Origin: a virus
Length of the DNA: 56,130 bases
IMG/VR virus record: IMGVR_UViG_3300019377_000001
Span: 1 to 56,130 of that record
Strand: one strand, 5' to 3'
How positions within the stretch are numbered: position 1 is the first letter of the stretch; the number at the start of each line of letters is the position of its first letter. Made by a program: the position numbers and the translations under genes. The notes under the pieces were generated by a model that was given only the letters and a program-made list of their open reading frames with translations, did no database searches and was not told the DNA's origin. Below are positions 1 through 56,130 of this stretch, piece by piece.

Positions 1-123
1 TGCCGATCCGGCACAAGGAGCAGGGCGCCACGTTCGGCAACCCGTACGAGCGGCACGTGCGCCACTGGCACTACGAGGAGCTGCAGGAGCTGATGGGCCC
101 GTGCCCGTCGGTGAAGGGCAACA
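1..123. repeat. Left copy of a 123-bp exact direct repeat (identical to 56008..56130). It is either a circular-assembly overlap or a terminal redundancy.
   Basis: The first 123 nt (tgccgatccggcacaaggag...gtgaagggcaaca) recur verbatim as the last 123 nt of the window. Confidence 0.95.
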
Positions 124-212
124 CGCTCGCGCGGTTCTGGTGGACGCGGCCGGGGACGACGGCGCCGCCGCGCATCCGGGCGAACCGTCGGGTGAGCCCG
201 GTGCGAGGGTGA
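1..212 (+). CDS. Class I SAM-dependent methyltransferase, C-terminal part. The gene starts at 55656 and crosses the junction.
   Basis: The reading frame from the ATG at 55656 runs through the overlap to the TGA at 210-212 (...NTLARFWWTRPGTTAPPRIRANRRVSPVRG). A terminator follows. Confidence 0.8.
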   Translation, partial: PIRHKEQGATFGNPYERHVRHWHYEELQELMGPCPSVKGNTLARFWWTRPGTTAPPRIRANRRVSPVRG

Positions 213-290
213 ACTTCCGGACGACGGCGAGCAGCGGGCAGGGCTGACCGCTATCGTCCGGCCTGGGGGTCTAAGCCCCTGAACGTCGGT

Positions 291-330
291 AAGGTCCGGG
301 ATCGCTGGGGGATCCCGGACCTTCCCTTTT
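291..330 (+). terminator. Rho-independent terminator of the methyltransferase gene
   Basis: Perfect 13-bp stem AAGGTCCGGGATC / GATCCCGGACCTT (291-323) followed by CCCTTTT. Confidence 0.75.
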
Positions 331-433
331 GCCTCTGACGGTTCGCCCGACGTGCCCTGATTCTGGGTAGGTGCTCACCAGGTGCTCACTGCCCGCTTAC
401 TGGAACGCGCGTCCACAGGGCATCGGTGCAGGT

Positions 434-560
434 CAGGGCCTTAATCCGCTCGCCTACGCACCCGCTCTACAAAAGCGGGTGTCTAGTTTGTGGGGCCCTG
501 GTATCGACAGATGTCGATACGTTGGACCGCTGGTAGCGTCGTCGCCACGTCCAGGTGAGT
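434..560 (+). ncRNA. Cluster of stable hairpins; possible structured RNA of unknown class
   Basis: CAGGGCC (434-440) pairs with GGCCCTG (494-500) and encloses a 7-bp hairpin (460-480, loop CTACAAA). A perfect 8-bp hairpin GTATCGAC/GTCGATAC lies at 501-520. Only compositionally biased ORFs overlap this stretch. Confidence 0.25.
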
Positions 561-600
561 CCCGGCTCAGTTGCGGCCTAACCAGCCGAGGGAGGAGCGG

Positions 601-666
601 CCGGGCGTCTACGGGATGGCGTGGCCCCACCCAGGGGCAGCGGTTCGAATCCGTCACCCGGACCCA
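601..666 (+). ncRNA. Compact tRNA-like element with an encoded CCA (Gly-CCC-like); atypical or degenerate
   Basis: Canonical T-arm GCGG-TTCGAAT-CCGT (640-654). Acceptor CCGGGCG/CACCCGG, then A and CCCA. D-arm TACG-GGATGG-CGTG. Hairpin GCCCC-ACCCA-GGGGC. It is only about 62 nt, has no variable loop, and has A where U33 is expected. Confidence 0.3.
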
Positions 667-672
667 ACGACG

Positions 673-702
673 CAGGCCCCGCACCGTGAGGTGCGGGGCC
701 TG
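673..702. terminator. Strong bidirectional hairpin between convergent RNA-like elements
   Basis: Perfect 13-bp stem CAGGCCCCGCACC / GGTGCGGGGCCTG with loop GTGA. Confidence 0.65.
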
Positions 703-717
703 TCGCGTAGCTCGGTA

Positions 718-855
718 CGGCAGGGCCCGGATTCGAACCGGAGTCGCCGTGCCCGGGGCCACTGCCCACGAGGGGCTTTACCCCGGTGCGCGCGCCGGGG
801 AGGGGACTCGAACCCTCGGGACCACGGTGTCTTAGGCCGCTGGACTACTCCTGCC
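718..855 (-). ncRNA. tRNA-Glu-like gene whose anticodon stem closes a 71-nt insert that contains a second T-arm-like hairpin
   Basis: Read on the minus strand. Acceptor GGCAGGA (855-849) / CCCTGCC (725-719), 6 of 7 bp. D-arm GTCC-AGCGGCCTA-AGAC. Anticodon stem CCGTG (827-823) / CACGG (751-747). Variable loop CGAC. T-arm TCCGG-TTCGAAT-CCGGG (742-726). The insert carries GAGGG-TTCGAGT-CCCCT (817-801). Confidence 0.3.
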
Positions 856-864
856 GCGCCACCA

Positions 865-1053
865 CTACACCACGCGCACGGCCCAGGCGACGAGCGCGAG
901 AACCGCGACGACGGCGACCAGGGCCAGGGCCAGGTCGAGCACGCGGAACGCCACGGCGAAGGCGAACCGCAGGATGCTGACCACCACGAGCAGCGCGCCC
1001 ATGCCGACGAACTGCAGCCAATAGATCAGCTCGTCACGGGCGGACCACGTCAC
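865..1053 (-). CDS. Small membrane protein (2 TM)
   Basis: The GTG at 1053 overlaps the upstream TGA (GTGA). Hydrophobic segments GALLVVVSILRFAFAVAF and LALVAVVAVLALVAW. TAG stop. Confidence 0.6.
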   Translation of the reverse strand: MTWSARDELIYWLQFVGMGALLVVVSILRFAFAVAFRVLDLALALVAVVAVLALVAWAVRVV

Positions 1054-1253
1054 GCGCGCTGCCGTAGCTGCTGCCGCGTGTACGCGACCAGCGCCGCGTC
1101 CTGCGGGATCAGGCCGTCGGCCTCGTCGCGCGCCCACTGTGCGCCGTTGAGCCACCACTGCACCCCCGTCCCGAGCGTGACCAGGTCCCCGTCGCGCGAC
1201 GCGACCCCACCGTGCGCCAGCTCCTCGCGGCGTTCACGGTCGGCGGTGGTCAC
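1050..1253 (-). CDS. Hypothetical protein
   Basis: 67-aa ORF with balanced composition and a GTGA overlap with the upstream gene. Confidence 0.65.
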   Translation of the reverse strand: MTTADRERREELAHGGVASRDGDLVTLGTGVQWWLNGAQWARDEADGLIPQDAALVAYTRQQLRQRA

Positions 1254-1612
1254 GAGTCTGCCCAGTCGGTCACCAGGCGCCGGCGCAGCTTCCAGCCAAG
1301 AGCCCGGAACTCGTCAGCGGTGAGCGTGAACGGGGGACACACCATGTCGCCGTCGTGTAGCTCGAACTGCGGCAACGGTGCGGCGTCGTGTCCCATCTCC
1401 CAGCCCTCTTCGACCCGGAGCCCGGTGAGCGGCGCGGTCTCGATGGCGTGGTAGTCCCACTGGTCATGCCCGTGCTCCTCGTCCAGCTCCTTGGCACGAG
1501 CCCACGCCGCGTCCCGGGTACCGAGCAGCACCTCCAGGACCTCGGTGCTCTGGAAGTCCTGGTCCTTGGTGATGTGCACGATCACGTGCGCCTGGTCGGC
1601 CGCGTCGCTCAT
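1250..1612 (-). CDS. Hypothetical acidic protein
   Basis: 120-aa ORF (MSDAADQAHVIVHITKDQDF...) with protein-like composition and an upstream GGAGGGA Shine-Dalgarno sequence (SD). Confidence 0.75.
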   Translation of the reverse strand: MSDAADQAHVIVHITKDQDFQSTEVLEVLLGTRDAAWARAKELDEEHGHDQWDYHAIETAPLTGLRVEEGWEMGHDAAPLPQFELHDGDMVCPPFTLTADEFRALGWKLRRRLVTDWADS

Positions 1613-1625
1613 GGTTCGTTCCCTC

Positions 1626-1889
1626 CTAGTCGCTCGGGTTGGGGCGCCCGAACAGCTCCTTGTGGAGGTTCTGGCAGTACCCCCACACGTCGAACGTACC
1701 GGCGTCCGCGCCGGCCTCCTGCGTCACCAGGCGGTGGCACCGGGTCAGGTCACCCTCGGTGCCCCAGCGGATCCGGGCGGCGCCCTCGCCGGTCTTCCAG
1801 TACGCCTTGAGCTGCTGGGTCGCCGCGGTGTTGGGCTCCTCGAGCGCGAGTAGCTCGCGGAGCCGGTCCCAGGTGGTGTCGTCGGTCAT
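1626..1889 (-). CDS. Hypothetical protein
   Basis: I trimmed the ORF 1626..2192 to the ATG at 1889 (MTDDTTWDRLRELL...), which follows a GGGAGGAAGC SD. The longer N-terminal extension is Arg-rich artefact. Confidence 0.7.
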   Translation of the reverse strand: MTDDTTWDRLRELLALEEPNTAATQQLKAYWKTGEGAARIRWGTEGDLTRCHRLVTQEAGADAGTFDVWGYCQNLHKELFGRPNPSD

Positions 1890-2233
1890 GGCTTCCTCCC
1901 GAACACGTGCCACACCAGGCCGGCCGCGGATTCGACGTCCAAGGGGTGGCGGCTCTGCCCAGTCTCGTGGACGACGAACGCGGGAACAATCGCGGTGCCG
2001 ATGTACCAGGCGGGGCTGGGTGCGGGGTGGCCGGTACCGATCACGGTCACGGGCCGCATCGCGAGGTCGGCCGTGCTGCCGTCGCCGGCGTAGTCCACCT
2101 CGAGTGTCCAGACCTCGACCAGGTCCCCGGGCCGCTTCCGGTAGCTGCGGGCCGCGACGTGCACGACGCGGCCGGCGCCGATGTCGTGCCACTCGTCATC
2201 GACGGGGACTTCCCAACGTAGGACTCGCTCCAC
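1886..2233 (-). CDS. Hypothetical protein
   Basis: 115-aa ORF with a GTG start after a GGAGAG SD and an ATGA overlap with the next gene. Confidence 0.7.
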   Translation of the reverse strand: MERVLRWEVPVDDEWHDIGAGRVVHVAARSYRKRPGDLVEVWTLEVDYAGDGSTADLAMRPVTVIGTGHPAPSPAWYIGTAIVPAFVVHETGQSRHPLDVESAAGLVWHVFGRKP

Positions 2234-2255
2234 GGGTGCTCTCCGGTGTGGTCGG

Positions 2256-2283
2256 GTATTACCGTTAATAACCGTTATGTCAG
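2256..2283 (-). promoter_or_regulatory. Putative sigma-70-type promoter for the 2233-to-865 operon
   Basis: AT-rich island. The minus-strand sense reads CTGACA-16 nt-TAATAC. It also contains the direct repeat ACCGTTAA/ACCGTTAT. Confidence 0.4.
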
Positions 2284-2291
2284 AATGTGGC

Positions 2292-2323
2292 GGTGGCTCC
2301 CACCCCGTGGGGTGAGAGCCACC
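2292..2323 (-). terminator. Hairpin downstream of the holin-like gene
   Basis: About a 14-bp stem GGTGGCTCCCACCC / GGGTGAGAGCCACC with one mismatch. Confidence 0.5.
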
Positions 2324-2330
2324 GAACGAG

Positions 2331-2792
2331 CTACGGCGCCGACGGCGTCCGCGGCGCCACCACGAACCCGGGGCTCTCCCCCGCCGGCAGCAACGTCTGC
2401 TGCGTGACGGCCACCGACGCCTCCTCCTTGGTCCACCCGTTCGCCATCAGGGTCGCGACGGTCTGCGCCTGCGTGGCCTGCGCCTGCGCGACCTCGTACG
2501 GCCCCGGCTCCATCGGGGGCAGCAGCCCGTAGTTCGGCTGGGTCGGCGTGTACGCGGTGCCGAGCACACCGATCACGAACAGCACCCACGGCAGGATCTC
2601 CGCGACGGTCGCATCGACCTGCTCCCGGTACTCGGGCCACCAGATCGCGACGACGCGCTGCGCCGCGAGCGCCGCGACCGCGAGGCACACGGCGAGGATG
2701 TACAGCACGAACCGCATGCGCTGCGGGATGAGCTCGACCACGTCTGCGATCGCTCCACGTACTTGCATGCCGAACTCCTGTGTCGTCGTCAC
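2331..2792 (-). CDS. Holin-like membrane protein
   Basis: 153 aa with two hydrophobic helices (FVLYILAVCLAVAALAA and ILPWVLFVIGVLGTAY), sitting immediately downstream of the endolysin. Confidence 0.55.
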   Translation of the reverse strand: MTTTQEFGMQVRGAIADVVELIPQRMRFVLYILAVCLAVAALAAQRVVAIWWPEYREQVDATVAEILPWVLFVIGVLGTAYTPTQPNYGLLPPMEPGPYEVAQAQATQAQTVATLMANGWTKEEASVAVTQQTLLPAGESPGFVVAPRTPSAP

Positions 2793-2793
2793 G

Positions 2794-3744
2794 TCAGATC
2801 CTCCCCTCGTTGAGTCGGCGCTGCAGGGCGCGGACCGTGTCCGAGGGGTTCCAGATCTCCCCGTCTACCACGTCCATGCGGAGGTCGCGCTGCAGGGCGC
2901 GGAAGTACTGCGGGCCGGCGAGGCCGTCGATGTCGCCGGTGTAGCGCTTGCGGCCGGCGAGCAGCCGCTGGTGGGCGACGATGAACCGTGACCCGCGGGC
3001 GTCGCCCGGGGACACCCACTGCCAGCCCGTGGTCAGGCCAGGGTTGGGGCCGTTCCACGCACGGGACTGCGACGACACGAGGCCGTCCACCGTGGTTCCG
3101 ATGACCTTCTGCGCCTTGCGGGTCGTCGCGGAGCCCCAGCGGCCGTCCACGGCGAGCCTCGTCGGGACCGACGGCGACGACGGCGGCGTGATCGGGTTGT
3201 CCACGAACACGGGCCCGTCGGCGTGGTACGCCCCGCGGTTCAGGTCGTCCAGCAGCGCGTACGCGTGACGGCCCGGGCACGCCGTCGCGGAGTTGGGTGC
3301 GTCGCGGTGTCCGCCGGCCACCCGTGGCGATCGCCACCAGCCCTTCGTGACGCCGTGGTGCAGCAGCCAGTCGGTCGCCTCGAGCATGGGGCGCGGGGGC
3401 TTGTTCACGTCGTAGTTCCCGACCCAGACGATGTTCGCCGTCGGGGTGTTGTACTTCGAGATCGCGGCGCCGACGCGGTCGACGGACACGCCCTCGAAGA
3501 CCAGCCCGGCGGGCGTGATCGGGAACTGGTAGCTGATGCCCTTCCCGAACCGGCTCTCACCGATGGCCTCCAGCGTGCGCACCGCGGCGTAGTCGTCGGT
3601 GAACGGCGGGATCAGGTCCGGGGCGATCGTCACGCTGTGGTGCACGTACACCTGCAGGGCGCCGACGGGCCGGGGGCCGAACCCGTCTTCGTGTCGTGCA
3701 CCCCACTCGGGGCGCTGGATGATGCGTTGCTGCTGTTGGGCCAT
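2794..3744 (-). CDS. Endolysin: N-acetylmuramoyl-L-alanine amidase (PGRP/amidase_2-like) with C-terminal peptidoglycan-binding repeats
   Basis: N-terminal VYVHHSV...GHRDAPNSATACPG amidase_2-like motifs. Two C-terminal VDGxxG...T...Q repeats of PG_binding_1 type. Confidence 0.8.
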   Translation of the reverse strand: MAQQQQRIIQRPEWGARHEDGFGPRPVGALQVYVHHSVTIAPDLIPPFTDDYAAVRTLEAIGESRFGKGISYQFPITPAGLVFEGVSVDRVGAAISKYNTPTANIVWVGNYDVNKPPRPMLEATDWLLHHGVTKGWWRSPRVAGGHRDAPNSATACPGRHAYALLDDLNRGAYHADGPVFVDNPITPPSSPSVPTRLAVDGRWGSATTRKAQKVIGTTVDGLVSSQSRAWNGPNPGLTTGWQWVSPGDARGSRFIVAHQRLLAGRKRYTGDIDGLAGPQYFRALQRDLRMDVVDGEIWNPSDTVRALQRRLNEGRI

Positions 3745-3780
3745 GAGGTCCTCCAGGGTCGGGGGGTGTTTCCACCGGCG

Positions 3781-3975
3781 TCACAGCGCCGGTAGTCGTC
3801 GCCCGGCCAGGTCATGGTCCGGGGTGGGGATGGTGCCGCGGCCGGTGCACCCTTCGCACCGCTGCTGGGCGCGCACGGACACCTTCCGGTGTGGCCGGCG
3901 GCGGGTCACCACGCCGGCGCGCATCGCCCAGTGCCACCCGTGGCCGCCGCACAGCCCGCACACGGCGTTATGCAT
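3781..3975 (-). CDS. Small DnaJ-type zinc-finger protein
   Basis: Two CxxCxGxG motifs (CGLCGGHG and CEGCTGRG). The start overlaps the stop of the upstream gene. Confidence 0.5.
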   Translation of the reverse strand: MHNAVCGLCGGHGWHWAMRAGVVTRRRPHRKVSVRAQQRCEGCTGRGTIPTPDHDLAGRRLPAL

Positions 3976-4210
3976 GGGCGGCCTGCAGGTGGCCGTGGGC
4001 GCTGAACACGCGGCGGCCGTCGAGGAAGTCCTCGCGGCGCACGGTGAGCGTGAGCGTGATCTCCGGAGCCGCGGTCTCGTGCAGGATCTCCTCGAGCACG
4101 ACGAACGCGACGTGCCGCAGCGCGCCGTACGCGATGTACCGGCCGGCGTCGTGCGCGAGCTCGGCTCTCCGGACTATCTCTGTGCAGGTGTGTACTGGTG
4201 CTGTCGCCAT
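3968..4210 (-). CDS. Hypothetical protein
   Basis: I trimmed the ORF 3968..4309 to the ATG at 4210 (MATAPVHTCTEIVRRAELAHD...). The RBS is weak. Confidence 0.55.
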   Translation of the reverse strand: MATAPVHTCTEIVRRAELAHDAGRYIAYGALRHVAFVVLEEILHETAAPEITLTLTVRREDFLDGRRVFSAHGHLQAAHA

Positions 4211-4295
4211 TGCAGGAGTATGACGCCCTGACCAGGGGTGATGGAAGGGCCGTGCCCGCGTCCCACCGACGCTGGCACGGCCCCTGTCCACGAGG

Positions 4296-5225
4296 CTAGT
4301 CCCGGGCACCCAGGGCTTCGACCTCGGCCACGAACGCGGCCTGGTCGGCTGCGTAGCTCACGGCGTCGCCGCGCTCCTGGACGTCACGCGAGGCGCGGGA
4401 CCACGACGCGCGGTCGTCCATGAGCCGGGTCACGGTCCGCACCCAGGCCGTGTGGTTCTCGCGGTCGAGGAAGATCCCGTGCCCGCCCATCGCCTCCCGG
4501 ATGCCGGGGTCCTTCGACGCGACGAGCGGGATGCCGGACACGGCACCCTCGACACCGACGCGCCCGTACGTCTCGGACCGTGACGGGAAGAGCTGCACCC
4601 TGGTCTGGGCGTAGAAGTCGCGGGGCTCGAGGAAGTCCACGAGCTCGACGTTGCGCAGCCCGTTGAACAGGTGCACGCCGTTGCCGCGGCCGTCCTTCAC
4701 GACGAGGAACCGGTACGCCGGCATCGCGCGGGCCATGGTCGAGACGAGCGAGCCGCCCTTCCACGGCGACGACAGCGACAGGCTGATGCGCGTCCCGGGC
4801 GTCGTGCGGTACCGGTCCGGGTCGATCGGCGGGGGCACCACGAACCGGTGCGCGGCGAGCCGCCGGTGGCGGTCCATCGCGACCCGGGAGGGGAACCACA
4901 CGGCGTCAGCGAACCGCAGGCCCGGGTCGTCGGCCTGGTAGCTGTGCTGGCACATCAGCTTCCGGGTGCCGACGCGGCGCACGGTGTCGAGGGCGTTGCC
5001 GGGCAGCCCGGAGTTGTAGATCGCGAGGTCGTACCGCGTGCGGGGGTCGAGCTCACGGAACCGCCGGACCTTCACGCCGTCGAGGACGGCGTCCTGCGGC
5101 GCGACCGCGGTAACGAACACGTCCACGGTGTGCCCGACGGCGGCGAGGGGCTTGACGAGCTCGACCATCGTTGTTGCCCGCCCGCGGCCGTACCCGAAAC
5201 CCTGGACGACGACGGCGAGCTTCAC
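4296..5225 (-). CDS. Glycosyltransferase, GT-B fold (family 4/1-like)
   Basis: C-terminal FPSRSETYGRVGVEGAVSGIPLVAS...GIREAMGGHG, an E-x7-E type motif. The GTG at 5225 overlaps the upstream TGA. Confidence 0.8.
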   Translation of the reverse strand: MKLAVVVQGFGYGRGRATTMVELVKPLAAVGHTVDVFVTAVAPQDAVLDGVKVRRFRELDPRTRYDLAIYNSGLPGNALDTVRRVGTRKLMCQHSYQADDPGLRFADAVWFPSRVAMDRHRRLAAHRFVVPPPIDPDRYRTTPGTRISLSLSSPWKGGSLVSTMARAMPAYRFLVVKDGRGNGVHLFNGLRNVELVDFLEPRDFYAQTRVQLFPSRSETYGRVGVEGAVSGIPLVASKDPGIREAMGGHGIFLDRENHTAWVRTVTRLMDDRASWSRASRDVQERGDAVSYAADQAAFVAEVEALGARD

Positions 5226-5476
5226 TCGTCTACGACCGGGGCCTGCTCCGCCACGGAGAAGTGCATCCACATGGCCGCGGTCTGCAGCATCGTGAACGCG
5301 TACGCCTTGCCGCGGCCGTGCGGCAGCAGCGCGTCGAGCTGCACCGCGAGCTCCACGAACAGCCGGCGGATGTCGCGGTGCACGGCGGTGGTCGCGTTCG
5401 GCCCCTCGATCGTGGCCTTGTGGAACCCGAACCGGTTCTCGATCTCCTCGCGACCGATGCTGGTGTTGTCTTCCAT
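5222..5476 (-). CDS. Acb2/Tad1-hairpin-like small protein (putative cyclic-oligonucleotide sponge)
   Basis: 84 aa. RFGFHKAT...HRDIRRLFVELAVQLDALLPHGRGKAYAFTMLQTAAMWMHFSVAE fits the F-x-YH...IR...P-x-x-REK-x-x-A-x-T-x-LEEA-x-MWAN pattern of that family. AGGAG SD. Confidence 0.45.
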   Translation of the reverse strand: MEDNTSIGREEIENRFGFHKATIEGPNATTAVHRDIRRLFVELAVQLDALLPHGRGKAYAFTMLQTAAMWMHFSVAEQAPVVDE

Positions 5477-5487
5477 GTTGCTCCTTG

Positions 5488-6231
5488 TCACACGACGGGC
5501 CATGCCGGATCGACCACCAGGTGGGCGGCCGTCAGGGTGTTTCGTCCCCCAGTCTCCATGGTGGGCCACTGCTCGATCGACACCGGCGCGCCCGCCACCT
5601 TCCCCAGCACGGTGTCAGGCAGCCCGGGCACGACCGACCCGGACACGGCCAGGCGCCCGCGGGCGTCCTCCCACGCGATCACGCGAGCTACGACCGTGGA
5701 CGTGTCCTCGTGGTACGCACGGGCCGCCTGCAGGGGCTGGCGGACATCGGCGTGCAGGGCCTGCGCGGTGAGCGCACCGGTGCGGATCACGCGGCCGTCG
5801 TCCAGCGTCGTCGTCCACGTGTGGAAGTTGCGCAGCTTCGGGTCCGGGTCGGGCGTGTACCGCTTGCACGACGTCATGTCGCCGTTCTTGTAGCAGCCCG
5901 ACCCGGCAACGTGACCGTAGATCCGGCCGTCCGGCGCGAACGTGAGCGGCGTCTGCTCCTTGGTGTCCGCGTCCCACTTCTCGAAGTGGTCCGACGGGTA
6001 CACGATCGCGGACCGGACCATCGTCGCCGCCGCGGTGATCGGTTCGTCGGCCACCGCGCGATCGGGCGAGACCAGGACCTCGGCCTCGTCCTCGCACTCC
6101 GCACACGGCTCCGTCGTCGGCTCGATCGTGACCGCTCCCCCGGCCGACGACGGGGCCGCGGTCACGGCGGCACGCTGCTCCTGCACACGCTCGATGAGCT
6201 TCGCGGCACGGATACGGGCAACGGCGTCCAT
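5488..6231 (-). CDS. Putative capsid maturation protease
   Basis: It directly follows the portal-MuF gene. The motif GHVAGSGCY...C...P...FH...DG...GALT...HA...YHEDT...V is typical of the actinophage protease family. Confidence 0.5.
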   Translation of the reverse strand: MDAVARIRAAKLIERVQEQRAAVTAAPSSAGGAVTIEPTTEPCAECEDEAEVLVSPDRAVADEPITAAATMVRSAIVYPSDHFEKWDADTKEQTPLTFAPDGRIYGHVAGSGCYKNGDMTSCKRYTPDPDPKLRNFHTWTTTLDDGRVIRTGALTAQALHADVRQPLQAARAYHEDTSTVVARVIAWEDARGRLAVSGSVVPGLPDTVLGKVAGAPVSIEQWPTMETGGRNTLTAAHLVVDPAWPVV

Positions 6232-6241
6232 TGGTCTCTCC

Positions 6242-8233
6242 TCAGGTCTGTGCGGTCACGGCGGGCTGTAGCTGGGACCACCCGGTACGTACGTTGATCA
6301 GCCGGGCGGGCACGGCGATGCACTGGCAGCCGGCGTGGTCACCCGGGAAGGCGACGAACCCGCCGGCGAACACGCTCACCCCGTCGAACAGCGCATCCTT
6401 GAGCGACAGGTGCACGGGGTGCGGGTCGGGGCCCTGGTAGAGGTGGAGCCACCGGTGGGAGTTGGGGCCGACCGGGGCGGCGAGCCCGTAGTCGCGTCGG
6501 ATGATCGCCATCGTGGCAGCCGCTAGCGCGATCCCGCTAGCGGCCTGCGTAAAATCCGACGCCTCACCCCCGCCGGCGATCGTCGCGACCTCGCGGGCCG
6601 CCTGCCACGCCTCCGAGATCCCGGTGCCGCCTTCCTGCTGGACGGCGACGGTCGCAGCTACGGCGGTCACGAACGCGGCCTGCGCGGCGGTGAGGCCCTC
6701 CTCCTCCGGCTCGGGCGGGACCTCGATGCCCATGGCGCGTAGACGCCCGTGGGCCCGCTGGATCACGCGGGTCACCTTCTCGATAGCGGCCTGCGCGACG
6801 CCCGCGATCGTGGCGTCCATGTTCGGGATGTCGCCCGTGTACAGGCGTGCGAGGTCGGCGTTCGGGACGTCGGCCGGCAGGTCGAAGTTGCGGCCCTGGG
6901 CGATGCTGCGGATCTTCGCGCCGAGCTTCTCCAGGGCCCGCTCCGCGACGTCGAGGATCAGGTCCTCCAGCGACGTGTACGCCTGCTCGTCGATGTCGGC
7001 CAGGCGCGCGCCGTCGATCGTCGGTGTCGCGGCGGCCTGCGGCTGGGACGGCTCCGCGGCGATCTGCCGGGTGTCGTCGGCCTCGACCGGTTCCGGCTCG
7101 GCGTCGCCCTCGGCCGGCACGTCGGCGCCTTCGGTGGGCTGCTGGATGCCGTCGCCCCACGCGTCCTCCGGTGCGCCGAGCTGCTCGGCGGCCCACCACG
7201 TCTGCACGATGCCGGCGACCGCGGCCTGGATGACGTCGGAGGTTGGCGGACGACGGCGCAGCAGCGGCCCGGGGTCCGGAACTACCTCGACGCGGTCCCG
7301 GTCGATCCTGGCCGCCTTGGTGATGCCCTCCGCGTACCCCTGGCCGACCGGGGCGGCGAGCGGTTCGACGTGTCCGAGCCAGTTGTCCTCGAGCGACGCG
7401 TACGCCGACCACTGGTTGGAGTCCTCGAGGCCGAGGAGCACGGACGGCGCCATGTCGAGGCCGATCGCGAGCTGCCGGATCAGGCGATCGATCCGGTCGT
7501 GCAGCTTCTCGTCCAGCGGGCCGGTGAGGTCGAGGGTCTTCCAGTGCTGGATGTACTCGGCGGGCCACCCCACCATGTTCGGCACGGCAACCGACTCGGC
7601 CTTCTCGTCCGCGAGCGGCGCGGTGACGACCTTCGCGAAGTCGTCCTCGAACTTCTTCGGGTTGGGGCCGGCGCCCTCCTTCGGGTACAGCAGCAGCATC
7701 GTCTGCGCGGTCCGGGAGCGGGCCGTAGCTCGCGCCTGTGCCCGGGTCAGGATCAGCTCGGTCGCGATGTCACGCACCGAGGCCACCGCGGAGTCAGCAC
7801 GACCCGGGATCGCCGGGTCCTCGATCATGACCTCCACGAGCACGTCGGCGGCGATCGCCTCGTCGCGCTGCACGGTGCTGATCGGGGAGTTGAGGATCTT
7901 CCACTTGCCGCCCGTGCGGACCAGGAAGTACCGGCCGACCACCTGCAGGTGGATCGCGGCCATGACGGACAGGGAGCGTAGGTCGGCGCCGAACGCCTGG
8001 CGCATCAGCTCGTCGCCCTCGGGCAGCTCTTCGCCGTCGCCCTCCACCCGCCAGTCGAGCCGGCCGACGAGCCGGGCCTGCTGGTTGACCGCGTAGTGCA
8101 CCTCGGGCACGCACCGGTAGATCCGCCAGAGGTCACCTTCGCGCAAGGCGTCCATCACGGGCCGGTCAGGGATGCGGTCGAACGATCGGACGGTCGCAGC
8201 CGTCAGTGGCTCATCCTTCGAGAACAGTCCCAT
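6242..8233 (-). CDS. Portal protein fused to a MuF/SPP1 gp7-like head morphogenesis domain
   Basis: 663 aa, downstream of the terminase. The C-terminus ...FPGDHAGCQCIAVP matches the MuF-type HxxCxC motif. Confidence 0.7.
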   Translation of the reverse strand: MGLFSKDEPLTAATVRSFDRIPDRPVMDALREGDLWRIYRCVPEVHYAVNQQARLVGRLDWRVEGDGEELPEGDELMRQAFGADLRSLSVMAAIHLQVVGRYFLVRTGGKWKILNSPISTVQRDEAIAADVLVEVMIEDPAIPGRADSAVASVRDIATELILTRAQARATARSRTAQTMLLLYPKEGAGPNPKKFEDDFAKVVTAPLADEKAESVAVPNMVGWPAEYIQHWKTLDLTGPLDEKLHDRIDRLIRQLAIGLDMAPSVLLGLEDSNQWSAYASLEDNWLGHVEPLAAPVGQGYAEGITKAARIDRDRVEVVPDPGPLLRRRPPTSDVIQAAVAGIVQTWWAAEQLGAPEDAWGDGIQQPTEGADVPAEGDAEPEPVEADDTRQIAAEPSQPQAAATPTIDGARLADIDEQAYTSLEDLILDVAERALEKLGAKIRSIAQGRNFDLPADVPNADLARLYTGDIPNMDATIAGVAQAAIEKVTRVIQRAHGRLRAMGIEVPPEPEEEGLTAAQAAFVTAVAATVAVQQEGGTGISEAWQAAREVATIAGGGEASDFTQAASGIALAAATMAIIRRDYGLAAPVGPNSHRWLHLYQGPDPHPVHLSLKDALFDGVSVFAGGFVAFPGDHAGCQCIAVPARLINVRTGWSQLQPAVTAQT

Positions 8234-8242
8234 GGGCGAATC

Positions 8243-8644
8243 CTAGGCTTCCGGGGTTCCGTCACCGATGGCCACGATCTGCGCTGTGGTGTGCCGTCCC
8301 CACTGGTTCGCGCACCCACACCCGGACCAGGAGAAGGGCCCCCACGAGCCGCGCTTCGCACCGGACTGGACCCGGTCCCCCGTCGGCAGCGGGTACTTCG
8401 TGACGCTGGTGACCGTCCGGCCGCGGTCGGTGGACCGGGCGACGTACAGGGCGTCCGCGGTGATGATCAGCCGCGACCACCGCCACAGGTCGCCGCCCCG
8501 GCGCCCGCCGCCGTCGTACCGGACGTCTACCGGGTAGAGGTCGGCGGGGCCGTTCACGGGCTTGTTCCCGGTGCGTGCACGGGTCCGTGATCGGTCGGCC
8601 GACGGGGTGAGGGTGGACTTGGTACCTATCGGGCGTGAGCGCAT
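8243..8644 (-). CDS. Hypothetical protein
   Basis: 133-aa ORF between the pyruvyl-transferase-like gene and the portal. TAG stop. Same frame as both neighbours. Confidence 0.55.
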   Translation of the reverse strand: MRSRPIGTKSTLTPSADRSRTRARTGNKPVNGPADLYPVDVRYDGGGRRGGDLWRWSRLIITADALYVARSTDRGRTVTSVTKYPLPTGDRVQSGAKRGSWGPFSWSGCGCANQWGRHTTAQIVAIGDGTPEA

Positions 8645-8653
8645 ATCGGGATG

Positions 8654-9361
8654 CTACGTCGGCAGAGATGTTGCAGCCCGCTTGAGCTGGTCGCACAGGT
8701 GGCGCCACGTGTCGCGGTCCAGCGGGGGCACCGGCCCCGGGGTCAGACACGGCCGGCCGGTGCCGAGGAAGTGGTCCTGGAACTTCAGGTTCGCGGACAC
8801 CAGGCCGTCGGTGTACGACCCGTGCCACGTCACGGGGATCCCGTACGCGTCCGCCGCGATCACCCCGTGCAGCGACGTCGTGATGATGCGTTCGCATGCT
8901 TTCATCTGGCGGACCACGCGACGCCACCCGCCGAGCACGTCGATGAACAACGCATCCGGGTACCTCGAGCGCGCCGGCGTGACGTCCACGAAGTGCGGCA
9001 TGATCCCGACCCGGTGCGTGCGCTCCACCGGCGGGTCGTACACCTCGGGCAGCAGCAGAGCCGGGTCGCCGTACACCTGCGGGACCGTAGCTCCGTCGAT
9101 GCACGACCTGGTGAGCGGGCCCCGCACGGCGAGGAACGTCGTGCCCTTCGTCGCGAACCGCCGATCGTGCTGCACCCCTGTCCCCCACACGACGTCGCCC
9201 GGGCGTAGCGCGTTCATCACCGACCCGACGGCGAGCACCTTGCCCCGCTCGTCGCGGGACACGCGCTCGAGGTCGAACCCGAGGTGCCGGAGGATCACGG
9301 GCGTCAGCGTGTCGCCGAAGTTCTTGGTGGTGGGGTCCCAGTAGGTGCGCATGGGCCCCAT
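8654..9361 (-). CDS. Polysaccharide pyruvyl transferase-like protein
   Basis: N-terminal NFGDTLTP, then ...AVRGPLTR...GDPALLLP...IITTSLHGVIAADAYGIP, the pattern of the CsaB/WcaK family. Confidence 0.6.
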   Translation of the reverse strand: MGPMRTYWDPTTKNFGDTLTPVILRHLGFDLERVSRDERGKVLAVGSVMNALRPGDVVWGTGVQHDRRFATKGTTFLAVRGPLTRSCIDGATVPQVYGDPALLLPEVYDPPVERTHRVGIMPHFVDVTPARSRYPDALFIDVLGGWRRVVRQMKACERIITTSLHGVIAADAYGIPVTWHGSYTDGLVSANLKFQDHFLGTGRPCLTPGPVPPLDRDTWRHLCDQLKRAATSLPT

Positions 9362-9499
9362 GATCGCGGACAGGGCTGGGGGCCCCGCGCTGCTGCGCGG
9401 GGCCCCACGACGGGCCGCGTAGACGAACCCGCCCTGTCGTGGTTTGGGGTGTCCGGTAAGCCACGAAATCCGGAGGCCGCTAGGCCGTGACCATCGACG

Positions 9500-11047
9500 C
9501 TACCAGTGTCCCGGCAGCGGGCGCGTAGCTCGCTCGGTGTCCACGTTCGTCTCCCCGACGTCGGAGCGCCGCATACGGCGCAGGGCGTGCGCGAGCGTGT
9601 CCGGGATGTCGTCGTGCGGCGCCGTCGGGAACGCCGTGCACTCCACGAGGAAGTCGTCCAGCCACGCCCGCCCGGACGGCAGGTGCACCTGGTGCGCCTC
9701 CACGAGCGGCGACACGGACTGCACCCGGATCAGCTTCGACCCGGTCGGCGGGACGGGCACGATCCCGTCGAGCTCCTTCTGCAACGTCTCGATCGCCGCG
9801 GCGCCGTTCGCGGCCTGCTCCACGACGTGCGCGATCGCCTGCGGGTACCGGCCGATGAACGTCCGCATCTGCGCGAGCTGCACGGTGAACGTGCCACGGA
9901 ACCGGATCTGGTCGAGCAGGTAGTACTGATTCCCGGACCGCTGCCACGCCTGCCCCACGCAGTAGTCGCCCGTCGGTGAGCCGGGCCGTTGCGCGCTCGT
10001 CGTGGACCGGGATCCCGTCGTCGTGCCGGTCCCGAAGGTGAGGTCCCACGCGGTGATGACCTGGTCGGCCGGCGGCAGCTCGGCGTCGGTGTAGAACCGC
10101 CACCAGTCGAGCTTGAACACCGACCCGTCGAGCTCGCCGGGGTGCTGCTGGTACAGCGCGTTGAAGATCGCCGTGCCGACGCTGACCTTGATCGCGTCCC
10201 ACCGGGCGAGGGCTTCCTCGAGCGACTCCTCCTGCTGCACGGACAGCAGCGGTTCCCCGAGGTCGCGGCCGAGCTGGTCGTCGGCCTCCGCGATCGCGGG
10301 GATGACGATCTGCTCCCAGTCGTCCTCGGCCAGCAGCCGGCCGTTGAGGTCGTCGTCGTGCCACCTGGTCGCGATCGACAGGATGATCGACCCGGGCCGC
10401 ATGCGGGGCTTGATGACGGACTGCCACACGGACCACGCGGTGTCGCGGATCTTCTGGCTGTAGGCGTCCTCCATGTTGCGGATCGGGTCATCGATGATCG
10501 CGACGCGTAGGCGCCGGCCGGACATGGAGCCCTTGATGCCGCGGGCGATGATCCCGCCGCGCTCGGGTCCGTCGATCGTCCAGTCGGTGACGCCGCCGCG
10601 GCGCGGGCGCGTAGCTCGGCCGTCGTACTCGCGCTGCACGTCGCCGGAGAACTACGTGGCGAGCGACGCCTCCGCGGACACGAGGCCGATCTGCCAGTCG
10701 GGGCGGTTGAGCAGCAGCCACAGCGGGAACACGACGGACGCCGTCATCGACTTACCCGAGCCCGGGGGCATGCTGATGATCAGCTTCGTGTCCTCGCCGC
10801 GGTCGGCCCGCTCGACGGCGCGCGTGAGCGCGTCCATGAGGACGTCGGTGTGTCGCCGTGCGATGTACTCCGGGCCCACGACGTCGCGCGCTAGCTCGGG
10901 CAGGCTCATGCGCGGTCCGTTGCCGCTACGGCTGACGGCCTCCCCCAGGGGCCGGATCGCGCTGTCGGGTAGGGAGTGGACGAGGGCGGCGACCTCGTCA
11001 TCGGACATGCCGCGCAGCAGGCCGGCGATGTCCCCGAGGCTCGTCAT
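9500..11047 (-). CDS. Terminase large subunit, reading frame interrupted by one in-frame TAG at 10652-10654
   Basis: Walker A PPGSGKS lies in 10652..11047. IIDDP, TRWHDDDL and the nuclease half lie in 9500..10639. Both parts are in the same frame: ...SAEASLAT-TAG-FSGDVQREYDG... Confidence 0.8.
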
Positions 11048-12351
11048 TCCGCCAGGAGGACGGGTGTCTCACGTGTCTCGGCGGCGAGGCGTTCCAGGGA
11101 CGCTGCGACGTACCCCGGCTCCCACTCGCACCCGACGCCGATGCGGCCGGCCCGGTGCGCGGCGACGAGCGTCGACGCGGACCCGGCGAACGGGTCCAGG
11201 ACGATGTCGCCCGGGTCGCTCGAGTTGAGGACGGCGCGGGTCACGAGCTCGACGGGCTTCGACGTCGGGTGGATGTCGCTGTCCTTCGGCCGCGGGATCT
11301 CCCACACGCTGGACTGGGTGCGGTCGGTGACCGGGTGGTGCGGGCCGCCGGTCCACCACCCATACACGATCGGTTCGTGCCGCTGGTGGTAGTCCGCGCG
11401 GCCGAACGTCGCGGTGTCCTTCACCCACACGAGCATCCACCGGTACAGGCCCCTGCTGGCGAGCACGGTCGCCATGGGCGGGAACACGTCACCCTGCCCC
11501 AGGGACACGTACAGGGACGCTCCTGGGCGCACAGCGTGCTCCCCGAGGGTGTCGAGCACGTCACCGAGTAGCTGCGTGGCCTCCTCGATGCTGCCGTCGC
11601 CCTCCAGGACCTCCCGCTCGACGCCGGCGCCGCCGCTGTAGTCGATGCCGTACGGCGGGTCCGCGAAGACCAGGTCGGCCGTACGGCCGCCGAGCATCCG
11701 CTGCCACACGTCGGGGTCGCGGGAGTCGCCGCACGCGAGCAGGTGGTCACCGACGCGCCAGATCTGCCCGTGCTCGACGTCGCCGCCGGCGGGCCGGTCC
11801 TGGAAGTTGCGGTCCGACCACGGGTCGCCGCCGTCGTCGTCCGCGCCCTGCAGGAGGGCGCGCAGCTCGTCCATGTCGTCCTTGCCGTACCCGACGCCGG
11901 CGAGCGCCGCCATGTCGTTCCCGCGGTCGGAGAGCCCGTCGAGCAGCTCCAGGAGGGACTCGTCCACCCACCCGCCGAGCTCGGTGGTGCGGTTGAGGCC
12001 GATCAGCGCCGCGGTGGCCTCCGCGTCGTCGCGGGACGCCCACCCGACCTGCACGGGCACGAGCCAGCGGCCCTGGTCGTCCACCCGCACGCCCTCGGGG
12101 GGGGCCTCGCCGCGGTCCCGCTTCGCGCGGAGGGTCTTGGTGCGGCCGTGCCCGGACACGATGTACCCGGTGCGTTCATCGATCACGGCGCCGTCGATGT
12201 ACCCGAACCGCTCCATGGACGCGTCGATCACGTCGACGGCGTGGTCCTTCGGGTTGGCGGGGTTCGCCGTGAGGTCGTCCAGCAGCCGGTACTCGATGCG
12301 GCGCTCCACGCCGTCGTCGGGCGTGGTGGTGGGGGTCGCCTTCTTCGCCAT
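11044..12351 (-). CDS. ParB-like nuclease domain fused to an N6-adenine-type DNA methyltransferase
   Basis: N-terminal NPANPKDH... ParB-like box. The methylase half has FADPPYG (DPPY) and ...LDPFAGSAST. Confidence 0.75.
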   Translation of the reverse strand: MAKKATPTTTPDDGVERRIEYRLLDDLTANPANPKDHAVDVIDASMERFGYIDGAVIDERTGYIVSGHGRTKTLRAKRDRGEAPPEGVRVDDQGRWLVPVQVGWASRDDAEATAALIGLNRTTELGGWVDESLLELLDGLSDRGNDMAALAGVGYGKDDMDELRALLQGADDDGGDPWSDRNFQDRPAGGDVEHGQIWRVGDHLLACGDSRDPDVWQRMLGGRTADLVFADPPYGIDYSGGAGVEREVLEGDGSIEEATQLLGDVLDTLGEHAVRPGASLYVSLGQGDVFPPMATVLASRGLYRWMLVWVKDTATFGRADYHQRHEPIVYGWWTGGPHHPVTDRTQSSVWEIPRPKDSDIHPTSKPVELVTRAVLNSSDPGDIVLDPFAGSASTLVAAHRAGRIGVGCEWEPGYVAASLERLAAETRETPVLLAE

Positions 12352-12716
12352 CAGATCTCCTCGTCGGGGTTGTCGCGGTACGCGATGAGCTTCTCGATCA
12401 GGACCGACCGCGCGTCGTCCACGGTGACCTGGGCGCCCTTCGGGAGCCCGCCGCGGTCGAGGATGCTGTCGGCGGCCTTGAGGCGCAGGGCCTCGTTGTC
12501 GCTGGTCGCCATGATGCGCGCCAGCGTCGCGATCGCGGGGTCCACGAGCTCGAGGAGTCGGAGCTTCGCGGCGCGCTTGACCTGGGGCGCGGACCCGCCG
12601 TGCAGCCGGCAGACCGTGCCCCCCTTGATCGGGGACTTCTGGCAGGGGGTGCCGGCCCGGGTCTTCTTCCCGCAGATGGCCTTCTTGCCGCGGTTGCTCT
12701 GGTTGTGGTCGTTCAT
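12351..12716 (-). CDS. Putative terminase small subunit / zinc-ribbon DNA-binding protein
   Basis: 121 aa with CGKKTRAGTPC...CRLHGG. It sits at the head of the packaging operon. Confidence 0.4.
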   Translation of the reverse strand: MNDHNQSNRGKKAICGKKTRAGTPCQKSPIKGGTVCRLHGGSAPQVKRAAKLRLLELVDPAIATLARIMATSDNEALRLKAADSILDRGGLPKGAQVTVDDARSVLIEKLIAYRDNPDEEI

Positions 12717-12737
12717 GGGGTGCGGCCCTTCATGGGG

Positions 12738-13040
12738 TCACGCGTGCAGCCGCTGGTCGACGGACGCTGTCACACCGCACACGGTCGAGGCGGCGAGCGC
12801 GATCGCGACGGCCTCGCGGCGTGTGCAGCGGCCGGCGCGCCAGAGCGCGAAGGTCAGGGCGACGGACGCCCAGAACCCGATGCACCACGGGCACCCGACG
12901 AGCTCGGACACCCACTGAGCTACGGGGTGGTTCGAGGCGTTCAGGCGCCCGTGGATCGGTTCGGTGATGGAGTCCACGCCCGCGATCCGGTAGATCCGGA
13001 ACGCTGCGAGGCCGATCACTACTGCCCACACGAGAGGCAT
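12738..13040 (-). CDS. DUF1360-like membrane protein
   Basis: Hydrophobic 100-aa ORF with a GCPWCIGFW motif. Confidence 0.55.
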
Positions 13041-13993
13041 TTTGTCTTCGCCTTTCTGGCTTGTTGGACGTGCGCCGCGGTGGCCGCGATGCGCTGTTGC
13101 TGGGGTGTCGTGCCGGGCACGCGCTGCAGCGACGTCTCGGGGACGACGCGGTTACCGTTCTCGGTCTTGAGCACCCGGTACCGTGCGCGGCGCTTCCGCT
13201 CTGCACGGGGGTTGGGCATGGCCGGCGCGGGGGCCCGCATGCCGGCGCGGTCGAGGATGCCGGGGATCTCGAACCGGCTCGGTCCGCTCAGGCCGGCGCG
13301 CAGCAGGTGCGGCTCGACGGCCTGCCGGAACGTGCCCTCCTGCGACGAGAGCCACGCCCGGGACGGCGGGCCGCCGCGGTTCGCGACGTAGATCTTCGGG
13401 TCGCGCATCTGCTTGCCGCGTAGCCCCTGCAGGTTGCCGTACAGGGTGCGGACGTGCGGCGCCGACGCGCGCATCTTCTCCGCGAGGTCGAGGGACCGGA
13501 GCATCGTGGTCTTGTGCACGGTGAGCGGCGTGTGGATGTCGTAGTTGTACAGCTTCACGCCGGGCAGGAGCTGCTGCAGGAGCTTCTCGGTCTCGCGCAG
13601 GCCGACGGCCCACTTCGACGTCCACGACGCGAACAGCGGTGTCACCTTGCTCGACTCGCCGCGGTGGATCGCGGGTAGCTCGTGCACGGGCTGCAGGCAG
13701 TAGAAGTCGTCATTCCACAGCACCCACGGATCGGACACGTCCGGGGACTCGCACGCCCAGCGGTAGTGCGCCCTGGTGGTGGCGTATTTCATCATGAGGG
13801 TGGGGCGCTGCACGGTGGTGAGGTGCGGGTGTTCGGTGTTCACCCACCGCGGCCAGGACCCGACGATCCACACGTGCCGGTAGTCGAAATTTCGTTCGAT
13901 CGAGCGCAGCGCGAACCGTAGCTCGCGGTTGTCTCCGGCACGGCAGGGGATCACGACATCGGGAGCATCCTGACGGTGCGGCATACCGCGCAT
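13019..13993 (-). CDS. Stealth (CR2)-like sugar-phosphotransferase / glycosyltransferase
   Basis: [24 protein letters not shown]...VWIVG..PRWV...WNDDFY resembles the conserved regions of Stealth proteins. Confidence 0.45.
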
Positions 13994-13994
13994 G

Positions 13995-14267
13995 CTACCC
14001 AGCAGGGTCCTCGTCCTCGCTGGTGGACTCGGTAAACGTGACCCCTGGCTGGGACGCCACGGGGCCGCGTGCGGACGCTGGTAGCCCGGCGCCGCGGCCG
14101 GCCGTTGCGGCGACGACGGCGCCGATGTCGGCCGCCGGCCGGCCGCGCGGTGTCGGCGGTGGTGTGTGGCCGCGTCCTGTGGTGGTGGTGACGCCGTCGA
14201 GCAGGGTGCGCAGCAGCAGCCGGTCGGTGTCGTTCAGGGGCAGCGTGGTGTCGATGGTGAGGATCAC
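13995..14267 (-). CDS. Hypothetical protein
   Basis: I trimmed the ORF to the GTG at 14267 ([19 protein letters not shown]...). GC3-rich codons. No clear SD. Confidence 0.45.
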
Positions 14268-14285
14268 GGCGCCACGGTGACACGC

Positions 14286-14320
14286 CAACGCCCCACACGC
14301 TTGTCGCGTGCGGGGCGTTG
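14286..14320 (-). terminator. Hairpin after gene 14335..14664
   Basis: 15-bp stem CAACGCCCCACACGC / GCGTGCGGGGCGTTG with one mismatch. Confidence 0.5.
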
Positions 14321-14334
14321 ATGCGCTTGTCAGG

Positions 14335-14664
14335 CTAGAACAGCATGCCCTCCGGCTCGGCGGCGGTCCACCGCTGAAGCATCGCCTCGATCCGGTTGCC
14401 CGCGTCCTGCGCGAACAGAGACCCGAGCAGGATCGCCGCGGTGTCCGGCGCCGGCTCGACCACCGGGGCGCGTAGCTCGTCGTCGTCCAGGGTGTCGTCG
14501 CCTGCAGCGAGCGCCATCCAGTCGGGCGTGTTCGGGTCGATCGTGGGCCGGCGGGCTTCGGTGCGGCGGCACATCGGGCACAGCGGCCGGCCATCGGTCG
14601 TGGTGCGGTCGGTGCGCTCGCCGTGGGGGCAGGGCGCGAGGGGCGCGTACTGGGTGGTCCGCAT
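14335..14664 (-). CDS. Hypothetical zinc-ribbon protein
   Basis: 109 aa with CPHG...CPMC and an AGGAGG SD. An AT-rich region lies upstream at 14665-14785. Confidence 0.7.
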   Translation of the reverse strand: MRTTQYAPLAPCPHGERTDRTTTDGRPLCPMCRRTEARRPTIDPNTPDWMALAAGDDTLDDDELRAPVVEPAPDTAAILLGSLFAQDAGNRIEAMLQRWTAAEPEGMLF

Positions 14665-14785
14665 CGTCGTTGCCTCCTATCGCTGTCTAGTCGTCCGGGT
14701 GCTCCCATTATCGAACGGAAACGCCCCAATCGCTAGTACGAATCGAAATGCATCGATACGTGCGTTGCGGCAGGTCAGTGCGGGG

Positions 14786-15043
14786 TCACCCGAGCAGCTT
14801 CCCGCAGCGCCGGCACCGCACCACCCACCCGGCGGGAAACAACACCGGCTCGTGCAGGCCCTTGTCCCACACGGTGATCCGCAGGTGCCGCCCGAACACG
14901 CACCGCAGAGGGCGTTGCGCGTAGGGCAGCGGCGGCCGCGGTATCGACTTCGCCCAGTCGGCCGAGAGGGTGCCGTCGTCGGCAGCGTGCACCTCGACCA
15001 CGACCTCGTGACGTGCACGACGGCGCATGATGCGGCGCTTCAC
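14786..15043 (-). CDS. Hypothetical protein
   Basis: I trimmed the ORF to the GTG at 15043, which overlaps the upstream TGA. C-terminal CRRC. Confidence 0.5.
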   Translation of the reverse strand: MKRRIMRRRARHEVVVEVHAADDGTLSADWAKSIPRPPLPYAQRPLRCVFGRHLRITVWDKGLHEPVLFPAGWVVRCRRCGKLLG

Positions 15044-15501
15044 GCGTTCGCCTCCTTCTCGTCGGCGGCGAGCTTCGCGGCGAACGTCGCGAGGTGCTGC
15101 TCGTCGGCCTTGCCCCAGATCCGGTACAGGCGCCGGAGCTCGCTCCGGGTCAGCAGCACGGCGCGATCCAGGACGGCGACGACGCGGGCGGCCGGCGCGG
15201 TCCACGTCTCGACGGTGTCTTCCGTGGAGCGCTGCAGCTCCCCCACCGGCTCGACGCGGTACAGGTCGCCGCGCCCGTACAGCGACGCGTAGTGGAGGGC
15301 GTACAGGCGTTCGGGGGTGAGGTAGACGGCGCCGGCGAGCAGCGGCAGGCCGTCCTCCCCGGGCGGCAGCTCGGCGCGTGCGGCGCACCAGTCACAGCCC
15401 TCGTGCACCTTCCGTTCGTGACCCGGCTCGATCAGGTCGCCCGGCCGCAGCCCGGGAAATCCGCCGTGGAACAGGCGCGTCACTCGCTCCATAGCCGCCA
15501 C
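15040..15501 (-). CDS. Arr-like (rifampin ADP-ribosyltransferase family) protein
   Basis: LFHGGFPGLRPGDLIEPG ... AVYLTPERLYALHYA..GRGDLYRVEPVGEL parallels the Arr motifs FYHGTKA.L..GDLL and GRGYIYIVEPTGP. Confidence 0.5.
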   Translation of the reverse strand: MAAMERVTRLFHGGFPGLRPGDLIEPGHERKVHEGCDWCAARAELPPGEDGLPLLAGAVYLTPERLYALHYASLYGRGDLYRVEPVGELQRSTEDTVETWTAPAARVVAVLDRAVLLTRSELRRLYRIWGKADEQHLATFAAKLAADEKEANA

Positions 15502-15959
15502 TCCTGCTGGTAGTCGGGGTGCGTGTCGTACAGGTGTGCCAGGTGCCGCAGCGTCCGCGATACCAGGTGGAGGATCGTGACCCGGGCATCAGGTTCGACC
15601 TGCCAGGCGTGGTCGATCGCGGTCCGCATGTTCGCGACGATGCGGCGCTTGGCCTTGATGTCACGGTCCGCCGCGGCGGGGTCGTGCGCGGCGATGAAGT
15701 GGCCGTTCGCGTCGGCCTCGTGCACCGGCAGCAGGCGCACGATGCTGCCGTCGTTCTCGGTCGGTGTCTCGTAGTGCATGTGCGCGATCGACCGGTCCGG
15801 GTCGTACAGCGCACCGCCGGGGATGGAGTCCACGTCGGAGTACCGCCACGGTGCTGGACTAGTCCCCTGCTGCAGGGCGTGCGTTTCGTCCAGGCGGTAC
15901 GTGAGGAAGTGGCACAGCTCGAGCAGGGCGTACTCGGCCTTCGGGTCGTACGAGCTCAC
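15480..15959 (-). CDS. Hypothetical protein (DUF6221-like)
   Basis: 159-aa ORF ...FIAAHDPAAADRDIKAKRRIV...LYDTHPDYQQEW. Confidence 0.7.
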   Translation of the reverse strand: MSSYDPKAEYALLELCHFLTYRLDETHALQQGTSPAPWRYSDVDSIPGGALYDPDRSIAHMHYETPTENDGSIVRLLPVHEADANGHFIAAHDPAAADRDIKAKRRIVANMRTAIDHAWQVEPDARVTILHLVSRTLRHLAHLYDTHPDYQQEWRLWSE

Positions 15960-16654
15960 TGCTTCTCCCCCGCTTGGATCGGTCCGAGCGCCACGTAGAG
16001 CCGGCCGACGATGCTCTGGACGACGTCGGCCACCCCCGCGGGGTGCGACTCCAGCATCAGGTCAGCCGTGACGCCACGGACCCGGGCCTCGCGGGCGGCA
16101 TACTCGCGGACGACGGCGGGCCACCCGGCCGAGATCTCGTCCACGTCGTAGACGGGGCCGGCCGCACGTAGCTGGGCGGCGTCGGCGGCGAAGTTGCGCA
16201 GGATCTGCGCGGTGAACGGCGCCTCGCGCTCGAGGTCGGCAGCGAGCGCCTCCAGGCGTTCCTCGAGCGGCCGGTCCGGGTAGTGCTCGGGTGGTGTGGG
16301 GGTGGACCGTTCGTGCCGGCCGAGGTGGTGGCGCTCGATCGACGCGATGCCGGCGTCGGGCATGACGTACCCGTTCACGAGCGGTACCCCGGCCTGGTCG
16401 ATGCGGACGTGCGGCGGGTACCCGAGCCTCTGGTCCACCTCCACGCGGGTGAGGTCGAACGGCTTCTTCAGCATGCCTGCCTCCGCGAGCGCCTCGGCCT
16501 GGTGGCGGGCGTGGGAGGGGCTGTTGGGGCCGGCGATGACGACGTCGGGGCAGGCGGGGCACCGGTAGCTCGTCGGCGTCGAGTCGGCCGGGTAGGCGGG
16601 GATGCTGGGGTGCTGGACGAGCAGCGCGGCGGCGTTGGTGACGGGTGCGGTCAT
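15956..16654 (-). CDS. Hypothetical protein
   Basis: I trimmed the ORF to the ATG at 16654 (ATGA overlap). 232 aa with normal composition. Confidence 0.65.
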   Translation of the reverse strand: MTAPVTNAAALLVQHPSIPAYPADSTPTSYRCPACPDVVIAGPNSPSHARHQAEALAEAGMLKKPFDLTRVEVDQRLGYPPHVRIDQAGVPLVNGYVMPDAGIASIERHHLGRHERSTPTPPEHYPDRPLEERLEALAADLEREAPFTAQILRNFAADAAQLRAAGPVYDVDEISAGWPAVVREYAAREARVRGVTADLMLESHPAGVADVVQSIVGRLYVALGPIQAGEKQ

Positions 16655-17019
16655 GGTCGGTCCTTCTGGGGTGTCCAGGGCAACGGCAGGCCGTCGCCCA
16701 TGTGGCGGGGTACGAGGTGTACGTGGAGGTGGAGCACGGTCTGGGTCGCGGCCTCGCCGCGGGACGTGATCAGGTTCATCGCGTCGCCGTACTCGGCGGC
16801 GACCTGCGCGGCGTACGCCATGGTGATCGCGGTGACGTGCGGCTCGGCGGCGAAGTCGGGGACGTGCTTGCTCGGGATGACGAGGAGGTGCCCCGCGACG
16901 ACGGGCTCGAGCGGACGGATCACGAGCATCGGGTAGCTGCCGCCGAGCGACGACTTGAAGATGTCGGCGGGCGCGCGGCCGGCGAAGATCTCGCAGAACG
17001 GGCACGGGTCGGTGGTCAC
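16651..17019 (-). CDS. HIT-family (histidine triad) nucleotide hydrolase/transferase
   Basis: HLHVHLVPR histidine triad and N-terminal CPFCEI. The GTG at 17019 overlaps the upstream TGA. Confidence 0.75.
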   Translation of the reverse strand: MTTDPCPFCEIFAGRAPADIFKSSLGGSYPMLVIRPLEPVVAGHLLVIPSKHVPDFAAEPHVTAITMAYAAQVAAEYGDAMNLITSRGEAATQTVLHLHVHLVPRHMGDGLPLPWTPQKDRP

Positions 17020-17537
17020 ATCACTCCGAACGGGAAGGTCCGCTCGCGCGTGACGGCGACCAGGACGCGGGCCCGGACACGGAGCATCTGGGCGAGGGTC
17101 GTGTTCAGGAGGCGCTCGATGCCTTGGTCGGCCAGGTTCTGGGCCTCGTCCGCGAGGTTGAGGAGCAGCTCGGCGCCGTACGTCTGCTGGGGGCCGGGCG
17201 GGGCGCACGGGCCGCGGTGCGCGTACCGCAGGGGGCACGACATGTTGCTGCAGGGCTTCTCCCCCGGGCGTCGCGGCTCGGTGTCCGCGAGCTCGGCGGG
17301 CGTCAGGCCCGACGTCGGCACATCGTCGCACCCGCACGTGGACGTGTGGCGGTCGCTGTGCTTCCCGTCCACGCCGAGCGGGCGGTGGCGGTCGCACTCG
17401 TTGATCAGGCGCTGCAGGCGGTCGCCGTGCTCGCGCTTGCGGCCGTCGTCGGGCGCCCGCAGGACGAGGCCCTGCGCGACGCACAGCGTTTCCCGAAGCA
17501 TCTTCGGGTCGTCGGGCACGGTGTAGCTCGTGGTCAC
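17016..17537 (-). CDS. Hypothetical protein
   Basis: 173-aa ORF with a GTG start, translationally coupled on both sides. Confidence 0.65.
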   Translation of the reverse strand: MTTSYTVPDDPKMLRETLCVAQGLVLRAPDDGRKREHGDRLQRLINECDRHRPLGVDGKHSDRHTSTCGCDDVPTSGLTPAELADTEPRRPGEKPCSNMSCPLRYAHRGPCAPPGPQQTYGAELLLNLADEAQNLADQGIERLLNTTLAQMLRVRARVLVAVTRERTFPFGVM

Positions 17538-17761
17538 TGGTCAGTTCCTCCGTCGTCGGGCACGGCGGGCGGGAACCAGCCGTGCAGGTCACAGTCGGGG
17601 CAGCGCCGGTTGCTCCACCCGGTGGCGAGCCGGTGCTGCGCGACGTCGGACGCGTCAACGTACCCATCGGGCAGCGGGTGGTCGTGCGCGACGTTCGGGC
17701 AGTCGGTGCCGCGAGCGCCGGGCCTGGTGTCGCCGCCGCAGATGAAGGTGGGGCGCTTCAC
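17534..17761 (-). CDS. Hypothetical Cys-containing protein
   Basis: 75-aa ORF with ...CPDCDLHGW. Confidence 0.6.
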   Translation of the reverse strand: MKRPTFICGGDTRPGARGTDCPNVAHDHPLPDGYVDASDVAQHRLATGWSNRRCPDCDLHGWFPPAVPDDGGTDQ

Positions 17762-18384
17762 GTGTCGTCGCCCTCCGTGTCAGCGAGGCGTGCCCGCACG
17801 ACGGCGCCCTGGCGGGTCCTGGTCTGCCCGTCAGGGTGGAGCCAGGGGTGGTTCGCGCGGATCCCGTCGACGGGTGACCAGTACGCCTGGAAGTGGACCT
17901 CGTTGCCGGTCATGACGTGGTAGCGGGCGCCGACACGCAGCGTGGTCGGGATGCCGGGGCGGTGCTCGGTCAGGGTCCAGTCGTCGGGGCCGGTGCCGAC
18001 GAGGTAGGGCAGGCCGCGGCCGTACAGGTACAGGTGCGTGCCGCGAGCGCCGAGCTCGACGCCGGTCACGCGCCCGCTGATGATGCCTCCGTGGCGGGTC
18101 AGGGTGACGTCGTCGTGCGGCTCGACGCGCCAGATCTCGGGGGGCACGGCTGGTTCGTTCATGGGCTCCTCGGAGGTCGGGTCAGGGGACGGCACCAGGG
18201 CGTAGCTCGCCTTGGCGGTGTTCCGGGACGCCTCCGCCACGCGGGCGAACACTGCCGTGAGCTCGCGGAACGCGTACGTGCCGGCGCGGGTGACGTTGTG
18301 CCAGGCGCGGTGCAGGTCGGTGGACTGCTGCGTGACGGGCCACAGGGGGCCGATGAAGTCGCAGTCGGGGCACGGGTCATCCAC
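17758..18384 (-). CDS. Hypothetical protein
   Basis: 208-aa ORF with N-terminal CPDCDF. Confidence 0.65.
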   Translation of the reverse strand: MDDPCPDCDFIGPLWPVTQQSTDLHRAWHNVTRAGTYAFRELTAVFARVAEASRNTAKASYALVPSPDPTSEEPMNEPAVPPEIWRVEPHDDVTLTRHGGIISGRVTGVELGARGTHLYLYGRGLPYLVGTGPDDWTLTEHRPGIPTTLRVGARYHVMTGNEVHFQAYWSPVDGIRANHPWLHPDGQTRTRQGAVVRARLADTEGDDT

Positions 18385-18646
18385 CGGGCAGCTCCTCCAC
18401 CTCGAGCTCGATGGTGTGGACGGTGATGTACCCCCACCACCGGCCGCAGGTCGCGCAGTGGTACGTGCCGCCGACGACGTCGGCCGTGTCGCGGCAGTCC
18501 GTGCAGGGGCACTCGTTCATGGTGGTGGTGGTGCCGCAGTGCCAGCAGTCCTCCGGCGCCGGCGCCGCGGGCGGTGGGCCGGCGGGCGCGGACGCGTCCT
18601 CGACGTGACACCCCCAGAAGTGGGGCGGTGGGTACTTGTCGGGCAT
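18377..18646 (-). CDS. Cys-rich zinc-binding protein
   Basis: I trimmed the ORF to the ATG at 18646 (MPDKYPPPHFWGCH...CWHCG...CPCTDC...CATCG). Confidence 0.55.
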   Translation of the reverse strand: MPDKYPPPHFWGCHVEDASAPAGPPPAAPAPEDCWHCGTTTTMNECPCTDCRDTADVVGGTYHCATCGRWWGYITVHTIELEVEELPGG

Positions 18647-18813
18647 CAGTGTCCTTTCCAGTTTGTGGGGTCCAGGGTGCCGCCGACGAGGAACACGAGC
18701 ACGACGGACAGGAACATCGTTGCGAGCAGGCACGCGGTCCAGATCGCGAGCTGCAGGAGCAGCCAGAGCACGGCGACCAGGAGGCCGCCGTGCAGTGGTG
18801 TGCGACTACCCAT
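18646..18813 (-). CDS. Small membrane protein (55 aa); below the ORF-track size cutoff
   Basis: MGSRTPLHGGLLVAVLWLLLQLAIWTACLLATMFLSVVLVFLVGG..., with an ATGA overlap with the next gene. Confidence 0.5.
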   Translation of the reverse strand: MGSRTPLHGGLLVAVLWLLLQLAIWTACLLATMFLSVVLVFLVGGTLDPTNWKGH

Positions 18814-18982
18814 CGACGGTCTTTCGGTAGTCGTCGGGGCTGAGGTAGGTGACGCAGACCTCCCCCGGTACCGACCAGTCCACGTCCACGATCTGCTGGT
18901 TGTCGTCCAGCATGAACGCGCCCGAGTACGCGCCGACGTACTCCGGGTCCTCCTCCGCGTTGTAGTCCGTGCTCACCCACAT
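18806..18982 (-). CDS. Hypothetical protein
   Basis: I trimmed the ORF to the ATG at 18982 (MWVSTDYNAEEDPEYVG...). Confidence 0.55.
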   Translation of the reverse strand: MWVSTDYNAEEDPEYVGAYSGAFMLDDNQQIVDVDWSVPGEVCVTYLSPDDYRKTVDG

Positions 18983-19008
18983 GCGGTGCAGCCGGACCCG
19001 ACGACGGG

Positions 19009-19158
19009 TCACAGGACGTCCGCCGTGAACGCCCAGACGACGAACTCCCCCGCGGTGCTGACGGCGGCCACCACGACCTGCTCGTGCCCCGTCGCGATCA
19101 GCGTCGCGACGGCCGCCGACCCGATCGTGAGCACCCAGCTCCTCCAGCTCGTGTCCAT
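19009..19158 (-). CDS. Small membrane protein
   Basis: I trimmed the ORF to the ATG at 19158 (MDTSWRSWVLTIGSAAVATLIATG...). Confidence 0.45.
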   Translation of the reverse strand: MDTSWRSWVLTIGSAAVATLIATGHEQVVVAAVSTAGEFVVWAFTADVL

Positions 19159-19270
19159 GCGCGTTGCCCTCCTGTGGTCGTGTGCGTGCGAACACCCCAC
19201 AGTTTGCCACATCCACGTGTGTTGTGCGAACATGGGCTTGGAAATGAACCACTAGCGAGAGGGGTGCGTC

Positions 19271-19510
19271 ATGGACCACCTAGCGGAGGTCAACCGCCTG
19301 GCCCGGAAGTTCGAGGAGGCGAAGGCAGATATGGAAGAGGCCATGGAGGAGCGCAACATGGCGATCCGGGTAGCTCGTGCGAACAGGTACGGGCCCGGGG
19401 ATATCGGGGAGCGGGCTGGCCTGACTCCCGAGCAGGTCCGGCGCATCGTGCAGACGCAGCGCGGGCAGTCCACGGCGCAGAAGCGTCGCCCGAAGAGCCC
19501 CACGAGCTGA
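19271..19510 (+). CDS. Helix-turn-helix DNA-binding protein
   Basis: 79 aa with ...GPGDIGERAGLTPEQVRRIV... (HTH-like). It is the first gene of the plus-strand island. Confidence 0.55.
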   Translation: MDHLAEVNRLARKFEEAKADMEEAMEERNMAIRVARANRYGPGDIGERAGLTPEQVRRIVQTQRGQSTAQKRRPKSPTS

Positions 19511-19616
19511 ACAAAGGCGCGGCCCCCACGGACTGACATCGCATGGGGGCCACTGCCTGATGGCGACAGGCGTCTACCACTGTAGGCGCCACCGATCTGA
19601 CACGAGAGGTGGAACG

Positions 19617-19982
19617 ATGCTCTACGACATTACGGCCGTAGCGACGTGCATAGTCGCGCTGGTCTTCATCCTGTGGGACGGCCACATCAGCAAGATCGAG
19701 TCCTACATCCTGGCGGTCTGCTGCCTGATCCTCGGCGCAACGTCCTGGGTCGTGAACTTCCTGCAGGGGACCGTGTTCGCCCAGGACTGGAACGCGTACG
19801 TCGTCGCCGGTGTGCTCGGCGCCCTGGTGATCTGGCGCGGTCCCGCCGGCAAGGTCAAGGGGTTCATCCTCATGGCCTGCGCCCTGGTCCTCGGCTCGAC
19901 GGCCCTCGTCACGGGCATCCTGCCCCCGCTGGTCAACGGCATCTTCACCGCGATCGGCGTGTTCTTCACCGAGGGCCTCTGA
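19617..19982 (+). CDS. Integral membrane protein (about 4 TM)
   Basis: I trimmed the ORF to the ATG at 19617, after a GAGAGGTGGA SD. It is hydrophobic throughout. Confidence 0.7.
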   Translation: MLYDITAVATCIVALVFILWDGHISKIESYILAVCCLILGATSWVVNFLQGTVFAQDWNAYVVAGVLGALVIWRGPAGKVKGFILMACALVLGSTALVTGILPPLVNGIFTAIGVFFTEGL

Positions 19983-20006
19983 CGCCCCAGCATCACCCGC
20001 GAAGAC

Positions 20007-20062
20007 CAGAGCCCCGGACGGGGCGTGTACCCGGCAGGTGGCACGCAACGTCCGGGGCTCTG
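20007..20062 (+). promoter_or_regulatory. Long stem-loop between the membrane-protein gene and the translocase gene (attenuator or terminator candidate)
   Basis: Perfect 14-bp stem CAGAGCCCCGGACG / CGTCCGGGGCTCTG closing a 28-nt loop. Confidence 0.45.
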
Positions 20063-20118
20063 CCCCTTCGGAAAGAGACCACCACCCGCACGCACAGCGA
20101 GAAAGGAAAAGTCCCCAG

Positions 20119-22323
20119 ATGGCTAACGATGAGGTGCCGAACGACGGCACGCAAGATGGGGCCGAGACCACCGAGCGCGACGAGCTGCTGCAGATCGCGG
20201 ACGCGCTCGCAGAGGCCCAGGGCGACCTGTACATGGGGCCCGACGGGTCGATTTCCGCCGTGGACGCGATCGGCACCGAGCACATCGGCACGCTCACCGA
20301 CGCGGGCACCTGGGAGTGGGAGGACGCCTGCCCCGACGACGACACCACGGCCACCGGCAGCGAGCTCGTCGTCACGCAGGCGGTGCCCGACACGGACACC
20401 ACCCCCACGGGCACGCTGGAGCCCCGTGCACGCGTGATCCCGCCGTGGGTGGCCGACCGTCGGGTACTTCTCCCCTGGGTCGGTTCACGGGCCGTAGACG
20501 GCCTCGCGACCGCGACGTTCCACGTCGTGCGATCCCCCTGGTACACCCTCCGCGGCCTGGCCGGCGTCGTGCGCGGCACCGGCCGCTGGATCGCGCAGCA
20601 CGACGACGACGAGCAGCACAAGGCCGACCTCGCCGCGGCCGGGTCCGTCCGCGGCCGTTCCCGCCTGCGCGCGGCCCGCACCCGCGGCCGTGCCGTACGG
20701 CTCGGCGCGGCCATCGTGCCCGCCGGCGCCGTAGCTGCCTGGATCGAGTGGGGGCAGTGGGGCCTGGTCCCCGCCGTCGCGTGCTCGAGCGCGTACCTCG
20801 CCCTCGCGATCGCCGGGTGGCGTGCCGCCCGCGCCCGCACCCCGCGCGAGGCCGCGGCACAGCGTCGCAAGCTCCCCGCGCTGTCGCGTCCGTTCGTGAC
20901 CGAGGCGCTCGCCATCGTCGGGTGCGGTCCGGTGCAGCTCCCGTCCGGGGCGATGGCCGGCCCCGTGATCGTGTCGTCGTCCCCGACGCGTGGTGGTGAC
21001 GTGATGGTGGTGGACCTCCCGCCAGGCGCCGTCGTGTCGCGGCTGCTGAAGAAGCACGAGGAGTTTGCGCAGGCGCTCGGCCGGCCGGCGGAGTGCGTCG
21101 TGATCGAGCCCCTCCCCCGGGTGTCGCCGGGCCGGTTCGAGCTGTTCGTCGCGGCCAAGCGCCTGGACGAGAAGGGCGCGCCGGAGTGGGCCTGGGCCGG
21201 CGGGAAGGCGCGGTCGTTCTTCGACGGCGTGCCCGTCGGGTACGACGCGCGCGGCCGTGAGGTGGTGGTGCCGCTGTTCGAGGCGAACGGCCTCATCGCC
21301 GGCGCGTCCGGCATGGGCAAGTCGTACACGGCGCGGCTGCTGCTGATGGGCGCAGCGCTCGACCCGGGCGTGACGATCCTGATCCACAACCTCAAGGGAG
21401 GCCCGGACTACAAGGCGTTCGGACCCGTAGCTCACACGCTGCGGGCCGGGGCGTCGCCGGCCGACCTCGAGCAGCTCGTCGCGGACCTCGCGTGGATGCA
21501 GTCGGAGATCGGGCGTCGCGCGGCCGTGCTCGAGCGGCTGCCCGCGTCCGAGGTGCCGGAGGCGAAGCTGACGCCCACGGTCGCCGCGAGCGCCGGCATG
21601 GCGCCGGTGGTGCTGCTGGTGGACGAGGCGCAGCGGGCGTTCACGTCGCGGGAGGGGAAGCGGATCGCGGCGATGCTGGAGGACGTGGTTCGCACGGGCC
21701 GCGCCGTCGGGATGCACGTGCACCTGGTGACGCAGGGCACGAAGGAGGGCGCGATCCCGTCGGGCATCCTGGACCAGCTCGTGCACCGTGTGGGGCACGG
21801 CGTGACGACTATCTCGGACGCGAACCTGATCCTCGGGTCGGACGCGCACGGGCGTACGTACCGCGCGGTGGACATCGATACCCCGGGCATCGCGTACGTC
21901 GGTACGGCGGGCGGTCACATGGTGAAGGCGGCCATGGCGAAGGTGGACCTGCCCGACGTCGAGCGGGTCGTAGCTCGTGCGCTCGGGCTGCGGACGACGG
22001 CCGGCACCCTGTCGGGGATGGCGGCGGGCGAGCAGGACGCGGACACGAACGACGGCGGCCCGTCGTCGTTCCTGGCCGACGTGCTCGAGGTGTGGCCGGC
22101 GGTCGGCGGGTCGCCGCGGCGGAACGCGAGCTCGAAGGAGCTCGCGGAGCTGCTCGTGATGGCGGACCCCGCGGAGTACGACGGCCTGCAGGGCGACGAG
22201 GTGTCGCGGCGGATGTCGGACGCCGGCGTGAAGGTGTCCACGCAGCGGCTCCCTGACGGCAACGCACGGGGCGTGAAGCGGTCGGACGTCGTCCAGGCCG
22301 CCCGGGGCCTGGACGGGGCCTAG
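20119..22323 (+). CDS. FtsK/SpoIIIE-family dsDNA translocase, TraB-like
   Basis: Walker A GASGMGKS, Walker B VVLLVDEAQ, two N-terminal hydrophobic helices and a C-terminal winged-helix-like tail. The ATG at 20119 follows GAAAGGAAAA. Confidence 0.8.
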   Translation: MANDEVPNDGTQDGAETTERDELLQIADALAEAQGDLYMGPDGSISAVDAIGTEHIGTLTDAGTWEWEDACPDDDTTATGSELVVTQAVPDTDTTPTGTLEPRARVIPPWVADRRVLLPWVGSRAVDGLATATFHVVRSPWYTLRGLAGVVRGTGRWIAQHDDDEQHKADLAAAGSVRGRSRLRAARTRGRAVRLGAAIVPAGAVAAWIEWGQWGLVPAVACSSAYLALAIAGWRAARARTPREAAAQRRKLPALSRPFVTEALAIVGCGPVQLPSGAMAGPVIVSSSPTRGGDVMVVDLPPGAVVSRLLKKHEEFAQALGRPAECVVIEPLPRVSPGRFELFVAAKRLDEKGAPEWAWAGGKARSFFDGVPVGYDARGREVVVPLFEANGLIAGASGMGKSYTARLLLMGAALDPGVTILIHNLKGGPDYKAFGPVAHTLRAGASPADLEQLVADLAWMQSEIGRRAAVLERLPASEVPEAKLTPTVAASAGMAPVVLLVDEAQRAFTSREGKRIAAMLEDVVRTGRAVGMHVHLVTQGTKEGAIPSGILDQLVHRVGHGVTTISDANLILGSDAHGRTYRAVDIDTPGIAYVGTAGGHMVKAAMAKVDLPDVERVVARALGLRTTAGTLSGMAAGEQDADTNDGGPSSFLADVLEVWPAVGGSPRRNASSKELAELLVMADPAEYDGLQGDEVSRRMSDAGVKVSTQRLPDGNARGVKRSDVVQAARGLDGA

Positions 22324-22360
22324 GATCGCCGCAGGGACGTTCTGAGCCGACGCCCGCCTG

Positions 22361-22405
22361 AACAGCGAACCCCCCACGCACCAGGTGCGTGGGGGGTTCG
22401 CTGTT
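22361..22405. terminator. Bidirectional terminator between convergent genes
   Basis: Perfect 21-bp stem AACAGCGAACCCCCCACGCAC / GTGCGTGGGGGGTTCGCTGTT with a 3-nt loop. Confidence 0.75.
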
Positions 22406-22415
22406 GCCGGGGGTG

Positions 22416-22559
22416 TCAGTCGGTGACCTCGACGCGTTCGATCGCGGGGTCGGTGTCCTCGTATCCCTTGTACCGGGCGATCACCTTCGGGTCGTACGTC
22501 TCGAACGACGGGGCGCTGGTGCCGTCCTTGTAGTGGATCTGGACCGTTGCCACGGTCAC
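22416..22559 (-). CDS. Hypothetical small protein
   Basis: I trimmed the ORF to the GTG at 22559 (GTGA overlap). 47 aa, VTVATVQIHYKDGTSAPSFETYDPK... Confidence 0.5.
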   Translation of the reverse strand: MTVATVQIHYKDGTSAPSFETYDPKVIARYKGYEDTDPAIERVEVTD

Positions 22560-22780
22560 TCCTCTCGGATCGGGATCGTGATGCTGCTCTTGGCGGGCAT
22601 CACGTCCAGGTGGATGTGGTCGAGCCGGGCGAGGTCGATCGTCGTCGTGATCTCCCACTGGTGGATGCCGCCCTTGAGGCCGCCGTAGACGAGCTCGCAC
22701 GGGACGCGCTCGCCGTCGAGGTACACGATGGTCGTTCCCTGGGGGCCCACGATGACGTCGGCCTGGATGTCGTCGGTCAC
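22556..22780 (-). CDS. Hypothetical protein
   Basis: 74-aa ORF with normal composition, translationally coupled. Confidence 0.65.
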   Translation of the reverse strand: MTDDIQADVIVGPQGTTIVYLDGERVPCELVYGGLKGGIHQWEITTTIDLARLDHIHLDVMPAKSSITIPIREE

Positions 22781-23019
22781 GCGTTCACCTGTTCCCGGTA
22801 GGTGCGGATGTTCTCGCGCAGGGTGTACCCGGCGCGGAGCGCGTCGACGGTCGCGATCATGCTGCCGTCGTGCGCGAGCCGAGCGTTCGCGGTGTCCCAG
22901 TCGATCGCGGCGTTCAGGACGTTCGCCAGGACGTGGTCGCCGTCGGCGCCGGGGACCTCTACGGGTGCCCGGGTAGCTGACGCGGTCTGCTCGTCCTCGG
23001 TCTCGGGGCTGGTGGTCAT
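22777..23019 (-). CDS. Hypothetical protein
   Basis: I trimmed the ORF to the ATG at 23019, after a GGGAGG SD. 80 aa. Confidence 0.65.
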   Translation of the reverse strand: MTTSPETEDEQTASATRAPVEVPGADGDHVLANVLNAAIDWDTANARLAHDGSMIATVDALRAGYTLRENIRTYREQVNA

Positions 23020-23102
23020 GCTGCCTCCCTGGTGTGTAGGTGGTGGGTGCAGGAACGCCGCGAGCGCCGGGCTGGTGGGCCCGACGCTCGCGGCGCGGTG
23101 GG

Positions 23103-23357
23103 TCAGAGCGTGATCTTGTAGAGCCGCAGGGCTGCCGCGAGGTGCGGGTTGCTGCTCTTGCGGGCCTGGGCGGTGAACTGGTCGCGCAGACGGGCGGCCT
23201 GCGCGCCGTTCTTCCGTGACAGGTCGGCCAGACCCGGCAGGCCCGCCTTGGTGTAGATGCCGACGTGCTCGGCGGCGGAGGCCGCGAGGTCGGTGTTGTG
23301 GCGGAGGCCCGCGGCGATGTCGAACGCGGCCTGGCGGGTGTGGGTGGTGGTGGTCAT
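23103..23357 (-). CDS. Hypothetical protein
   Basis: I trimmed the ORF to the ATG at 23357, after AGGAGGCCACC. It is the first gene behind cassette A. Confidence 0.65.
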   Translation of the reverse strand: MTTTTHTRQAAFDIAAGLRHNTDLAASAAEHVGIYTKAGLPGLADLSRKNGAQAARLRDQFTAQARKSSNPHLAAALRLYKITL

Positions 23358-23378
23358 GGTGGCCTCCTGGCCTAGTCG

Positions 23379-23439
23379 GTCGGGACGGGTTCCCGGACCT
23401 CGTGACAGAACGGTACCACATGCATGTGGGATGAGTGAA
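23379..23439 (-). promoter_or_regulatory. Conserved promoter-operator-leader cassette, copy A
   Basis: Sense strand reads TTCACT-18 nt-TACCGT. Palindrome CCACATGCATGTGG at 23416-23429. Bulged hairpin at 23379-23398. Confidence 0.6.
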
Positions 23440-23469
23440 GCGGCACCCCGGGGTGTACCGGGGTGCCGC
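23440..23469 (-). terminator. Hairpin terminating the unit upstream of cassette A
   Basis: Perfect 12-bp stem GCGGCACCCCGG / CCGGGGTGCCGC. Confidence 0.55.
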
Positions 23470-23479
23470 CGTGGTCGTG

Positions 23480-23785
23480 TCAGCGCAGGCGCAGGGTGCG
23501 GGGCTTGTAGGCGTCCTCGGCCACGCGGTGGACCCGCAGGGCCGCGAGCGCCTCCTTCTTCGCGGCGCGGAGGCCGTCGGCGTTGCCGCTGCCGACGATG
23601 TCGCCGTCGTCGTTCATCGCGGCCCAGCCGCGCACGTTGCTCGCGAGCTGCCAGGACGTCTGGCGGACCTTGGCGCTGATCTCCACGATGCGAGCCCCGG
23701 CGTCGTTGTACCCGTAGGTCTCGCCCTCGAACGTCTCCCACTCGGTGACGGGGGCCTCGGCGGGGGTGGCGGTCTGGGTGGTCAT
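23480..23785 (-). CDS. Hypothetical protein (single-gene unit)
   Basis: 101-aa ORF with its ATG after GGGAGACACC, bracketed by cassette B and a terminator. Confidence 0.7.
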   Translation of the reverse strand: MTTQTATPAEAPVTEWETFEGETYGYNDAGARIVEISAKVRQTSWQLASNVRGWAAMNDDGDIVGSGNADGLRAAKKEALAALRVHRVAEDAYKPRTLRLR

Positions 23786-23805
23786 GGTGTCTCCCGTGGG
23801 ACTGG

Positions 23806-23865
23806 GCCGGGACTGGTTCCCTGGCCGTGTGACTCAACCGTACCACATGCATGTGGGGTTGTGGA
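23806..23865 (-). promoter_or_regulatory. Conserved promoter-operator-leader cassette, copy B
   Basis: Sense strand reads TCCACA-17 nt-TACGGT. Palindrome at 23843-23856. Bulged hairpin at 23806-23825. Confidence 0.6.
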
Positions 23866-23867
23866 GC

Positions 23868-23900
23868 GGGCCCCGATTCCGGATTCCGGAATCGGGGCCC
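23868..23900 (-). terminator. Hairpin terminator
   Basis: Perfect 15-bp stem GGGCCCCGATTCCGG / CCGGAATCGGGGCCC. Confidence 0.55.
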
Positions 23901-23908
23901 GTAGCTCG

Positions 23909-24049
23909 TCAGGGCTGGCTGGCGACTAGGAGGCCGAGCAGCACCAGCACGACGAGCGCGATCGTGAGGCCGGCGCGGAACGACTTCGCCCGCTTGAACA
24001 GGATCATGGCGCCAGCGATGACGGCGATGAACACGAAGAGCTCGTTCAC
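23909..24049 (-). CDS. Small membrane protein (46 aa)
   Basis: The GTG at 24049 overlaps the upstream TGA. VNELFVFIAVIAGAMILF...LTIALVVLVLLGLLVA. Confidence 0.5.
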   Translation of the reverse strand: MNELFVFIAVIAGAMILFKRAKSFRAGLTIALVVLVLLGLLVASQP

Positions 24050-24534
24050 GAGGCGCCCACCAGGGAAGCGAGGATCGTCGTGGCGGCCTTGCGGCGCCGG
24101 TAGGTGTCTACGGCCACCAGGGCGGCGTCGTGGTCGTCCAGGTGCTCGTCCCACACGGCCTGCTCGTCGGCGGGCCAGTCGCGCACGTACTGCGACGCGC
24201 GGACGTCGGGGATCAGCAGCGTGAGCTTCTCGACGTCGAGGCCGGCCAGGATCGCGCTGAACGCCATCCACATCGTGGAGACCGACGCGGCGTCGGGCGT
24301 GAAGTGGCTGCAGTCGCAGTCGGGCTGCCCGACGTACGACATGCACCGGACCTCGTCGGTGCCGGAGTGGCGGGTGTGGCCGTGGGTGCACACGCACGTG
24401 AGCGGGGACGGGTACCCGTCGACGCGGCACACGACGCCGGCCTCGTCGTCGCCGTCGAGCAGGAACTGCTCACGCAGGGCTTCGAGCCGTTCGGTCAGCT
24501 CGTCGGTGGTGGTGCTGGTGGTGGTGTCGCTCAT
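24046..24534 (-). CDS. Hypothetical Cys/His-rich protein
   Basis: 162-aa ORF (MSDTTTSTTTDELTERLEAL...CVCTHGHTRH...CDCSHF). Confidence 0.7.
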   Translation of the reverse strand: MSDTTTSTTTDELTERLEALREQFLLDGDDEAGVVCRVDGYPSPLTCVCTHGHTRHSGTDEVRCMSYVGQPDCDCSHFTPDAASVSTMWMAFSAILAGLDVEKLTLLIPDVRASQYVRDWPADEQAVWDEHLDDHDAALVAVDTYRRRKAATTILASLVGAS

Positions 24535-24559
24535 CGTTCCTCCGTGGTGCTGGTGGTGG

Positions 24560-24721
24560 TCAGGGAAGGGTTCGTGCGAGCAGGTAAAGACCGAGTATCG
24601 CCAGGATCAGGTAGCCGCTGCGCGGCGTGCGCGCCGACCACCAGGCGATCTGGTGGCACACAGCGATCAGGCCGTACAGCACGGCGAACAGCGCCAGGCC
24701 GACGGACAGCGGCTCGATCAC
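24560..24721 (-). CDS. Small membrane protein
   Basis: I trimmed the ORF to the GTG at 24721 (GTGA overlap). VIEPLSVGLALFAVLYGLIAV... Confidence 0.45.
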   Translation of the reverse strand: MIEPLSVGLALFAVLYGLIAVCHQIAWWSARTPRSGYLILAILGLYLLARTLP

Positions 24722-24843
24722 CGGTCCGGGCCCCAGGTGCGGCCACAGGTGCACTGCCACCGCCAGGGGAGGTCGGTGGGGGTGGTCACGACGGCGCGGT
24801 ACGGCTGGATGAGGTGGCCGCGGAGCCGGTGCCACCAGATCAC
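24718..24843 (-). CDS. Hypothetical small protein (41 aa)
   Basis: I trimmed the ORF to the GTG at 24843 (GTGA overlap). VIWWHRLRGHLIQPY...CTCGRTW. Confidence 0.4.
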   Translation of the reverse strand: MIWWHRLRGHLIQPYRAVVTTPTDLPWRWQCTCGRTWGPDR

Positions 24844-25133
24844 TTGAGCCTCCGGAGTGCTTCGACCACGGCCTCCAGCAGCTCGTACTGCTCCTGGTCG
24901 GTGGTGCCGGTTTCCTGCTGGGCGGTGGTGGTCACGGGCGTGTGCCTCTCTCGTGTGGTGGTGGTCGTGGGTAGAGCCTGCAGTAGCTGGGCGGCGGCCA
25001 CCTGGTCGATCTCCAGGTGGAAGTCGTCCGAGCCGGGGTGTCGGTTCGTCCAGAGGCGCCCTTCGGGCGCGTGCGCGGCGAGCGCGTTGCGGAGCAAGAT
25101 CGCGGCCTCGTGGCTGGCCTGCACGCGGAACAT
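24840..25133 (-). CDS. Hypothetical protein
   Basis: The ATG at 25133 follows GGAGGCCCGC. An upstream extension (IDYNDPQLRERLEAR) is possible from a non-canonical start. Confidence 0.5.
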   Translation of the reverse strand: MFRVQASHEAAILLRNALAAHAPEGRLWTNRHPGSDDFHLEIDQVAAAQLLQALPTTTTTRERHTPVTTTAQQETGTTDQEQYELLEAVVEALRRLK

Positions 25134-25214
25134 GCGGGCCTCCAGGCGTTCGCGTAGCTGCGGGTCGTTGTAGTCGATGCGTCCTCCCGTGGTGGGTCCT
25201 GCCGTGCACCCCCG

Positions 25215-25243
25215 CCCGGGAACCGCGGTGTGCGGGTCCCGGG
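25215..25243 (-). terminator. Hairpin after gene 25256..25702
   Basis: CCCGGGA...TCCCGGG outer stem with an inner CCGC/GCGG stem. Confidence 0.4.
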
Positions 25244-25255
25244 CCGGTGAACGCG

Positions 25256-25702
25256 TCAGGCGCGGTAGTACGCACGGATCAGGTCGAACATCTCGGCGGG
25301 GGACGCCGGGCCGACGTGCTCCTCGTCGGGGTCGTCGCTCTCGATGTAGACGCCGACCTCGGCGGTGGCGGCGAAGAAGAACAGGCCGATCTGGTCGACG
25401 CCGTCCTGGTGGAGGAACACGCCGCGGGTGCCGCGGTTGCCGAGGGTGTACTCCTCGATGTGGACGTCGGCGGGCACCAGGCGCTCGATGACACCGGCGG
25501 CGACGATGCCGCGCTCGATGCCGGATGCGAGCGCCGGGTCGTTGAGGACGGCGAGGGCGTCGGGGGAGGGGACCTGGAGGCCGAGCAGGTCGGCCAGGTG
25601 GTCGCCGTCGCGCACGGTGGTGAAGTCGTCCGACGCCTCGAGCGCGAGGATCAGGTCGATGTCGGTGGTGGCCGGGGCGGTGGTGGTCGTGGTGGTGGTC
25701 AC
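25256..25702 (-). CDS. Hypothetical protein
   Basis: I trimmed the ORF to the GTG at 25702, after GGGAGCCACC. 148 aa. It is the first gene behind cassette C. Confidence 0.65.
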   Translation of the reverse strand: MTTTTTTTAPATTDIDLILALEASDDFTTVRDGDHLADLLGLQVPSPDALAVLNDPALASGIERGIVAAGVIERLVPADVHIEEYTLGNRGTRGVFLHQDGVDQIGLFFFAATAEVGVYIESDDPDEEHVGPASPAEMFDLIRAYYRA

Positions 25703-25724
25703 GGTGGCTCCCTGGGGGCTGCGG

Positions 25725-25785
25725 GTCGGGACGTTTTCCCTGACCTCGTGACACGAATCTACCACACGCATGTGGGGGGTACAAA
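25725..25785 (-). promoter_or_regulatory. Conserved promoter-operator-leader cassette, copy C
   Basis: The -10 is TAGATT. Variant palindrome CCACATGCGTGTGG (sense strand) at 25762-25775. Bulged hairpin at 25725-25744. Confidence 0.55.
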
Positions 25786-25841
25786 CGTGCGCGTGGCGCC
25801 CGCGGAGGTTCCGCGGACGCCACGCGCTGGGGCGGTGCTGG

Positions 25842-26507
25842 TCAGGGGTGCAGGGCGGCGAACCTGTTCCGTAGCTCGAGCGCGTGCCGCATGACCTGGT
25901 CCGGGTCGCCAGCCCGGAAGTCGCTGAGGCGCTCGACCTCCACGGACAGGGCCTGGAAGATCCGGGCGACGTCGGTCGGGGTCAACTCGACGCTGACGTT
26001 CGCCTCGGGGCGGCGAAGGTCCGCGACCTCGGCCGTGTGGAACATCTCCCCCACGCGCAGGACGGCGACGCCGGGCTCCATCAGGTGCTGGTAGCGGGCG
26101 ACGCCGGGCACCAGGCCGCCGCGGGTACGGGGGCCGACGTACTCCACGACCTCGCCGTGCCGGTAGGGGTGGGTGACCGGGTGGAGGGGCTCGTGGCGGC
26201 CGACGACGGCGGCGGGCTCGGGCGCGGGGTCGGTTCCCGGCTCGATGAGGCGGACGCGGATCACGACGGGCGAACCGGTGGACGGCGCGAACCGCCACAT
26301 GCCGCCGTTCACGTCGTCGCCGCTGCCGGTCGTGCGGACCACGGCCCACTCGGTGCGGGTCATGGTGGCCTGGGCGGCGTACTCGGCCGCCTGGCGGGCC
26401 GTGCTGGTCTCGTAGCGGCGGACGGGGGCTCCCTCGATGGGCATTCCCTCCCAGTCCACGGCAACGGTCTCGTAGTAGCTCTTGGCGGCCGGGGCGGTGG
26501 TGTTCAC
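25842..26507 (-). CDS. Hypothetical protein (single-gene unit)
   Basis: I trimmed the ORF to the GTG at 26507, after AAGGAGACACC. 221 aa. Confidence 0.65.
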   Translation of the reverse strand: MNTTAPAAKSYYETVAVDWEGMPIEGAPVRRYETSTARQAAEYAAQATMTRTEWAVVRTTGSGDDVNGGMWRFAPSTGSPVVIRVRLIEPGTDPAPEPAAVVGRHEPLHPVTHPYRHGEVVEYVGPRTRGGLVPGVARYQHLMEPGVAVLRVGEMFHTAEVADLRRPEANVSVELTPTDVARIFQALSVEVERLSDFRAGDPDQVMRHALELRNRFAALHP

Positions 26508-26527
26508 GGTGTCTCCTTCGGGTGCGG

Positions 26528-26588
26528 GTCGGGGCGTTTCCCCTGACCTCGTGTTACTACAGTACCACATGCATGTGGGGCGAGTGGA
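26528..26588 (-). promoter_or_regulatory. Conserved promoter-operator-leader cassette, copy D
   Basis: Sense strand reads TCCACT-18 nt-TACTGT. Palindrome at 26565-26578. Bulged hairpin at 26528-26547. Confidence 0.6.
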
Positions 26589-26593
26589 GCGGG

Positions 26594-26619
26594 GCCCGGC
26601 CCCGGGGTGGGGGCCGGGC
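26594..26619 (-). terminator. Hairpin terminator
   Basis: 10-bp stem GCCCGGCCCC / GGGGCCGGGC. Confidence 0.5.
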
Positions 26620-26627
26620 CGGGCGGG

Positions 26628-27047
26628 TCACTTCGCGACGCGGATGTTCCGGCCGACGTTGAGGGTGAACACCTGGGTCACGCCGTCGGAGTCGCGCGTG
26701 AACGCGGTGCGGCGGGTCGGGTCGAGGCGCAGGGTGCGCGGGTCCACGCGGGTGCTGACCGACGTGACGCGGAACCGGCGGCCGTCCTTGTTCACCAGGA
26801 CGTGCCCGGGGCGGACGAGCTCGGCCTTGACGGTCGTCACGTCGCGCTCGGTCGGGGCGGGCTTCGGGGCGTCCGTCGCGTCGGGGAGGTAGACGTTGAA
26901 CGCCTTCACCTTGCGGGCGCGGCCGTTCGCCTTCACGGTCGCCGTGCCGTCGTCGTTGAGGCGGACGAACACGCCGGGGCGCTTGCCGGTGGTGCTGTTG
27001 ACCAGGACGGCGGTACCGGCGGGGGTGGTGGCGGTGGCGTTCTGCAT
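26628..27047 (-). CDS. Hypothetical basic protein (single-gene unit)
   Basis: 139-aa ORF with its ATG after GGGAGTCACC. Confidence 0.7.
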   Translation of the reverse strand: MQNATATTPAGTAVLVNSTTGKRPGVFVRLNDDGTATVKANGRARKVKAFNVYLPDATDAPKPAPTERDVTTVKAELVRPGHVLVNKDGRRFRVTSVSTRVDPRTLRLDPTRRTAFTRDSDGVTQVFTLNVGRNIRVAK

Positions 27048-27068
27048 GGTGACTCCCGTGGTGACTGG

Positions 27069-27129
27069 GTCGGGACTCGTTCCCTGACCTCGTGACAGAA
27101 CAGTACCACATGCATGTGGGGTCTGTGGA
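27069..27129 (-). promoter_or_regulatory. Conserved promoter-operator-leader cassette, copy E
   Basis: Sense strand reads TCCACA-18 nt-TACTGT. Palindrome at 27106-27119. Bulged hairpin GTCAGGGA-ACGAG-TCCCGAC at 27069-27088. Confidence 0.6.
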
Positions 27130-27137
27130 GCGAGGAA

Positions 27138-27162
27138 CGCCCCGCCCGGGGTGGGCGGGGCG
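27138..27162 (-). terminator. Hairpin terminator
   Basis: 9-10-bp stem GCCCCGCCC / GGGCGGGGC. Confidence 0.5.
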
Positions 27163-27173
27163 CTCGGTGGTTG

Positions 27174-27461
27174 TCAGTCCTGGTCGTCGTTGTCGTCCTG
27201 GCGCCAGGTGCCGACGCGAACGTACGTGTCGGTGATCGGGTCGTACGCCTTCACGGTGCCGCTGTCGGCCACGGACGCCCGCAGGGGCTCGCTGCCGTCG
27301 GTCTCACCGGCCAGGGCCCGGGTGACCAGGGCGCGGACGCCCTCGACGCCCCAGGCGTCCACGTGCGACTCGGCGCCGTCGAGCAGCTCCTTGACGAACA
27401 CGACCGCGGCGCGGTCCGTGGCCTTGGCCGGGGTGACCTTGATGCTCGTGTGCGGGGCCAT
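27174..27461 (-). CDS. Hypothetical acidic protein (single-gene unit)
   Basis: I trimmed the ORF to the ATG at 27461, after GGGAAAGCCACC. 95 aa. Confidence 0.65.
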   Translation of the reverse strand: MAPHTSIKVTPAKATDRAAVVFVKELLDGAESHVDAWGVEGVRALVTRALAGETDGSEPLRASVADSGTVKAYDPITDTYVRVGTWRQDDNDDQD

Positions 27462-27482
27462 GGTGGCTTTCCCTTCGTCGTG

Positions 27483-27533
27483 GCCGGGACTGGTTCCCTG
27501 GCCGAACAAGAGAACAGTACCACATGCATGTGG
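27483..27533 (-). promoter_or_regulatory. Conserved promoter-operator-leader cassette, copy F
   Basis: The -10 is TACTGT. The palindrome at 27520-27533 abuts the stop codon of the exonuclease gene. Bulged hairpin at 27483-27502. Confidence 0.55.
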
Positions 27534-27535
27534 GG

Positions 27536-28123
27536 TCAGGCGAGCGAGTCGAGGTACTGCGCCATGACGCGGTTGTACCGGGCGTCCTCCAGGGCGTTGT
27601 GCTCGGTGCCCTCCTGGGCCGGCATCTCGGGGTTGCCTAGCCGGTACGACTCCTGGCGCAGGTCGTTCGTCCACATCGGCACGCCGTCGGGCAGGTCGAT
27701 CATCGGGCCCCAGAGCTGCGCGAGGGCCACGTGGTCGTACGCGCCGTACCAGGCCCACAGCTCGAGGTTCCCCTGCCCCGTGTGCGCCGCGGCCCACAGG
27801 AAGTCGCGGACCTCGTTCGCGATCGACCGGTGAGGCTTCACGGCCGTGCGCGCAGGGTCGAGCTGGATGCTCGCGAGCGCCGTTCGGGTCGCGTTCGTCT
27901 GGCTGTTCAGGTAGCTCTCCAGGGCCGGCTGTGACTCAGGCGTGAGGGGCAGGTGCGGGACGACGTTCCGAACGAGCCAGTCGTGCCGCAGGATGCGGTC
28001 CCACGGGCAGTCGCTGTTGACGGCGTAGTACGCCTGTCCGTCGTCGGTGACGAGCCCGATGGAGATCAGCTCGATGGTCTTCCCGTCCTCGAGGAATTCG
28101 GTGTCATAGAACACGCGTGTCAT
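27536..28123 (-). CDS. DEDDh 3'-5' exonuclease (Rv2179c/RNase T-like)
   Basis: YDTEFLEDG... (Exo I), ...WAWYGAYDHV... (Exo II), ...HNALEDAR (Exo III, DEDDh). Confidence 0.7.
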   Translation of the reverse strand: MTRVFYDTEFLEDGKTIELISIGLVTDDGQAYYAVNSDCPWDRILRHDWLVRNVVPHLPLTPESQPALESYLNSQTNATRTALASIQLDPARTAVKPHRSIANEVRDFLWAAAHTGQGNLELWAWYGAYDHVALAQLWGPMIDLPDGVPMWTNDLRQESYRLGNPEMPAQEGTEHNALEDARYNRVMAQYLDSLA

Positions 28124-28162
28124 GGGTCCTCCTGGTGGTGGTGTTCGGGTGGTCCATCATCG

Positions 28163-29110
28163 CTACGGCAGGTCCAGAACGCCCTGCTGGAGCCGGGTGC
28201 GCAGCGACAGGTCGAGGTACTCCTGCTTGAGCTCGATGCCGACGTACCGCCGGCCGTGGCGGGTCGCGGCGAGGCCGGTGGTGCCGGAGCCGCTGAACGG
28301 GTCCAGGACGACGTCGCCGGCGGCGGAGCCGGCCTGGATGCACCGCTCGGGTAGCTCGAGCGGGAACGTCGCGAAGTGGGACCCGGGGAACGGCGTTGTC
28401 GGGATGGCCCACACGTCGCCGGGGTTGCGTCCGCCGGGGTGCAGCGCGCGGGTGGCGTAGCCGCCCTTGCTGGGGTGGTCGTCGCGGTACCCGGAGCGGC
28501 CCTCGTGGCGGGCGCCGCGGGTGTCCTGCGGTTCGCGGATCGCGTCGAGGTCGAACTCGTAGCTCGCGCTCTTGGTGAGCAGGAACAGGTGCTCGTGGCG
28601 GCCGGAGAGCCGGTCGGTCACGGACTCGGGCATGGCGTTGGTCTTGTGCCAGATGATCTCGTTGCGCAGGATCCAGCCGTCGTCCTGCAGGGCGAACGCG
28701 ACCCGCCATGGGATGCCGAGGAGGTTCTTCTCGGGGCGGTCGAAGTCGCGCCGGCGCATCGCGGCCCGTTGCATCTTCTGCACGCGGCCCGGGTTGCTGA
28801 GCCGGGACTTGTCCCAGCCGTTGTCGCTGCCGCGCTGCTTGGTGCTGTAGCTGTCTCCGAGGTTGAGCCAGAGGGTGCCGTCGTCGGCCAGCACGCGGTG
28901 CACCTCGCGGATCACGTCCACGAGGCCGGCGACGAACGCGGCCGGGGAGTCCTCGGAGCCGAGTTGTCCGTCCACGCCGTAGTCGCGGAGCCCGTAGTAC
29001 GGCGGGGAGGTGACGACGCACTGGACGCTGGCGGGCTCGAGCTGGGCCAGGACCGTGGCGGCGTCGCCGTGGTGGAGGGTGATGTGGTCGTCGGCGTAGT
29101 AGGGGGTCAC
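28163..29110 (-). CDS. DNA methyltransferase, SPPY type (N4-cytosine or N6-adenine, beta class)
   Basis: VVTSPPYYGLRDY catalytic motif and C-terminal VLDPFSGSGTTG SAM motif. GTG start at 29110. Confidence 0.8.
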   Translation of the reverse strand: MTPYYADDHITLHHGDAATVLAQLEPASVQCVVTSPPYYGLRDYGVDGQLGSEDSPAAFVAGLVDVIREVHRVLADDGTLWLNLGDSYSTKQRGSDNGWDKSRLSNPGRVQKMQRAAMRRRDFDRPEKNLLGIPWRVAFALQDDGWILRNEIIWHKTNAMPESVTDRLSGRHEHLFLLTKSASYEFDLDAIREPQDTRGARHEGRSGYRDDHPSKGGYATRALHPGGRNPGDVWAIPTTPFPGSHFATFPLELPERCIQAGSAAGDVVLDPFSGSGTTGLAATRHGRRYVGIELKQEYLDLSLRTRLQQGVLDLP

Positions 29111-29150
29111 GGGTCGCTCCAGGGGGTGTGCGTCGGGGGTGATGCGAGCA

Positions 29151-29196
29151 CTGATACGGCCCGCTGTAGCAGCAGTGCATCAGCGGGCCGTATCAG
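29151..29196. promoter_or_regulatory. Perfect 16-bp stem-loop in the leader of the methylase gene
   Basis: CTGATACGGCCCGCTG / CAGCGGGCCGTATCAG with a 14-nt loop. Further GATAC/GTATC copies and the direct repeat GGGCTCACGGGG (29217-29230 and 29255-29266) lie nearby. Confidence 0.45.
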
Positions 29197-29317
29197 CGTC
29201 GCAGCCGCGGGATACCGGGGCTCACGGGGGTGTATCAGGGGCCCGGGGCCCGGAGGGCTCACGGGGCGCGCAGGGGGCGTTGTGGGGGTGTGGGTGGGGG
29301 TCGGTGATACGCCGGTC

Positions 29318-29343
29318 GGCGCGGCCCCCGTGGGGGCCGCGCC
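29318..29343 (-). terminator. Hairpin after gene 29351..29566
   Basis: 11-bp stem GGCGCGGCCCC / GGGGCCGCGCC. Confidence 0.55.
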
Positions 29344-29350
29344 GTCGGTG

Positions 29351-29566
29351 TCAGAGCCGCTTGGCCGCCGCGAGGCAGTGGCGGCACACGGTGTAGCGGT
29401 GGGACTTGGCGTGCTCGGTGGCGTTGAGGATCGCGTCGTGGACGTTCACGTACTCCCCCACGACCCGCATCCGGTCCCCCTTGGCGACGAGGTCCGCGCA
29501 GGGGCTCTGCGCGGCCGTCGTGCCGGTGATGTGGACCTTGGTTCCGTCGGCCTTGACCTCGAACAT
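29351..29566 (-). CDS. Hypothetical protein
   Basis: I trimmed the ORF to the ATG at 29566, after AAGGAGGCACCAC. 71 aa with C-terminal CRHC. Confidence 0.6.
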   Translation of the reverse strand: MFEVKADGTKVHITGTTAAQSPCADLVAKGDRMRVVGEYVNVHDAILNATEHAKSHRYTVCRHCLAAAKRL

Positions 29567-29587
29567 GTGGTGCCTCCTTGGCTCCGG

Positions 29588-29638
29588 GTCGGGACGGTTT
29601 CCCTGACCTCGTACCCCCAGGGTACCACATGCATGTTG
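29588..29638 (-). promoter_or_regulatory. Conserved promoter-operator-leader cassette, copy G
   Basis: The -10 is TACCCT. Variant palindrome CAACATGCATGTGG (sense strand) at 29625-29638. Bulged hairpin at 29588-29607. Confidence 0.5.
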
Positions 29639-29640
29639 GG

Positions 29641-29835
29641 TCATCCGTACGCCTTGCCGCTCTCGCGCACGACGTCGCCCGCGAACTGCGAGATCTCGCC
29701 CTCGTCGCTCGTGGTGAGCATGCCGGTCTGCAAACCGTCGGCGTTGCACACCACGAGGTGCAGCACGCCGTCGCGGTGCACGACATGCACCGTGCACGGT
29801 GCACCGCTGTTGCCGTTCGTCCAGTTCGTGGCCAT
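29641..29835 (-). CDS. Hypothetical protein
   Basis: 64-aa ORF (MATNWTNGNSGAPCTVHVVHRDG...). Confidence 0.6.
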   Translation of the reverse strand: MATNWTNGNSGAPCTVHVVHRDGVLHLVVCNADGLQTGMLTTSDEGEISQFAGDVVRESGKAYG

Positions 29836-29866
29836 GGTCGGTCCCCTTCGGTCGGTGGTGTGCAGG

Positions 29867-31072
29867 TCACGCCATGGCGGCCAGGACGGCGTCCCGGTCG
29901 TTGTACGCGGTGCGCAGCTTCACGTCGTGCCCGGCGGCGAGGAGCGCTTTGTGCACGGCGTCGCCGGTTGCAGTCCGGTTGCTCTGCAGGAAGGCCCGCA
30001 CGACATCGCGGCGCTCCGCGATGCTCGCGCGCTGTGCAGGTGCAATGTGCACGTGCGGGCGGGGCAGGTCTGCAACGATCGCGGCGGCCTCACGCTGCAC
30101 AGCCTCTGCAACCCGGGCGGCGTACGCCTCGTCCTGCACAACGTCGGGCTGTGCAGGCGGGGCCTGCACCGTTGCAACCTGGGTTGCATGTGCAACGGCC
30201 TGCACGCCGTCGTGCACGTGCACCTCGGGTGCAGGTGCAACCGGCTGCACACTGGTCTGCACGTGCACCTCGGGTGCAGGTGCAACGGGTGCTGCAAGTG
30301 CAGGTGCAGGTGCACCGGTGGTGAGGTCGGCCTGCATCCGCTGTGCAGTCCGTGCAGCGATCGTCGCGACGGACACCCGGACCTCCTCGCCGTAGCGGGC
30401 TGACTCGAGCCAGGCGCCGAGCTGGGCGTCGCGCTCGTCCTGGGGGACGTGCTTCGCGATCGCTCGGGCGGCCCGTCGTGCCCGCTGTGCGGCCAGCGGG
30501 GCGAGCCAGGTGCCGTTCGCCAGGCCCTCGGCCTCGCCCGCCTTGAAGAACGCGTACAGGAGGCCGTGACGGCGCTCCGCGGCACGGTGGGCGCGGTGCC
30601 GCCCGCCGCAGAACAGGTGGATCACCAGCTCCCACAGCCCGGCGGCGAGGAACGGGGCGAACAGGCGCCACCCGGCGGACGCCAGGGCGGCCGACAGGCT
30701 GAGGTCCCCGGACAGGTACTCCATGACCTCGAACAGGGCGCCGAACACGCCGGAGACGCCCGACAGGACCCAGGTCGCGGTGCGGAACAGGGCGGTCGGC
30801 TGCATGCGGTACGCCTCGATGAACGTCGCCGCGGCGACGACGGCGAGCGAGAGCTCGATGACGCCGCCGAACACGTAGCTCGTCACCTCGGAGAGCTGCA
30901 TGACGTTGCGGGCGAACGCGACGCCGCCGATGTACGCGGCGCCGTTCGCGACGACGGCGACGAGCAGCACGGCCGCGGTCAGGGCGATCAGGAGCCGGCG
31001 GATCACGGGCGGCTCGGGGTCGGTGGCGAGATGTGCAGGTGCAACGGGCGTGGTGGTGTGGTCGGTGTGCAC
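29867..31072 (-). CDS. Multi-pass membrane protein, DUF2637-like (as in actinomycete conjugative elements), with a repetitive Ala/Pro/Val/His/Gln C-terminal half
   Basis: 401 aa with a GTG start. About 4 N-terminal TM helices, then ...VAPAPEVHVQTSVQP VAPAPEVHVHDGVQA... encoded by the TGCA array. Confidence 0.75.
   Translation of the reverse strand: MHTDHTTTPVAPAHLATDPEPPVIRRLLIALTAAVLLVAVVANGAAYIGGVAFARNVMQLSEVTSYVFGGVIELSLAVVAAATFIEAYRMQPTALFRTATWVLSGVSGVFGALFEVMEYLSGDLSLSAALASAGWRLFAPFLAAGLWELVIHLFCGGRHRAHRAAERRHGLLYAFFKAGEAEGLANGTWLAPLAAQRARRAARAIAKHVPQDERDAQLGAWLESARYGEEVRVSVATIAARTAQRMQADLTTGAPAPALAAPVAPAPEVHVQTSVQPVAPAPEVHVHDGVQAVAHATQVATVQAPPAQPDVVQDEAYAARVAEAVQREAAAIVADLPRPHVHIAPAQRASIAERRDVVRAFLQSNRTATGDAVHKALLAAGHDVKLRTAYNDRDAVLAAMA
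29941..30370 (+). repeat. TGCA-hexamer array 1 (inside the 3' half of gene 29867..31072)
   Basis: I counted about 32 TGCA in about 420 nt by hand. GTGCAGGTGCA(A/G/C) occurs at 30034, 30229, 30274, 30298 and 30304. A 29-bp perfect direct repeat lies at 30213-30241 and 30258-30286. Confidence 0.85.
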
Positions 31073-31095
31073 GGGCTGTCCTCTCTGTGCAGGCG

Positions 31096-31156
31096 GTCGG
31101 GACTCGTTCCCTGACCTGGTGTGTGCACGCTACCACATGCATGTGGGGGTTGTGCA
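31096..31156 (-). promoter_or_regulatory. Conserved promoter-operator-leader cassette, copy H
   Basis: Sense strand reads TGCACA-18 nt-TAGCGT. Palindrome at 31133-31146. Bulged hairpin at 31096-31115. Confidence 0.55.
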
Positions 31157-31272
31157 GGGGGTGTGCAACGGCGTGTTACGGATGCACGTCTGCGACCTGC
31201 ACTTTTGCACTTGCAACTCGGGGTGCACGTGCAGGTGCACGACGGCGTGCACCCGGCGGGTTGCATGCAAGA

Positions 31273-31303
31273 GGGCCCGCTGCACGTGATGTGCAACGGG
31301 CCC
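31273..31303 (-). terminator. Hairpin after gene 31327..31569
   Basis: GGGCCCG / CGGGCCC stem followed on the sense strand by TCTTGC. Confidence 0.4.
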
Positions 31304-31326
31304 CTGGTTCTGCAGCTATGCGTGCA

Positions 31327-31569
31327 TCACGTCTCGGTGACCACGTAGACGTCAGGCCGGGCAGTGAGCACCTCGGCCTGGTGGCGGGCGAGCCGTTCGT
31401 AGATCGTCGGGTCGAGCTCCCCCAGGAAGGCGCCGCAGCCGCACGACGTGCCTCCGTTGTAGCCGGCCTGGGGCGGGTCGCTGTCCACGGGCAGGAGCTG
31501 CTCGTGATGCACGAGCAGCCGCGCCATGGCGTCGATGTTCAGGACGGGCAGCGGCTTCTCGGTCGTCAT
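31327..31569 (-). CDS. Hypothetical protein
   Basis: 80-aa ORF with an ATGA overlap with the lipoprotein gene. Confidence 0.65.
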   Translation of the reverse strand: MTTEKPLPVLNIDAMARLLVHHEQLLPVDSDPPQAGYNGGTSCGCGAFLGELDPTIYERLARHQAEVLTARPDVYVVTET

Positions 31570-32210
31570 GGCACGAGCGCCGTGGGGACCACCATCGCGT
31601 TGACGCGGTACACCCAGCAGTAGGAGGACACGTCGCCGTCCTGCACCTTGAACCAGGTGCTGTTCTTGATCTCGGTGTTGCCCGACACGGTGCTGATGGA
31701 GTCGGCGGTGAACGCGGCGACAGGGACATCGTTCTGGGTCTTGACGACGACGAGCCGCGAGCGCCCGGTGAACGCGTCCTCGACGTTGCGCTGCAGGATG
31801 TTGACCCAGGGGACGCCCGGCTCGGTGGACGTGATCGCGATCTCGATGTCCTCGCGGTCGATCAGCTCCACGCCGTCGTCGCAGATCATCGCGGACGACC
31901 CGACGAGGTCCACGACCTCCTTGCCGACGGACACGGACACCCAGGCGCCCTTCTCGGTTTTGCCCTCGGTGTCGGAGGTGTCGTGCTTCGGGTCGTGGAA
32001 CGGGTAGATCGCCTTGCCGGCGATGACGGCCGTGGTGTTCCCGCTGTTGTTGTCGTACGTGTACAGCGTGGCCTCGCGGCCCTGCCAGCGCGCCTTCGCG
32101 TCATCGATGCTGAACTCCGCGGCCTCGCAGCCGGCGAGCGCGGTGAGCGGGGCGACGACGACGGCGACGATCGCCGCGGCGGCGCGGCGGGTGCGGGGGG
32201 TGATCCTCAT
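31566..32210 (-). CDS. Secreted lipoprotein
   Basis: Signal peptide with the lipobox LTALAGC (MRITPRTRRAAAAIVAVVVAPLTALAGCEAA). Confidence 0.75.
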   Translation of the reverse strand: MRITPRTRRAAAAIVAVVVAPLTALAGCEAAEFSIDDAKARWQGREATLYTYDNNSGNTTAVIAGKAIYPFHDPKHDTSDTEGKTEKGAWVSVSVGKEVVDLVGSSAMICDDGVELIDREDIEIAITSTEPGVPWVNILQRNVEDAFTGRSRLVVVKTQNDVPVAAFTADSISTVSGNTEIKNSTWFKVQDGDVSSYCWVYRVNAMVVPTALVP

Positions 32211-32249
32211 GCGTGGTGTGGTCCTCTCGGGGTGGTGTGCGTGGTGTGG

Positions 32250-32597
32250 TCAGTGGTGGCGCTGCTCGCGGATGCGGGCCTTCTTGCCGCGTAGCTCGCG
32301 CAGGTAGTAGAGCTTCGCGCGGCGCACGACGCCGCGGCGCACGACCTCGATGGACTCGATCGACGGCGTGTGGAGCGGGAACTTCCGCTCGACGCCGGCG
32401 CCGAAGCTGATCTTGCGGACGGTGAACGTCTCACCGACGCCGCGGCCGTGCCGCGCGATGACGACGCCCTGGAACGCCTGGACGCGGGTCCGTTCGCCCT
32501 CGGTGACCTTGACGTTCACGCGGACCGTGTCGCCGGCCCGGAAGTCGGGGATGTCGGTGCGCATCGAGTCGGTGTCGATGGTGTCGAGCTTCTGCAT
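32250..32597 (-). CDS. rplS: Ribosomal protein bL19 homologue
   Basis: Full-length match to the L19 pattern: ...[18 protein letters not shown].+.[10 protein letters not shown]....[35 protein letters not shown]. Confidence 0.85.
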
Positions 32598-32628
32598 GGT
32601 GGTGCCTCTCGGGGTGGTGTGCGGGTGG

Positions 32629-32862
32629 TCAGGAGCGGGGGTGGCCGTCGGCGTGCTGCAGGACCTCCATGAACAGAACGCCGGTGGCGTCCCGGTCGCG
32701 CAGTGCCGTGGTGGTGACCTTGGCGCCGACGAGGACGACGGCCCAGTACCGGACGCGGCGGGGCAGCAGCGTAGCGGCCTTCATGTCGGCCCAGTCGGCG
32801 GTGCGCTGCAGGCGGTTGCGGAACGTCATCGCGGGGATGGTCCAGATGGTCGTCAGCTTCAC
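32629..32862 (-). CDS. Hypothetical protein
   Basis: I trimmed the ORF to the GTG at 32862 (GTGA overlap). 77 aa. Confidence 0.5.
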
Positions 32863-33287
32863 GACTTCGGCTCCGGCTCGACGGGGGCCGGCGTGGTGGC
32901 CGGCGCGGGCTCGGGAGTGTCGGTGTCGTCGTCGTACGTGGTGTCCGTGGGGGCCGCGCTGGTGAACCTGCGCAGCATCTCCTCCGGCATGCCGACGGCC
33001 CGCAGGGTGTCCAGCAGGCTGTCGGCCGCCCGTGTCATGTCCTCGAGCTTCGCGACGTCGGCGCGGGCCTGGTCGAGCCGGATGAGTGTTTGGAACGTGG
33101 TAACGGCCCACCCGGCGACGAGCCAGAACGCGACGGTCAGGAGCCACCACGGGGCACTGGTCTCGATGACACGGGCCGTCGCGGCGAACGTGACCGTCAG
33201 GCCGATGCAGTGCAACGCGAGCGCGATGCGGCGTCGCGTGCGGACCCGCTTCACCAGGTCGAGCGCGTCCTTGAAGTAGTCGATCAT
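32859..33287 (-). CDS. Membrane protein (2 TM) with an acidic tail
   Basis: I trimmed the ORF to the ATG at 33287 (MIDYFKDALDL...). Confidence 0.6.
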   Translation of the reverse strand: MIDYFKDALDLVKRVRTRRRIALALHCIGLTVTFAATARVIETSAPWWLLTVAFWLVAGWAVTTFQTLIRLDQARADVAKLEDMTRAADSLLDTLRAVGMPEEMLRRFTSAAPTDTTYDDDTDTPEPAPATTPAPVEPEPKS

Positions 33288-33300
33288 GGGGTGCCTTCCG

Positions 33301-33819
33301 TTAGGGGTTCGCGCCGGCAGCACGTCGCATGCCGGCGAAGATGTTCTTGACGTCGTCCGGGGTGAGCTCGTCGTACTCGCCCAGCACGTACCGCAGGCGG
33401 ACGTCGATCTGGGCGCCGACGGCGGCCTCGACCCAGTGGTCGGCCATCTCGCGGGCGTCCTCGGGGGTCAGGGACGCCTTCAGGCTGCCGCGGGCGATGT
33501 GCACGTACGGCTGGCCGGTGCCCGCGCCGGCGACGGCCTCGATGCGCAGCGCGACCTTGCCGGCGGCGAGTGGGCGCGCGGCCCGTACGTCGCGGAGCAT
33601 GGCGCCCACCACCTGCAGGTCGGCGCCGAGCCGGTTGCGGAGCACGCCGATCAGGGCGATGTCGGTCTCGGCGCGTGCCGCGGCGGCGTGCAGGTCGCGG
33701 GCCGTCGCGAGGGCGACGTCCGGCTCGATGAGCGCCTCGCCGCCGGGCCAGCTCAGCCGGCATGCGGCCTTCCCGGACTCCATCACCCCGGACTCGATGC
33801 TGAGCTGCTCGTCGGTCAC
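33301..33819 (-). CDS. Hypothetical protein
   Basis: I trimmed the ORF to the GTG at 33819 (GTGA overlap). 172 aa. TAA stop. Confidence 0.55.
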   Translation of the reverse strand: MTDEQLSIESGVMESGKAACRLSWPGGEALIEPDVALATARDLHAAAARAETDIALIGVLRNRLGADLQVVGAMLRDVRAARPLAAGKVALRIEAVAGAGTGQPYVHIARGSLKASLTPEDAREMADHWVEAAVGAQIDVRLRYVLGEYDELTPDDVKNIFAGMRRAAGANP

Positions 33820-34262
33820 TGGGCGGCCTGCGCGAGCTCGGCGCCGGTGGTGCGGCGGGTGCGACCAAGGCGCCGGGCGCGCACGGCGGACAGCATCGCG
33901 CCGGCGAGCCAGGCCAGGGCCATGGCGGTGCACAGCAGGGCGTGCCACGTCAGCGCCTGGGAGACGACGAGGGCAGCGCCCGTAGCTGCCACGCAGCCGG
34001 CGAACGCGGCGAGGCATGCGGCGGCGACGAGCCACCACGCCTGCGCCAGGCCCTCCAGGTAGGTCATGGCAACGAACCACGCGTGATCGGCGTCGTTCAC
34101 CAGGCGCGGGTCGGCGCCGGACGGCGGTACGGGGCGGAGCGGGACCGCGAGCTCGGCGGGGTTCGCGCCGGACGCGATCAGGTCCTCGCGCTGGGACGCG
34201 AGCTGCCGGCCGCGCTCGTGCAGGCGCTTGTACCGGCGCCACTGCCTACGGGTGGTGGTCAT
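33816..34262 (-). CDS. Membrane protein (about 3 TM)
   Basis: I trimmed the ORF to the ATG at 34262 (ATGA overlap). MTTTRRQWRRYKRLHERG... followed by hydrophobic helices. Confidence 0.6.
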   Translation of the reverse strand: MTTTRRQWRRYKRLHERGRQLASQREDLIASGANPAELAVPLRPVPPSGADPRLVNDADHAWFVAMTYLEGLAQAWWLVAAACLAAFAGCVAATGAALVVSQALTWHALLCTAMALAWLAGAMLSAVRARRLGRTRRTTGAELAQAAQ

Positions 34263-34504
34263 GGTCGTTCTCCTCGCATCGTCGCGGTCAGGCACTCGCC
34301 GCACATCTGCTCGCCGTCGCCGTTGAACCATCCCAGCGCGCGGCCGGTCACGAGCTGCAGCGGGGTGTAGTCGTAGTCATCGGCCACGGTCCGCGCACGG
34401 CCGCAGTCGGCGCACGTGATGCCCGGTGCCATCGTGGACGCCGCGCCGTGTGCGTCGAGGTCCACGGGCTGCTGGTCGGCGGCCTGCGCGGGGGTATCGC
34501 TCAC
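34259..34504 (-). CDS. Zinc-ribbon protein
   Basis: I trimmed the ORF to the GTG at 34504 (GTGA overlap). CADCG...CGEC. Confidence 0.5.
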   Translation of the reverse strand: MSDTPAQAADQQPVDLDAHGAASTMAPGITCADCGRARTVADDYDYTPLQLVTGRALGWFNGDGEQMCGECLTATMRGERP

Positions 34505-34908
34505 GAGTCGAGCCGCACGACGGCGTAGCTCGACCCGGTCAGCGCGGCGGCGCGGCGGTAGTACGGCGACTGCTGCACATCGCTCATCACGGCCCAGTCG
34601 TGGCCGTCGGCCTGCGCGAGCACCTGCGCCACCTCGGCTGTCGTGAGGTTGGACGCCTCCGGCATGTTCAGCGCCGGATCGCGCCACAGCTCGGCGCCGA
34701 TCCCGATGCGCTCCGCGACGTACCGCAGGATCCGTACCCGGGTGTCGTAGGTCTGGAGCTGCAGGATGACGAGGATCGCCTCCATGGCCTGCAGCTCGGG
34801 GTCGCCCTGCGTCACGGTGATGTTGATGGTCGTGGTGCCGTCGCTCTCAGCGATGCGCTCCCCGTGGCCCTCGACGGTGGCAGCGTCCGGTGTGGTGTTT
34901 TCCTGCAT
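34501..34908 (-). CDS. Hypothetical protein
   Basis: I trimmed the ORF to the ATG at 34908, after a CAGGAGGAAC SD. 135 aa. Confidence 0.65.
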   Translation of the reverse strand: MQENTTPDAATVEGHGERIAESDGTTTINITVTQGDPELQAMEAILVILQLQTYDTRVRILRYVAERIGIGAELWRDPALNMPEASNLTTAEVAQVLAQADGHDWAVMSDVQQSPYYRRAAALTGSSYAVVRLDS

Positions 34909-34958
34909 GGTTCCTCCTGTGAGTGGTGCGGTCCAACACGGTAGCGGGTGTGGGCTGA

Positions 34959-35339
34959 TCAGAACAGCGTTCCCTGTTCCGGCACGTCGTCGGGCCACGA
35001 CCCGGCGGCGGTGTAGTCCGTGTCCTCGAGGTCCCACACCTCGCCCGTGTCGAGGTCGGTGACCTCGTCCAGGTGGCAGCCGGGGCAGCGGCGCACGACG
35101 AGCCGGACGTGCGGGTACAGGTCCGCGACGCCGGCGCCCGGCATGAGCGTGCCGACGGCGCGTAGCTCGCTGTCGCGGATCCACCCGCACCCCGTGCAGG
35201 CCCAGTGGTCGGCCGGGACGTGGAACACGAGCGTCGTGCGGCCCGCGAGGCCGGCCTCGTCGGTCCAGTCCGACCACTGCACCGGCCGCCCGTCCCACAG
35301 CGGCGGCAGGTCGTGTGGGCGGGCGGGCGGCGTCACCAC
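34959..35339 (-). CDS. Zinc-ribbon protein
   Basis: I trimmed the ORF to the GTG at 35339, 1 nt after the upstream stop. CTGCG...CPGC. Confidence 0.5.
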   Translation of the reverse strand: MVTPPARPHDLPPLWDGRPVQWSDWTDEAGLAGRTTLVFHVPADHWACTGCGWIRDSELRAVGTLMPGAGVADLYPHVRLVVRRCPGCHLDEVTDLDTGEVWDLEDTDYTAAGSWPDDVPEQGTLF

Positions 35340-35340
35340 G

Positions 35341-35502
35341 TCAGGATGCCTCGTCCTCGCGTGCCGCGACGGCGAGCTGCCGGGCGGCGTCGTCCCAGCG
35401 GAGGTTCTGCGCCCGGGCGTGGTCGGACACGAGCGCGACGATCTCATCCCAGCCCATGGGCGCGAGCTCGCGGCGCAGCGTGGTGAAGGTCCCGGGGTTC
35501 AC
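35341..35502 (-). CDS. Hypothetical small protein (53 aa)
   Basis: The GTG at 35502 overlaps the TGA of the initiator gene. Confidence 0.45.
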   Translation of the reverse strand: MNPGTFTTLRRELAPMGWDEIVALVSDHARAQNLRWDDAARQLAVAAREDEAS

Positions 35503-36734
35503 AGGGCACCGTCCTGGGTAGCGCGCGTGGCGGCGACGTCGAGCACGGTGCCGATCGTCGTCGTGCGGCGGCCGGCACCGGCAGGCAGCGAGCGCCGGAC
35601 GGCGAGGACAGCCTCGCGGCCGGCGCCCGGCGAGCGGTCCACGGAGGACGCGGTGATCGCGATCTCCTTGGCGGCGCCGGTGCCTGACGGCGTGGTGTCG
35701 AGGTTCGGGTTGCACGCGGGGCAGCGGCGGACGTACTCGCGGCCCTCGTGGTCGTTCGCGACGGCGAGCCGAGTGTCCCGGTCGCACCCGCCGCACCACC
35801 GCGGGGTGGTGCGGCCCGGGGGAGGCCCGGGGATGGCCTGGCCGAACGTCTCGGCGGTGCGCCACTGGGCGATCCGCTCGGACAGCCGGGAGCCGGTGTG
35901 GAGCGTGAGGATCAGGCCGTCGGGGTTCGTAGCTCCGGTGGCGTCCACGAGCCAGGTGCGGAACCGTGCGGCCTCGTCGCGGTTGAGCATCATCGCCTCC
36001 AGGACCTGGTCGGGGGTGGCGCGCGTAGCGTCGCCACGAGCACCGGGATCCGCCGTCGTTGCAGCAGCGTCGCGCGCATCACCTGAGGTGATGCTGCTGC
36101 TGGAAGTCTCCACGGGGGATGCAGTAGCCGCGCTACGCGCGGCACTGCGGGGAGGGTCATGGGGAGGGTTACTGGGGAGGGTTGGGTGACTTGTAGTCAC
36201 CTCGTGCGGTGACTCGTAGTCACCCCGGCCCTGACTCGTAGTCAGCCCGTCGTCGTCCGCGGGGTGACTCGTAGTCACCCCGTCGGCGCGCGGACGCTTC
36301 ACGCCCTTGTCGACGCGCTGGTTCTTCTCGGGGGCGGGGGTGTGCTCGGGGCGGTCCTGCGGAGTCAGCGGGGGCCGGCCACGGCCGGCACGCCACACGT
36401 TGACCGACAGCTCGACGTCGTCGCCGTTGTAGCTCTTCTCGGGACGGAAGAACGAGTACGGCACCTGCAGGTCGTACACGACGGGGCGGCGGTCGACGGG
36501 GATCATCCGTGCCGAGGTCTGGTCGCCGCGGCGAAGGAGGCCGCGCTCCTCGAGCGTGGCGATCCGGCGCTGGACGGTGCGCTCGGCAAGGCGGGTGCGC
36601 TGCGAGATGGTCGTGACGCTGAGGAACGAGTTGGTCCCGTCCTGGTCGGCGGCCTCGGCCATCGCGACCAGCACGGCCCACTCGTTGACGTCCGCGACGG
36701 GGGCCGACTTCACGGCCCAGAGGATCTGCTCCAC
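35499..36734 (-). CDS. Winged-helix replication-initiator-like protein (lambda O analogue) carrying its own iterons
   Basis: N-terminal wHTH (FLSVTTISQRTRLAERTVQRRIATLEERGLL). The repeated peptide GVTTSHP/GLTTSQ/EVTTSHP is encoded by the iterons. C-terminal CGGC...CPAC. Confidence 0.6.
   Translation of the reverse strand: MEQILWAVKSAPVADVNEWAVLVAMAEAADQDGTNSFLSVTTISQRTRLAERTVQRRIATLEERGLLRRGDQTSARMIPVDRRPVVYDLQVPYSFFRPEKSYNGDDVELSVNVWRAGRGRPPLTPQDRPEHTPAPEKNQRVDKGVKRPRADGVTTSHPADDDGLTTSQGRGDYESPHEVTTSHPTLPSNPPHDPPRSAARSAATASPVETSSSSITSGDARDAAATTADPGARGDATRATPDQVLEAMMLNRDEAARFRTWLVDATGATNPDGLILTLHTGSRLSERIAQWRTAETFGQAIPGPPPGRTTPRWCGGCDRDTRLAVANDHEGREYVRRCPACNPNLDTTPSGTGAAKEIAITASSVDRSPGAGREAVLAVRRSLPAGAGRRTTTIGTVLDVAATRATQDGAL
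36149..36278. repeat. Origin-like repeat block: 3 x GGGGAGGGT plus 4 x inverted-repeat iterons GTGACT-CGT-AGTCAC
   Basis: 9-mers at 36149, 36161 and 36174. Iterons at 36186-36200, 36209-36223, 36231-36245 (CTGACT..AGTCAG) and 36264-36278. Iteron spacing is 23, 22 and 33 bp. Confidence 0.6.
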
Positions 36735-36930
36735 TGCGGGATGCTCCCTTGTTCGGGGAGTGACGTTGCCCGCGTTGTCCGGTATAGTGGTACCCGGAGT
36801 TTCGCGAGTGGTCTGGTCACTCGTGAGGCTGAGGCCGTCCCTCTGCCAGGAGGGGCGGCCTCACTTGTGTGTGGGAACCATACCTCTGCATGTACCGGTT
36901 GACGAGCAAGGCCGGGTGTGGCGCGTCCAG

Positions 36931-36991
36931 TTGCGCTGGTCCCACATGCGTGTGGTACTGTTCTATCACGAGGTCAGGGAAAAGTCCCGAC
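36931..36991 (+). promoter_or_regulatory. Conserved promoter-operator-leader cassette, copy I (plus strand)
   Basis: TTGCGC-19 nt-TACTGT. Palindrome CCACATGCGTGTGG at 36942-36955. Bulged hairpin at 36973-36991. Confidence 0.6.
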
Positions 36992-37011
36992 CCGGAGCCA
37001 CGGAGGCAAGC

Positions 37012-37536
37012 ATGCCAAGCATCATCCGTCCCACGGACTACAGCGACCACGAGTCGAGCACCCGCACCCTCGGTGCGTGGGACCCGGCCACCCTCAAGCG
37101 CCTGGTGCCGTTCCTCGCCGGGCAGCGCGTGATCGTCGTCACCGACCGCGGCAACGGCCACGCCGTCGAGGGCTACGTCGTCGGGATCCAGGAGGCCACC
37201 GCCCGCTCGGACTACCCGCACATCGTCATGGCCGACACCCCGGACGACAGCCTCAAGCGGCTGCACCGGGTGTCCGACCTCGGGGAGATCATGCTCCTCA
37301 CCGACAGCAACGCCCGCTGGAGCCTGCACACCGCGATCCACCACGAGACCGGTGCGGCGCTGAAGGCGGTCCGTCAGTTCCTCGGCACCGACTTCCCGCC
37401 CGGGGCGCCGTACAAGGGCCCGCGTCGGTGGACCACGACCCTGTCGTGGAGCGGCGTGCGGGTCGGGTGGGGCGAGTCCTACCGCGACCGCCGGTGGTTC
37501 GTGGACACCAAGGGCAACGTCCGCGAGTACGCCTGA
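37012..37536 (+). CDS. Hypothetical protein
   Basis: I trimmed the ORF to the ATG at 37012, after a CGGAGGCAAGC SD. 174 aa. Confidence 0.7.
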   Translation: MPSIIRPTDYSDHESSTRTLGAWDPATLKRLVPFLAGQRVIVVTDRGNGHAVEGYVVGIQEATARSDYPHIVMADTPDDSLKRLHRVSDLGEIMLLTDSNARWSLHTAIHHETGAALKAVRQFLGTDFPPGAPYKGPRRWTTTLSWSGVRVGWGESYRDRRWFVDTKGNVREYA

Positions 37537-37615
37537 TCTGCCGGTGCGGCCCGGCCTGGGGTCACCCCCGGGCCGCACCTGGCTACCCACCCACCACACA
37601 CGGAACGAGGACACC

Positions 37616-38245
37616 ATGCCTGACCTGCACATCACCATCGCGATCCCCGGCTCCTGGGACGCGCACGTGTGCGACGCGAACTGCGACTGCCCCCGGGCCC
37701 TCGCCCGGACCCAGACCGCGATCGACGCCGCCCGTGTCGAGGACGGCCGCGAGCCGCGCCCGCTGAGCAAGCGCCTGCACGCCATGCGGCACGCGACCCC
37801 CGACCCCGAGTGGTTCGACGTCGTGTCGTTCCAGGCGCAGCAGCTCGAAGACCTCGCCGCCCTGCAGCACCGCGACACCACCGCCGGGACACAGGCCGCC
37901 GACTGGGCCGCGACGCAGGACGCCGCCGACGCCGCGACACCGACCCAGCGTCGGGACATGCTGCGCGACGCGATCGCCGCCACCGTCCGCGACCTCGAGC
38001 GCGCCGAGCTGCTGCCCGTCACGCACGAGTACGTTCACGACCCCCGCGCGGAGATCTCCCGCGTCTACGCCGGGACCCAGGTGTTCGCCGCGGAGATGAC
38101 CGGCAAGCTCGACACCCCGGCCGCGCACTACGTCGTCACGACGTCCGACGAGGTGGACGACGACGCCGCGACCGAGCGGTTCACGACCGACCTGAACGCG
38201 GTACGCGCCTGGCTCCTCGCCTGGGCGTGCGCACCGCGCCACTAG
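37616..38245 (+). CDS. Hypothetical protein
   Basis: I trimmed the ORF to the ATG at 37616 (MPDLHITIAIPGSWDAHVCDANCDCP...). 209 aa. Confidence 0.65.
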   Translation: MPDLHITIAIPGSWDAHVCDANCDCPRALARTQTAIDAARVEDGREPRPLSKRLHAMRHATPDPEWFDVVSFQAQQLEDLAALQHRDTTAGTQAADWAATQDAADAATPTQRRDMLRDAIAATVRDLERAELLPVTHEYVHDPRAEISRVYAGTQVFAAEMTGKLDTPAAHYVVTTSDEVDDDAATERFTTDLNAVRAWLLAWACAPRH

Positions 38246-38296
38246 CTGCACCACCCGCACCACCCACATAACCCACCACCAGGAAGGAAACCCGCC

Positions 38297-38449
38297 ATGT
38301 CCGGATGGGGACAGCGAGACGAGACGACCCGCGAGGAGCGCGCGAGCTGGAAGAAGCGCGCCGAGGAGCAGATGGCCGAGCAGAACGGCGAGGGCGACGA
38401 GCAGGAGCAGCCCGAGCAGAAGCACCGCCGCGCACGACGACCCCAGTAG
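38297..38449 (+). CDS. Small charged protein (50 aa); below the ORF-track size cutoff
   Basis: AGGAAGGAAA SD, then MSGWGQRDETTREERASWKKRAEEQMAEQNGEGDEQEQPEQKHRRARRPQ. A hairpin follows. Confidence 0.5.
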   Translation: MSGWGQRDETTREERASWKKRAEEQMAEQNGEGDEQEQPEQKHRRARRPQ

Positions 38450-38469
38450 GTTCCTGACGCAGTCTCTCG

Positions 38470-38500
38470 CCCACCAGCCGCACCCCGTGCGGCTGGTGGG
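38470..38500 (+). terminator. Hairpin after the 50-aa ORF
   Basis: Perfect 14-bp stem CCCACCAGCCGCAC / GTGCGGCTGGTGGG. Confidence 0.5.
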
Positions 38501-38548
38501 CGGGGGAGTCCAGCAGGTACCCCACACGCCCAGAAAGGCACCCACCTG

Positions 38549-39064
38549 ATGACCGACACCACCACTCCGACCACCGGCGCCGAGCCCGAAGAGGTCACCG
38601 CGGGCTGGCTGTTCATGACCGCGAACGCCCTCGGCCTGTCCGACGCGGACCTCGCGTACGTCCTCGACGTGCGACCCGACACCCTGCGCAAGCACTGGAA
38701 GTTCGGCACACAGCCCGTGCCCGACGGCGTCCGCGCCGACCTGCAGCAGTTCATCGAATTCACCGACGCGTGCGTGGACGTCCTCGTGTCCCGCGCCGAG
38801 GACATGGACGAGCCCGCGATCATCGTCTACGGCAACCTCCGCGACGTGCCCGAGGGCCACATGGCCGCGACGTACGGCATCACCTGGTGGGACCACGTCG
38901 CCTTCTCCACGAAGAAGCTCGTCCCCGAGGTGTACATCGGGTACGTCGCGGAGGTCGCGATGGCGTACGACTACTCCGCCGGCGTGATCGACGCCGTGCA
39001 CGAGGACCCCTCCGTACTCGCGCTGCACGCCCGCAGCACCGAACGCCAGCGCACCCGCTCGTGA
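38549..39064 (+). CDS. Hypothetical protein
   Basis: 171-aa ORF with normal composition. Confidence 0.7.
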   Translation: MTDTTTPTTGAEPEEVTAGWLFMTANALGLSDADLAYVLDVRPDTLRKHWKFGTQPVPDGVRADLQQFIEFTDACVDVLVSRAEDMDEPAIIVYGNLRDVPEGHMAATYGITWWDHVAFSTKKLVPEVYIGYVAEVAMAYDYSAGVIDAVHEDPSVLALHARSTERQRTRS

Positions 39065-39198
39065 CACAACGAGGCCCCCAGCACGGTGATGCTGGGGGCC
39101 TCACTGATGGCCCGAGGGGGATCCAAGGGTTCGACGGTGTCGAGGCGTCGACACGGCCAGCATAGAGCCGGCCACCGACGCGCGCGCCCGGTCGTAGC

Positions 39199-39471
39199 TC
39201 ACCCGCTCCGGCGGGACTGCTGCACCAGGTACGTGGACGCCTCGAACCCTAGGATCTCCGCGTTGTCCCCGGGGAACTCCGCCAGCCGCGCCAGCGCCCG
39301 CATCATCCGCACCCACTGCGACGGGTGCCGTGTGCGGGCCGCCGGCGGCAGCCGGGGGAACGAGTCCACTGGGCCACCGTCGGCCGGCCGGTGGGTGTCC
39401 CCGAACGGCGTTGCCTTCACGTAGCGCGCGAGGGCCTCGGCCAGCTCGTCGTGTTCGGTCACGGTACCCAC
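39199..39471 (-). CDS. Hypothetical protein, divergent from 39545..39898
   Basis: 90-aa ORF with a GTG start and a TGA stop. It is the only minus-strand gene in the plus-strand block. Confidence 0.6.
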   Translation of the reverse strand: MGTVTEHDELAEALARYVKATPFGDTHRPADGGPVDSFPRLPPAARTRHPSQWVRMMRALARLAEFPGDNAEILGFEASTYLVQQSRRSG

Positions 39472-39544
39472 CCCGTTTCGCGTTATCGCATTCCAGGAAA
39501 AGCCAGCATAATTCTCAAACCATTACACAATAACGGTGAGGTAA
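39472..39544. promoter_or_regulatory. AT-rich divergent control region
   Basis: This is the most AT-rich 73 nt of the window (...cgttatcgcattccaggaaaagccagcataattctcaaaccattacacaataacggtgaggtaa). It contains the inverted pair CGTTAT/ATAACG. Confidence 0.5.
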
Positions 39545-39898
39545 ATGCATATCGAAGGACCTGGCCCGATCCTTTCCTGCGATCACGCCACCCACACAGA
39601 CGAGCAGCTACTCGAATGCCTGGCCCGGCAATGGAACGTGACCGTCCCCCAGCTCGTCGCGATGCTCGCCGCCCTCGTGTTCGCCCACACCGAACGCACC
39701 GCGACGGCAGAGGCCGCACGCGCCGGCACCAGCACCCTCCTGCCGGCCCTGCCCGTCAGGTCCTGCGACTGGTGCCACCGACCCCTACCCGCACGCACCC
39801 ACCACAGCCGCCGCTACTGCCCGGACGCCGACTGCAAACGGCTGGCGTACAACGCCTGGCAGCGCGACGGCCGACCACCCCGAAAGGTCCACCAGTGA
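39545..39898 (+). CDS. Hypothetical protein with a C-terminal Cys4-type motif (possible DNA-binding regulator)
   Basis: 117 aa with ...CDWCHRPLP...RRYCPDADCKRLAYNAWQR. Confidence 0.6.
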   Translation: MHIEGPGPILSCDHATHTDEQLLECLARQWNVTVPQLVAMLAALVFAHTERTATAEAARAGTSTLLPALPVRSCDWCHRPLPARTHHSRRYCPDADCKRLAYNAWQRDGRPPRKVHQ

Positions 39899-40140
39899 AC
39901 CTGCACCCGCTCGCCGTCCTGATCGTCATCCTGTTCGTGTTCCTCGCCGTCGTCGCGGCACGGTTCGCGATCCTCGACGCCCGCGCCGACCGAGCCCACC
40001 AGCGCTGGCTGCGCCGCAACGAGCTACACCGACGCCGCACCCAGGTAGCGGTCAAGGGCATCCGGTACGGGTACCGCGGCGCCGGCCTCGACGGCCAGGC
40101 TGACCACCCCGACGCACTGCGGAAGAACACGCGCCCGTAG
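39895..40140 (+). CDS. Single-pass membrane protein
   Basis: The GTG at 39895 overlaps the upstream TGA. VNLHPLAVLIVILFVFLAVVAARF... Confidence 0.5.
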   Translation: MNLHPLAVLIVILFVFLAVVAARFAILDARADRAHQRWLRRNELHRRRTQVAVKGIRYGYRGAGLDGQADHPDALRKNTRP

Positions 40141-40261
40141 CTGCACGCAGAAGAGCCCCCACCCTCCGGCACGCGAGGGTGGGGGCTCACCCCTGTGGAA
40201 CGCACGTTTGCGACAACGCACCACCGATCCTACCCACCCCCGCCGGGGCCCCATGCCCGTG

Positions 40262-40322
40262 TTGAGCCGTCCCACATGCGTGTGGTACTGTTGTCTTGTT
40301 CGGCCAGGGAACCAGTCCCGGC
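40262..40322 (+). promoter_or_regulatory. Conserved promoter-operator-leader cassette, copy J (plus strand)
   Basis: TTGAGC-18 nt-TACTGT. Palindrome CCACATGCGTGTGG at 40272-40285. Bulged hairpin at 40303-40322. Confidence 0.6.
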
Positions 40323-40343
40323 CCAGTCACCCAGGGAGACACC

Positions 40344-40559
40344 ATGACCACCACCCCGCCCGCACCGCAGCCGGACATCTTCATCGGCCAGGTCTGGGTC
40401 CCGAACAGCGGCCCCGCGATCGACATCGCGATCGTGGACTTCGAGGGCCCCGGGTACTACATCGTCCGCAACGCGAACGGCAGCGGCGGCACCCGCTCGA
40501 TGCGCGGTGACCAGATCACCTCGCGCTACACCTACGACCCGGACCGCTACGCGTACTGA
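40344..40559 (+). CDS. Hypothetical protein
   Basis: I trimmed the ORF to the ATG at 40344, after GGGAGACACC. 71 aa. Confidence 0.65.
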   Translation: MTTTPPAPQPDIFIGQVWVPNSGPAIDIAIVDFEGPGYYIVRNANGSGGTRSMRGDQITSRYTYDPDRYAY

Positions 40560-40622
40560 CCACCACGCCCCGGCGCCGCACCTGGCGCCGGGGCACAGCA
40601 CACCCCCCGGAAGGGACACCCG

Positions 40623-41411
40623 ATGACTATCCACTACGGCATGACCGAGGCCGACTACAACGCGCTGCCCGGCCTGCGCGCCTCGACCGTCCGCGCCGTC
40701 ATGAAGAACGCCGCCCGCTACAAGCACGACCGCGACAACCCCTCGACGGCGAAGCACTTCACGATCGGGTCCGCGGTGCACGACCTCGTCCTCGGTGACG
40801 GCAGCATGGTCGTGCACGTCGAGGTGAACGACTGGAAGACCAAGGCGGCCCAGCAGAAGCGCGACGCCGCCCTGGCCGAGGGGAAGTACCCCCTCAACAA
40901 CGCCGAGCACGCCCAGGCCCAGGCCATGGCCGAGTCGCTGCGCACCCACCCGACGGTCGCGAAGCACCTCGCCGCGGGGAACACCGAGGTCGCGATCGAG
41001 GGCGTGGACCCGGACACGTGGACACCCATGAAGGCCCGGCTCGACATCCTCGACATCGAGGCCCGCGTGATCATGGACCCGAAGACCAGCGCCACCCTGG
41101 AGCCCGAGGACTTCGGCACCCACGCCTGGCGCCACGGGTACCACATGGCCGCCGCGCACTACATCGAGATGGCCGCCCAGGCGACCGACACCGACCCCAA
41201 CGAGTGGACGTTCCTGTTCGCCGTCGTGGAGAAGACCGCGCCGTACCTCGCGTTCGTCACCGAGCTCGACGCCGACAGCCTCGAGCTCGGCCGCCGCGAC
41301 CGCGCCGCGGGCATCAAGAAGTACCTCGAGTGCGAGCGCACCGACAAGTGGCCCGGGTACACCACGGACGTCATCACGACGCGCCTGCCCAAGTGGGTCC
41401 TGCCCGCCTGA
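40623..41411 (+). CDS. PD-(D/E)XK exonuclease (RecE / exonuclease VIII-like)
   Basis: 262 aa with ...RLDILDIE...IMDPKTS... (D...D/E-x-K core). It sits upstream of the annealase. Confidence 0.65.
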   Translation: MTIHYGMTEADYNALPGLRASTVRAVMKNAARYKHDRDNPSTAKHFTIGSAVHDLVLGDGSMVVHVEVNDWKTKAAQQKRDAALAEGKYPLNNAEHAQAQAMAESLRTHPTVAKHLAAGNTEVAIEGVDPDTWTPMKARLDILDIEARVIMDPKTSATLEPEDFGTHAWRHGYHMAAAHYIEMAAQATDTDPNEWTFLFAVVEKTAPYLAFVTELDADSLELGRRDRAAGIKKYLECERTDKWPGYTTDVITTRLPKWVLPA

Positions 41412-42091
41412 TGACCACCACCGACCAGACCCCGGCCACCGATCGCACCACGGGAGAGACCATGAACGACCGCATCGCCGCCATCACCCGCAACGCCGAG
41501 CTGTACAAGGCCCTCCTGAAGGCCAAGCAGAAGCTGCCCGTGATCGCGAAGACCAAGACCGCGAACATCCAGCACAACGGCGGCGGGTCCCACCGCTACA
41601 GCTACGCCGACCTGGCCGACGTCGACTCGCAGGCGACGCCCGTCCTCGCGGACGAGGGCCTGCTCGTGGACTTCGAGATGCACAAGTCCGACGACGGCAC
41701 CCAGATCCTCACGGGGATGCTGATCCACCCGGAGTCCGGCGGTTTCAAGACCTCGGAGTGGGAGGTCACCGGCCGTATCCCGCAGGACCAGGGCAGCTCG
41801 ATCACCTACGGCCGCCGGTACCTGATCGGGATCCTCACGGGCATCATCACTGACGACGACACCGACGGCCGCCAGGCCCAGCCCGGCGCCCGCCCCGCGG
41901 CCAAGCGCCAGGAGCGCCCCGCCGACCGCGCCACCCAGCAGCAGCTCGGCCGCCTGCAGGAGCTCGCCCGCGGCGGCGTCCGCATGAGCGACGTCATGCA
42001 GCAGGTCCTCGGCCGTGTCGCCACCCCCGCCGACCTCACCGGCAAGGAGGCCGCGGACGTCCTCGCCGCGGTCGAGCAGCCCGCCGCGTGA
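41411..42091 (+). CDS. Erf-family single-strand annealing protein
   Basis: I trimmed the ORF to the ATG at 41411 (ATGA overlap). ...HRYSYADLADV...PVLADEGL... fits the Erf pattern. Confidence 0.6.
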   Translation: MTTTDQTPATDRTTGETMNDRIAAITRNAELYKALLKAKQKLPVIAKTKTANIQHNGGGSHRYSYADLADVDSQATPVLADEGLLVDFEMHKSDDGTQILTGMLIHPESGGFKTSEWEVTGRIPQDQGSSITYGRRYLIGILTGIITDDDTDGRQAQPGARPAAKRQERPADRATQQQLGRLQELARGGVRMSDVMQQVLGRVATPADLTGKEAADVLAAVEQPAA

Positions 42092-42182
42092 CCTGAAAGA
42101 GTCGAGGCCGGGCGCGTCCACCACGAACGCGCCCGGCCTCTGCTGCACACCATGCCCCGACCACAGAAGGAGCACCGCCATC

Positions 42183-42533
42183 ATGACAGACCTACCGCCC
42201 AACGAGGCCGCCCAGCAGGAGCTGCACGCCAGGCTCACCGCCCTGATGGGCGCCGCCGGCGACGTCATCGACAACCTGGGCACGCCGGGCGCCAGCGTCC
42301 GCGTGAACACCCTGCGCGAGTCCCTGAGCGCCCTCACCGCGCACGACCCCGTCAGCGCCGTCACAGTGGCCGCTGCGCTGTGGCTGGACCGCTACGGGTC
42401 CGCGGGTGCCCCCGTGCGGCTGATGGACCTCCAGGACGCCGTAGACGCCCTCGCCGCGCAGGAGAAGGAGGAGGCCGGCCTCGAGGTCCTGTTCGCCGCC
42501 GTCGAGCGGCCGTTCGACAACCCGGCCACCTGA
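42183..42533 (+). CDS. Hypothetical protein
   Basis: I trimmed the ORF to the ATG at 42183, after an AGAAGGAGCA SD. 116 aa. Confidence 0.65.
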   Translation: MTDLPPNEAAQQELHARLTALMGAAGDVIDNLGTPGASVRVNTLRESLSALTAHDPVSAVTVAAALWLDRYGSAGAPVRLMDLQDAVDALAAQEKEEAGLEVLFAAVERPFDNPAT

Positions 42534-42547
42534 CGCCCGTAGCTCCA

Positions 42548-42590
42548 ACGACGAACGCCACCCCCTGGTGCGGGGGGTGGCGTTCGTCGT
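42548..42590. terminator. Bidirectional terminator between the plus-strand block and the tail genes
   Basis: Perfect 18-bp stem ACGACGAACGCCACCCCC / GGGGGTGGCGTTCGTCGT. Confidence 0.75.
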
Positions 42591-42724
42591 GAAGGGGATT
42601 TCAGAGTGCGTTCCCCGCGGTCTGGGCGGGGGACCGGTTCCAGTGGATCAGGGTGGATACCGCTGCTGTACCGACTGGAACCGTGACCGATCCCGCACAC
42701 CGTATCACCGGAAAACGGGCGGCG

Positions 42725-42994
42725 TCAGGGGGACGCGTCAACCTCCACCGTCGGCGTGACCGTGGTGGACGTGTTCTGCGCCTTGCGGGCACTGACGAAC
42801 TCGAACAGCGGCGAGTTGCTCACCAGGTCCACCAGCTCCTGGAACAGACCATCTAGGGCAGCGCCCGTCCAGTCACCCTCGCCTACGTTCATCACCACCT
42901 CGACCGTAGCTGCGGCGTCGGGCACCAAAGCATCGGTCTGGAAAAGAGCCGTGTACCGGCCACCCTCGTTTACCACTGGTTCCTCGAAAGGCAT
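42725..42994 (-). CDS. Hypothetical protein (last gene of the tail module)
   Basis: 89-aa acidic ORF. Confidence 0.65.
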   Translation of the reverse strand: MPFEEPVVNEGGRYTALFQTDALVPDAAATVEVVMNVGEGDWTGAALDGLFQELVDLVSNSPLFEFVSARKAQNTSTTVTPTVEVDASP

Positions 42995-43017
42995 TCGCGT
43001 GTCTCCTTGTAGGTGGA

Positions 43018-43578
43018 CTAGCCGCCGATCCGGACGGCCCAGAACTGCGGGGAGTACTCCGTGGTGGCGAGCACGTTGCGCGCCGCGGCGGCCGTGTTCG
43101 TTTGGTGGATCTCCAGTTCGAGGTAGTCGCCGGCCACGAGCGGGTACGTCGTGTTCAGCGCGTACCGCTGCGCGACGTTCTGAATAGTGCCCGGCGTTGC
43201 GTTGAACGCAATACGGCTGGAACCGTTGACGACTATCGACATGATGATCCGGCTGTAGTCACTACCCGACTGCATCTCGATATTGCCGCCGATCTGGTAA
43301 ATACCGGGGACATTGATCGTGATTCGCGTCGGGTTGGTGACGTTCGAATGCATGACGTTGTTGTCGAAAACCTCCGCGTTGAACGACACCGGTACGAACG
43401 TCGTGTGCGCGATCGACTGCACGGCGTTCCTCGTCAACCGGCAGCCCTGCGTGGCCGTGAACTCCGGCGTCAGGTACGCCATGTTCCGGATCTGGCGCTC
43501 GAGGAACGCGATGCGTCGCTCGTAGTCATCGATGATCCGCGCGAGGTCGTAGTCGCGCGGCAGGGTGTTCACGGCCAT
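43018..43578 (-). CDS. Tail fibre / receptor-binding protein candidate
   Basis: The ATG at 43578 makes an ATGA overlap. N-terminal coiled segment, then a beta-rich domain. By eye the GC content is visibly lower than in the neighbouring genes. Confidence 0.5.
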   Translation of the reverse strand: MAVNTLPRDYDLARIIDDYERRIAFLERQIRNMAYLTPEFTATQGCRLTRNAVQSIAHTTFVPVSFNAEVFDNNVMHSNVTNPTRITINVPGIYQIGGNIEMQSGSDYSRIIMSIVVNGSSRIAFNATPGTIQNVAQRYALNTTYPLVAGDYLELEIHQTNTAAAARNVLATTEYSPQFWAVRIGG

Positions 43579-44831
43579 CAGCAGTCCACGCAATCGCTCG
43601 GCGGGGCGGAGAGCATGTTCCCCGGGAAGCTGTCCACGGTGAGCTGCACCGTGACCTGCTCGGCGCCCTCCTGCCCGACGGCGAGCGACACCCGTCCGAT
43701 CGTCGGGATGTGAGTACCGGAGTCCGGCATGTCCGGGCCGCCGTCGAACCGCCAGTGCGGGGAGTCAACGTCCACGTTCACGTGCCGCCCGGGCAGGAGG
43801 TCATCGATGTTCAGCGTCGGGTCGCCGGCCGCCTGCCCGTAGTCCAGGCCCGTGAAGTTCATCTGCAGGTTCAGCGACGCGAACATGTGATCGTCCTGGT
43901 AACCGGACGCGTTCTGCCCGAGGCTGATCAGGTTGGTCACGCCCGAGAACGCCGGCGCGGCGTCGAACCGGGGCTCGAACGGAACCGGCGAGTCGGCCGT
44001 CGCGATGCGAGGTGTGCCGTCCTCCTCGGCGTCCCCGAACGCGTCGATCTGGTTCGCGATGCCGTTGCTGTCCAGCCCGAGCTTGAAGTCCGTCAGGTGG
44101 TGCCACGTGATGAACTTCGCCGGCGACGGCTGCGTGAGCGCGTCGAAGAACCCGAGCTCGCTGTACCAGTTGTCCGTCAGGCCAGGGATGCCGCTCGTGC
44201 GGTAGTGGAACATCTCGTACACGGGGCCGTTCTCGACGCCGACGAGCTGCTTGATCATGTCCCCGATCACCTGCCGGTCCTTCGCAAGGTACGTCCGGTC
44301 CCGGGTGATCGCGGACGCGCCGAGACCGCCGATGAGCGGGATGCCGAGCGACGGCGACGGGTCCACGCTGCCACCGTTGATGTTCTCGCCGCGCGCGTAC
44401 ATCACCAGGTCGCGCCCGAGGAACGTCTGCGAGAGTCCCGTGAAGACCAGGTCCGACCGGATCAGCCGGTGGTCGAGGTACTTCTGCATCTCCGTGAACC
44501 CAAGCGTTACCGTGCCGTCGCTGTTGCCCTCGAACGTCTCGACGTACCCGCCGAACATGTTCACCGGGTTGTTCGGCGTAGCTGTGCCGCCCCGGAGCCG
44601 CTGGAAGAAGATCCCCGTCGTCGCCGGCATGGAGTCGTTCACGGACACATACCCGGCGTCCAGGCCCGGCGAGTTGCCACGCCGGTTGAACGTGATCGTC
44701 CCGCGGCCGGCCTCCATGAACGAGGTCTCGAACTCGAACGACACCGGCACGATCGCGCTCGTGACCGCACCCGTGAGGAGGTCCGTGAGCTCGACGCGCC
44801 AGTTCGCCGCGCACTCGCACACCTGTGCCAT
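43578..44831 (-). CDS. Minor tail protein
   Basis: 417 aa with an ATGA overlap, in the position after the distal tail protein. Confidence 0.6.
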   Translation of the reverse strand: MAQVCECAANWRVELTDLLTGAVTSAIVPVSFEFETSFMEAGRGTITFNRRGNSPGLDAGYVSVNDSMPATTGIFFQRLRGGTATPNNPVNMFGGYVETFEGNSDGTVTLGFTEMQKYLDHRLIRSDLVFTGLSQTFLGRDLVMYARGENINGGSVDPSPSLGIPLIGGLGASAITRDRTYLAKDRQVIGDMIKQLVGVENGPVYEMFHYRTSGIPGLTDNWYSELGFFDALTQPSPAKFITWHHLTDFKLGLDSNGIANQIDAFGDAEEDGTPRIATADSPVPFEPRFDAAPAFSGVTNLISLGQNASGYQDDHMFASLNLQMNFTGLDYGQAAGDPTLNIDDLLPGRHVNVDVDSPHWRFDGGPDMPDSGTHIPTIGRVSLAVGQEGAEQVTVQLTVDSFPGNMLSAPPSDCVDC

Positions 44832-46255
44832 CAGCCGCTCACCACAGCGTTTTCCCACTGGATATTGACGAACCCCGTATCGGCCGGGTCGCCGGTCTGC
44901 ACCGTGACCTCGTGCACGCCCGGCGCGAGCGGCGACACGAAGTCGCCCTCCAGGTTCTCCGTCACGTCAACGAACCCATCAGCCGCACGACCCCACCGGG
45001 TGTCGATCTCGATAACGCCCGTGACGTCCTCTGTGTAGGTGAACTCGTGGCCGCCGTACGTGACGACGATCGGCGCCGTGAGCTCGGGAAACAGCGTGAT
45101 CACTGGGTAGGCGCACAGGGTGCCGCCGATCTCGACCGTTTCCGGCTCCGTCGCGACAGCACCCTCGTTGATCCATGCCTGCGCGACATCGAGGCGCTGT
45201 TCCGCGACGGCAATGCCGGACCACGCCAGGCGTGGGGACAGGAACGCCGCACCGACCGGTGCGACCTGTGTCTGTGACTTACGCGCCCAGTCAGCGGTCG
45301 CGCTCTGCCCAGTTCCGGCGGGGCTGCTGACGAGCGCGCCCCCAGCGTCGTACCAGAAGAAGTCCCCGCGGGTCACCGGGCCGCCCCCGGGGTCCTTCCG
45401 CGCCCACCAGGACAGCGTGTAAGCCTGCCCCGCGACGACAGGGATACCTCCCGTGCCAGTCGGCGCGAGAAGCATGGTCATCGGTGACGTCGTGTTGGGC
45501 GCGACGATGTTGCGGTTGAAGTACGGGCCTCCGTCGCCGCCCAGGGGACCTCCCGACGAGGGGTGGAAGTCGTCCACCGTGGCGCCGTTCACCGTCATCG
45601 TCAGCCCGGACAGGTCAGCATCCGGTGCCAGGTTCTGTTCGTCGGCGTCGAGCGTCTGCGTGTGCGTGCTGTCCCAGACGAATTCCGGGCCCAGCGCGTC
45701 GAGCAGCACCAGGCGCGCGTCTGCGGCGTCGAACCGCAGGGTCACCCGAGCTACGCCGCGGTTCGAGCGTTCCCACACCACGTCAGCTACGCGCGGCCGG
45801 CCATGCACCGCGTACGGGCCCCGCCAGATCTTCTCCTCGTCGCTGGCGTTCGGGTCGTGGCAGTCGGTGAACAGGACGAGCGTCGCGCCCGTGCAGTTCC
45901 TTGACCACTCCTGCGTCAGCCGCGCGACCTTCTGCCGGGCGCTCATCTCCGTGGAGCAGCCCGGGCACCCGTCGTTCTGCACCAGGACCTGGAACGTGAG
46001 CATCCGCGGCTCGTAGTAGTCCGCGAACTGCACGACGCCGTCCCGCTGCGCGAACGCGACATCGCCCGACCGCACCGCGGGAACGCCGAGGCCCGCCGGC
46101 GGTACGAGCAGCGACCCGACTGGGACCGTGGGCAGGAACGGCAGGACCGGGTCGCCGCCCTCGAGGCTGATGCCCTGCTGCTGCACGTGCAAGGGGCTCT
46201 GGCTGTACCCGTCCTTGTAGAGCACTACGCCCCACGCACCGCTGTTCCCGCTCAC
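44831..46255 (-). CDS. Minor tail protein (distal-tail position)
   Basis: The GTG at 46255 overlaps the TGA of the tape measure gene. 474 aa. Confidence 0.6.
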   Translation of the reverse strand: MSGNSGAWGVVLYKDGYSQSPLHVQQQGISLEGGDPVLPFLPTVPVGSLLVPPAGLGVPAVRSGDVAFAQRDGVVQFADYYEPRMLTFQVLVQNDGCPGCSTEMSARQKVARLTQEWSRNCTGATLVLFTDCHDPNASDEEKIWRGPYAVHGRPRVADVVWERSNRGVARVTLRFDAADARLVLLDALGPEFVWDSTHTQTLDADEQNLAPDADLSGLTMTVNGATVDDFHPSSGGPLGGDGGPYFNRNIVAPNTTSPMTMLLAPTGTGGIPVVAGQAYTLSWWARKDPGGGPVTRGDFFWYDAGGALVSSPAGTGQSATADWARKSQTQVAPVGAAFLSPRLAWSGIAVAEQRLDVAQAWINEGAVATEPETVEIGGTLCAYPVITLFPELTAPIVVTYGGHEFTYTEDVTGVIEIDTRWGRAADGFVDVTENLEGDFVSPLAPGVHEVTVQTGDPADTGFVNIQWENAVVSG

Positions 46256-48912
46256 GTCGTCGGCACCCCCTCGATAACCTCTCGGCGCGCCTGGGTGGCG
46301 TACCGGATGTTCCACGTCATTTCGTTGAGCCGGCCGCCGGACGTCGTCGGCCCCGTGAAGATCTGCGTCAGGTTCACGCCGTCGTTCACCGCGGCGTCCC
46401 CGGAAACGGGCCGTGCTGCCCGCTGACGGGCCGTGGACTGCGTCACGGCCCCCGTGGGCGCCAGCGGCGCCAGCGCGTTCGACAGGGCCCGTCCCGGTAG
46501 GTTGACGTTCGCCTGGATGCCGTCCGCGATCATCTGCGCGATCACCTCACCCGAGATCTCGGGGGAGCCCTGCCCGGACAGCGGCCCGACCTTCGCCGGC
46601 GAGAACGGCAGGTAGCTCCGGATCGTCCCGGCGAGGTTGGACGCGGCCGACGCGACCCTGCCGATCATCGCGTTGATGCCGTTGATCAGGCCCTGCACGA
46701 CGTTCACGCCCGCCTGGTACAGCAGCGACCCCAGGTTGCCGATCGCGCGTGTGATGCGGCCCGGCAGCGCGCTGAAGAACCCGACGACCCGCCCGATCCC
46801 GGTACCCGCGATGCTCCCGAGCCGGGACACCCCGAGCGAGAACAGGGCGCGCGCCGTCGACCACAGACCGGTGACGGTGCTGATGACCCGGGTACGGAGG
46901 TTGAGGAACCTGTTCACCAGGCCCACGATCCAAACCGCGATGTTCGTGATGATCCGGGCCTGAAACTGCGTGAACGACGTGGTTACGCCGGTCCACCAGT
47001 TCCGTACCGCGGTGAGCACCTGCTGCCCGCCGTTGCGGAAGTAGTTCTGCACCGTGCGCCACAGGAACTGCACGATCCCGGTCAGGACAGACACGACCCC
47101 GTCCGCGACCTGCACCAGCCCGTCCCACGCCTTGTCCCAGTCACCAGTGAACACCCCGGTGAGGAACGTGAGCAGCCCGCCGAGGATGTCGAACACGCCG
47201 CCGATGACGTCCACCACGAGGTTGATCGCGTTCACGACCTGCGCACCGAAGATGTCCAGCAGGATCCCGAGCAGCGGCTGCAGCAGCTCGAAGATGCCCG
47301 TCAGCGCGGGTGCGAGGTTCGTCGTGAACAGGGCACCGATCTCCGCGATCGCCGGGCCGAGGGCCCCCACGATCAGCGACACCACCGGCGCGAGGGCCTG
47401 CACGAGCCCGACGATGAGCTGCGCGACCAGGCTGATCACCGGCGCGAGGCCGGTCAGCGCGGTACCGAGCGCCTCACCGAGCACGGTCGCGACCGGCAGC
47501 AGCGCGTCGCGTAGCAGGTTGACCTGCGGGATCAGAACACCGATCACGGAGAACAGCCCGGAGAAGATCGGGCCTATCACCGCGCCGAGCTCGCTGATCG
47601 CCGCGCCGGTCTGGGAGACGAGGTCGAAGAACTGGGCAAGGCCGGCCTGCGCGCCCGCGGTCTGTACGAACGCCGCGAGCTGCGCGGTCGCGCCCTCGAA
47701 CACGGAGAGCAGCGTCGCGCCGACGGACGCCCCGGCACCGAACACGGACACCAGGATCGAGCCGACGTTCCCGACGATGCCGAGCAGGGTGCCCAGTACG
47801 GCGTTCGACTGCTCGAGGAACGCGGTGAGCTGCCCCGACTGCTGGATGCCGGCCGCCCACTCCCCGAACCGGATACCGACGTCGGAGATAGCCGCGGCCA
47901 TGTCGGTCGCCGGGCCCGCCGCGCCGACGAAGATCGACAGCAGCCCCTGCCCGAACCCGGCAAGCCCGGGCAGCAGCGCGGCGAGCGTGTTGTTCAGCCC
48001 GGCGAGGATCGCGTCGAGCTGCCCCACGAACTGGTCGGACTGCGCGAACTGCGCGAACCCGATCGCGGCCTCGTTCAGGATGCCGGCCGTGCCGGTGAGC
48101 TGCTGCTGCAGCACGGGCAGCACGGCACCCGAGAGGCCCTCCAGCTCGCGGGCCACGCCCTGGAACACGGTCTGCTGGATGCTGCCCTGGAACGCGGACC
48201 ACGCCGGCGCGAGCGCCGTCACCTCGGACACGACACGCTGCGCGGCCGGCGCGAGGCCGTCCATCGCCGCGGTGAGCTGCTCCTGGGTGGCCGCGGAGAT
48301 AGCACCCGTGGCCGCTAGCTCCTCCTGCGCGGCGGACTGCGCCGCGAACGCGTCGGACAGGCCCGCGGTCGCTACCTGCGTCGTGACGGCCGCGAGCCCG
48401 AGGGACGCGAGCACACCGCCCGCACTGATCGCCGCGCCGGCGGCCTGCCCGACGGCGCCGGCCACCGCGACCGCGCCTGCAGCTACGCCACCCAGCGCAC
48501 CACCCACGGGCGTGATCGCGCCGAGCAGCCCGGTGAACGAGACGCCGAGCCGCGCGATGGAGAACTCGAGCGCGCCGAACGACTGGATGCCACCCCCGCC
48601 ACCACCACCGAACCCGCGGGTGAGCCCGGACCCGAACCCCCGCCCGGCGTCCTCGCCAGCCGTGACGAACCGGCCGCGCGTGTCACGCAGGCGCCCGTTC
48701 ACGTCCCGCGTGAACCCGTCCAGGCCCTCCGTGCCGCCCTGCTGGAACCCCTGCTGGATCCCCGACGAGATGCCCTCACCGATCGCGTTACCGATCAGGT
48801 TCCCGGCCCGGCCCGACCGGGCCCGCCGAGCTCCCTGATCGACCTCGTCCTCGATGGACTCCGCGATGTCGTTGTCGGTGACGTCGAGGTTCACCGGTAC
48901 CCGGATCACCAC
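46252..48912 (-). CDS. Tape measure protein
   Basis: 886 aa, Gly/Ala/Ile/Leu-rich with hydrophobic blocks, directly after the G/GT chaperones. Confidence 0.85.
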   Translation of the reverse strand: MVIRVPVNLDVTDNDIAESIEDEVDQGARRARSGRAGNLIGNAIGEGISSGIQQGFQQGGTEGLDGFTRDVNGRLRDTRGRFVTAGEDAGRGFGSGLTRGFGGGGGGGIQSFGALEFSIARLGVSFTGLLGAITPVGGALGGVAAGAVAVAGAVGQAAGAAISAGGVLASLGLAAVTTQVATAGLSDAFAAQSAAQEELAATGAISAATQEQLTAAMDGLAPAAQRVVSEVTALAPAWSAFQGSIQQTVFQGVARELEGLSGAVLPVLQQQLTGTAGILNEAAIGFAQFAQSDQFVGQLDAILAGLNNTLAALLPGLAGFGQGLLSIFVGAAGPATDMAAAISDVGIRFGEWAAGIQQSGQLTAFLEQSNAVLGTLLGIVGNVGSILVSVFGAGASVGATLLSVFEGATAQLAAFVQTAGAQAGLAQFFDLVSQTGAAISELGAVIGPIFSGLFSVIGVLIPQVNLLRDALLPVATVLGEALGTALTGLAPVISLVAQLIVGLVQALAPVVSLIVGALGPAIAEIGALFTTNLAPALTGIFELLQPLLGILLDIFGAQVVNAINLVVDVIGGVFDILGGLLTFLTGVFTGDWDKAWDGLVQVADGVVSVLTGIVQFLWRTVQNYFRNGGQQVLTAVRNWWTGVTTSFTQFQARIITNIAVWIVGLVNRFLNLRTRVISTVTGLWSTARALFSLGVSRLGSIAGTGIGRVVGFFSALPGRITRAIGNLGSLLYQAGVNVVQGLINGINAMIGRVASAASNLAGTIRSYLPFSPAKVGPLSGQGSPEISGEVIAQMIADGIQANVNLPGRALSNALAPLAPTGAVTQSTARQRAARPVSGDAAVNDGVNLTQIFTGPTTSGGRLNEMTWNIRYATQARREVIEGVPTT

Positions 48913-48913
48913 G

Positions 48914-49554
48914 TCACTTCACCGCCCCGGCCTGCACGGTCGTGGGCGTGCTGAAGTACGCGTCGTTCATCGAGTCGGTGTCCCAGGACGTCCCCTGCAG
49001 GGACCCGCGGTAACCCTTGGGCGGGACCTCGAACACGCCGCGATCCTTCATGGCCTGGGCCTCGTCCTTCCCGTCGGTGATCCAGTAGAAGATCAGGTCA
49101 CACAGCTCGCGGGCGTCTAGTTCTCCGAGACGGATGCCAGCGGAGAGGGCGCGGCCGTTCGCGTGTTCTTCCAGGGCTGCCGCGAGACACCGCTGGAAGA
49201 TGTAGTAGGGCGGCTGGTCGCACGGGGACCGTTCAGGAGCTGGAAGAGCTTCACCAGGTGCTCCTCGTCCAGGACGTCGTCCTCGTCCGCCAGGCGGCCG
49301 TCGATGTGCGCCCACGCGTCCGGGCCGAACCCGGCGGCGAGCCACTGCAGCATCCCGTCGATCTCCTCGACGGCGGCCTCCGCGAGGTTGAGGCCCTTGA
49401 GCCGACGTTGCATCCGCAGCAGCTTCCCGATGCGGGGGAACGTGAAATCGAACGGCCCCTCCAGGTCGTCCGTCGCGGCGAACCCGGGCAGGAACACCTC
49501 CTCGTCACCCGCGCCCTGGGTGACGCCGTCATCCGCCTGAATCGAAATGGCCAT
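48914..49554 (-). CDS. Tail assembly chaperone, -1 frameshift product (GT-like)
   Basis: The frame of ORF 48914..49345 is -1 relative to 49117..49554 and ends 1 nt before the tape measure start. I could not pin down the slip site (candidate GGTCCCC). Confidence 0.5.
49117..49554 (-). CDS. Tail assembly chaperone (G-like)
   Basis: 145-aa acidic ORF upstream of the tape measure, overlapped by a -1 frame ORF that is open to 48914. Confidence 0.7.
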   Translation of the reverse strand: MAISIQADDGVTQGAGDEEVFLPGFAATDDLEGPFDFTFPRIGKLLRMQRRLKGLNLAEAAVEEIDGMLQWLAAGFGPDAWAHIDGRLADEDDVLDEEHLVKLFQLLNGPRATSRPTTSSSGVSRQPWKNTRTAAPSPLASVSEN

Positions 49555-49567
49555 GTTTGTCGCTCCT

Positions 49568-49975
49568 CTACCTGATGGTTACGTCGATGTCGCCCAGGTC
49601 GCGCTGGTCCACGCGCGACATCTCGGCCTCGAGCAAGGGCCGCAGCCCCTTGTAGTTCCGCACCCACCGCACGGGGTGCCGCGCACCGGGCCACCACATG
49701 AACCGCTTCCCCCAGCGGGAGTAGCCCTGCGAGTCGCGGTAGGCGGGGATCACCCCGGGGTTACCCATCGGGGATACGACCGTGGCCATGCCTGCGCCGG
49801 CCTCGACGCTCATCGCGTTCGCGGCCAGGCGCCCCGACGGGTGGTCCTGCAGGCGCGTGGAGGCACGCCGAATGGTCGCCTCGCCTACTTCGCGGGCGAC
49901 CTCTTGGCGGATCTGTCGTACGGCGTCACCGATGCCGGTGACGGTGCCGCTACCGCGTACCCGGATCCTCGTCAT
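49568..49975 (-). CDS. HK97 gp10-like head-tail joining / neck protein
   Basis: I trimmed the ORF to the ATG at 49975 (MTRIRVRGSGTVTGIGDAVRQIRQEVAREV...). Confidence 0.5.
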   Translation of the reverse strand: MTRIRVRGSGTVTGIGDAVRQIRQEVAREVGEATIRRASTRLQDHPSGRLAANAMSVEAGAGMATVVSPMGNPGVIPAYRDSQGYSRWGKRFMWWPGARHPVRWVRNYKGLRPLLEAEMSRVDQRDLGDIDVTIR

Positions 49976-50600
49976 CGGCAACCGTCTCCACGGTTGCCGG
50001 CTCGTCCTCCGGCGTATCCAGTCGTCCACCCGTGAGGGCAGGCTGGGGCAAACGGGCAAGGGACTGCAGCCGCTCCTGCGCGGCGTCGCGGATCTGGTTG
50101 CGCGTCATGTCGCTGGTGACCTCGATGCCGAGGTGCTCCTGCGCGTAGTCGGCCCAGTCCTTCCGGCCCGCGTTCCCGCGGGGCGGTTCCGGTAGCTCGA
50201 CGGCCTCGACCGTCGGCACGTCGCCGTCCGGGGCGTCAGACACCGGCTCCAGCGTCGGGTACGTGATGGGGCCGCGCTCGGCCTGCCACTCGCCGGGCTT
50301 GAGCCCGGCTGCACGACGGCGCTCCTCGAGCTCCGGGTCGTACTCGTCGGGCGGCGTGGGGGTGTCGTTCGCGTCGCCGTCGTCCAGGTCCGCGGCCGAA
50401 TCCTGCGCACGCTGTGGGGCCGTGGGCGGGCTGTCAGGCGTCGCGGGCACCGTGGGCGCCTCGACGCCCTGCACGGGCGCCTGGGGGCCACGCTCGACCT
50501 GGGCGCGGCCGGCGGCGATCAGGCCGAGGGCCTGGCGCCGCGGGAGGCTCCTGTACGCCCCGCCCGTGGTGCGAACCACCATGCGGTCAGCAGCAGACAT
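49950..50600 (-). CDS. Pro/Asp/Glu-rich virion-module protein
   Basis: I trimmed the ORF to the ATG at 50600. The central region is low-complexity. Confidence 0.5.
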   Translation of the reverse strand: MSAADRMVVRTTGGAYRSLPRRQALGLIAAGRAQVERGPQAPVQGVEAPTVPATPDSPPTAPQRAQDSAADLDDGDANDTPTPPDEYDPELEERRRAAGLKPGEWQAERGPITYPTLEPVSDAPDGDVPTVEAVELPEPPRGNAGRKDWADYAQEHLGIEVTSDMTRNQIRDAAQERLQSLARLPQPALTGGRLDTPEDEPATVETVADDEDPGTR

Positions 50601-51192
50601 CGAACCTCCCCGAGATCGTCCAGGCCCCACCTACACAGTCAGCCGACGCCAGCGGCGCCCAGCTCTCCAGCACGATACCTGCCTCCTTCAGACGTTGCGG
50701 CCGGGTCGGGCAACACTGCAGCGCGTACCGGATCCCGTCGGCGTCGATCGCCTGCCGGATCGCGTCGTTCTGGATCGCGTCGACCGGCGGAAACGGGTTG
50801 AGGTCGTCGTCCGTCATCGGCGCCGCGCACCGCACCGCACCGATCTGCGCCGTGAACTGGTACGCGACGCACCCACCGTTGCCCGCGTTGCTCCCGCCAC
50901 CGATCCGCGAGATGGGCTGCATCGCCGCCCAGAGCTGCCCGTCGCACCCACCGCACGAACCACCGCTCGTGCACGAGTCCCACGGGACGTCCGGCCCCGG
51001 GTACAGCACGACCCGGCAGAAGCACGGCAGCGCGCACGACCCTTCCGACTCGTCGTCGGTGAGCAGTTCCAGGATGTCGGACAGCAGCTCGAGCGCGTAC
51101 AGCACCGGCCCCGGGTTGGGGACGTCCGACGGGAAGTCGTCCTCGGCCGGGACCTGCAGCGCGACCGCGTCCGCGGACTTCGGGCGCGTCAC
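50587..51192 (-). CDS. Cys-rich virion-module protein
   Basis: 201 aa with a GTG start and a GTGA overlap. ...CALPCFC...CTSGGSCGGCDG...CC... Confidence 0.65.
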   Translation of the reverse strand: MTRPKSADAVALQVPAEDDFPSDVPNPGPVLYALELLSDILELLTDDESEGSCALPCFCRVVLYPGPDVPWDSCTSGGSCGGCDGQLWAAMQPISRIGGGSNAGNGGCVAYQFTAQIGAVRCAAPMTDDDLNPFPPVDAIQNDAIRQAIDADGIRYALQCCPTRPQRLKEAGIVLESWAPLASADCVGGAWTISGRFDVCC

Positions 51193-52070
51193 GAGCTACC
51201 ACCCGGGCAGTCACCCAGCCGCGGCCACGTGAGCTCGCTGTGCCGCGGGAGCTCCGGCGAGATGATCGACGGCGTGGCCGCGCCGACGTACCGCGACTCC
51301 TCGATCCACGCGTCGATCTCCCAGATGCCCGTGCGCATGATCGCGAGGTTCTCGAAGCGGTCGTTGAACCCGAGCGTCACGTTGTTACGCGTGATCGTCT
51401 GCAGGCGCCGCGGTAGCTGGCAGTCCGATCGCTTCAGGCACGACTTGAGGAATTCGCACATCAGCGTGCCCGTGGCCCAGTCGCCGCCGTCGGGCACACA
51501 CAGGCCCTGCAGGACCTCGATCGACCACGTGCCCGGCCCGTCGGTCTTCCCGAGCTCCTGGCACACCGGCCACGAACCGCCGTCGGTCCGCACGATCCGG
51601 GACCGGTCGTACACCGCGACCATCGAGCACGGGTCGTAGTCCACGCCATCGATGCGGACGTTCAGGACCTGGTCCACGTCGGACAGGTACACCTCCGACA
51701 CCGCGGAGCACTGGCACCCCTTCAGGCACGTCCCGCACGACACGTTCACCCAGTCAAGGGAGCCCGGTGCACGCCACGGCACGGACCGCACCGACGGGCC
51801 CGCGTACCCGCCGCAGCAGTTCAGGGCCGGACCGCACCCCTCACGGCAGGGCCGGTAGGTCCGCGGGCAGCCGCCGTACTGCCGGCCCGTCGCGGCCCAC
51901 AGGAACCCAGCGGCCCACCGTGCCGCACGCTCGCGCAACACCGGATCGACCTCCTGCAGGTCCAGGGAGCAGCACTCTTCACACACGTACGGCTGCACCC
52001 AGCAGAACGACCCGCACGCGAGCAGCTCCCCGGGGGAGCCCGGCGACGCCTCGGGAGACTCGACCGTCAT
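51189..52070 (-). CDS. Very Cys-rich virion-module protein (connector position)
   Basis: 293 aa with ACGSFCWVQPYVCEECCS, GGCPRTYRPCREGCGPALNCCGG and SCGTCLKGCQCS. Confidence 0.7.
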   Translation of the reverse strand: MTVESPEASPGSPGELLACGSFCWVQPYVCEECCSLDLQEVDPVLRERAARWAAGFLWAATGRQYGGCPRTYRPCREGCGPALNCCGGYAGPSVRSVPWRAPGSLDWVNVSCGTCLKGCQCSAVSEVYLSDVDQVLNVRIDGVDYDPCSMVAVYDRSRIVRTDGGSWPVCQELGKTDGPGTWSIEVLQGLCVPDGGDWATGTLMCEFLKSCLKRSDCQLPRRLQTITRNNVTLGFNDRFENLAIMRTGIWEIDAWIEESRYVGAATPSIISPELPRHSELTWPRLGDCPGGSS

Positions 52071-52138
52071 CCGTCCTCCTCAGATCACGCCACGCGGGCG
52101 CCAGGCATGGCCTGACGCCCGCGAGCTACGACGACCGT

Positions 52139-52918
52139 TCAGGCCGGCACCAGGCACGGGTCCACCGGCGACTCGAGCGAGATGCCGCCGTACCCGAACT
52201 CCGCCGTCGGCGGCAGGCAGTCCACACACGAGGCGATGTACGCCGGCGGGGGAACGTCCGTCGCCATGAGGCGCATGATCGAGCCCTGCTGCATGGGGTC
52301 CACCAGGCGCCCGTCGAACGAGCCCTGCACGTCCGTGTACGGGCCGCGGCCCCACGCGTGATTGCCCTGCGCGAAGCCCTGCAGCGTGATCGAGAAGAGC
52401 GTGTCGGACCCGGCCCACTCCAGCGACCCGGAGAGCTGCCAGTTCGTGACGCGCGGGAACACGGCGTACCCGTAGCGGGCGCCAGCGCCGCAGTCGATGC
52501 CGGCGACCCCGGACCACAGCTCCAGGGCGTTCTCGGTCGTGTTGATGCCGTCCATGATGTCGAACCCGACGGCGTTGCAGTCCTGGTCCATCACGACGGG
52601 CCAGCCCGTGAGCTTGCTGATGAACCAGGGCGTCACCTGGCACAGCGTGACCGCGACGTTGAGGCCGGTGAGCACGTCGGGGTCACGCTCGTTGATGCAG
52701 ATGTCGCCGTTCGCCTTGCGTTCGAGGATGTCCTCGCCCTCGTCCACCTCGGCCTCACCCGTCACGCTGGTGAAGCTGTCGGTCACGGCGATCGAGCACG
52801 CGGCCCCGGGCGACTCCCCGGGCGAGTCGTCGGCGGGGTCCGGCGGGATGCCGCAGTCCCCGAGCTCGGTGACACGGAGCGACTGGGCGCGGAATGGCTT
52901 GAAACACTGCTGAGGCAT
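52139..52918 (-). CDS. Virion structural protein (major tail or capsid accessory candidate)
   Basis: 259-aa ORF, beta-rich, with many Cys. Confidence 0.6.
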   Translation of the reverse strand: MPQQCFKPFRAQSLRVTELGDCGIPPDPADDSPGESPGAACSIAVTDSFTSVTGEAEVDEGEDILERKANGDICINERDPDVLTGLNVAVTLCQVTPWFISKLTGWPVVMDQDCNAVGFDIMDGINTTENALELWSGVAGIDCGAGARYGYAVFPRVTNWQLSGSLEWAGSDTLFSITLQGFAQGNHAWGRGPYTDVQGSFDGRLVDPMQQGSIMRLMATDVPPPAYIASCVDCLPPTAEFGYGGISLESPVDPCLVPA

Positions 52919-52931
52919 CGTCAGTTCCCTT

Positions 52932-53810
52932 CTAGCAAGCCTTGGTGACGCCGCTACCAGCAGCGAACGTGGAGCACGGGGTGAACACGGGAAGGGCGAC
53001 GCGCTCCTCGCGAGCCGCCGCGGTGTTGTTGGCGCGGTTGATGTCGGACCGCATCAGCCCGACACCGACCCCGGCCCACACGGACGCCGTGCCGTAGATG
53101 TACAGCTCGTCCCCCTGCTCGGGGGCACCAGTGCTGTTCCACGGCTCGCACGGGTCGGCGGGCGACTCGTCGCCGGGGGAGTCGATCGGCCCGCGGCCGT
53201 CGAACCCACCGGTCTGGATCACGCGCGTTCCCGTGGTGGTGACCAGCCGGCCGCCCTCGCGGAGCAGCACGCCGGCCTCACCGAGCGCGAGCGCGATCTC
53301 CGGGCCGATGAGGATGTACCCGTTGCGGCCGCCGGTGGCGTCCGCGATCGCCTGCTCGACGCACCCGAGCGCAGCTACGGGGCCGGCGTCCCCGGTACCG
53401 AGGTCGATGGCCGTGCGCTGCAGGGACGGGTTGCCGCCAGGCTCGGCGGCGTTCGGGTTGGCGTCACGCAGGGACGCCTGGCCGGTGAGCATCTCCCGGG
53501 CCAGGGCGTAGTCCGCGGTCTCGTCCAGGTTCGCCTGGGCGACGGCCTGCACGTCGATCCCGCCGAACGTGGAGCACCGAAACGCGGTGATGAGGCTGAC
53601 CGGTCGGAACGTGACCGTGTCGGCCTGCTGTGTTGGCTTCAGGTCCGAGCAGGTAGGGCACTCACCCATCACGGTAGGCAGGAGGCACGCGGTGTCCTGG
53701 AAGCTGATGCCGCGTTCCCACCCGGGCGGTAGCGGGCAACCTCCCTGGAGGAGGCCGCCCGCTACCGCCGGAGTGCACCTATCCAGCTCGACCGGGATAG
53801 GGCTGACCAT
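52932..53810 (-). CDS. HK97-fold capsid-like protein
   Basis: 292 aa with ...GYILIGPEIALAL...LYIYGTASVWAGVG...NTAAAREERVALPVF, resembling C-terminal halves of major capsid proteins. Confidence 0.5.
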   Translation of the reverse strand: MVSPIPVELDRCTPAVAGGLLQGGCPLPPGWERGISFQDTACLLPTVMGECPTCSDLKPTQQADTVTFRPVSLITAFRCSTFGGIDVQAVAQANLDETADYALAREMLTGQASLRDANPNAAEPGGNPSLQRTAIDLGTGDAGPVAALGCVEQAIADATGGRNGYILIGPEIALALGEAGVLLREGGRLVTTTGTRVIQTGGFDGRGPIDSPGDESPADPCEPWNSTGAPEQGDELYIYGTASVWAGVGVGLMRSDINRANNTAAAREERVALPVFTPCSTFAAGSGVTKAC

Positions 53811-53818
53811 GTGCTACC

Positions 53819-55519
53819 TCAGCTCGGCGACGCGTCGGAGGTGCAGGCCACGCTGCCGCAGCCGCAGCCCGAGTGAACCGGGATGTCGAAGAAGTAGGCG
53901 GAGCACCCGCGGAAGCAGGTCTTCTCGAAGGTCTCCGCGAACGCCTGGCGGTCGTTCGTGGCGTTGAGCATCGAGTCGTGGATGTCGGTGCCGAGGTCGA
54001 GCGTGCCGCCGTCGAGGAACACGAACGCGTCCTCGGGCTGCACGTACACGCCGGCCGTCGTTGGGACCTCGCCCGGGAGCAGGATGCGGTGCTCCTGGCC
54101 GTCGTCGCCGGCGCCGAAGGTGCCGTCGTACGTCCAGACCACCGACGCGTTGATGTCGGACAGCCACCCGTTGATCGTGGTGTCCGCGAGCTGCAGGGCC
54201 TCGATGTTGTTGGCGACGCCGAGGTTCGCGATGACCTGGTTGCGCATGTAGTCGCGGATGTACGCGTCCGCGATGATCCGGTACCGGCGGGTCATGTTGC
54301 GCTGCGCGGACCGGTCGGCCGCGATCACGCTGTTGATGCCCATGAGGAACGAGTTGAGGGTGTTGCACTCGTCCACGGTGCCGAGGTCGTTCGACGCGGC
54401 GTGGATCTCCTCGATGATCTTCTGCTCGGCCACGCGGTCGAACTCGGCCAGGAGCAGCGCGAGGCGCGAGGCCCAGAACTCCGGGGAGAACTGCGCCTGG
54501 AAGTTGCCGACGGTGATGCACCGAACGACGGCGTCCGTCGCGCAGGTCAGCTCCTCCGGGCACGAGATCGGCGGGCAGGGCTTCGTCGGGGTGTCACCCG
54601 GGGAACCGGGGGAGCCGGCAGCACACGCGGCGATGTCCATCGCCTCGGTCCAGATCGACACGTTGCCCGACAGGTCACCGATCGACGCGGCCGGCGCGAA
54701 CGTGATCTTGCCGCGCGTCGCCTGGAACTGCGGCAGCGCGTCACGGATGGGGCGCCCGGCCTGCGAGCAGATCGGGTGGGTGTGGTCCACGTCGCCGGGA
54801 CCACACATGCCACACGCGGCGGCGACGGGGCTCTCGAAGTTCTGGCCGACGCCGAACACGCCCATCATGCGCTGGTTGTTCAGGTCCACGTTGAACCCGA
54901 GCTGGCGGTCCTCCTCGAAGTCCCGCGAGAGGCGGAACATGTGCCCGCGCTGGCCGGGGTTGGTGACGGCCTTCGCGTGCGTGGAGAACAGCGACCCGAG
55001 GTCGTTGAAGTCGCCGTTGTCGAGCTCGTACCCGGACGCGACACCGATCGCGCGGGAGCGGACGCCGTTCGCGGTCTTCGGCTGCGGCATCTCGGGCGCC
55101 TTCTGCTGGGCGAAGGCGGTCAGGCGCTCCACGATCGATGCGCCGCTGGACGCCGCGACAGGCTCCTCGACCTTGGCCGGGTCGGCGGGCGCGGGGTCGG
55201 CCGGCGCTGCCGGCTCCTTGGCGTCCTTCGGGTCGGCGGCGGGCTTCGCCGGCTCCTTGTCGTCGAACAGGCCCTCGCGGAGCTTCTTGAGCTCCTCGCG
55301 CTCGGCGGCCTCGGCCGTCGCGCGCTCCTCGAGCACGGTGTGGAACTTCGAGACGCCGGCGTGCAGCTCCTTCGCCAGACCGAGGTCGGGCTTGTCTGCC
55401 TTGGTGGCGGCGTCGAGCGCTTCCTTCAGCTCGTCGTGCGCGGCCTGGATGTCCTCGGTGCTGATCGGCGTTTCGCCGTCGAGGTCCTTCAGGATCTTGA
55501 GCGGGTCGATCTTGCCCAT
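53819..55519 (-). CDS. Large capsid protein with an N-terminal scaffold-like coiled-coil/acidic domain
   Basis: 566 aa. The first roughly 130 aa are charged and helical, with a Pro/Ala/Lys linker. It is the first gene of the virion operon. Confidence 0.55.
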   Translation of the reverse strand: MGKIDPLKILKDLDGETPISTEDIQAAHDELKEALDAATKADKPDLGLAKELHAGVSKFHTVLEERATAEAAEREELKKLREGLFDDKEPAKPAADPKDAKEPAAPADPAPADPAKVEEPVAASSGASIVERLTAFAQQKAPEMPQPKTANGVRSRAIGVASGYELDNGDFNDLGSLFSTHAKAVTNPGQRGHMFRLSRDFEEDRQLGFNVDLNNQRMMGVFGVGQNFESPVAAACGMCGPGDVDHTHPICSQAGRPIRDALPQFQATRGKITFAPAASIGDLSGNVSIWTEAMDIAACAAGSPGSPGDTPTKPCPPISCPEELTCATDAVVRCITVGNFQAQFSPEFWASRLALLLAEFDRVAEQKIIEEIHAASNDLGTVDECNTLNSFLMGINSVIAADRSAQRNMTRRYRIIADAYIRDYMRNQVIANLGVANNIEALQLADTTINGWLSDINASVVWTYDGTFGAGDDGQEHRILLPGEVPTTAGVYVQPEDAFVFLDGGTLDLGTDIHDSMLNATNDRQAFAETFEKTCFRGCSAYFFDIPVHSGCGCGSVACTSDASPS

Positions 55520-55655
55520 GTCTGTGTCCTATCTGTCCGGACTCGTGAGGGGAGAGACCGTGCCTTACAGACATGGTGAATGGTCGTAGCATAACTACGG
55601 CCGTTCACGAGTGGCACGACGCGCCACGCCGGAAGGCGGGCGGTACGTTCCGCCT

Positions 55656-56130
55656 ATGCCGTTCTCAGCCCGCGAAAACCGAACCTGGGCCCGCCAGCAG
55701 GTCGTCCAGGCCCGGCCCCGCCTGATCCTCGATATCGGCCCGGGAGAGGGCGCCTACGCGACGCTGCTCCGGCCGCAGCTACCAGGCACCGCGTTCCACG
55801 GGATCGAGGTCTGGGAGCCGTACGTCGAGAAGTACGACCTCCTCGCGAAGTACGACGCGATCACCGTGGGGGACGTGCGCACGTTCGACTTCCCGCGCGG
55901 CGACTACACCGTGATCATGGGCGACGTGCTCGAGCACATGCCGGAGGACGACGGCCGCGAGCTCGTCGCCACGATCAAGGAGCGCGCCGGCCGGCTGCTG
56001 CTGTCCATGCCGATCCGGCACAAGGAGCAGGGCGCCACGTTCGGCAACCCGTACGAGCGGCACGTGCGCCACTGGCACTACGAGGAGCTGCAGGAGCTGA
56101 TGGGCCCGTGCCCGTCGGTGAAGGGCAACA
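55656..56130 (+). CDS. Class I SAM-dependent methyltransferase, N-terminal part (continues at position 124 after the overlap)
   Basis: ATG at 55656. Motif I is LILDIGPGEGAY. There is no stop before the window end. The last 123 nt duplicate positions 1-123. Confidence 0.8.
   Translation, partial: MPFSARENRTWARQQVVQARPRLILDIGPGEGAYATLLRPQLPGTAFHGIEVWEPYVEKYDLLAKYDAITVGDVRTFDFPRGDYTVIMGDVLEHMPEDDGRELVATIKERAGRLLLSMPIRHKEQGATFGNPYERHVRHWHYEELQELMGPCPSVKGN
56008..56130. repeat. Right copy of the 123-bp exact direct repeat
   Basis: Identical to 1..123. Confidence 0.95.

What the first reader, a model, noticed from the sequence alone, without database searches (positions are those of the whole stretch)
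31021..31330. Second TGCA array spanning the 5' end of the same gene, its promoter cassette and a 180-nt non-coding spacer
I counted about 22 TGCA in about 310 nt against an expectation of about one. About 16 of them lie in the non-coding stretch 31147-31326, between a terminator hairpin (31273-31303) and cassette H.

The same oriented 12-mer recurs here: GTGCAGGTGCAA at 31033 and GTGCAGGTGCAC at 31229. Other members are GTGCAC, TTGCAA, ATGCAT and CTGCAG, so the common core is NTGCAN.

Because this block is largely intergenic, the motif cannot be a by-product of a peptide repeat. Arrays 1 and 2 bracket the transmembrane part of the DUF2637-like gene at a distance of about 650 nt. The 14-bp operator palindrome of the ten promoter cassettes has the same ATGCAT centre, so one protein might read both.
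Basis: partly seen in the sequence, partly recalled or inferred. Interest (0 to 1): 0.72.

Follow-up and report, generated by a model that had tools for sequence, protein, structure and literature searches.

The report
Conserved TGCA site array in phage
A family of uncultivated actinobacterial phages keeps two dense clusters of the four-letter DNA word TGCA around one gene for a membrane-anchored DNA-binding protein, even against normal codon usage, so the clusters look like a docking site for a protein, possibly one that ties the phage genome to the membrane.

Summary
There are exactly 22 TGCA in 31021-31330 and 16 in the non-coding stretch 31147-31326. Markov simulations of the window never gave more than 7 in any 310 nt. 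The array is conserved: 16 other contigs encoding relatives of this membrane protein (down to 36% protein identity) have 3-8 TGCA per 100 bp upstream of the homologous gene, against 0.3-0.9 in their flanks. A second array lies in the linker-coding part of the gene.

Selection acts on the DNA. In the coding array TGCA is 4-5 times commoner than the protein sequence and codon usage predict, and it is built from rare NNT-GCA codons. Sites sit mainly in a 6-bp register, have degenerate and roughly strand-symmetric flanks, and occur in both arms of a covarying terminator hairpin.

The window is a complete 56-kb siphovirus genome. Its lambda-type origin lies elsewhere (36184-36283). The gene encodes four transmembrane helices, a disordered linker and a C-terminal helix-turn-helix domain of Fur/ArgR type.

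I read the arrays as a cis-acting protein-binding locus, most likely read by that domain. The binder and its role are inferred. The suggested link to the 14-bp promoter palindrome is not supported.

The parts
31147..31326 (.). Intergenic TGCA array: 16 TGCA in 180 nt, lying upstream of the promoter of the membrane-HTH gene
   Evidence: Conserved in relatives. Adjacent spacing of 6 nt is the commonest.
31021..31146 (-). Promoter cassette, 5' UTR and first codons of the gene, carrying 6 further TGCA. These include the -10 flank (TAGCGTGCA), the site before the ribosome-binding site (TGCACAGAGAGGA) and the start codon (GTGCAC).
   Evidence: These TGCA are invariant or nearly so in alignment A2. 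The other cassettes I read lack the extra TGCA.
31273..31303 (-). Terminator-type RNA hairpin of the upstream gene, GGGCCCGUUGCAC-AUCAC-GUGCAGCGGGCCC, with TGCA in both arms
   Evidence: Predicted fold. The variable stem pair covaries as U-A, U-G or C-G on the sense strand among relatives.
31133..31146 (.). 14-bp palindrome CCACATGCATGTGG of the promoter cassette. The -10 hexamer TAGCGT lies at 31132-31127 on the minus strand.
   Evidence: The centre is TGCG in 4 of 10 relatives.
31095..31116 (-). Conserved bulged hairpin of the 5' UTR (GGTCAGGGAACGAGTCCCGACC on the minus strand). It belongs to every promoter cassette.
29867..31072 (-). Gene for a 401-aa protein: four transmembrane helices (residues 22-150), cytoplasmic helices to 252, disordered linker 254-313, C-terminal three-helix HTH domain 351-400
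   Evidence: ORF. AlphaFold2 models. Family of 57-59 clusters.
30030..30360 (.). Partner array (array 1): 29 TGCA inside the linker-coding part of the gene, in frames 1 (GTG CAN) and 2 (NNT GCA) only
   Evidence: The 3' part of the gene has 32 TGCA against 7.2 +/- 1.7 expected from synonymous resampling.
29870..30022 (-). Codons for the C-terminal HTH domain (residues 351-401), the candidate reader of the arrays
   Evidence: pLDDT about 94. Best Foldseek matches include the DNA-binding domains of Fur, Zur, ArgR/AhrC and FapR. Fur HTH at E = 0.3 by profile.
19831..22323 (+). FtsK/SpoIIIE-like ATPase gene; its product is the alternative candidate reader, with a winged-helix-looking C-terminus
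   Evidence: Pfam and PHROG hits. Sequence read.

Best explanation
The block 31021-31330 is one half of a bipartite, cis-acting protein-binding locus. Each half is a dense array of NTGCAN sites, mostly 6 bp apart. One half covers the terminator-to-promoter spacer, the promoter and the first codons of gene 29867-31072(-). The other half is written into the DNA that encodes the protein's disordered linker.

Shown:
- The arrays are real and specific to TGCA.
- They are unique in the genome and conserved across the phage family.
- They are maintained by selection on the DNA itself.
- They are tied to this gene and not to its neighbours.

Inferred:
- A helix-turn-helix protein binds the sites cooperatively.
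- The most economical candidate is the C-terminal Fur/ArgR-like HTH domain of the gene's own membrane-anchored product, acting preferentially in cis as it is made.
- Binding would tether the phage genome to the membrane, possibly beside the phage's FtsK-like translocase.
- Because the array overlaps the promoter, binding would also feed back on the gene's own transcription.
For: 1. Enrichment: 22 TGCA in 310 nt against a simulated maximum of 7. TGCA is the top 4-mer.

2. Conservation: in 16 other contigs (L003-L007, L009-L019), at 36-81% protein identity, the 300 nt upstream hold 3.3-7.7 TGCA per 100 bp and the linker-coding part 2.3-7.3. The transmembrane-coding part holds 0.3-1.0 (2.9 in L014, whose called ORF runs up into the array) and the far flanks 0.27-0.9.

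3. DNA-level selection: the 3' part of the gene has 32 TGCA against 7.2 +/- 1.7 from synonymous resampling (maximum 14 in 1000). The same holds in 11 relatives. GCA supplies 20 of 44 Ala codons there, against 4 of 45 in the transmembrane part and 39 of 771 in a set of the phage's genes.

4. Double-stranded DNA character: the core is palindromic, the flanks are roughly reverse-complement symmetric, and spacings peak at 6, 12, 18, 24 and 30 nt in non-coding DNA. Most intergenic sites lie between a terminator and the promoter.

5. Tie to the gene: the upstream and downstream neighbours differ among relatives, and only this gene is constant.

6. A reader is at hand: the C-terminal three-helix domain has pLDDT about 94, and its best structural matches include several DNA-binding HTH domains. 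Remote homologues carry Pfam HTH domains at the same position.

7. Covariation:
- The remote homologue L100, with an HTH_11-type C-terminus, has 17 of its 20 TGACA/TGTCA copies inside its own linker-coding and 3' DNA; TGACA occurs 9 times against 1.05 expected by resampling.
- The pXCEL01 homologue, with yet another C-terminus, has a weaker CGGACC cluster there.
- Within the family, the clade with a changed third, presumed recognition, helix (L005, L019) shifts from 6-nt to 4-nt spacing (TGCATGCA).

8. The lambda-type origin is elsewhere.
Against: - No binding has been tested.
- Foldseek E-values for the small domain are not significant (0.8-5).
- The TGCA core stays the same while the presumed recognition helix changes (LRTAYNDR, ERTAYSD, ERTAANY, ERSTGNW). 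A conserved host factor would explain this as well or better.
- A 6-bp register is tighter than in known HTH arrays: 11 bp in stbS and 7-8 bp for omega and MetJ (my own knowledge).
- In the remote homologue L100 I saw the motif cluster only in the coding part, not upstream.
- In L019 and L003, further TGCA-rich patches occur at other gene ends and intergenic regions. This fits a general regulator.
- The covariation rests on only two remote loci, and one of the two signals is weak (z about 3.7).
Confidence: 0.42

Rival explanations
1. A clt-like locus. The arrays are the recognition site of the phage's FtsK/TraB-like translocase (19831-22323), not of the membrane protein's own HTH. They would mark the phage genome for pumping by that motor, as the 8-bp repeats of clt do for TraB of Streptomyces plasmids.
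For: - An FtsK/SpoIIIE-like ATPase is encoded 7.5 kb away, and also in relative L003. Its C-terminal 80 residues look to me like a winged helix (read, not tested).
- The only plasmid homologue found for the membrane protein (30% identity over 191 residues of the transmembrane region, E = 2e-16) lies next to an FtsK-annotated gene and an M23 peptidoglycan hydrolase on pXCEL01.
- TraB binds clt through direct 8-bp repeats, and SpdB2-like genes have been noted in actinophages (PMC4447253).
Against: - The unit here is a 4-bp palindrome with degenerate flanks, not a defined 8-mer in direct repeat.
- The phage ATPase shows no significant similarity to the pXCEL01 FtsK beyond the P-loop region.
- The arrays follow the membrane gene, not the ATPase gene.
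Confidence: 0.17
2. A purely transcriptional control region. The arrays are operators for some other phage or host regulator. It would coat the upstream spacer and the distant intragenic array, loop out or roadblock the DNA between them, and keep a potentially toxic membrane protein tightly controlled. No tethering role is involved.
For: - Array 2 overlaps the -10 flank, the 5' UTR and the start codon of only this one of the ten cassettes.
- More distant relatives have extra TGCA patches at other intergenic regions.
- The TGCA core is invariant across diverged phages, as expected for a conserved host reader.
Against: - No candidate regulator was identified in the window.
- About 50 sites is far more than operators normally need.
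- Remote homologues with a different HTH carry a different motif in the same place, which points to a reader that co-evolves with this gene.
Confidence: 0.2
3. A cluster of methylation sites. TGCA would be the target of a DNA methyltransferase, and the cluster would be read in its hemimethylated or unmethylated state, as with the GATC clusters of E. coli oriC or the phage P1 pac site.
For: A bare 4-bp palindrome with degenerate flanks, clustered about 20-fold, is the typical look of such clusters. The window encodes two N6/N4-type methyltransferases.
Against: The methyltransferases are not conserved with the arrays: L002 and L017 carry a C5-cytosine enzyme instead. TGCA is not depleted elsewhere in the genome, at about 200 outside the arrays against about 150-165 expected. 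No TGCA-specific enzyme is known to me in this host group.
Confidence: 0.08
4. An RNA-level or neutral origin. UGCA repeats would act in the mRNA (structure, RNA-binding protein, slow translation of rare codons), or the arrays would be drift products of replication slippage in low-complexity DNA.
For: The region folds better than shuffled controls (z = -3.9). The linker is hypervariable and carries tandem duplications. NNT-GCA codons are rare.
Against: - Most intergenic sites lie between a terminator and the promoter.
- The motif is palindromic with symmetric flanks.
- Slippage cannot keep one 4-mer in two separate arrays across lineages at 36% protein identity.
- Rare codons do not explain the non-coding array.
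Confidence: 0.06

Closest known systems
stbS, the centromere-like site of plasmid R388, bound by the HTH protein StbA
   Same: Both have two sets of short repeats in the promoter region of the gene for an HTH protein. In R388 that protein represses its own operon and positions the DNA without a plasmid-encoded NTPase. The stbDR repeat (C/TTGCATCAT) even contains TGCA (bioRxiv 10.1101/2022.04.29.490116). The StbA DNA-binding domain is among the Foldseek matches.
   Different: stbS has ten defined 9-bp direct repeats on an 11-bp cycle. Here there are about 50 sites with only a 4-bp core, in a 6-bp register and with no orientation. One set lies inside a coding region. The protein is membrane-anchored. 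The StbA match is poor (rmsd 17.8 A). The element is a phage with no sign of plasmid maintenance.
[quoted passage not shown]
   Same: Actinobacterial setting. An FtsK-like translocase and a four-helix membrane protein of about 400 aa are encoded in the same element. A short repeated DNA word marks the DNA in cis. SpdB2 homologues in actinophages have been proposed to help spread phage DNA (PMC4447253). The plasmid homologue on pXCEL01 lies beside an FtsK-annotated gene.
   Different: TraB recognition sequences are specific 8-mers in direct repeat. SpdB2 binds DNA non-specifically and was not shown to be homologous to this protein. The phage ATPase is not closely related to the plasmid one.
Phage lambda ori inside gene O
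   Same: A cis-acting array of protein-binding repeats is written into the DNA that encodes a flexible interdomain linker of the protein that binds it (my own knowledge for lambda). This same window has exactly that arrangement for its O-like gene: four dyad iterons at 36184-36283.
   Different: The TGCA arrays are not in the initiator gene, are not 18-22-bp dyad iterons, and number about 50 rather than four.
Fur boxes read as arrays of NATWAT hexamers
   Same: A 6-bp register of short units in either orientation, along which a winged-helix protein can polymerise (my own knowledge). The best sequence and fold matches of the C-terminal domain are to the Fur and Zur HTH.
   Different: The protein has no Fur dimerisation or metal-binding domain. 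The matches are not statistically significant. The unit sequence differs.

Membership tests
Streptomyces-type clt (TraB recognition locus) | An FtsK/SpoIIIE-like translocase is encoded by the same element | tested here: met
   PF01580 at E = 2.2e-8 and phrog_1358 at E = 9e-22 for 19831-22323
Streptomyces-type clt (TraB recognition locus) | Direct repeats of a specific 8-bp sequence | tested here: not met
   Only the 4-bp palindrome is constant. Flanks are degenerate and strand-symmetric.
Streptomyces-type clt (TraB recognition locus) | Bound by the translocase C-terminal winged helix and required in cis for transfer | not testable with these tools
   Needs binding and transfer assays
Plasmid centromere arrays (stbS, parC, tubC type) | Two sets of short repeats at the promoter of the gene for the binding protein | tested here: inconclusive
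   There are two arrays and one covers the promoter, but the other lies inside the coding region about 660 nt away
Plasmid centromere arrays (stbS, parC, tubC type) | Defined repeat unit of 7-20 bp, usually phased with the helix | tested here: not met
   4-bp core. Spacings peak at 6, 12 and 18 nt.
Plasmid centromere arrays (stbS, parC, tubC type) | The element is maintained as an extrachromosomal replicon | tested here: inconclusive
   No integrase, partition ATPase or repressor was found among the ORFs scanned, and not every ORF was scanned. Lifestyle is unknown.
Lambda-type replication origin | Dyad iterons inside the initiator gene | tested here: not met
   Such iterons exist at 36184-36283 in the O-like gene, not in the TGCA arrays
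Pfam DUF2637 (PF10935), for the gene that carries the arrays | Match to the family model above its gathering score | tested here: not met
   No hit for the window protein even at E <= 10. One of 31 members reaches E = 1.4e-3. The remote homologue P0087 scores 30.4 bits against a cut-off of 22.8, so the relationship is remote.
Methylation-site clusters (GATC/SeqA type) | A cognate methyltransferase is conserved with the cluster | tested here: not met
   N6/N4-type enzymes in the window and L018, C5-type in L002 and L017
Z-DNA-prone alternating purine-pyrimidine tracts | Continuous alternation across sites | tested here: not met
   The two bases between sites 6 nt apart are pyrimidine-purine in only 24 of 45 intergenic cases. 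Other alternating 4-mers are not enriched.

The most novel reading that the evidence does not exclude
The phage carries a plasmid-style DNA-spreading module: an FtsK/TraB-like pump, an SpdB2-like membrane protein with its own DNA-binding domain, and the TGCA arrays as the cis-acting handle. With it, the phage would move its double-stranded genome between hyphal compartments or neighbouring cells of a mycelial Micrococcales host without making virions. More generally, membrane-HTH proteins of this superfamily would write their own binding sites into the DNA that encodes their disordered linker.
Probability: 0.1. Interest if true: 0.9.

Novelty: new variant of a known kind. Interest (0 to 1): 0.62.

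Why it matters
Most cis-acting sites in uncultivated phages are invisible. Here a bare tetranucleotide, held at about 20 times its background density in two places and against codon bias, marks one. It would also be a second example, after the lambda origin inside gene O, of a binding array hidden in linker-coding DNA. Two remote relatives, one of them on a plasmid, show motif clusters at the same place with different motifs. This suggests a general design rule that can be tested by genome surveys and simple binding assays. It also connects to the open question of what the FtsK-like and Spd-like genes found in actinophages are for.

Tried and rejected
- Replication origin: rejected. Four lambda-like dyad iterons lie inside the O-like initiator gene at 36184-36283. 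GC skew follows the direction of transcription and switches near 36-37 kb.
- Packaging site: unlikely. The terminase gene is about 20 kb away.
- Z-DNA or alternating purine-pyrimidine tracts: rejected.
- By-product of a peptide repeat: rejected by codon resampling.
- Hidden small gene 31130-31285(-): rejected. Indels against close relatives are mostly 1-2 nt.
- Known RNA family or small RNA: no Rfam hit and no promoter-like site.
- Link to the neighbouring methyltransferase: rejected, because the enzyme type varies among relatives.
- Link to the 14-bp promoter palindrome: not supported.
- Cultured relatives: none in the phage collection by DNA or protein search. None in plasmids for the window protein.
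- Fold search with the whole protein model was uninformative.
- Literature searches for TGCA arrays or DUF2637 in phages gave nothing relevant.
- Scans of viral contigs for three remote homologues found nothing.
Full report
**1. What the window is**

Bases 1-123 repeat exactly at 56008-56130. The window is therefore a complete genome of about 56,007 bp, with 70.5% G+C. It encodes:
- a large terminase, a portal, a major head protein, a head-tail adaptor, a major tail protein, a tape-measure protein and a lysin amidase;
- a replication initiator of the lambda O type at 35499-36860(-);
- an FtsK/SpoIIIE-like ATPase at 19831-22323(+);
- two N6/N4-type DNA methyltransferases;
- a ribosomal protein bL19.

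It is a siphovirus genome, not a chromosome segment. No cultured phage resembles it by DNA or protein search. Its bL19 is closest to Promicromonospora (80%), followed by Xylanimonas, Cellulomonas and Isoptericola. The host is probably in the Micrococcales.

**2.

- TGCA occurs exactly 22 times in 31021-31330 and 16 times in 31147-31326.
- The far-flank rate predicts about 1.3 in 310 nt.
- In 200 Markov simulations, the best 310-nt stretch held 4.9 on average and never more than 7.
- TGCA is the most enriched 4-mer of the block, 16 against 0.7 expected. Other alternating purine-pyrimidine 4-mers are not enriched.

**3. Anatomy on the coding (minus) strand**

From upstream to downstream:
1. The stop codon of the upstream 80-aa ORF at 31327.
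2. Two TGCA.
3. A 13-bp-stem hairpin at 31303-31273 with TGCA in both arms.
4. A spacer of about 125 nt with 12 TGCA.
5. The 14-bp palindrome at 31146-31133.
6. A -10 hexamer TAGCGT, followed directly by GCA.
7. The bulged 5'-UTR hairpin that all the cassettes share.
8. TGCACAGAGAGGA, which contains the ribosome-binding site.
9. The start codon within GTGCAC at 31072.

The variable stem pair of the hairpin appears as U-A, U-G or C-G among relatives. This pairs only on the sense strand, so it is an RNA terminator or stabiliser for the upstream gene. Most intergenic TGCA therefore lie in DNA between a terminator and a promoter.

**4. The array is conserved**

The membrane protein has 57-59 homologous clusters. 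All come from metagenomes, many on contigs of 52-56 kb. I read 16 other contigs, at 36-81% protein identity to the window protein. All 16 show the upstream pattern, and those that include the whole gene also show the linker-coding array.

| Region | TGCA per 100 bp |
|---|---|
| 300 nt upstream of the gene | 3.3-7.7 |
| Linker-coding part of the gene | 2.3-7.3 |
| Transmembrane-coding part | 0.3-1.0 (2.9 in L014, whose called ORF runs up into the array) |
| Far flanks | 0.27-0.9 |

In an alignment of ten upstream regions, many TGCA are invariant while the bases around them vary. Arrays also grow by inserting TGCA-rich units, as in L014. The genes on either side differ among relatives, and only the membrane gene is constant.

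**5. Selection is on the DNA**

Inside the gene, TGCA occurs only as GTG-CAN (Val-His, Val-Gln) or as NNT-GCA. NNT and GCA codons are rare in this genome: about 4% of codons end in T, and 39 of 771 Ala codons are GCA.
- Resampling synonymous codons gives 7.2 +/- 1.7 TGCA in the 3' part of the gene (maximum 14 in 1000). The observed number is 32.
- The same excess appears in all 11 relatives tested.
- GCA supplies 20 of 44 Ala codons in the 3' part and 4 of 45 in the transmembrane part.
- A motif-blind version of the test ranks TGCA first, with z about 12. It finds nothing comparable in the transmembrane part.

The linker peptide is hypervariable and predicted to be disordered. It is a tolerant carrier for a DNA signal.

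**6. Geometry of the sites**

- The commonest spacing between adjacent sites is 6 nt, in both non-coding and coding arrays.
- All-pair distances in the non-coding arrays peak at 6, 12, 18, 24 and 30 nt.
- Flanking bases are degenerate and roughly symmetric between strands.

The unit is thus a hexamer NTGCAN without polarity. This fits recognition of double-stranded DNA. It does not fit an oriented motif.

**7. What it is not**

- Not the origin. Four dyad iterons GGGTGACTCGTAGTCACCC lie at 36184-36283 inside the O-like gene, exactly as in lambda.
- Probably not the packaging site; the terminase gene is far away.
- Not Z-DNA.
- Not a hidden gene; indels between close relatives are mostly 1-2 nt.
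- Not a known RNA.
- Not tied to the methyltransferase, whose type changes among relatives.
- Not convincingly tied to the promoter palindrome. Its centre is TGCG or CGCA in three of the ten cassette-type palindromes in the window and ATGCGT in four of ten relatives.

**8. The gene product**

AlphaFold2 gives four transmembrane helices, a helical cytoplasmic part, a disordered stretch at 254-313 that coincides with array 1, and a confident three-helix domain at 351-400.
- Its best structural matches include the DNA-binding domains of Fur, Zur, PerR, ArgR/AhrC, FapR and StbA. Typical rmsd is about 2 A over 40-50 residues, with probability up to 0.89.
- The E-values are not significant, as is usual for so small a domain.
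- The best profile match in the PDB is the helix-turn-helix of Fur, at E = 0.3.
- A profile search of 1.8 billion representative proteins found 72 relatives. Five of the seven full-length remote relatives I scanned carry Pfam HTH domains at the same C-terminal position, and one passes the DUF2637 threshold.

The family is therefore a membrane-anchored HTH protein, remotely DUF2637-like.

**9. Covariation in remote relatives**

- In the metagenomic locus L100, the homologue ends in an HTH_11-type domain. Seventeen of the 20 TGACA/TGTCA copies in 6.1 kb lie in the linker-coding and 3' part of the gene. TGACA occurs 9 times against 1.05 expected from codon resampling.
- On plasmid pXCEL01 of Xylanimonas, the homologue lies beside an FtsK-annotated gene and an M23 peptidoglycan hydrolase. 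It shows a weaker cluster of CGGACC/GGTCCG in the same place.
- Within the phage family, the clade with a different third (presumed recognition) helix favours TGCATGCA (4-nt spacing) over the 6-nt register.

A motif that changes with the protein argues for a reader encoded by the element rather than by the host. However, this rests on only two remote loci.

**10. Interpretation**

I read the arrays as a bipartite cis-acting protein-binding locus that belongs to this gene. The likeliest reader is the gene's own C-terminal HTH. The FtsK-like protein and an unidentified regulator are the main alternatives.
- Binding would anchor the phage genome at the membrane.
- Because array 2 overlaps the promoter, binding would also regulate the gene.
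- The closest known architectures are stbS/StbA of R388, which has two sets of five TGCA-containing repeats in the stbA promoter, and clt/TraB with SpdB2 in Streptomyces plasmids.
- Neither family's defining repeat structure is met here.

**11. Verdict**

The feature is real, conserved and under selection, and I found no description of it in the papers searched. Its mechanism is inferred, not shown. I rate it a new variant of a known kind, the repeat-array binding locus, with interest 0.62.

Noticed in passing
window 36184-36283: Four dyad-symmetric iterons (GGGTGACTCGTAGTCACCC; spacings 23, 22 and 33 nt) lie inside the O-like replication initiator gene 35499-36860(-), downstream of its HTH domain. 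This is a lambda-style origin embedded in the initiator gene.
   Followed up: partly
window 32250-32597 (-): The phage encodes a full-length ribosomal protein bL19 (Pfam E = 1.9e-49). Its closest cellular match is Promicromonospora (80%), which suggests a Micrococcales host. Relative L018 has one too.
   Followed up: partly
window 23350-31148 (-) and 36942, 40272 (+): About ten promoter cassettes share the palindrome CCACATGCATGTGG, an extended -10, and a conserved bulged 5'-UTR hairpin GGTCAGGGAA-N3-4-TCCCGACC before the ribosome-binding site. Neither the regulator nor the role of the hairpin is known.
   Followed up: partly
window 1-123 and 56008-56130: An exact 123-bp terminal repeat. The contig is a complete circular or terminally redundant genome of about 56,007 bp.
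   Followed up: no
L100 4600-5300: In a remote homologue of the membrane-HTH gene, 17 of the 20 TGACA/TGTCA copies in the locus lie in the linker-coding and 3' part of the gene, built from rare NNT-GAC codons. The design is the same as in the window but the motif differs.
   Followed up: partly
L101 (Xylanimonas plasmid pXCEL01, NC_013531.1) 4905-9639: The only plasmid homologue of the membrane protein lies next to an FtsK-annotated gene and an M23 peptidoglycan hydrolase. This looks like an actinomycete TraB-type transfer module. CGGACC/GGTCCG is mildly clustered at 5400-6700.
   Followed up: partly
window 4296-5270, 8654-9499, 13019-14233 (-): A family-4 glycosyltransferase, a polysaccharide pyruvyl transferase and a Stealth CR2 protein are encoded in and next to the structural gene block. 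They may glycosylate the virion or modify the host surface.
   Followed up: no
window 29641-29835 (-): A small conserved 64-aa ORF just downstream of the membrane gene is also TGCA-rich, in part through Cys and His codons (CTVHVVH...LHLVVCN). TGCA density stays raised down to about 29500. In relatives this downstream enrichment is variable.
   Followed up: partly
window 792-868 (-): A tRNA-Leu with anticodon AAG, which reads CUU/CUC. CUU is a rare codon in this high-GC genome.
   Followed up: no
L019 7200-7750 and L003 6500-6800: In the most distant relatives, further TGCA-rich patches lie at other gene ends and intergenic regions, around terminator-like hairpins. In those lineages the motif may have a wider regulatory use.
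   Followed up: partly
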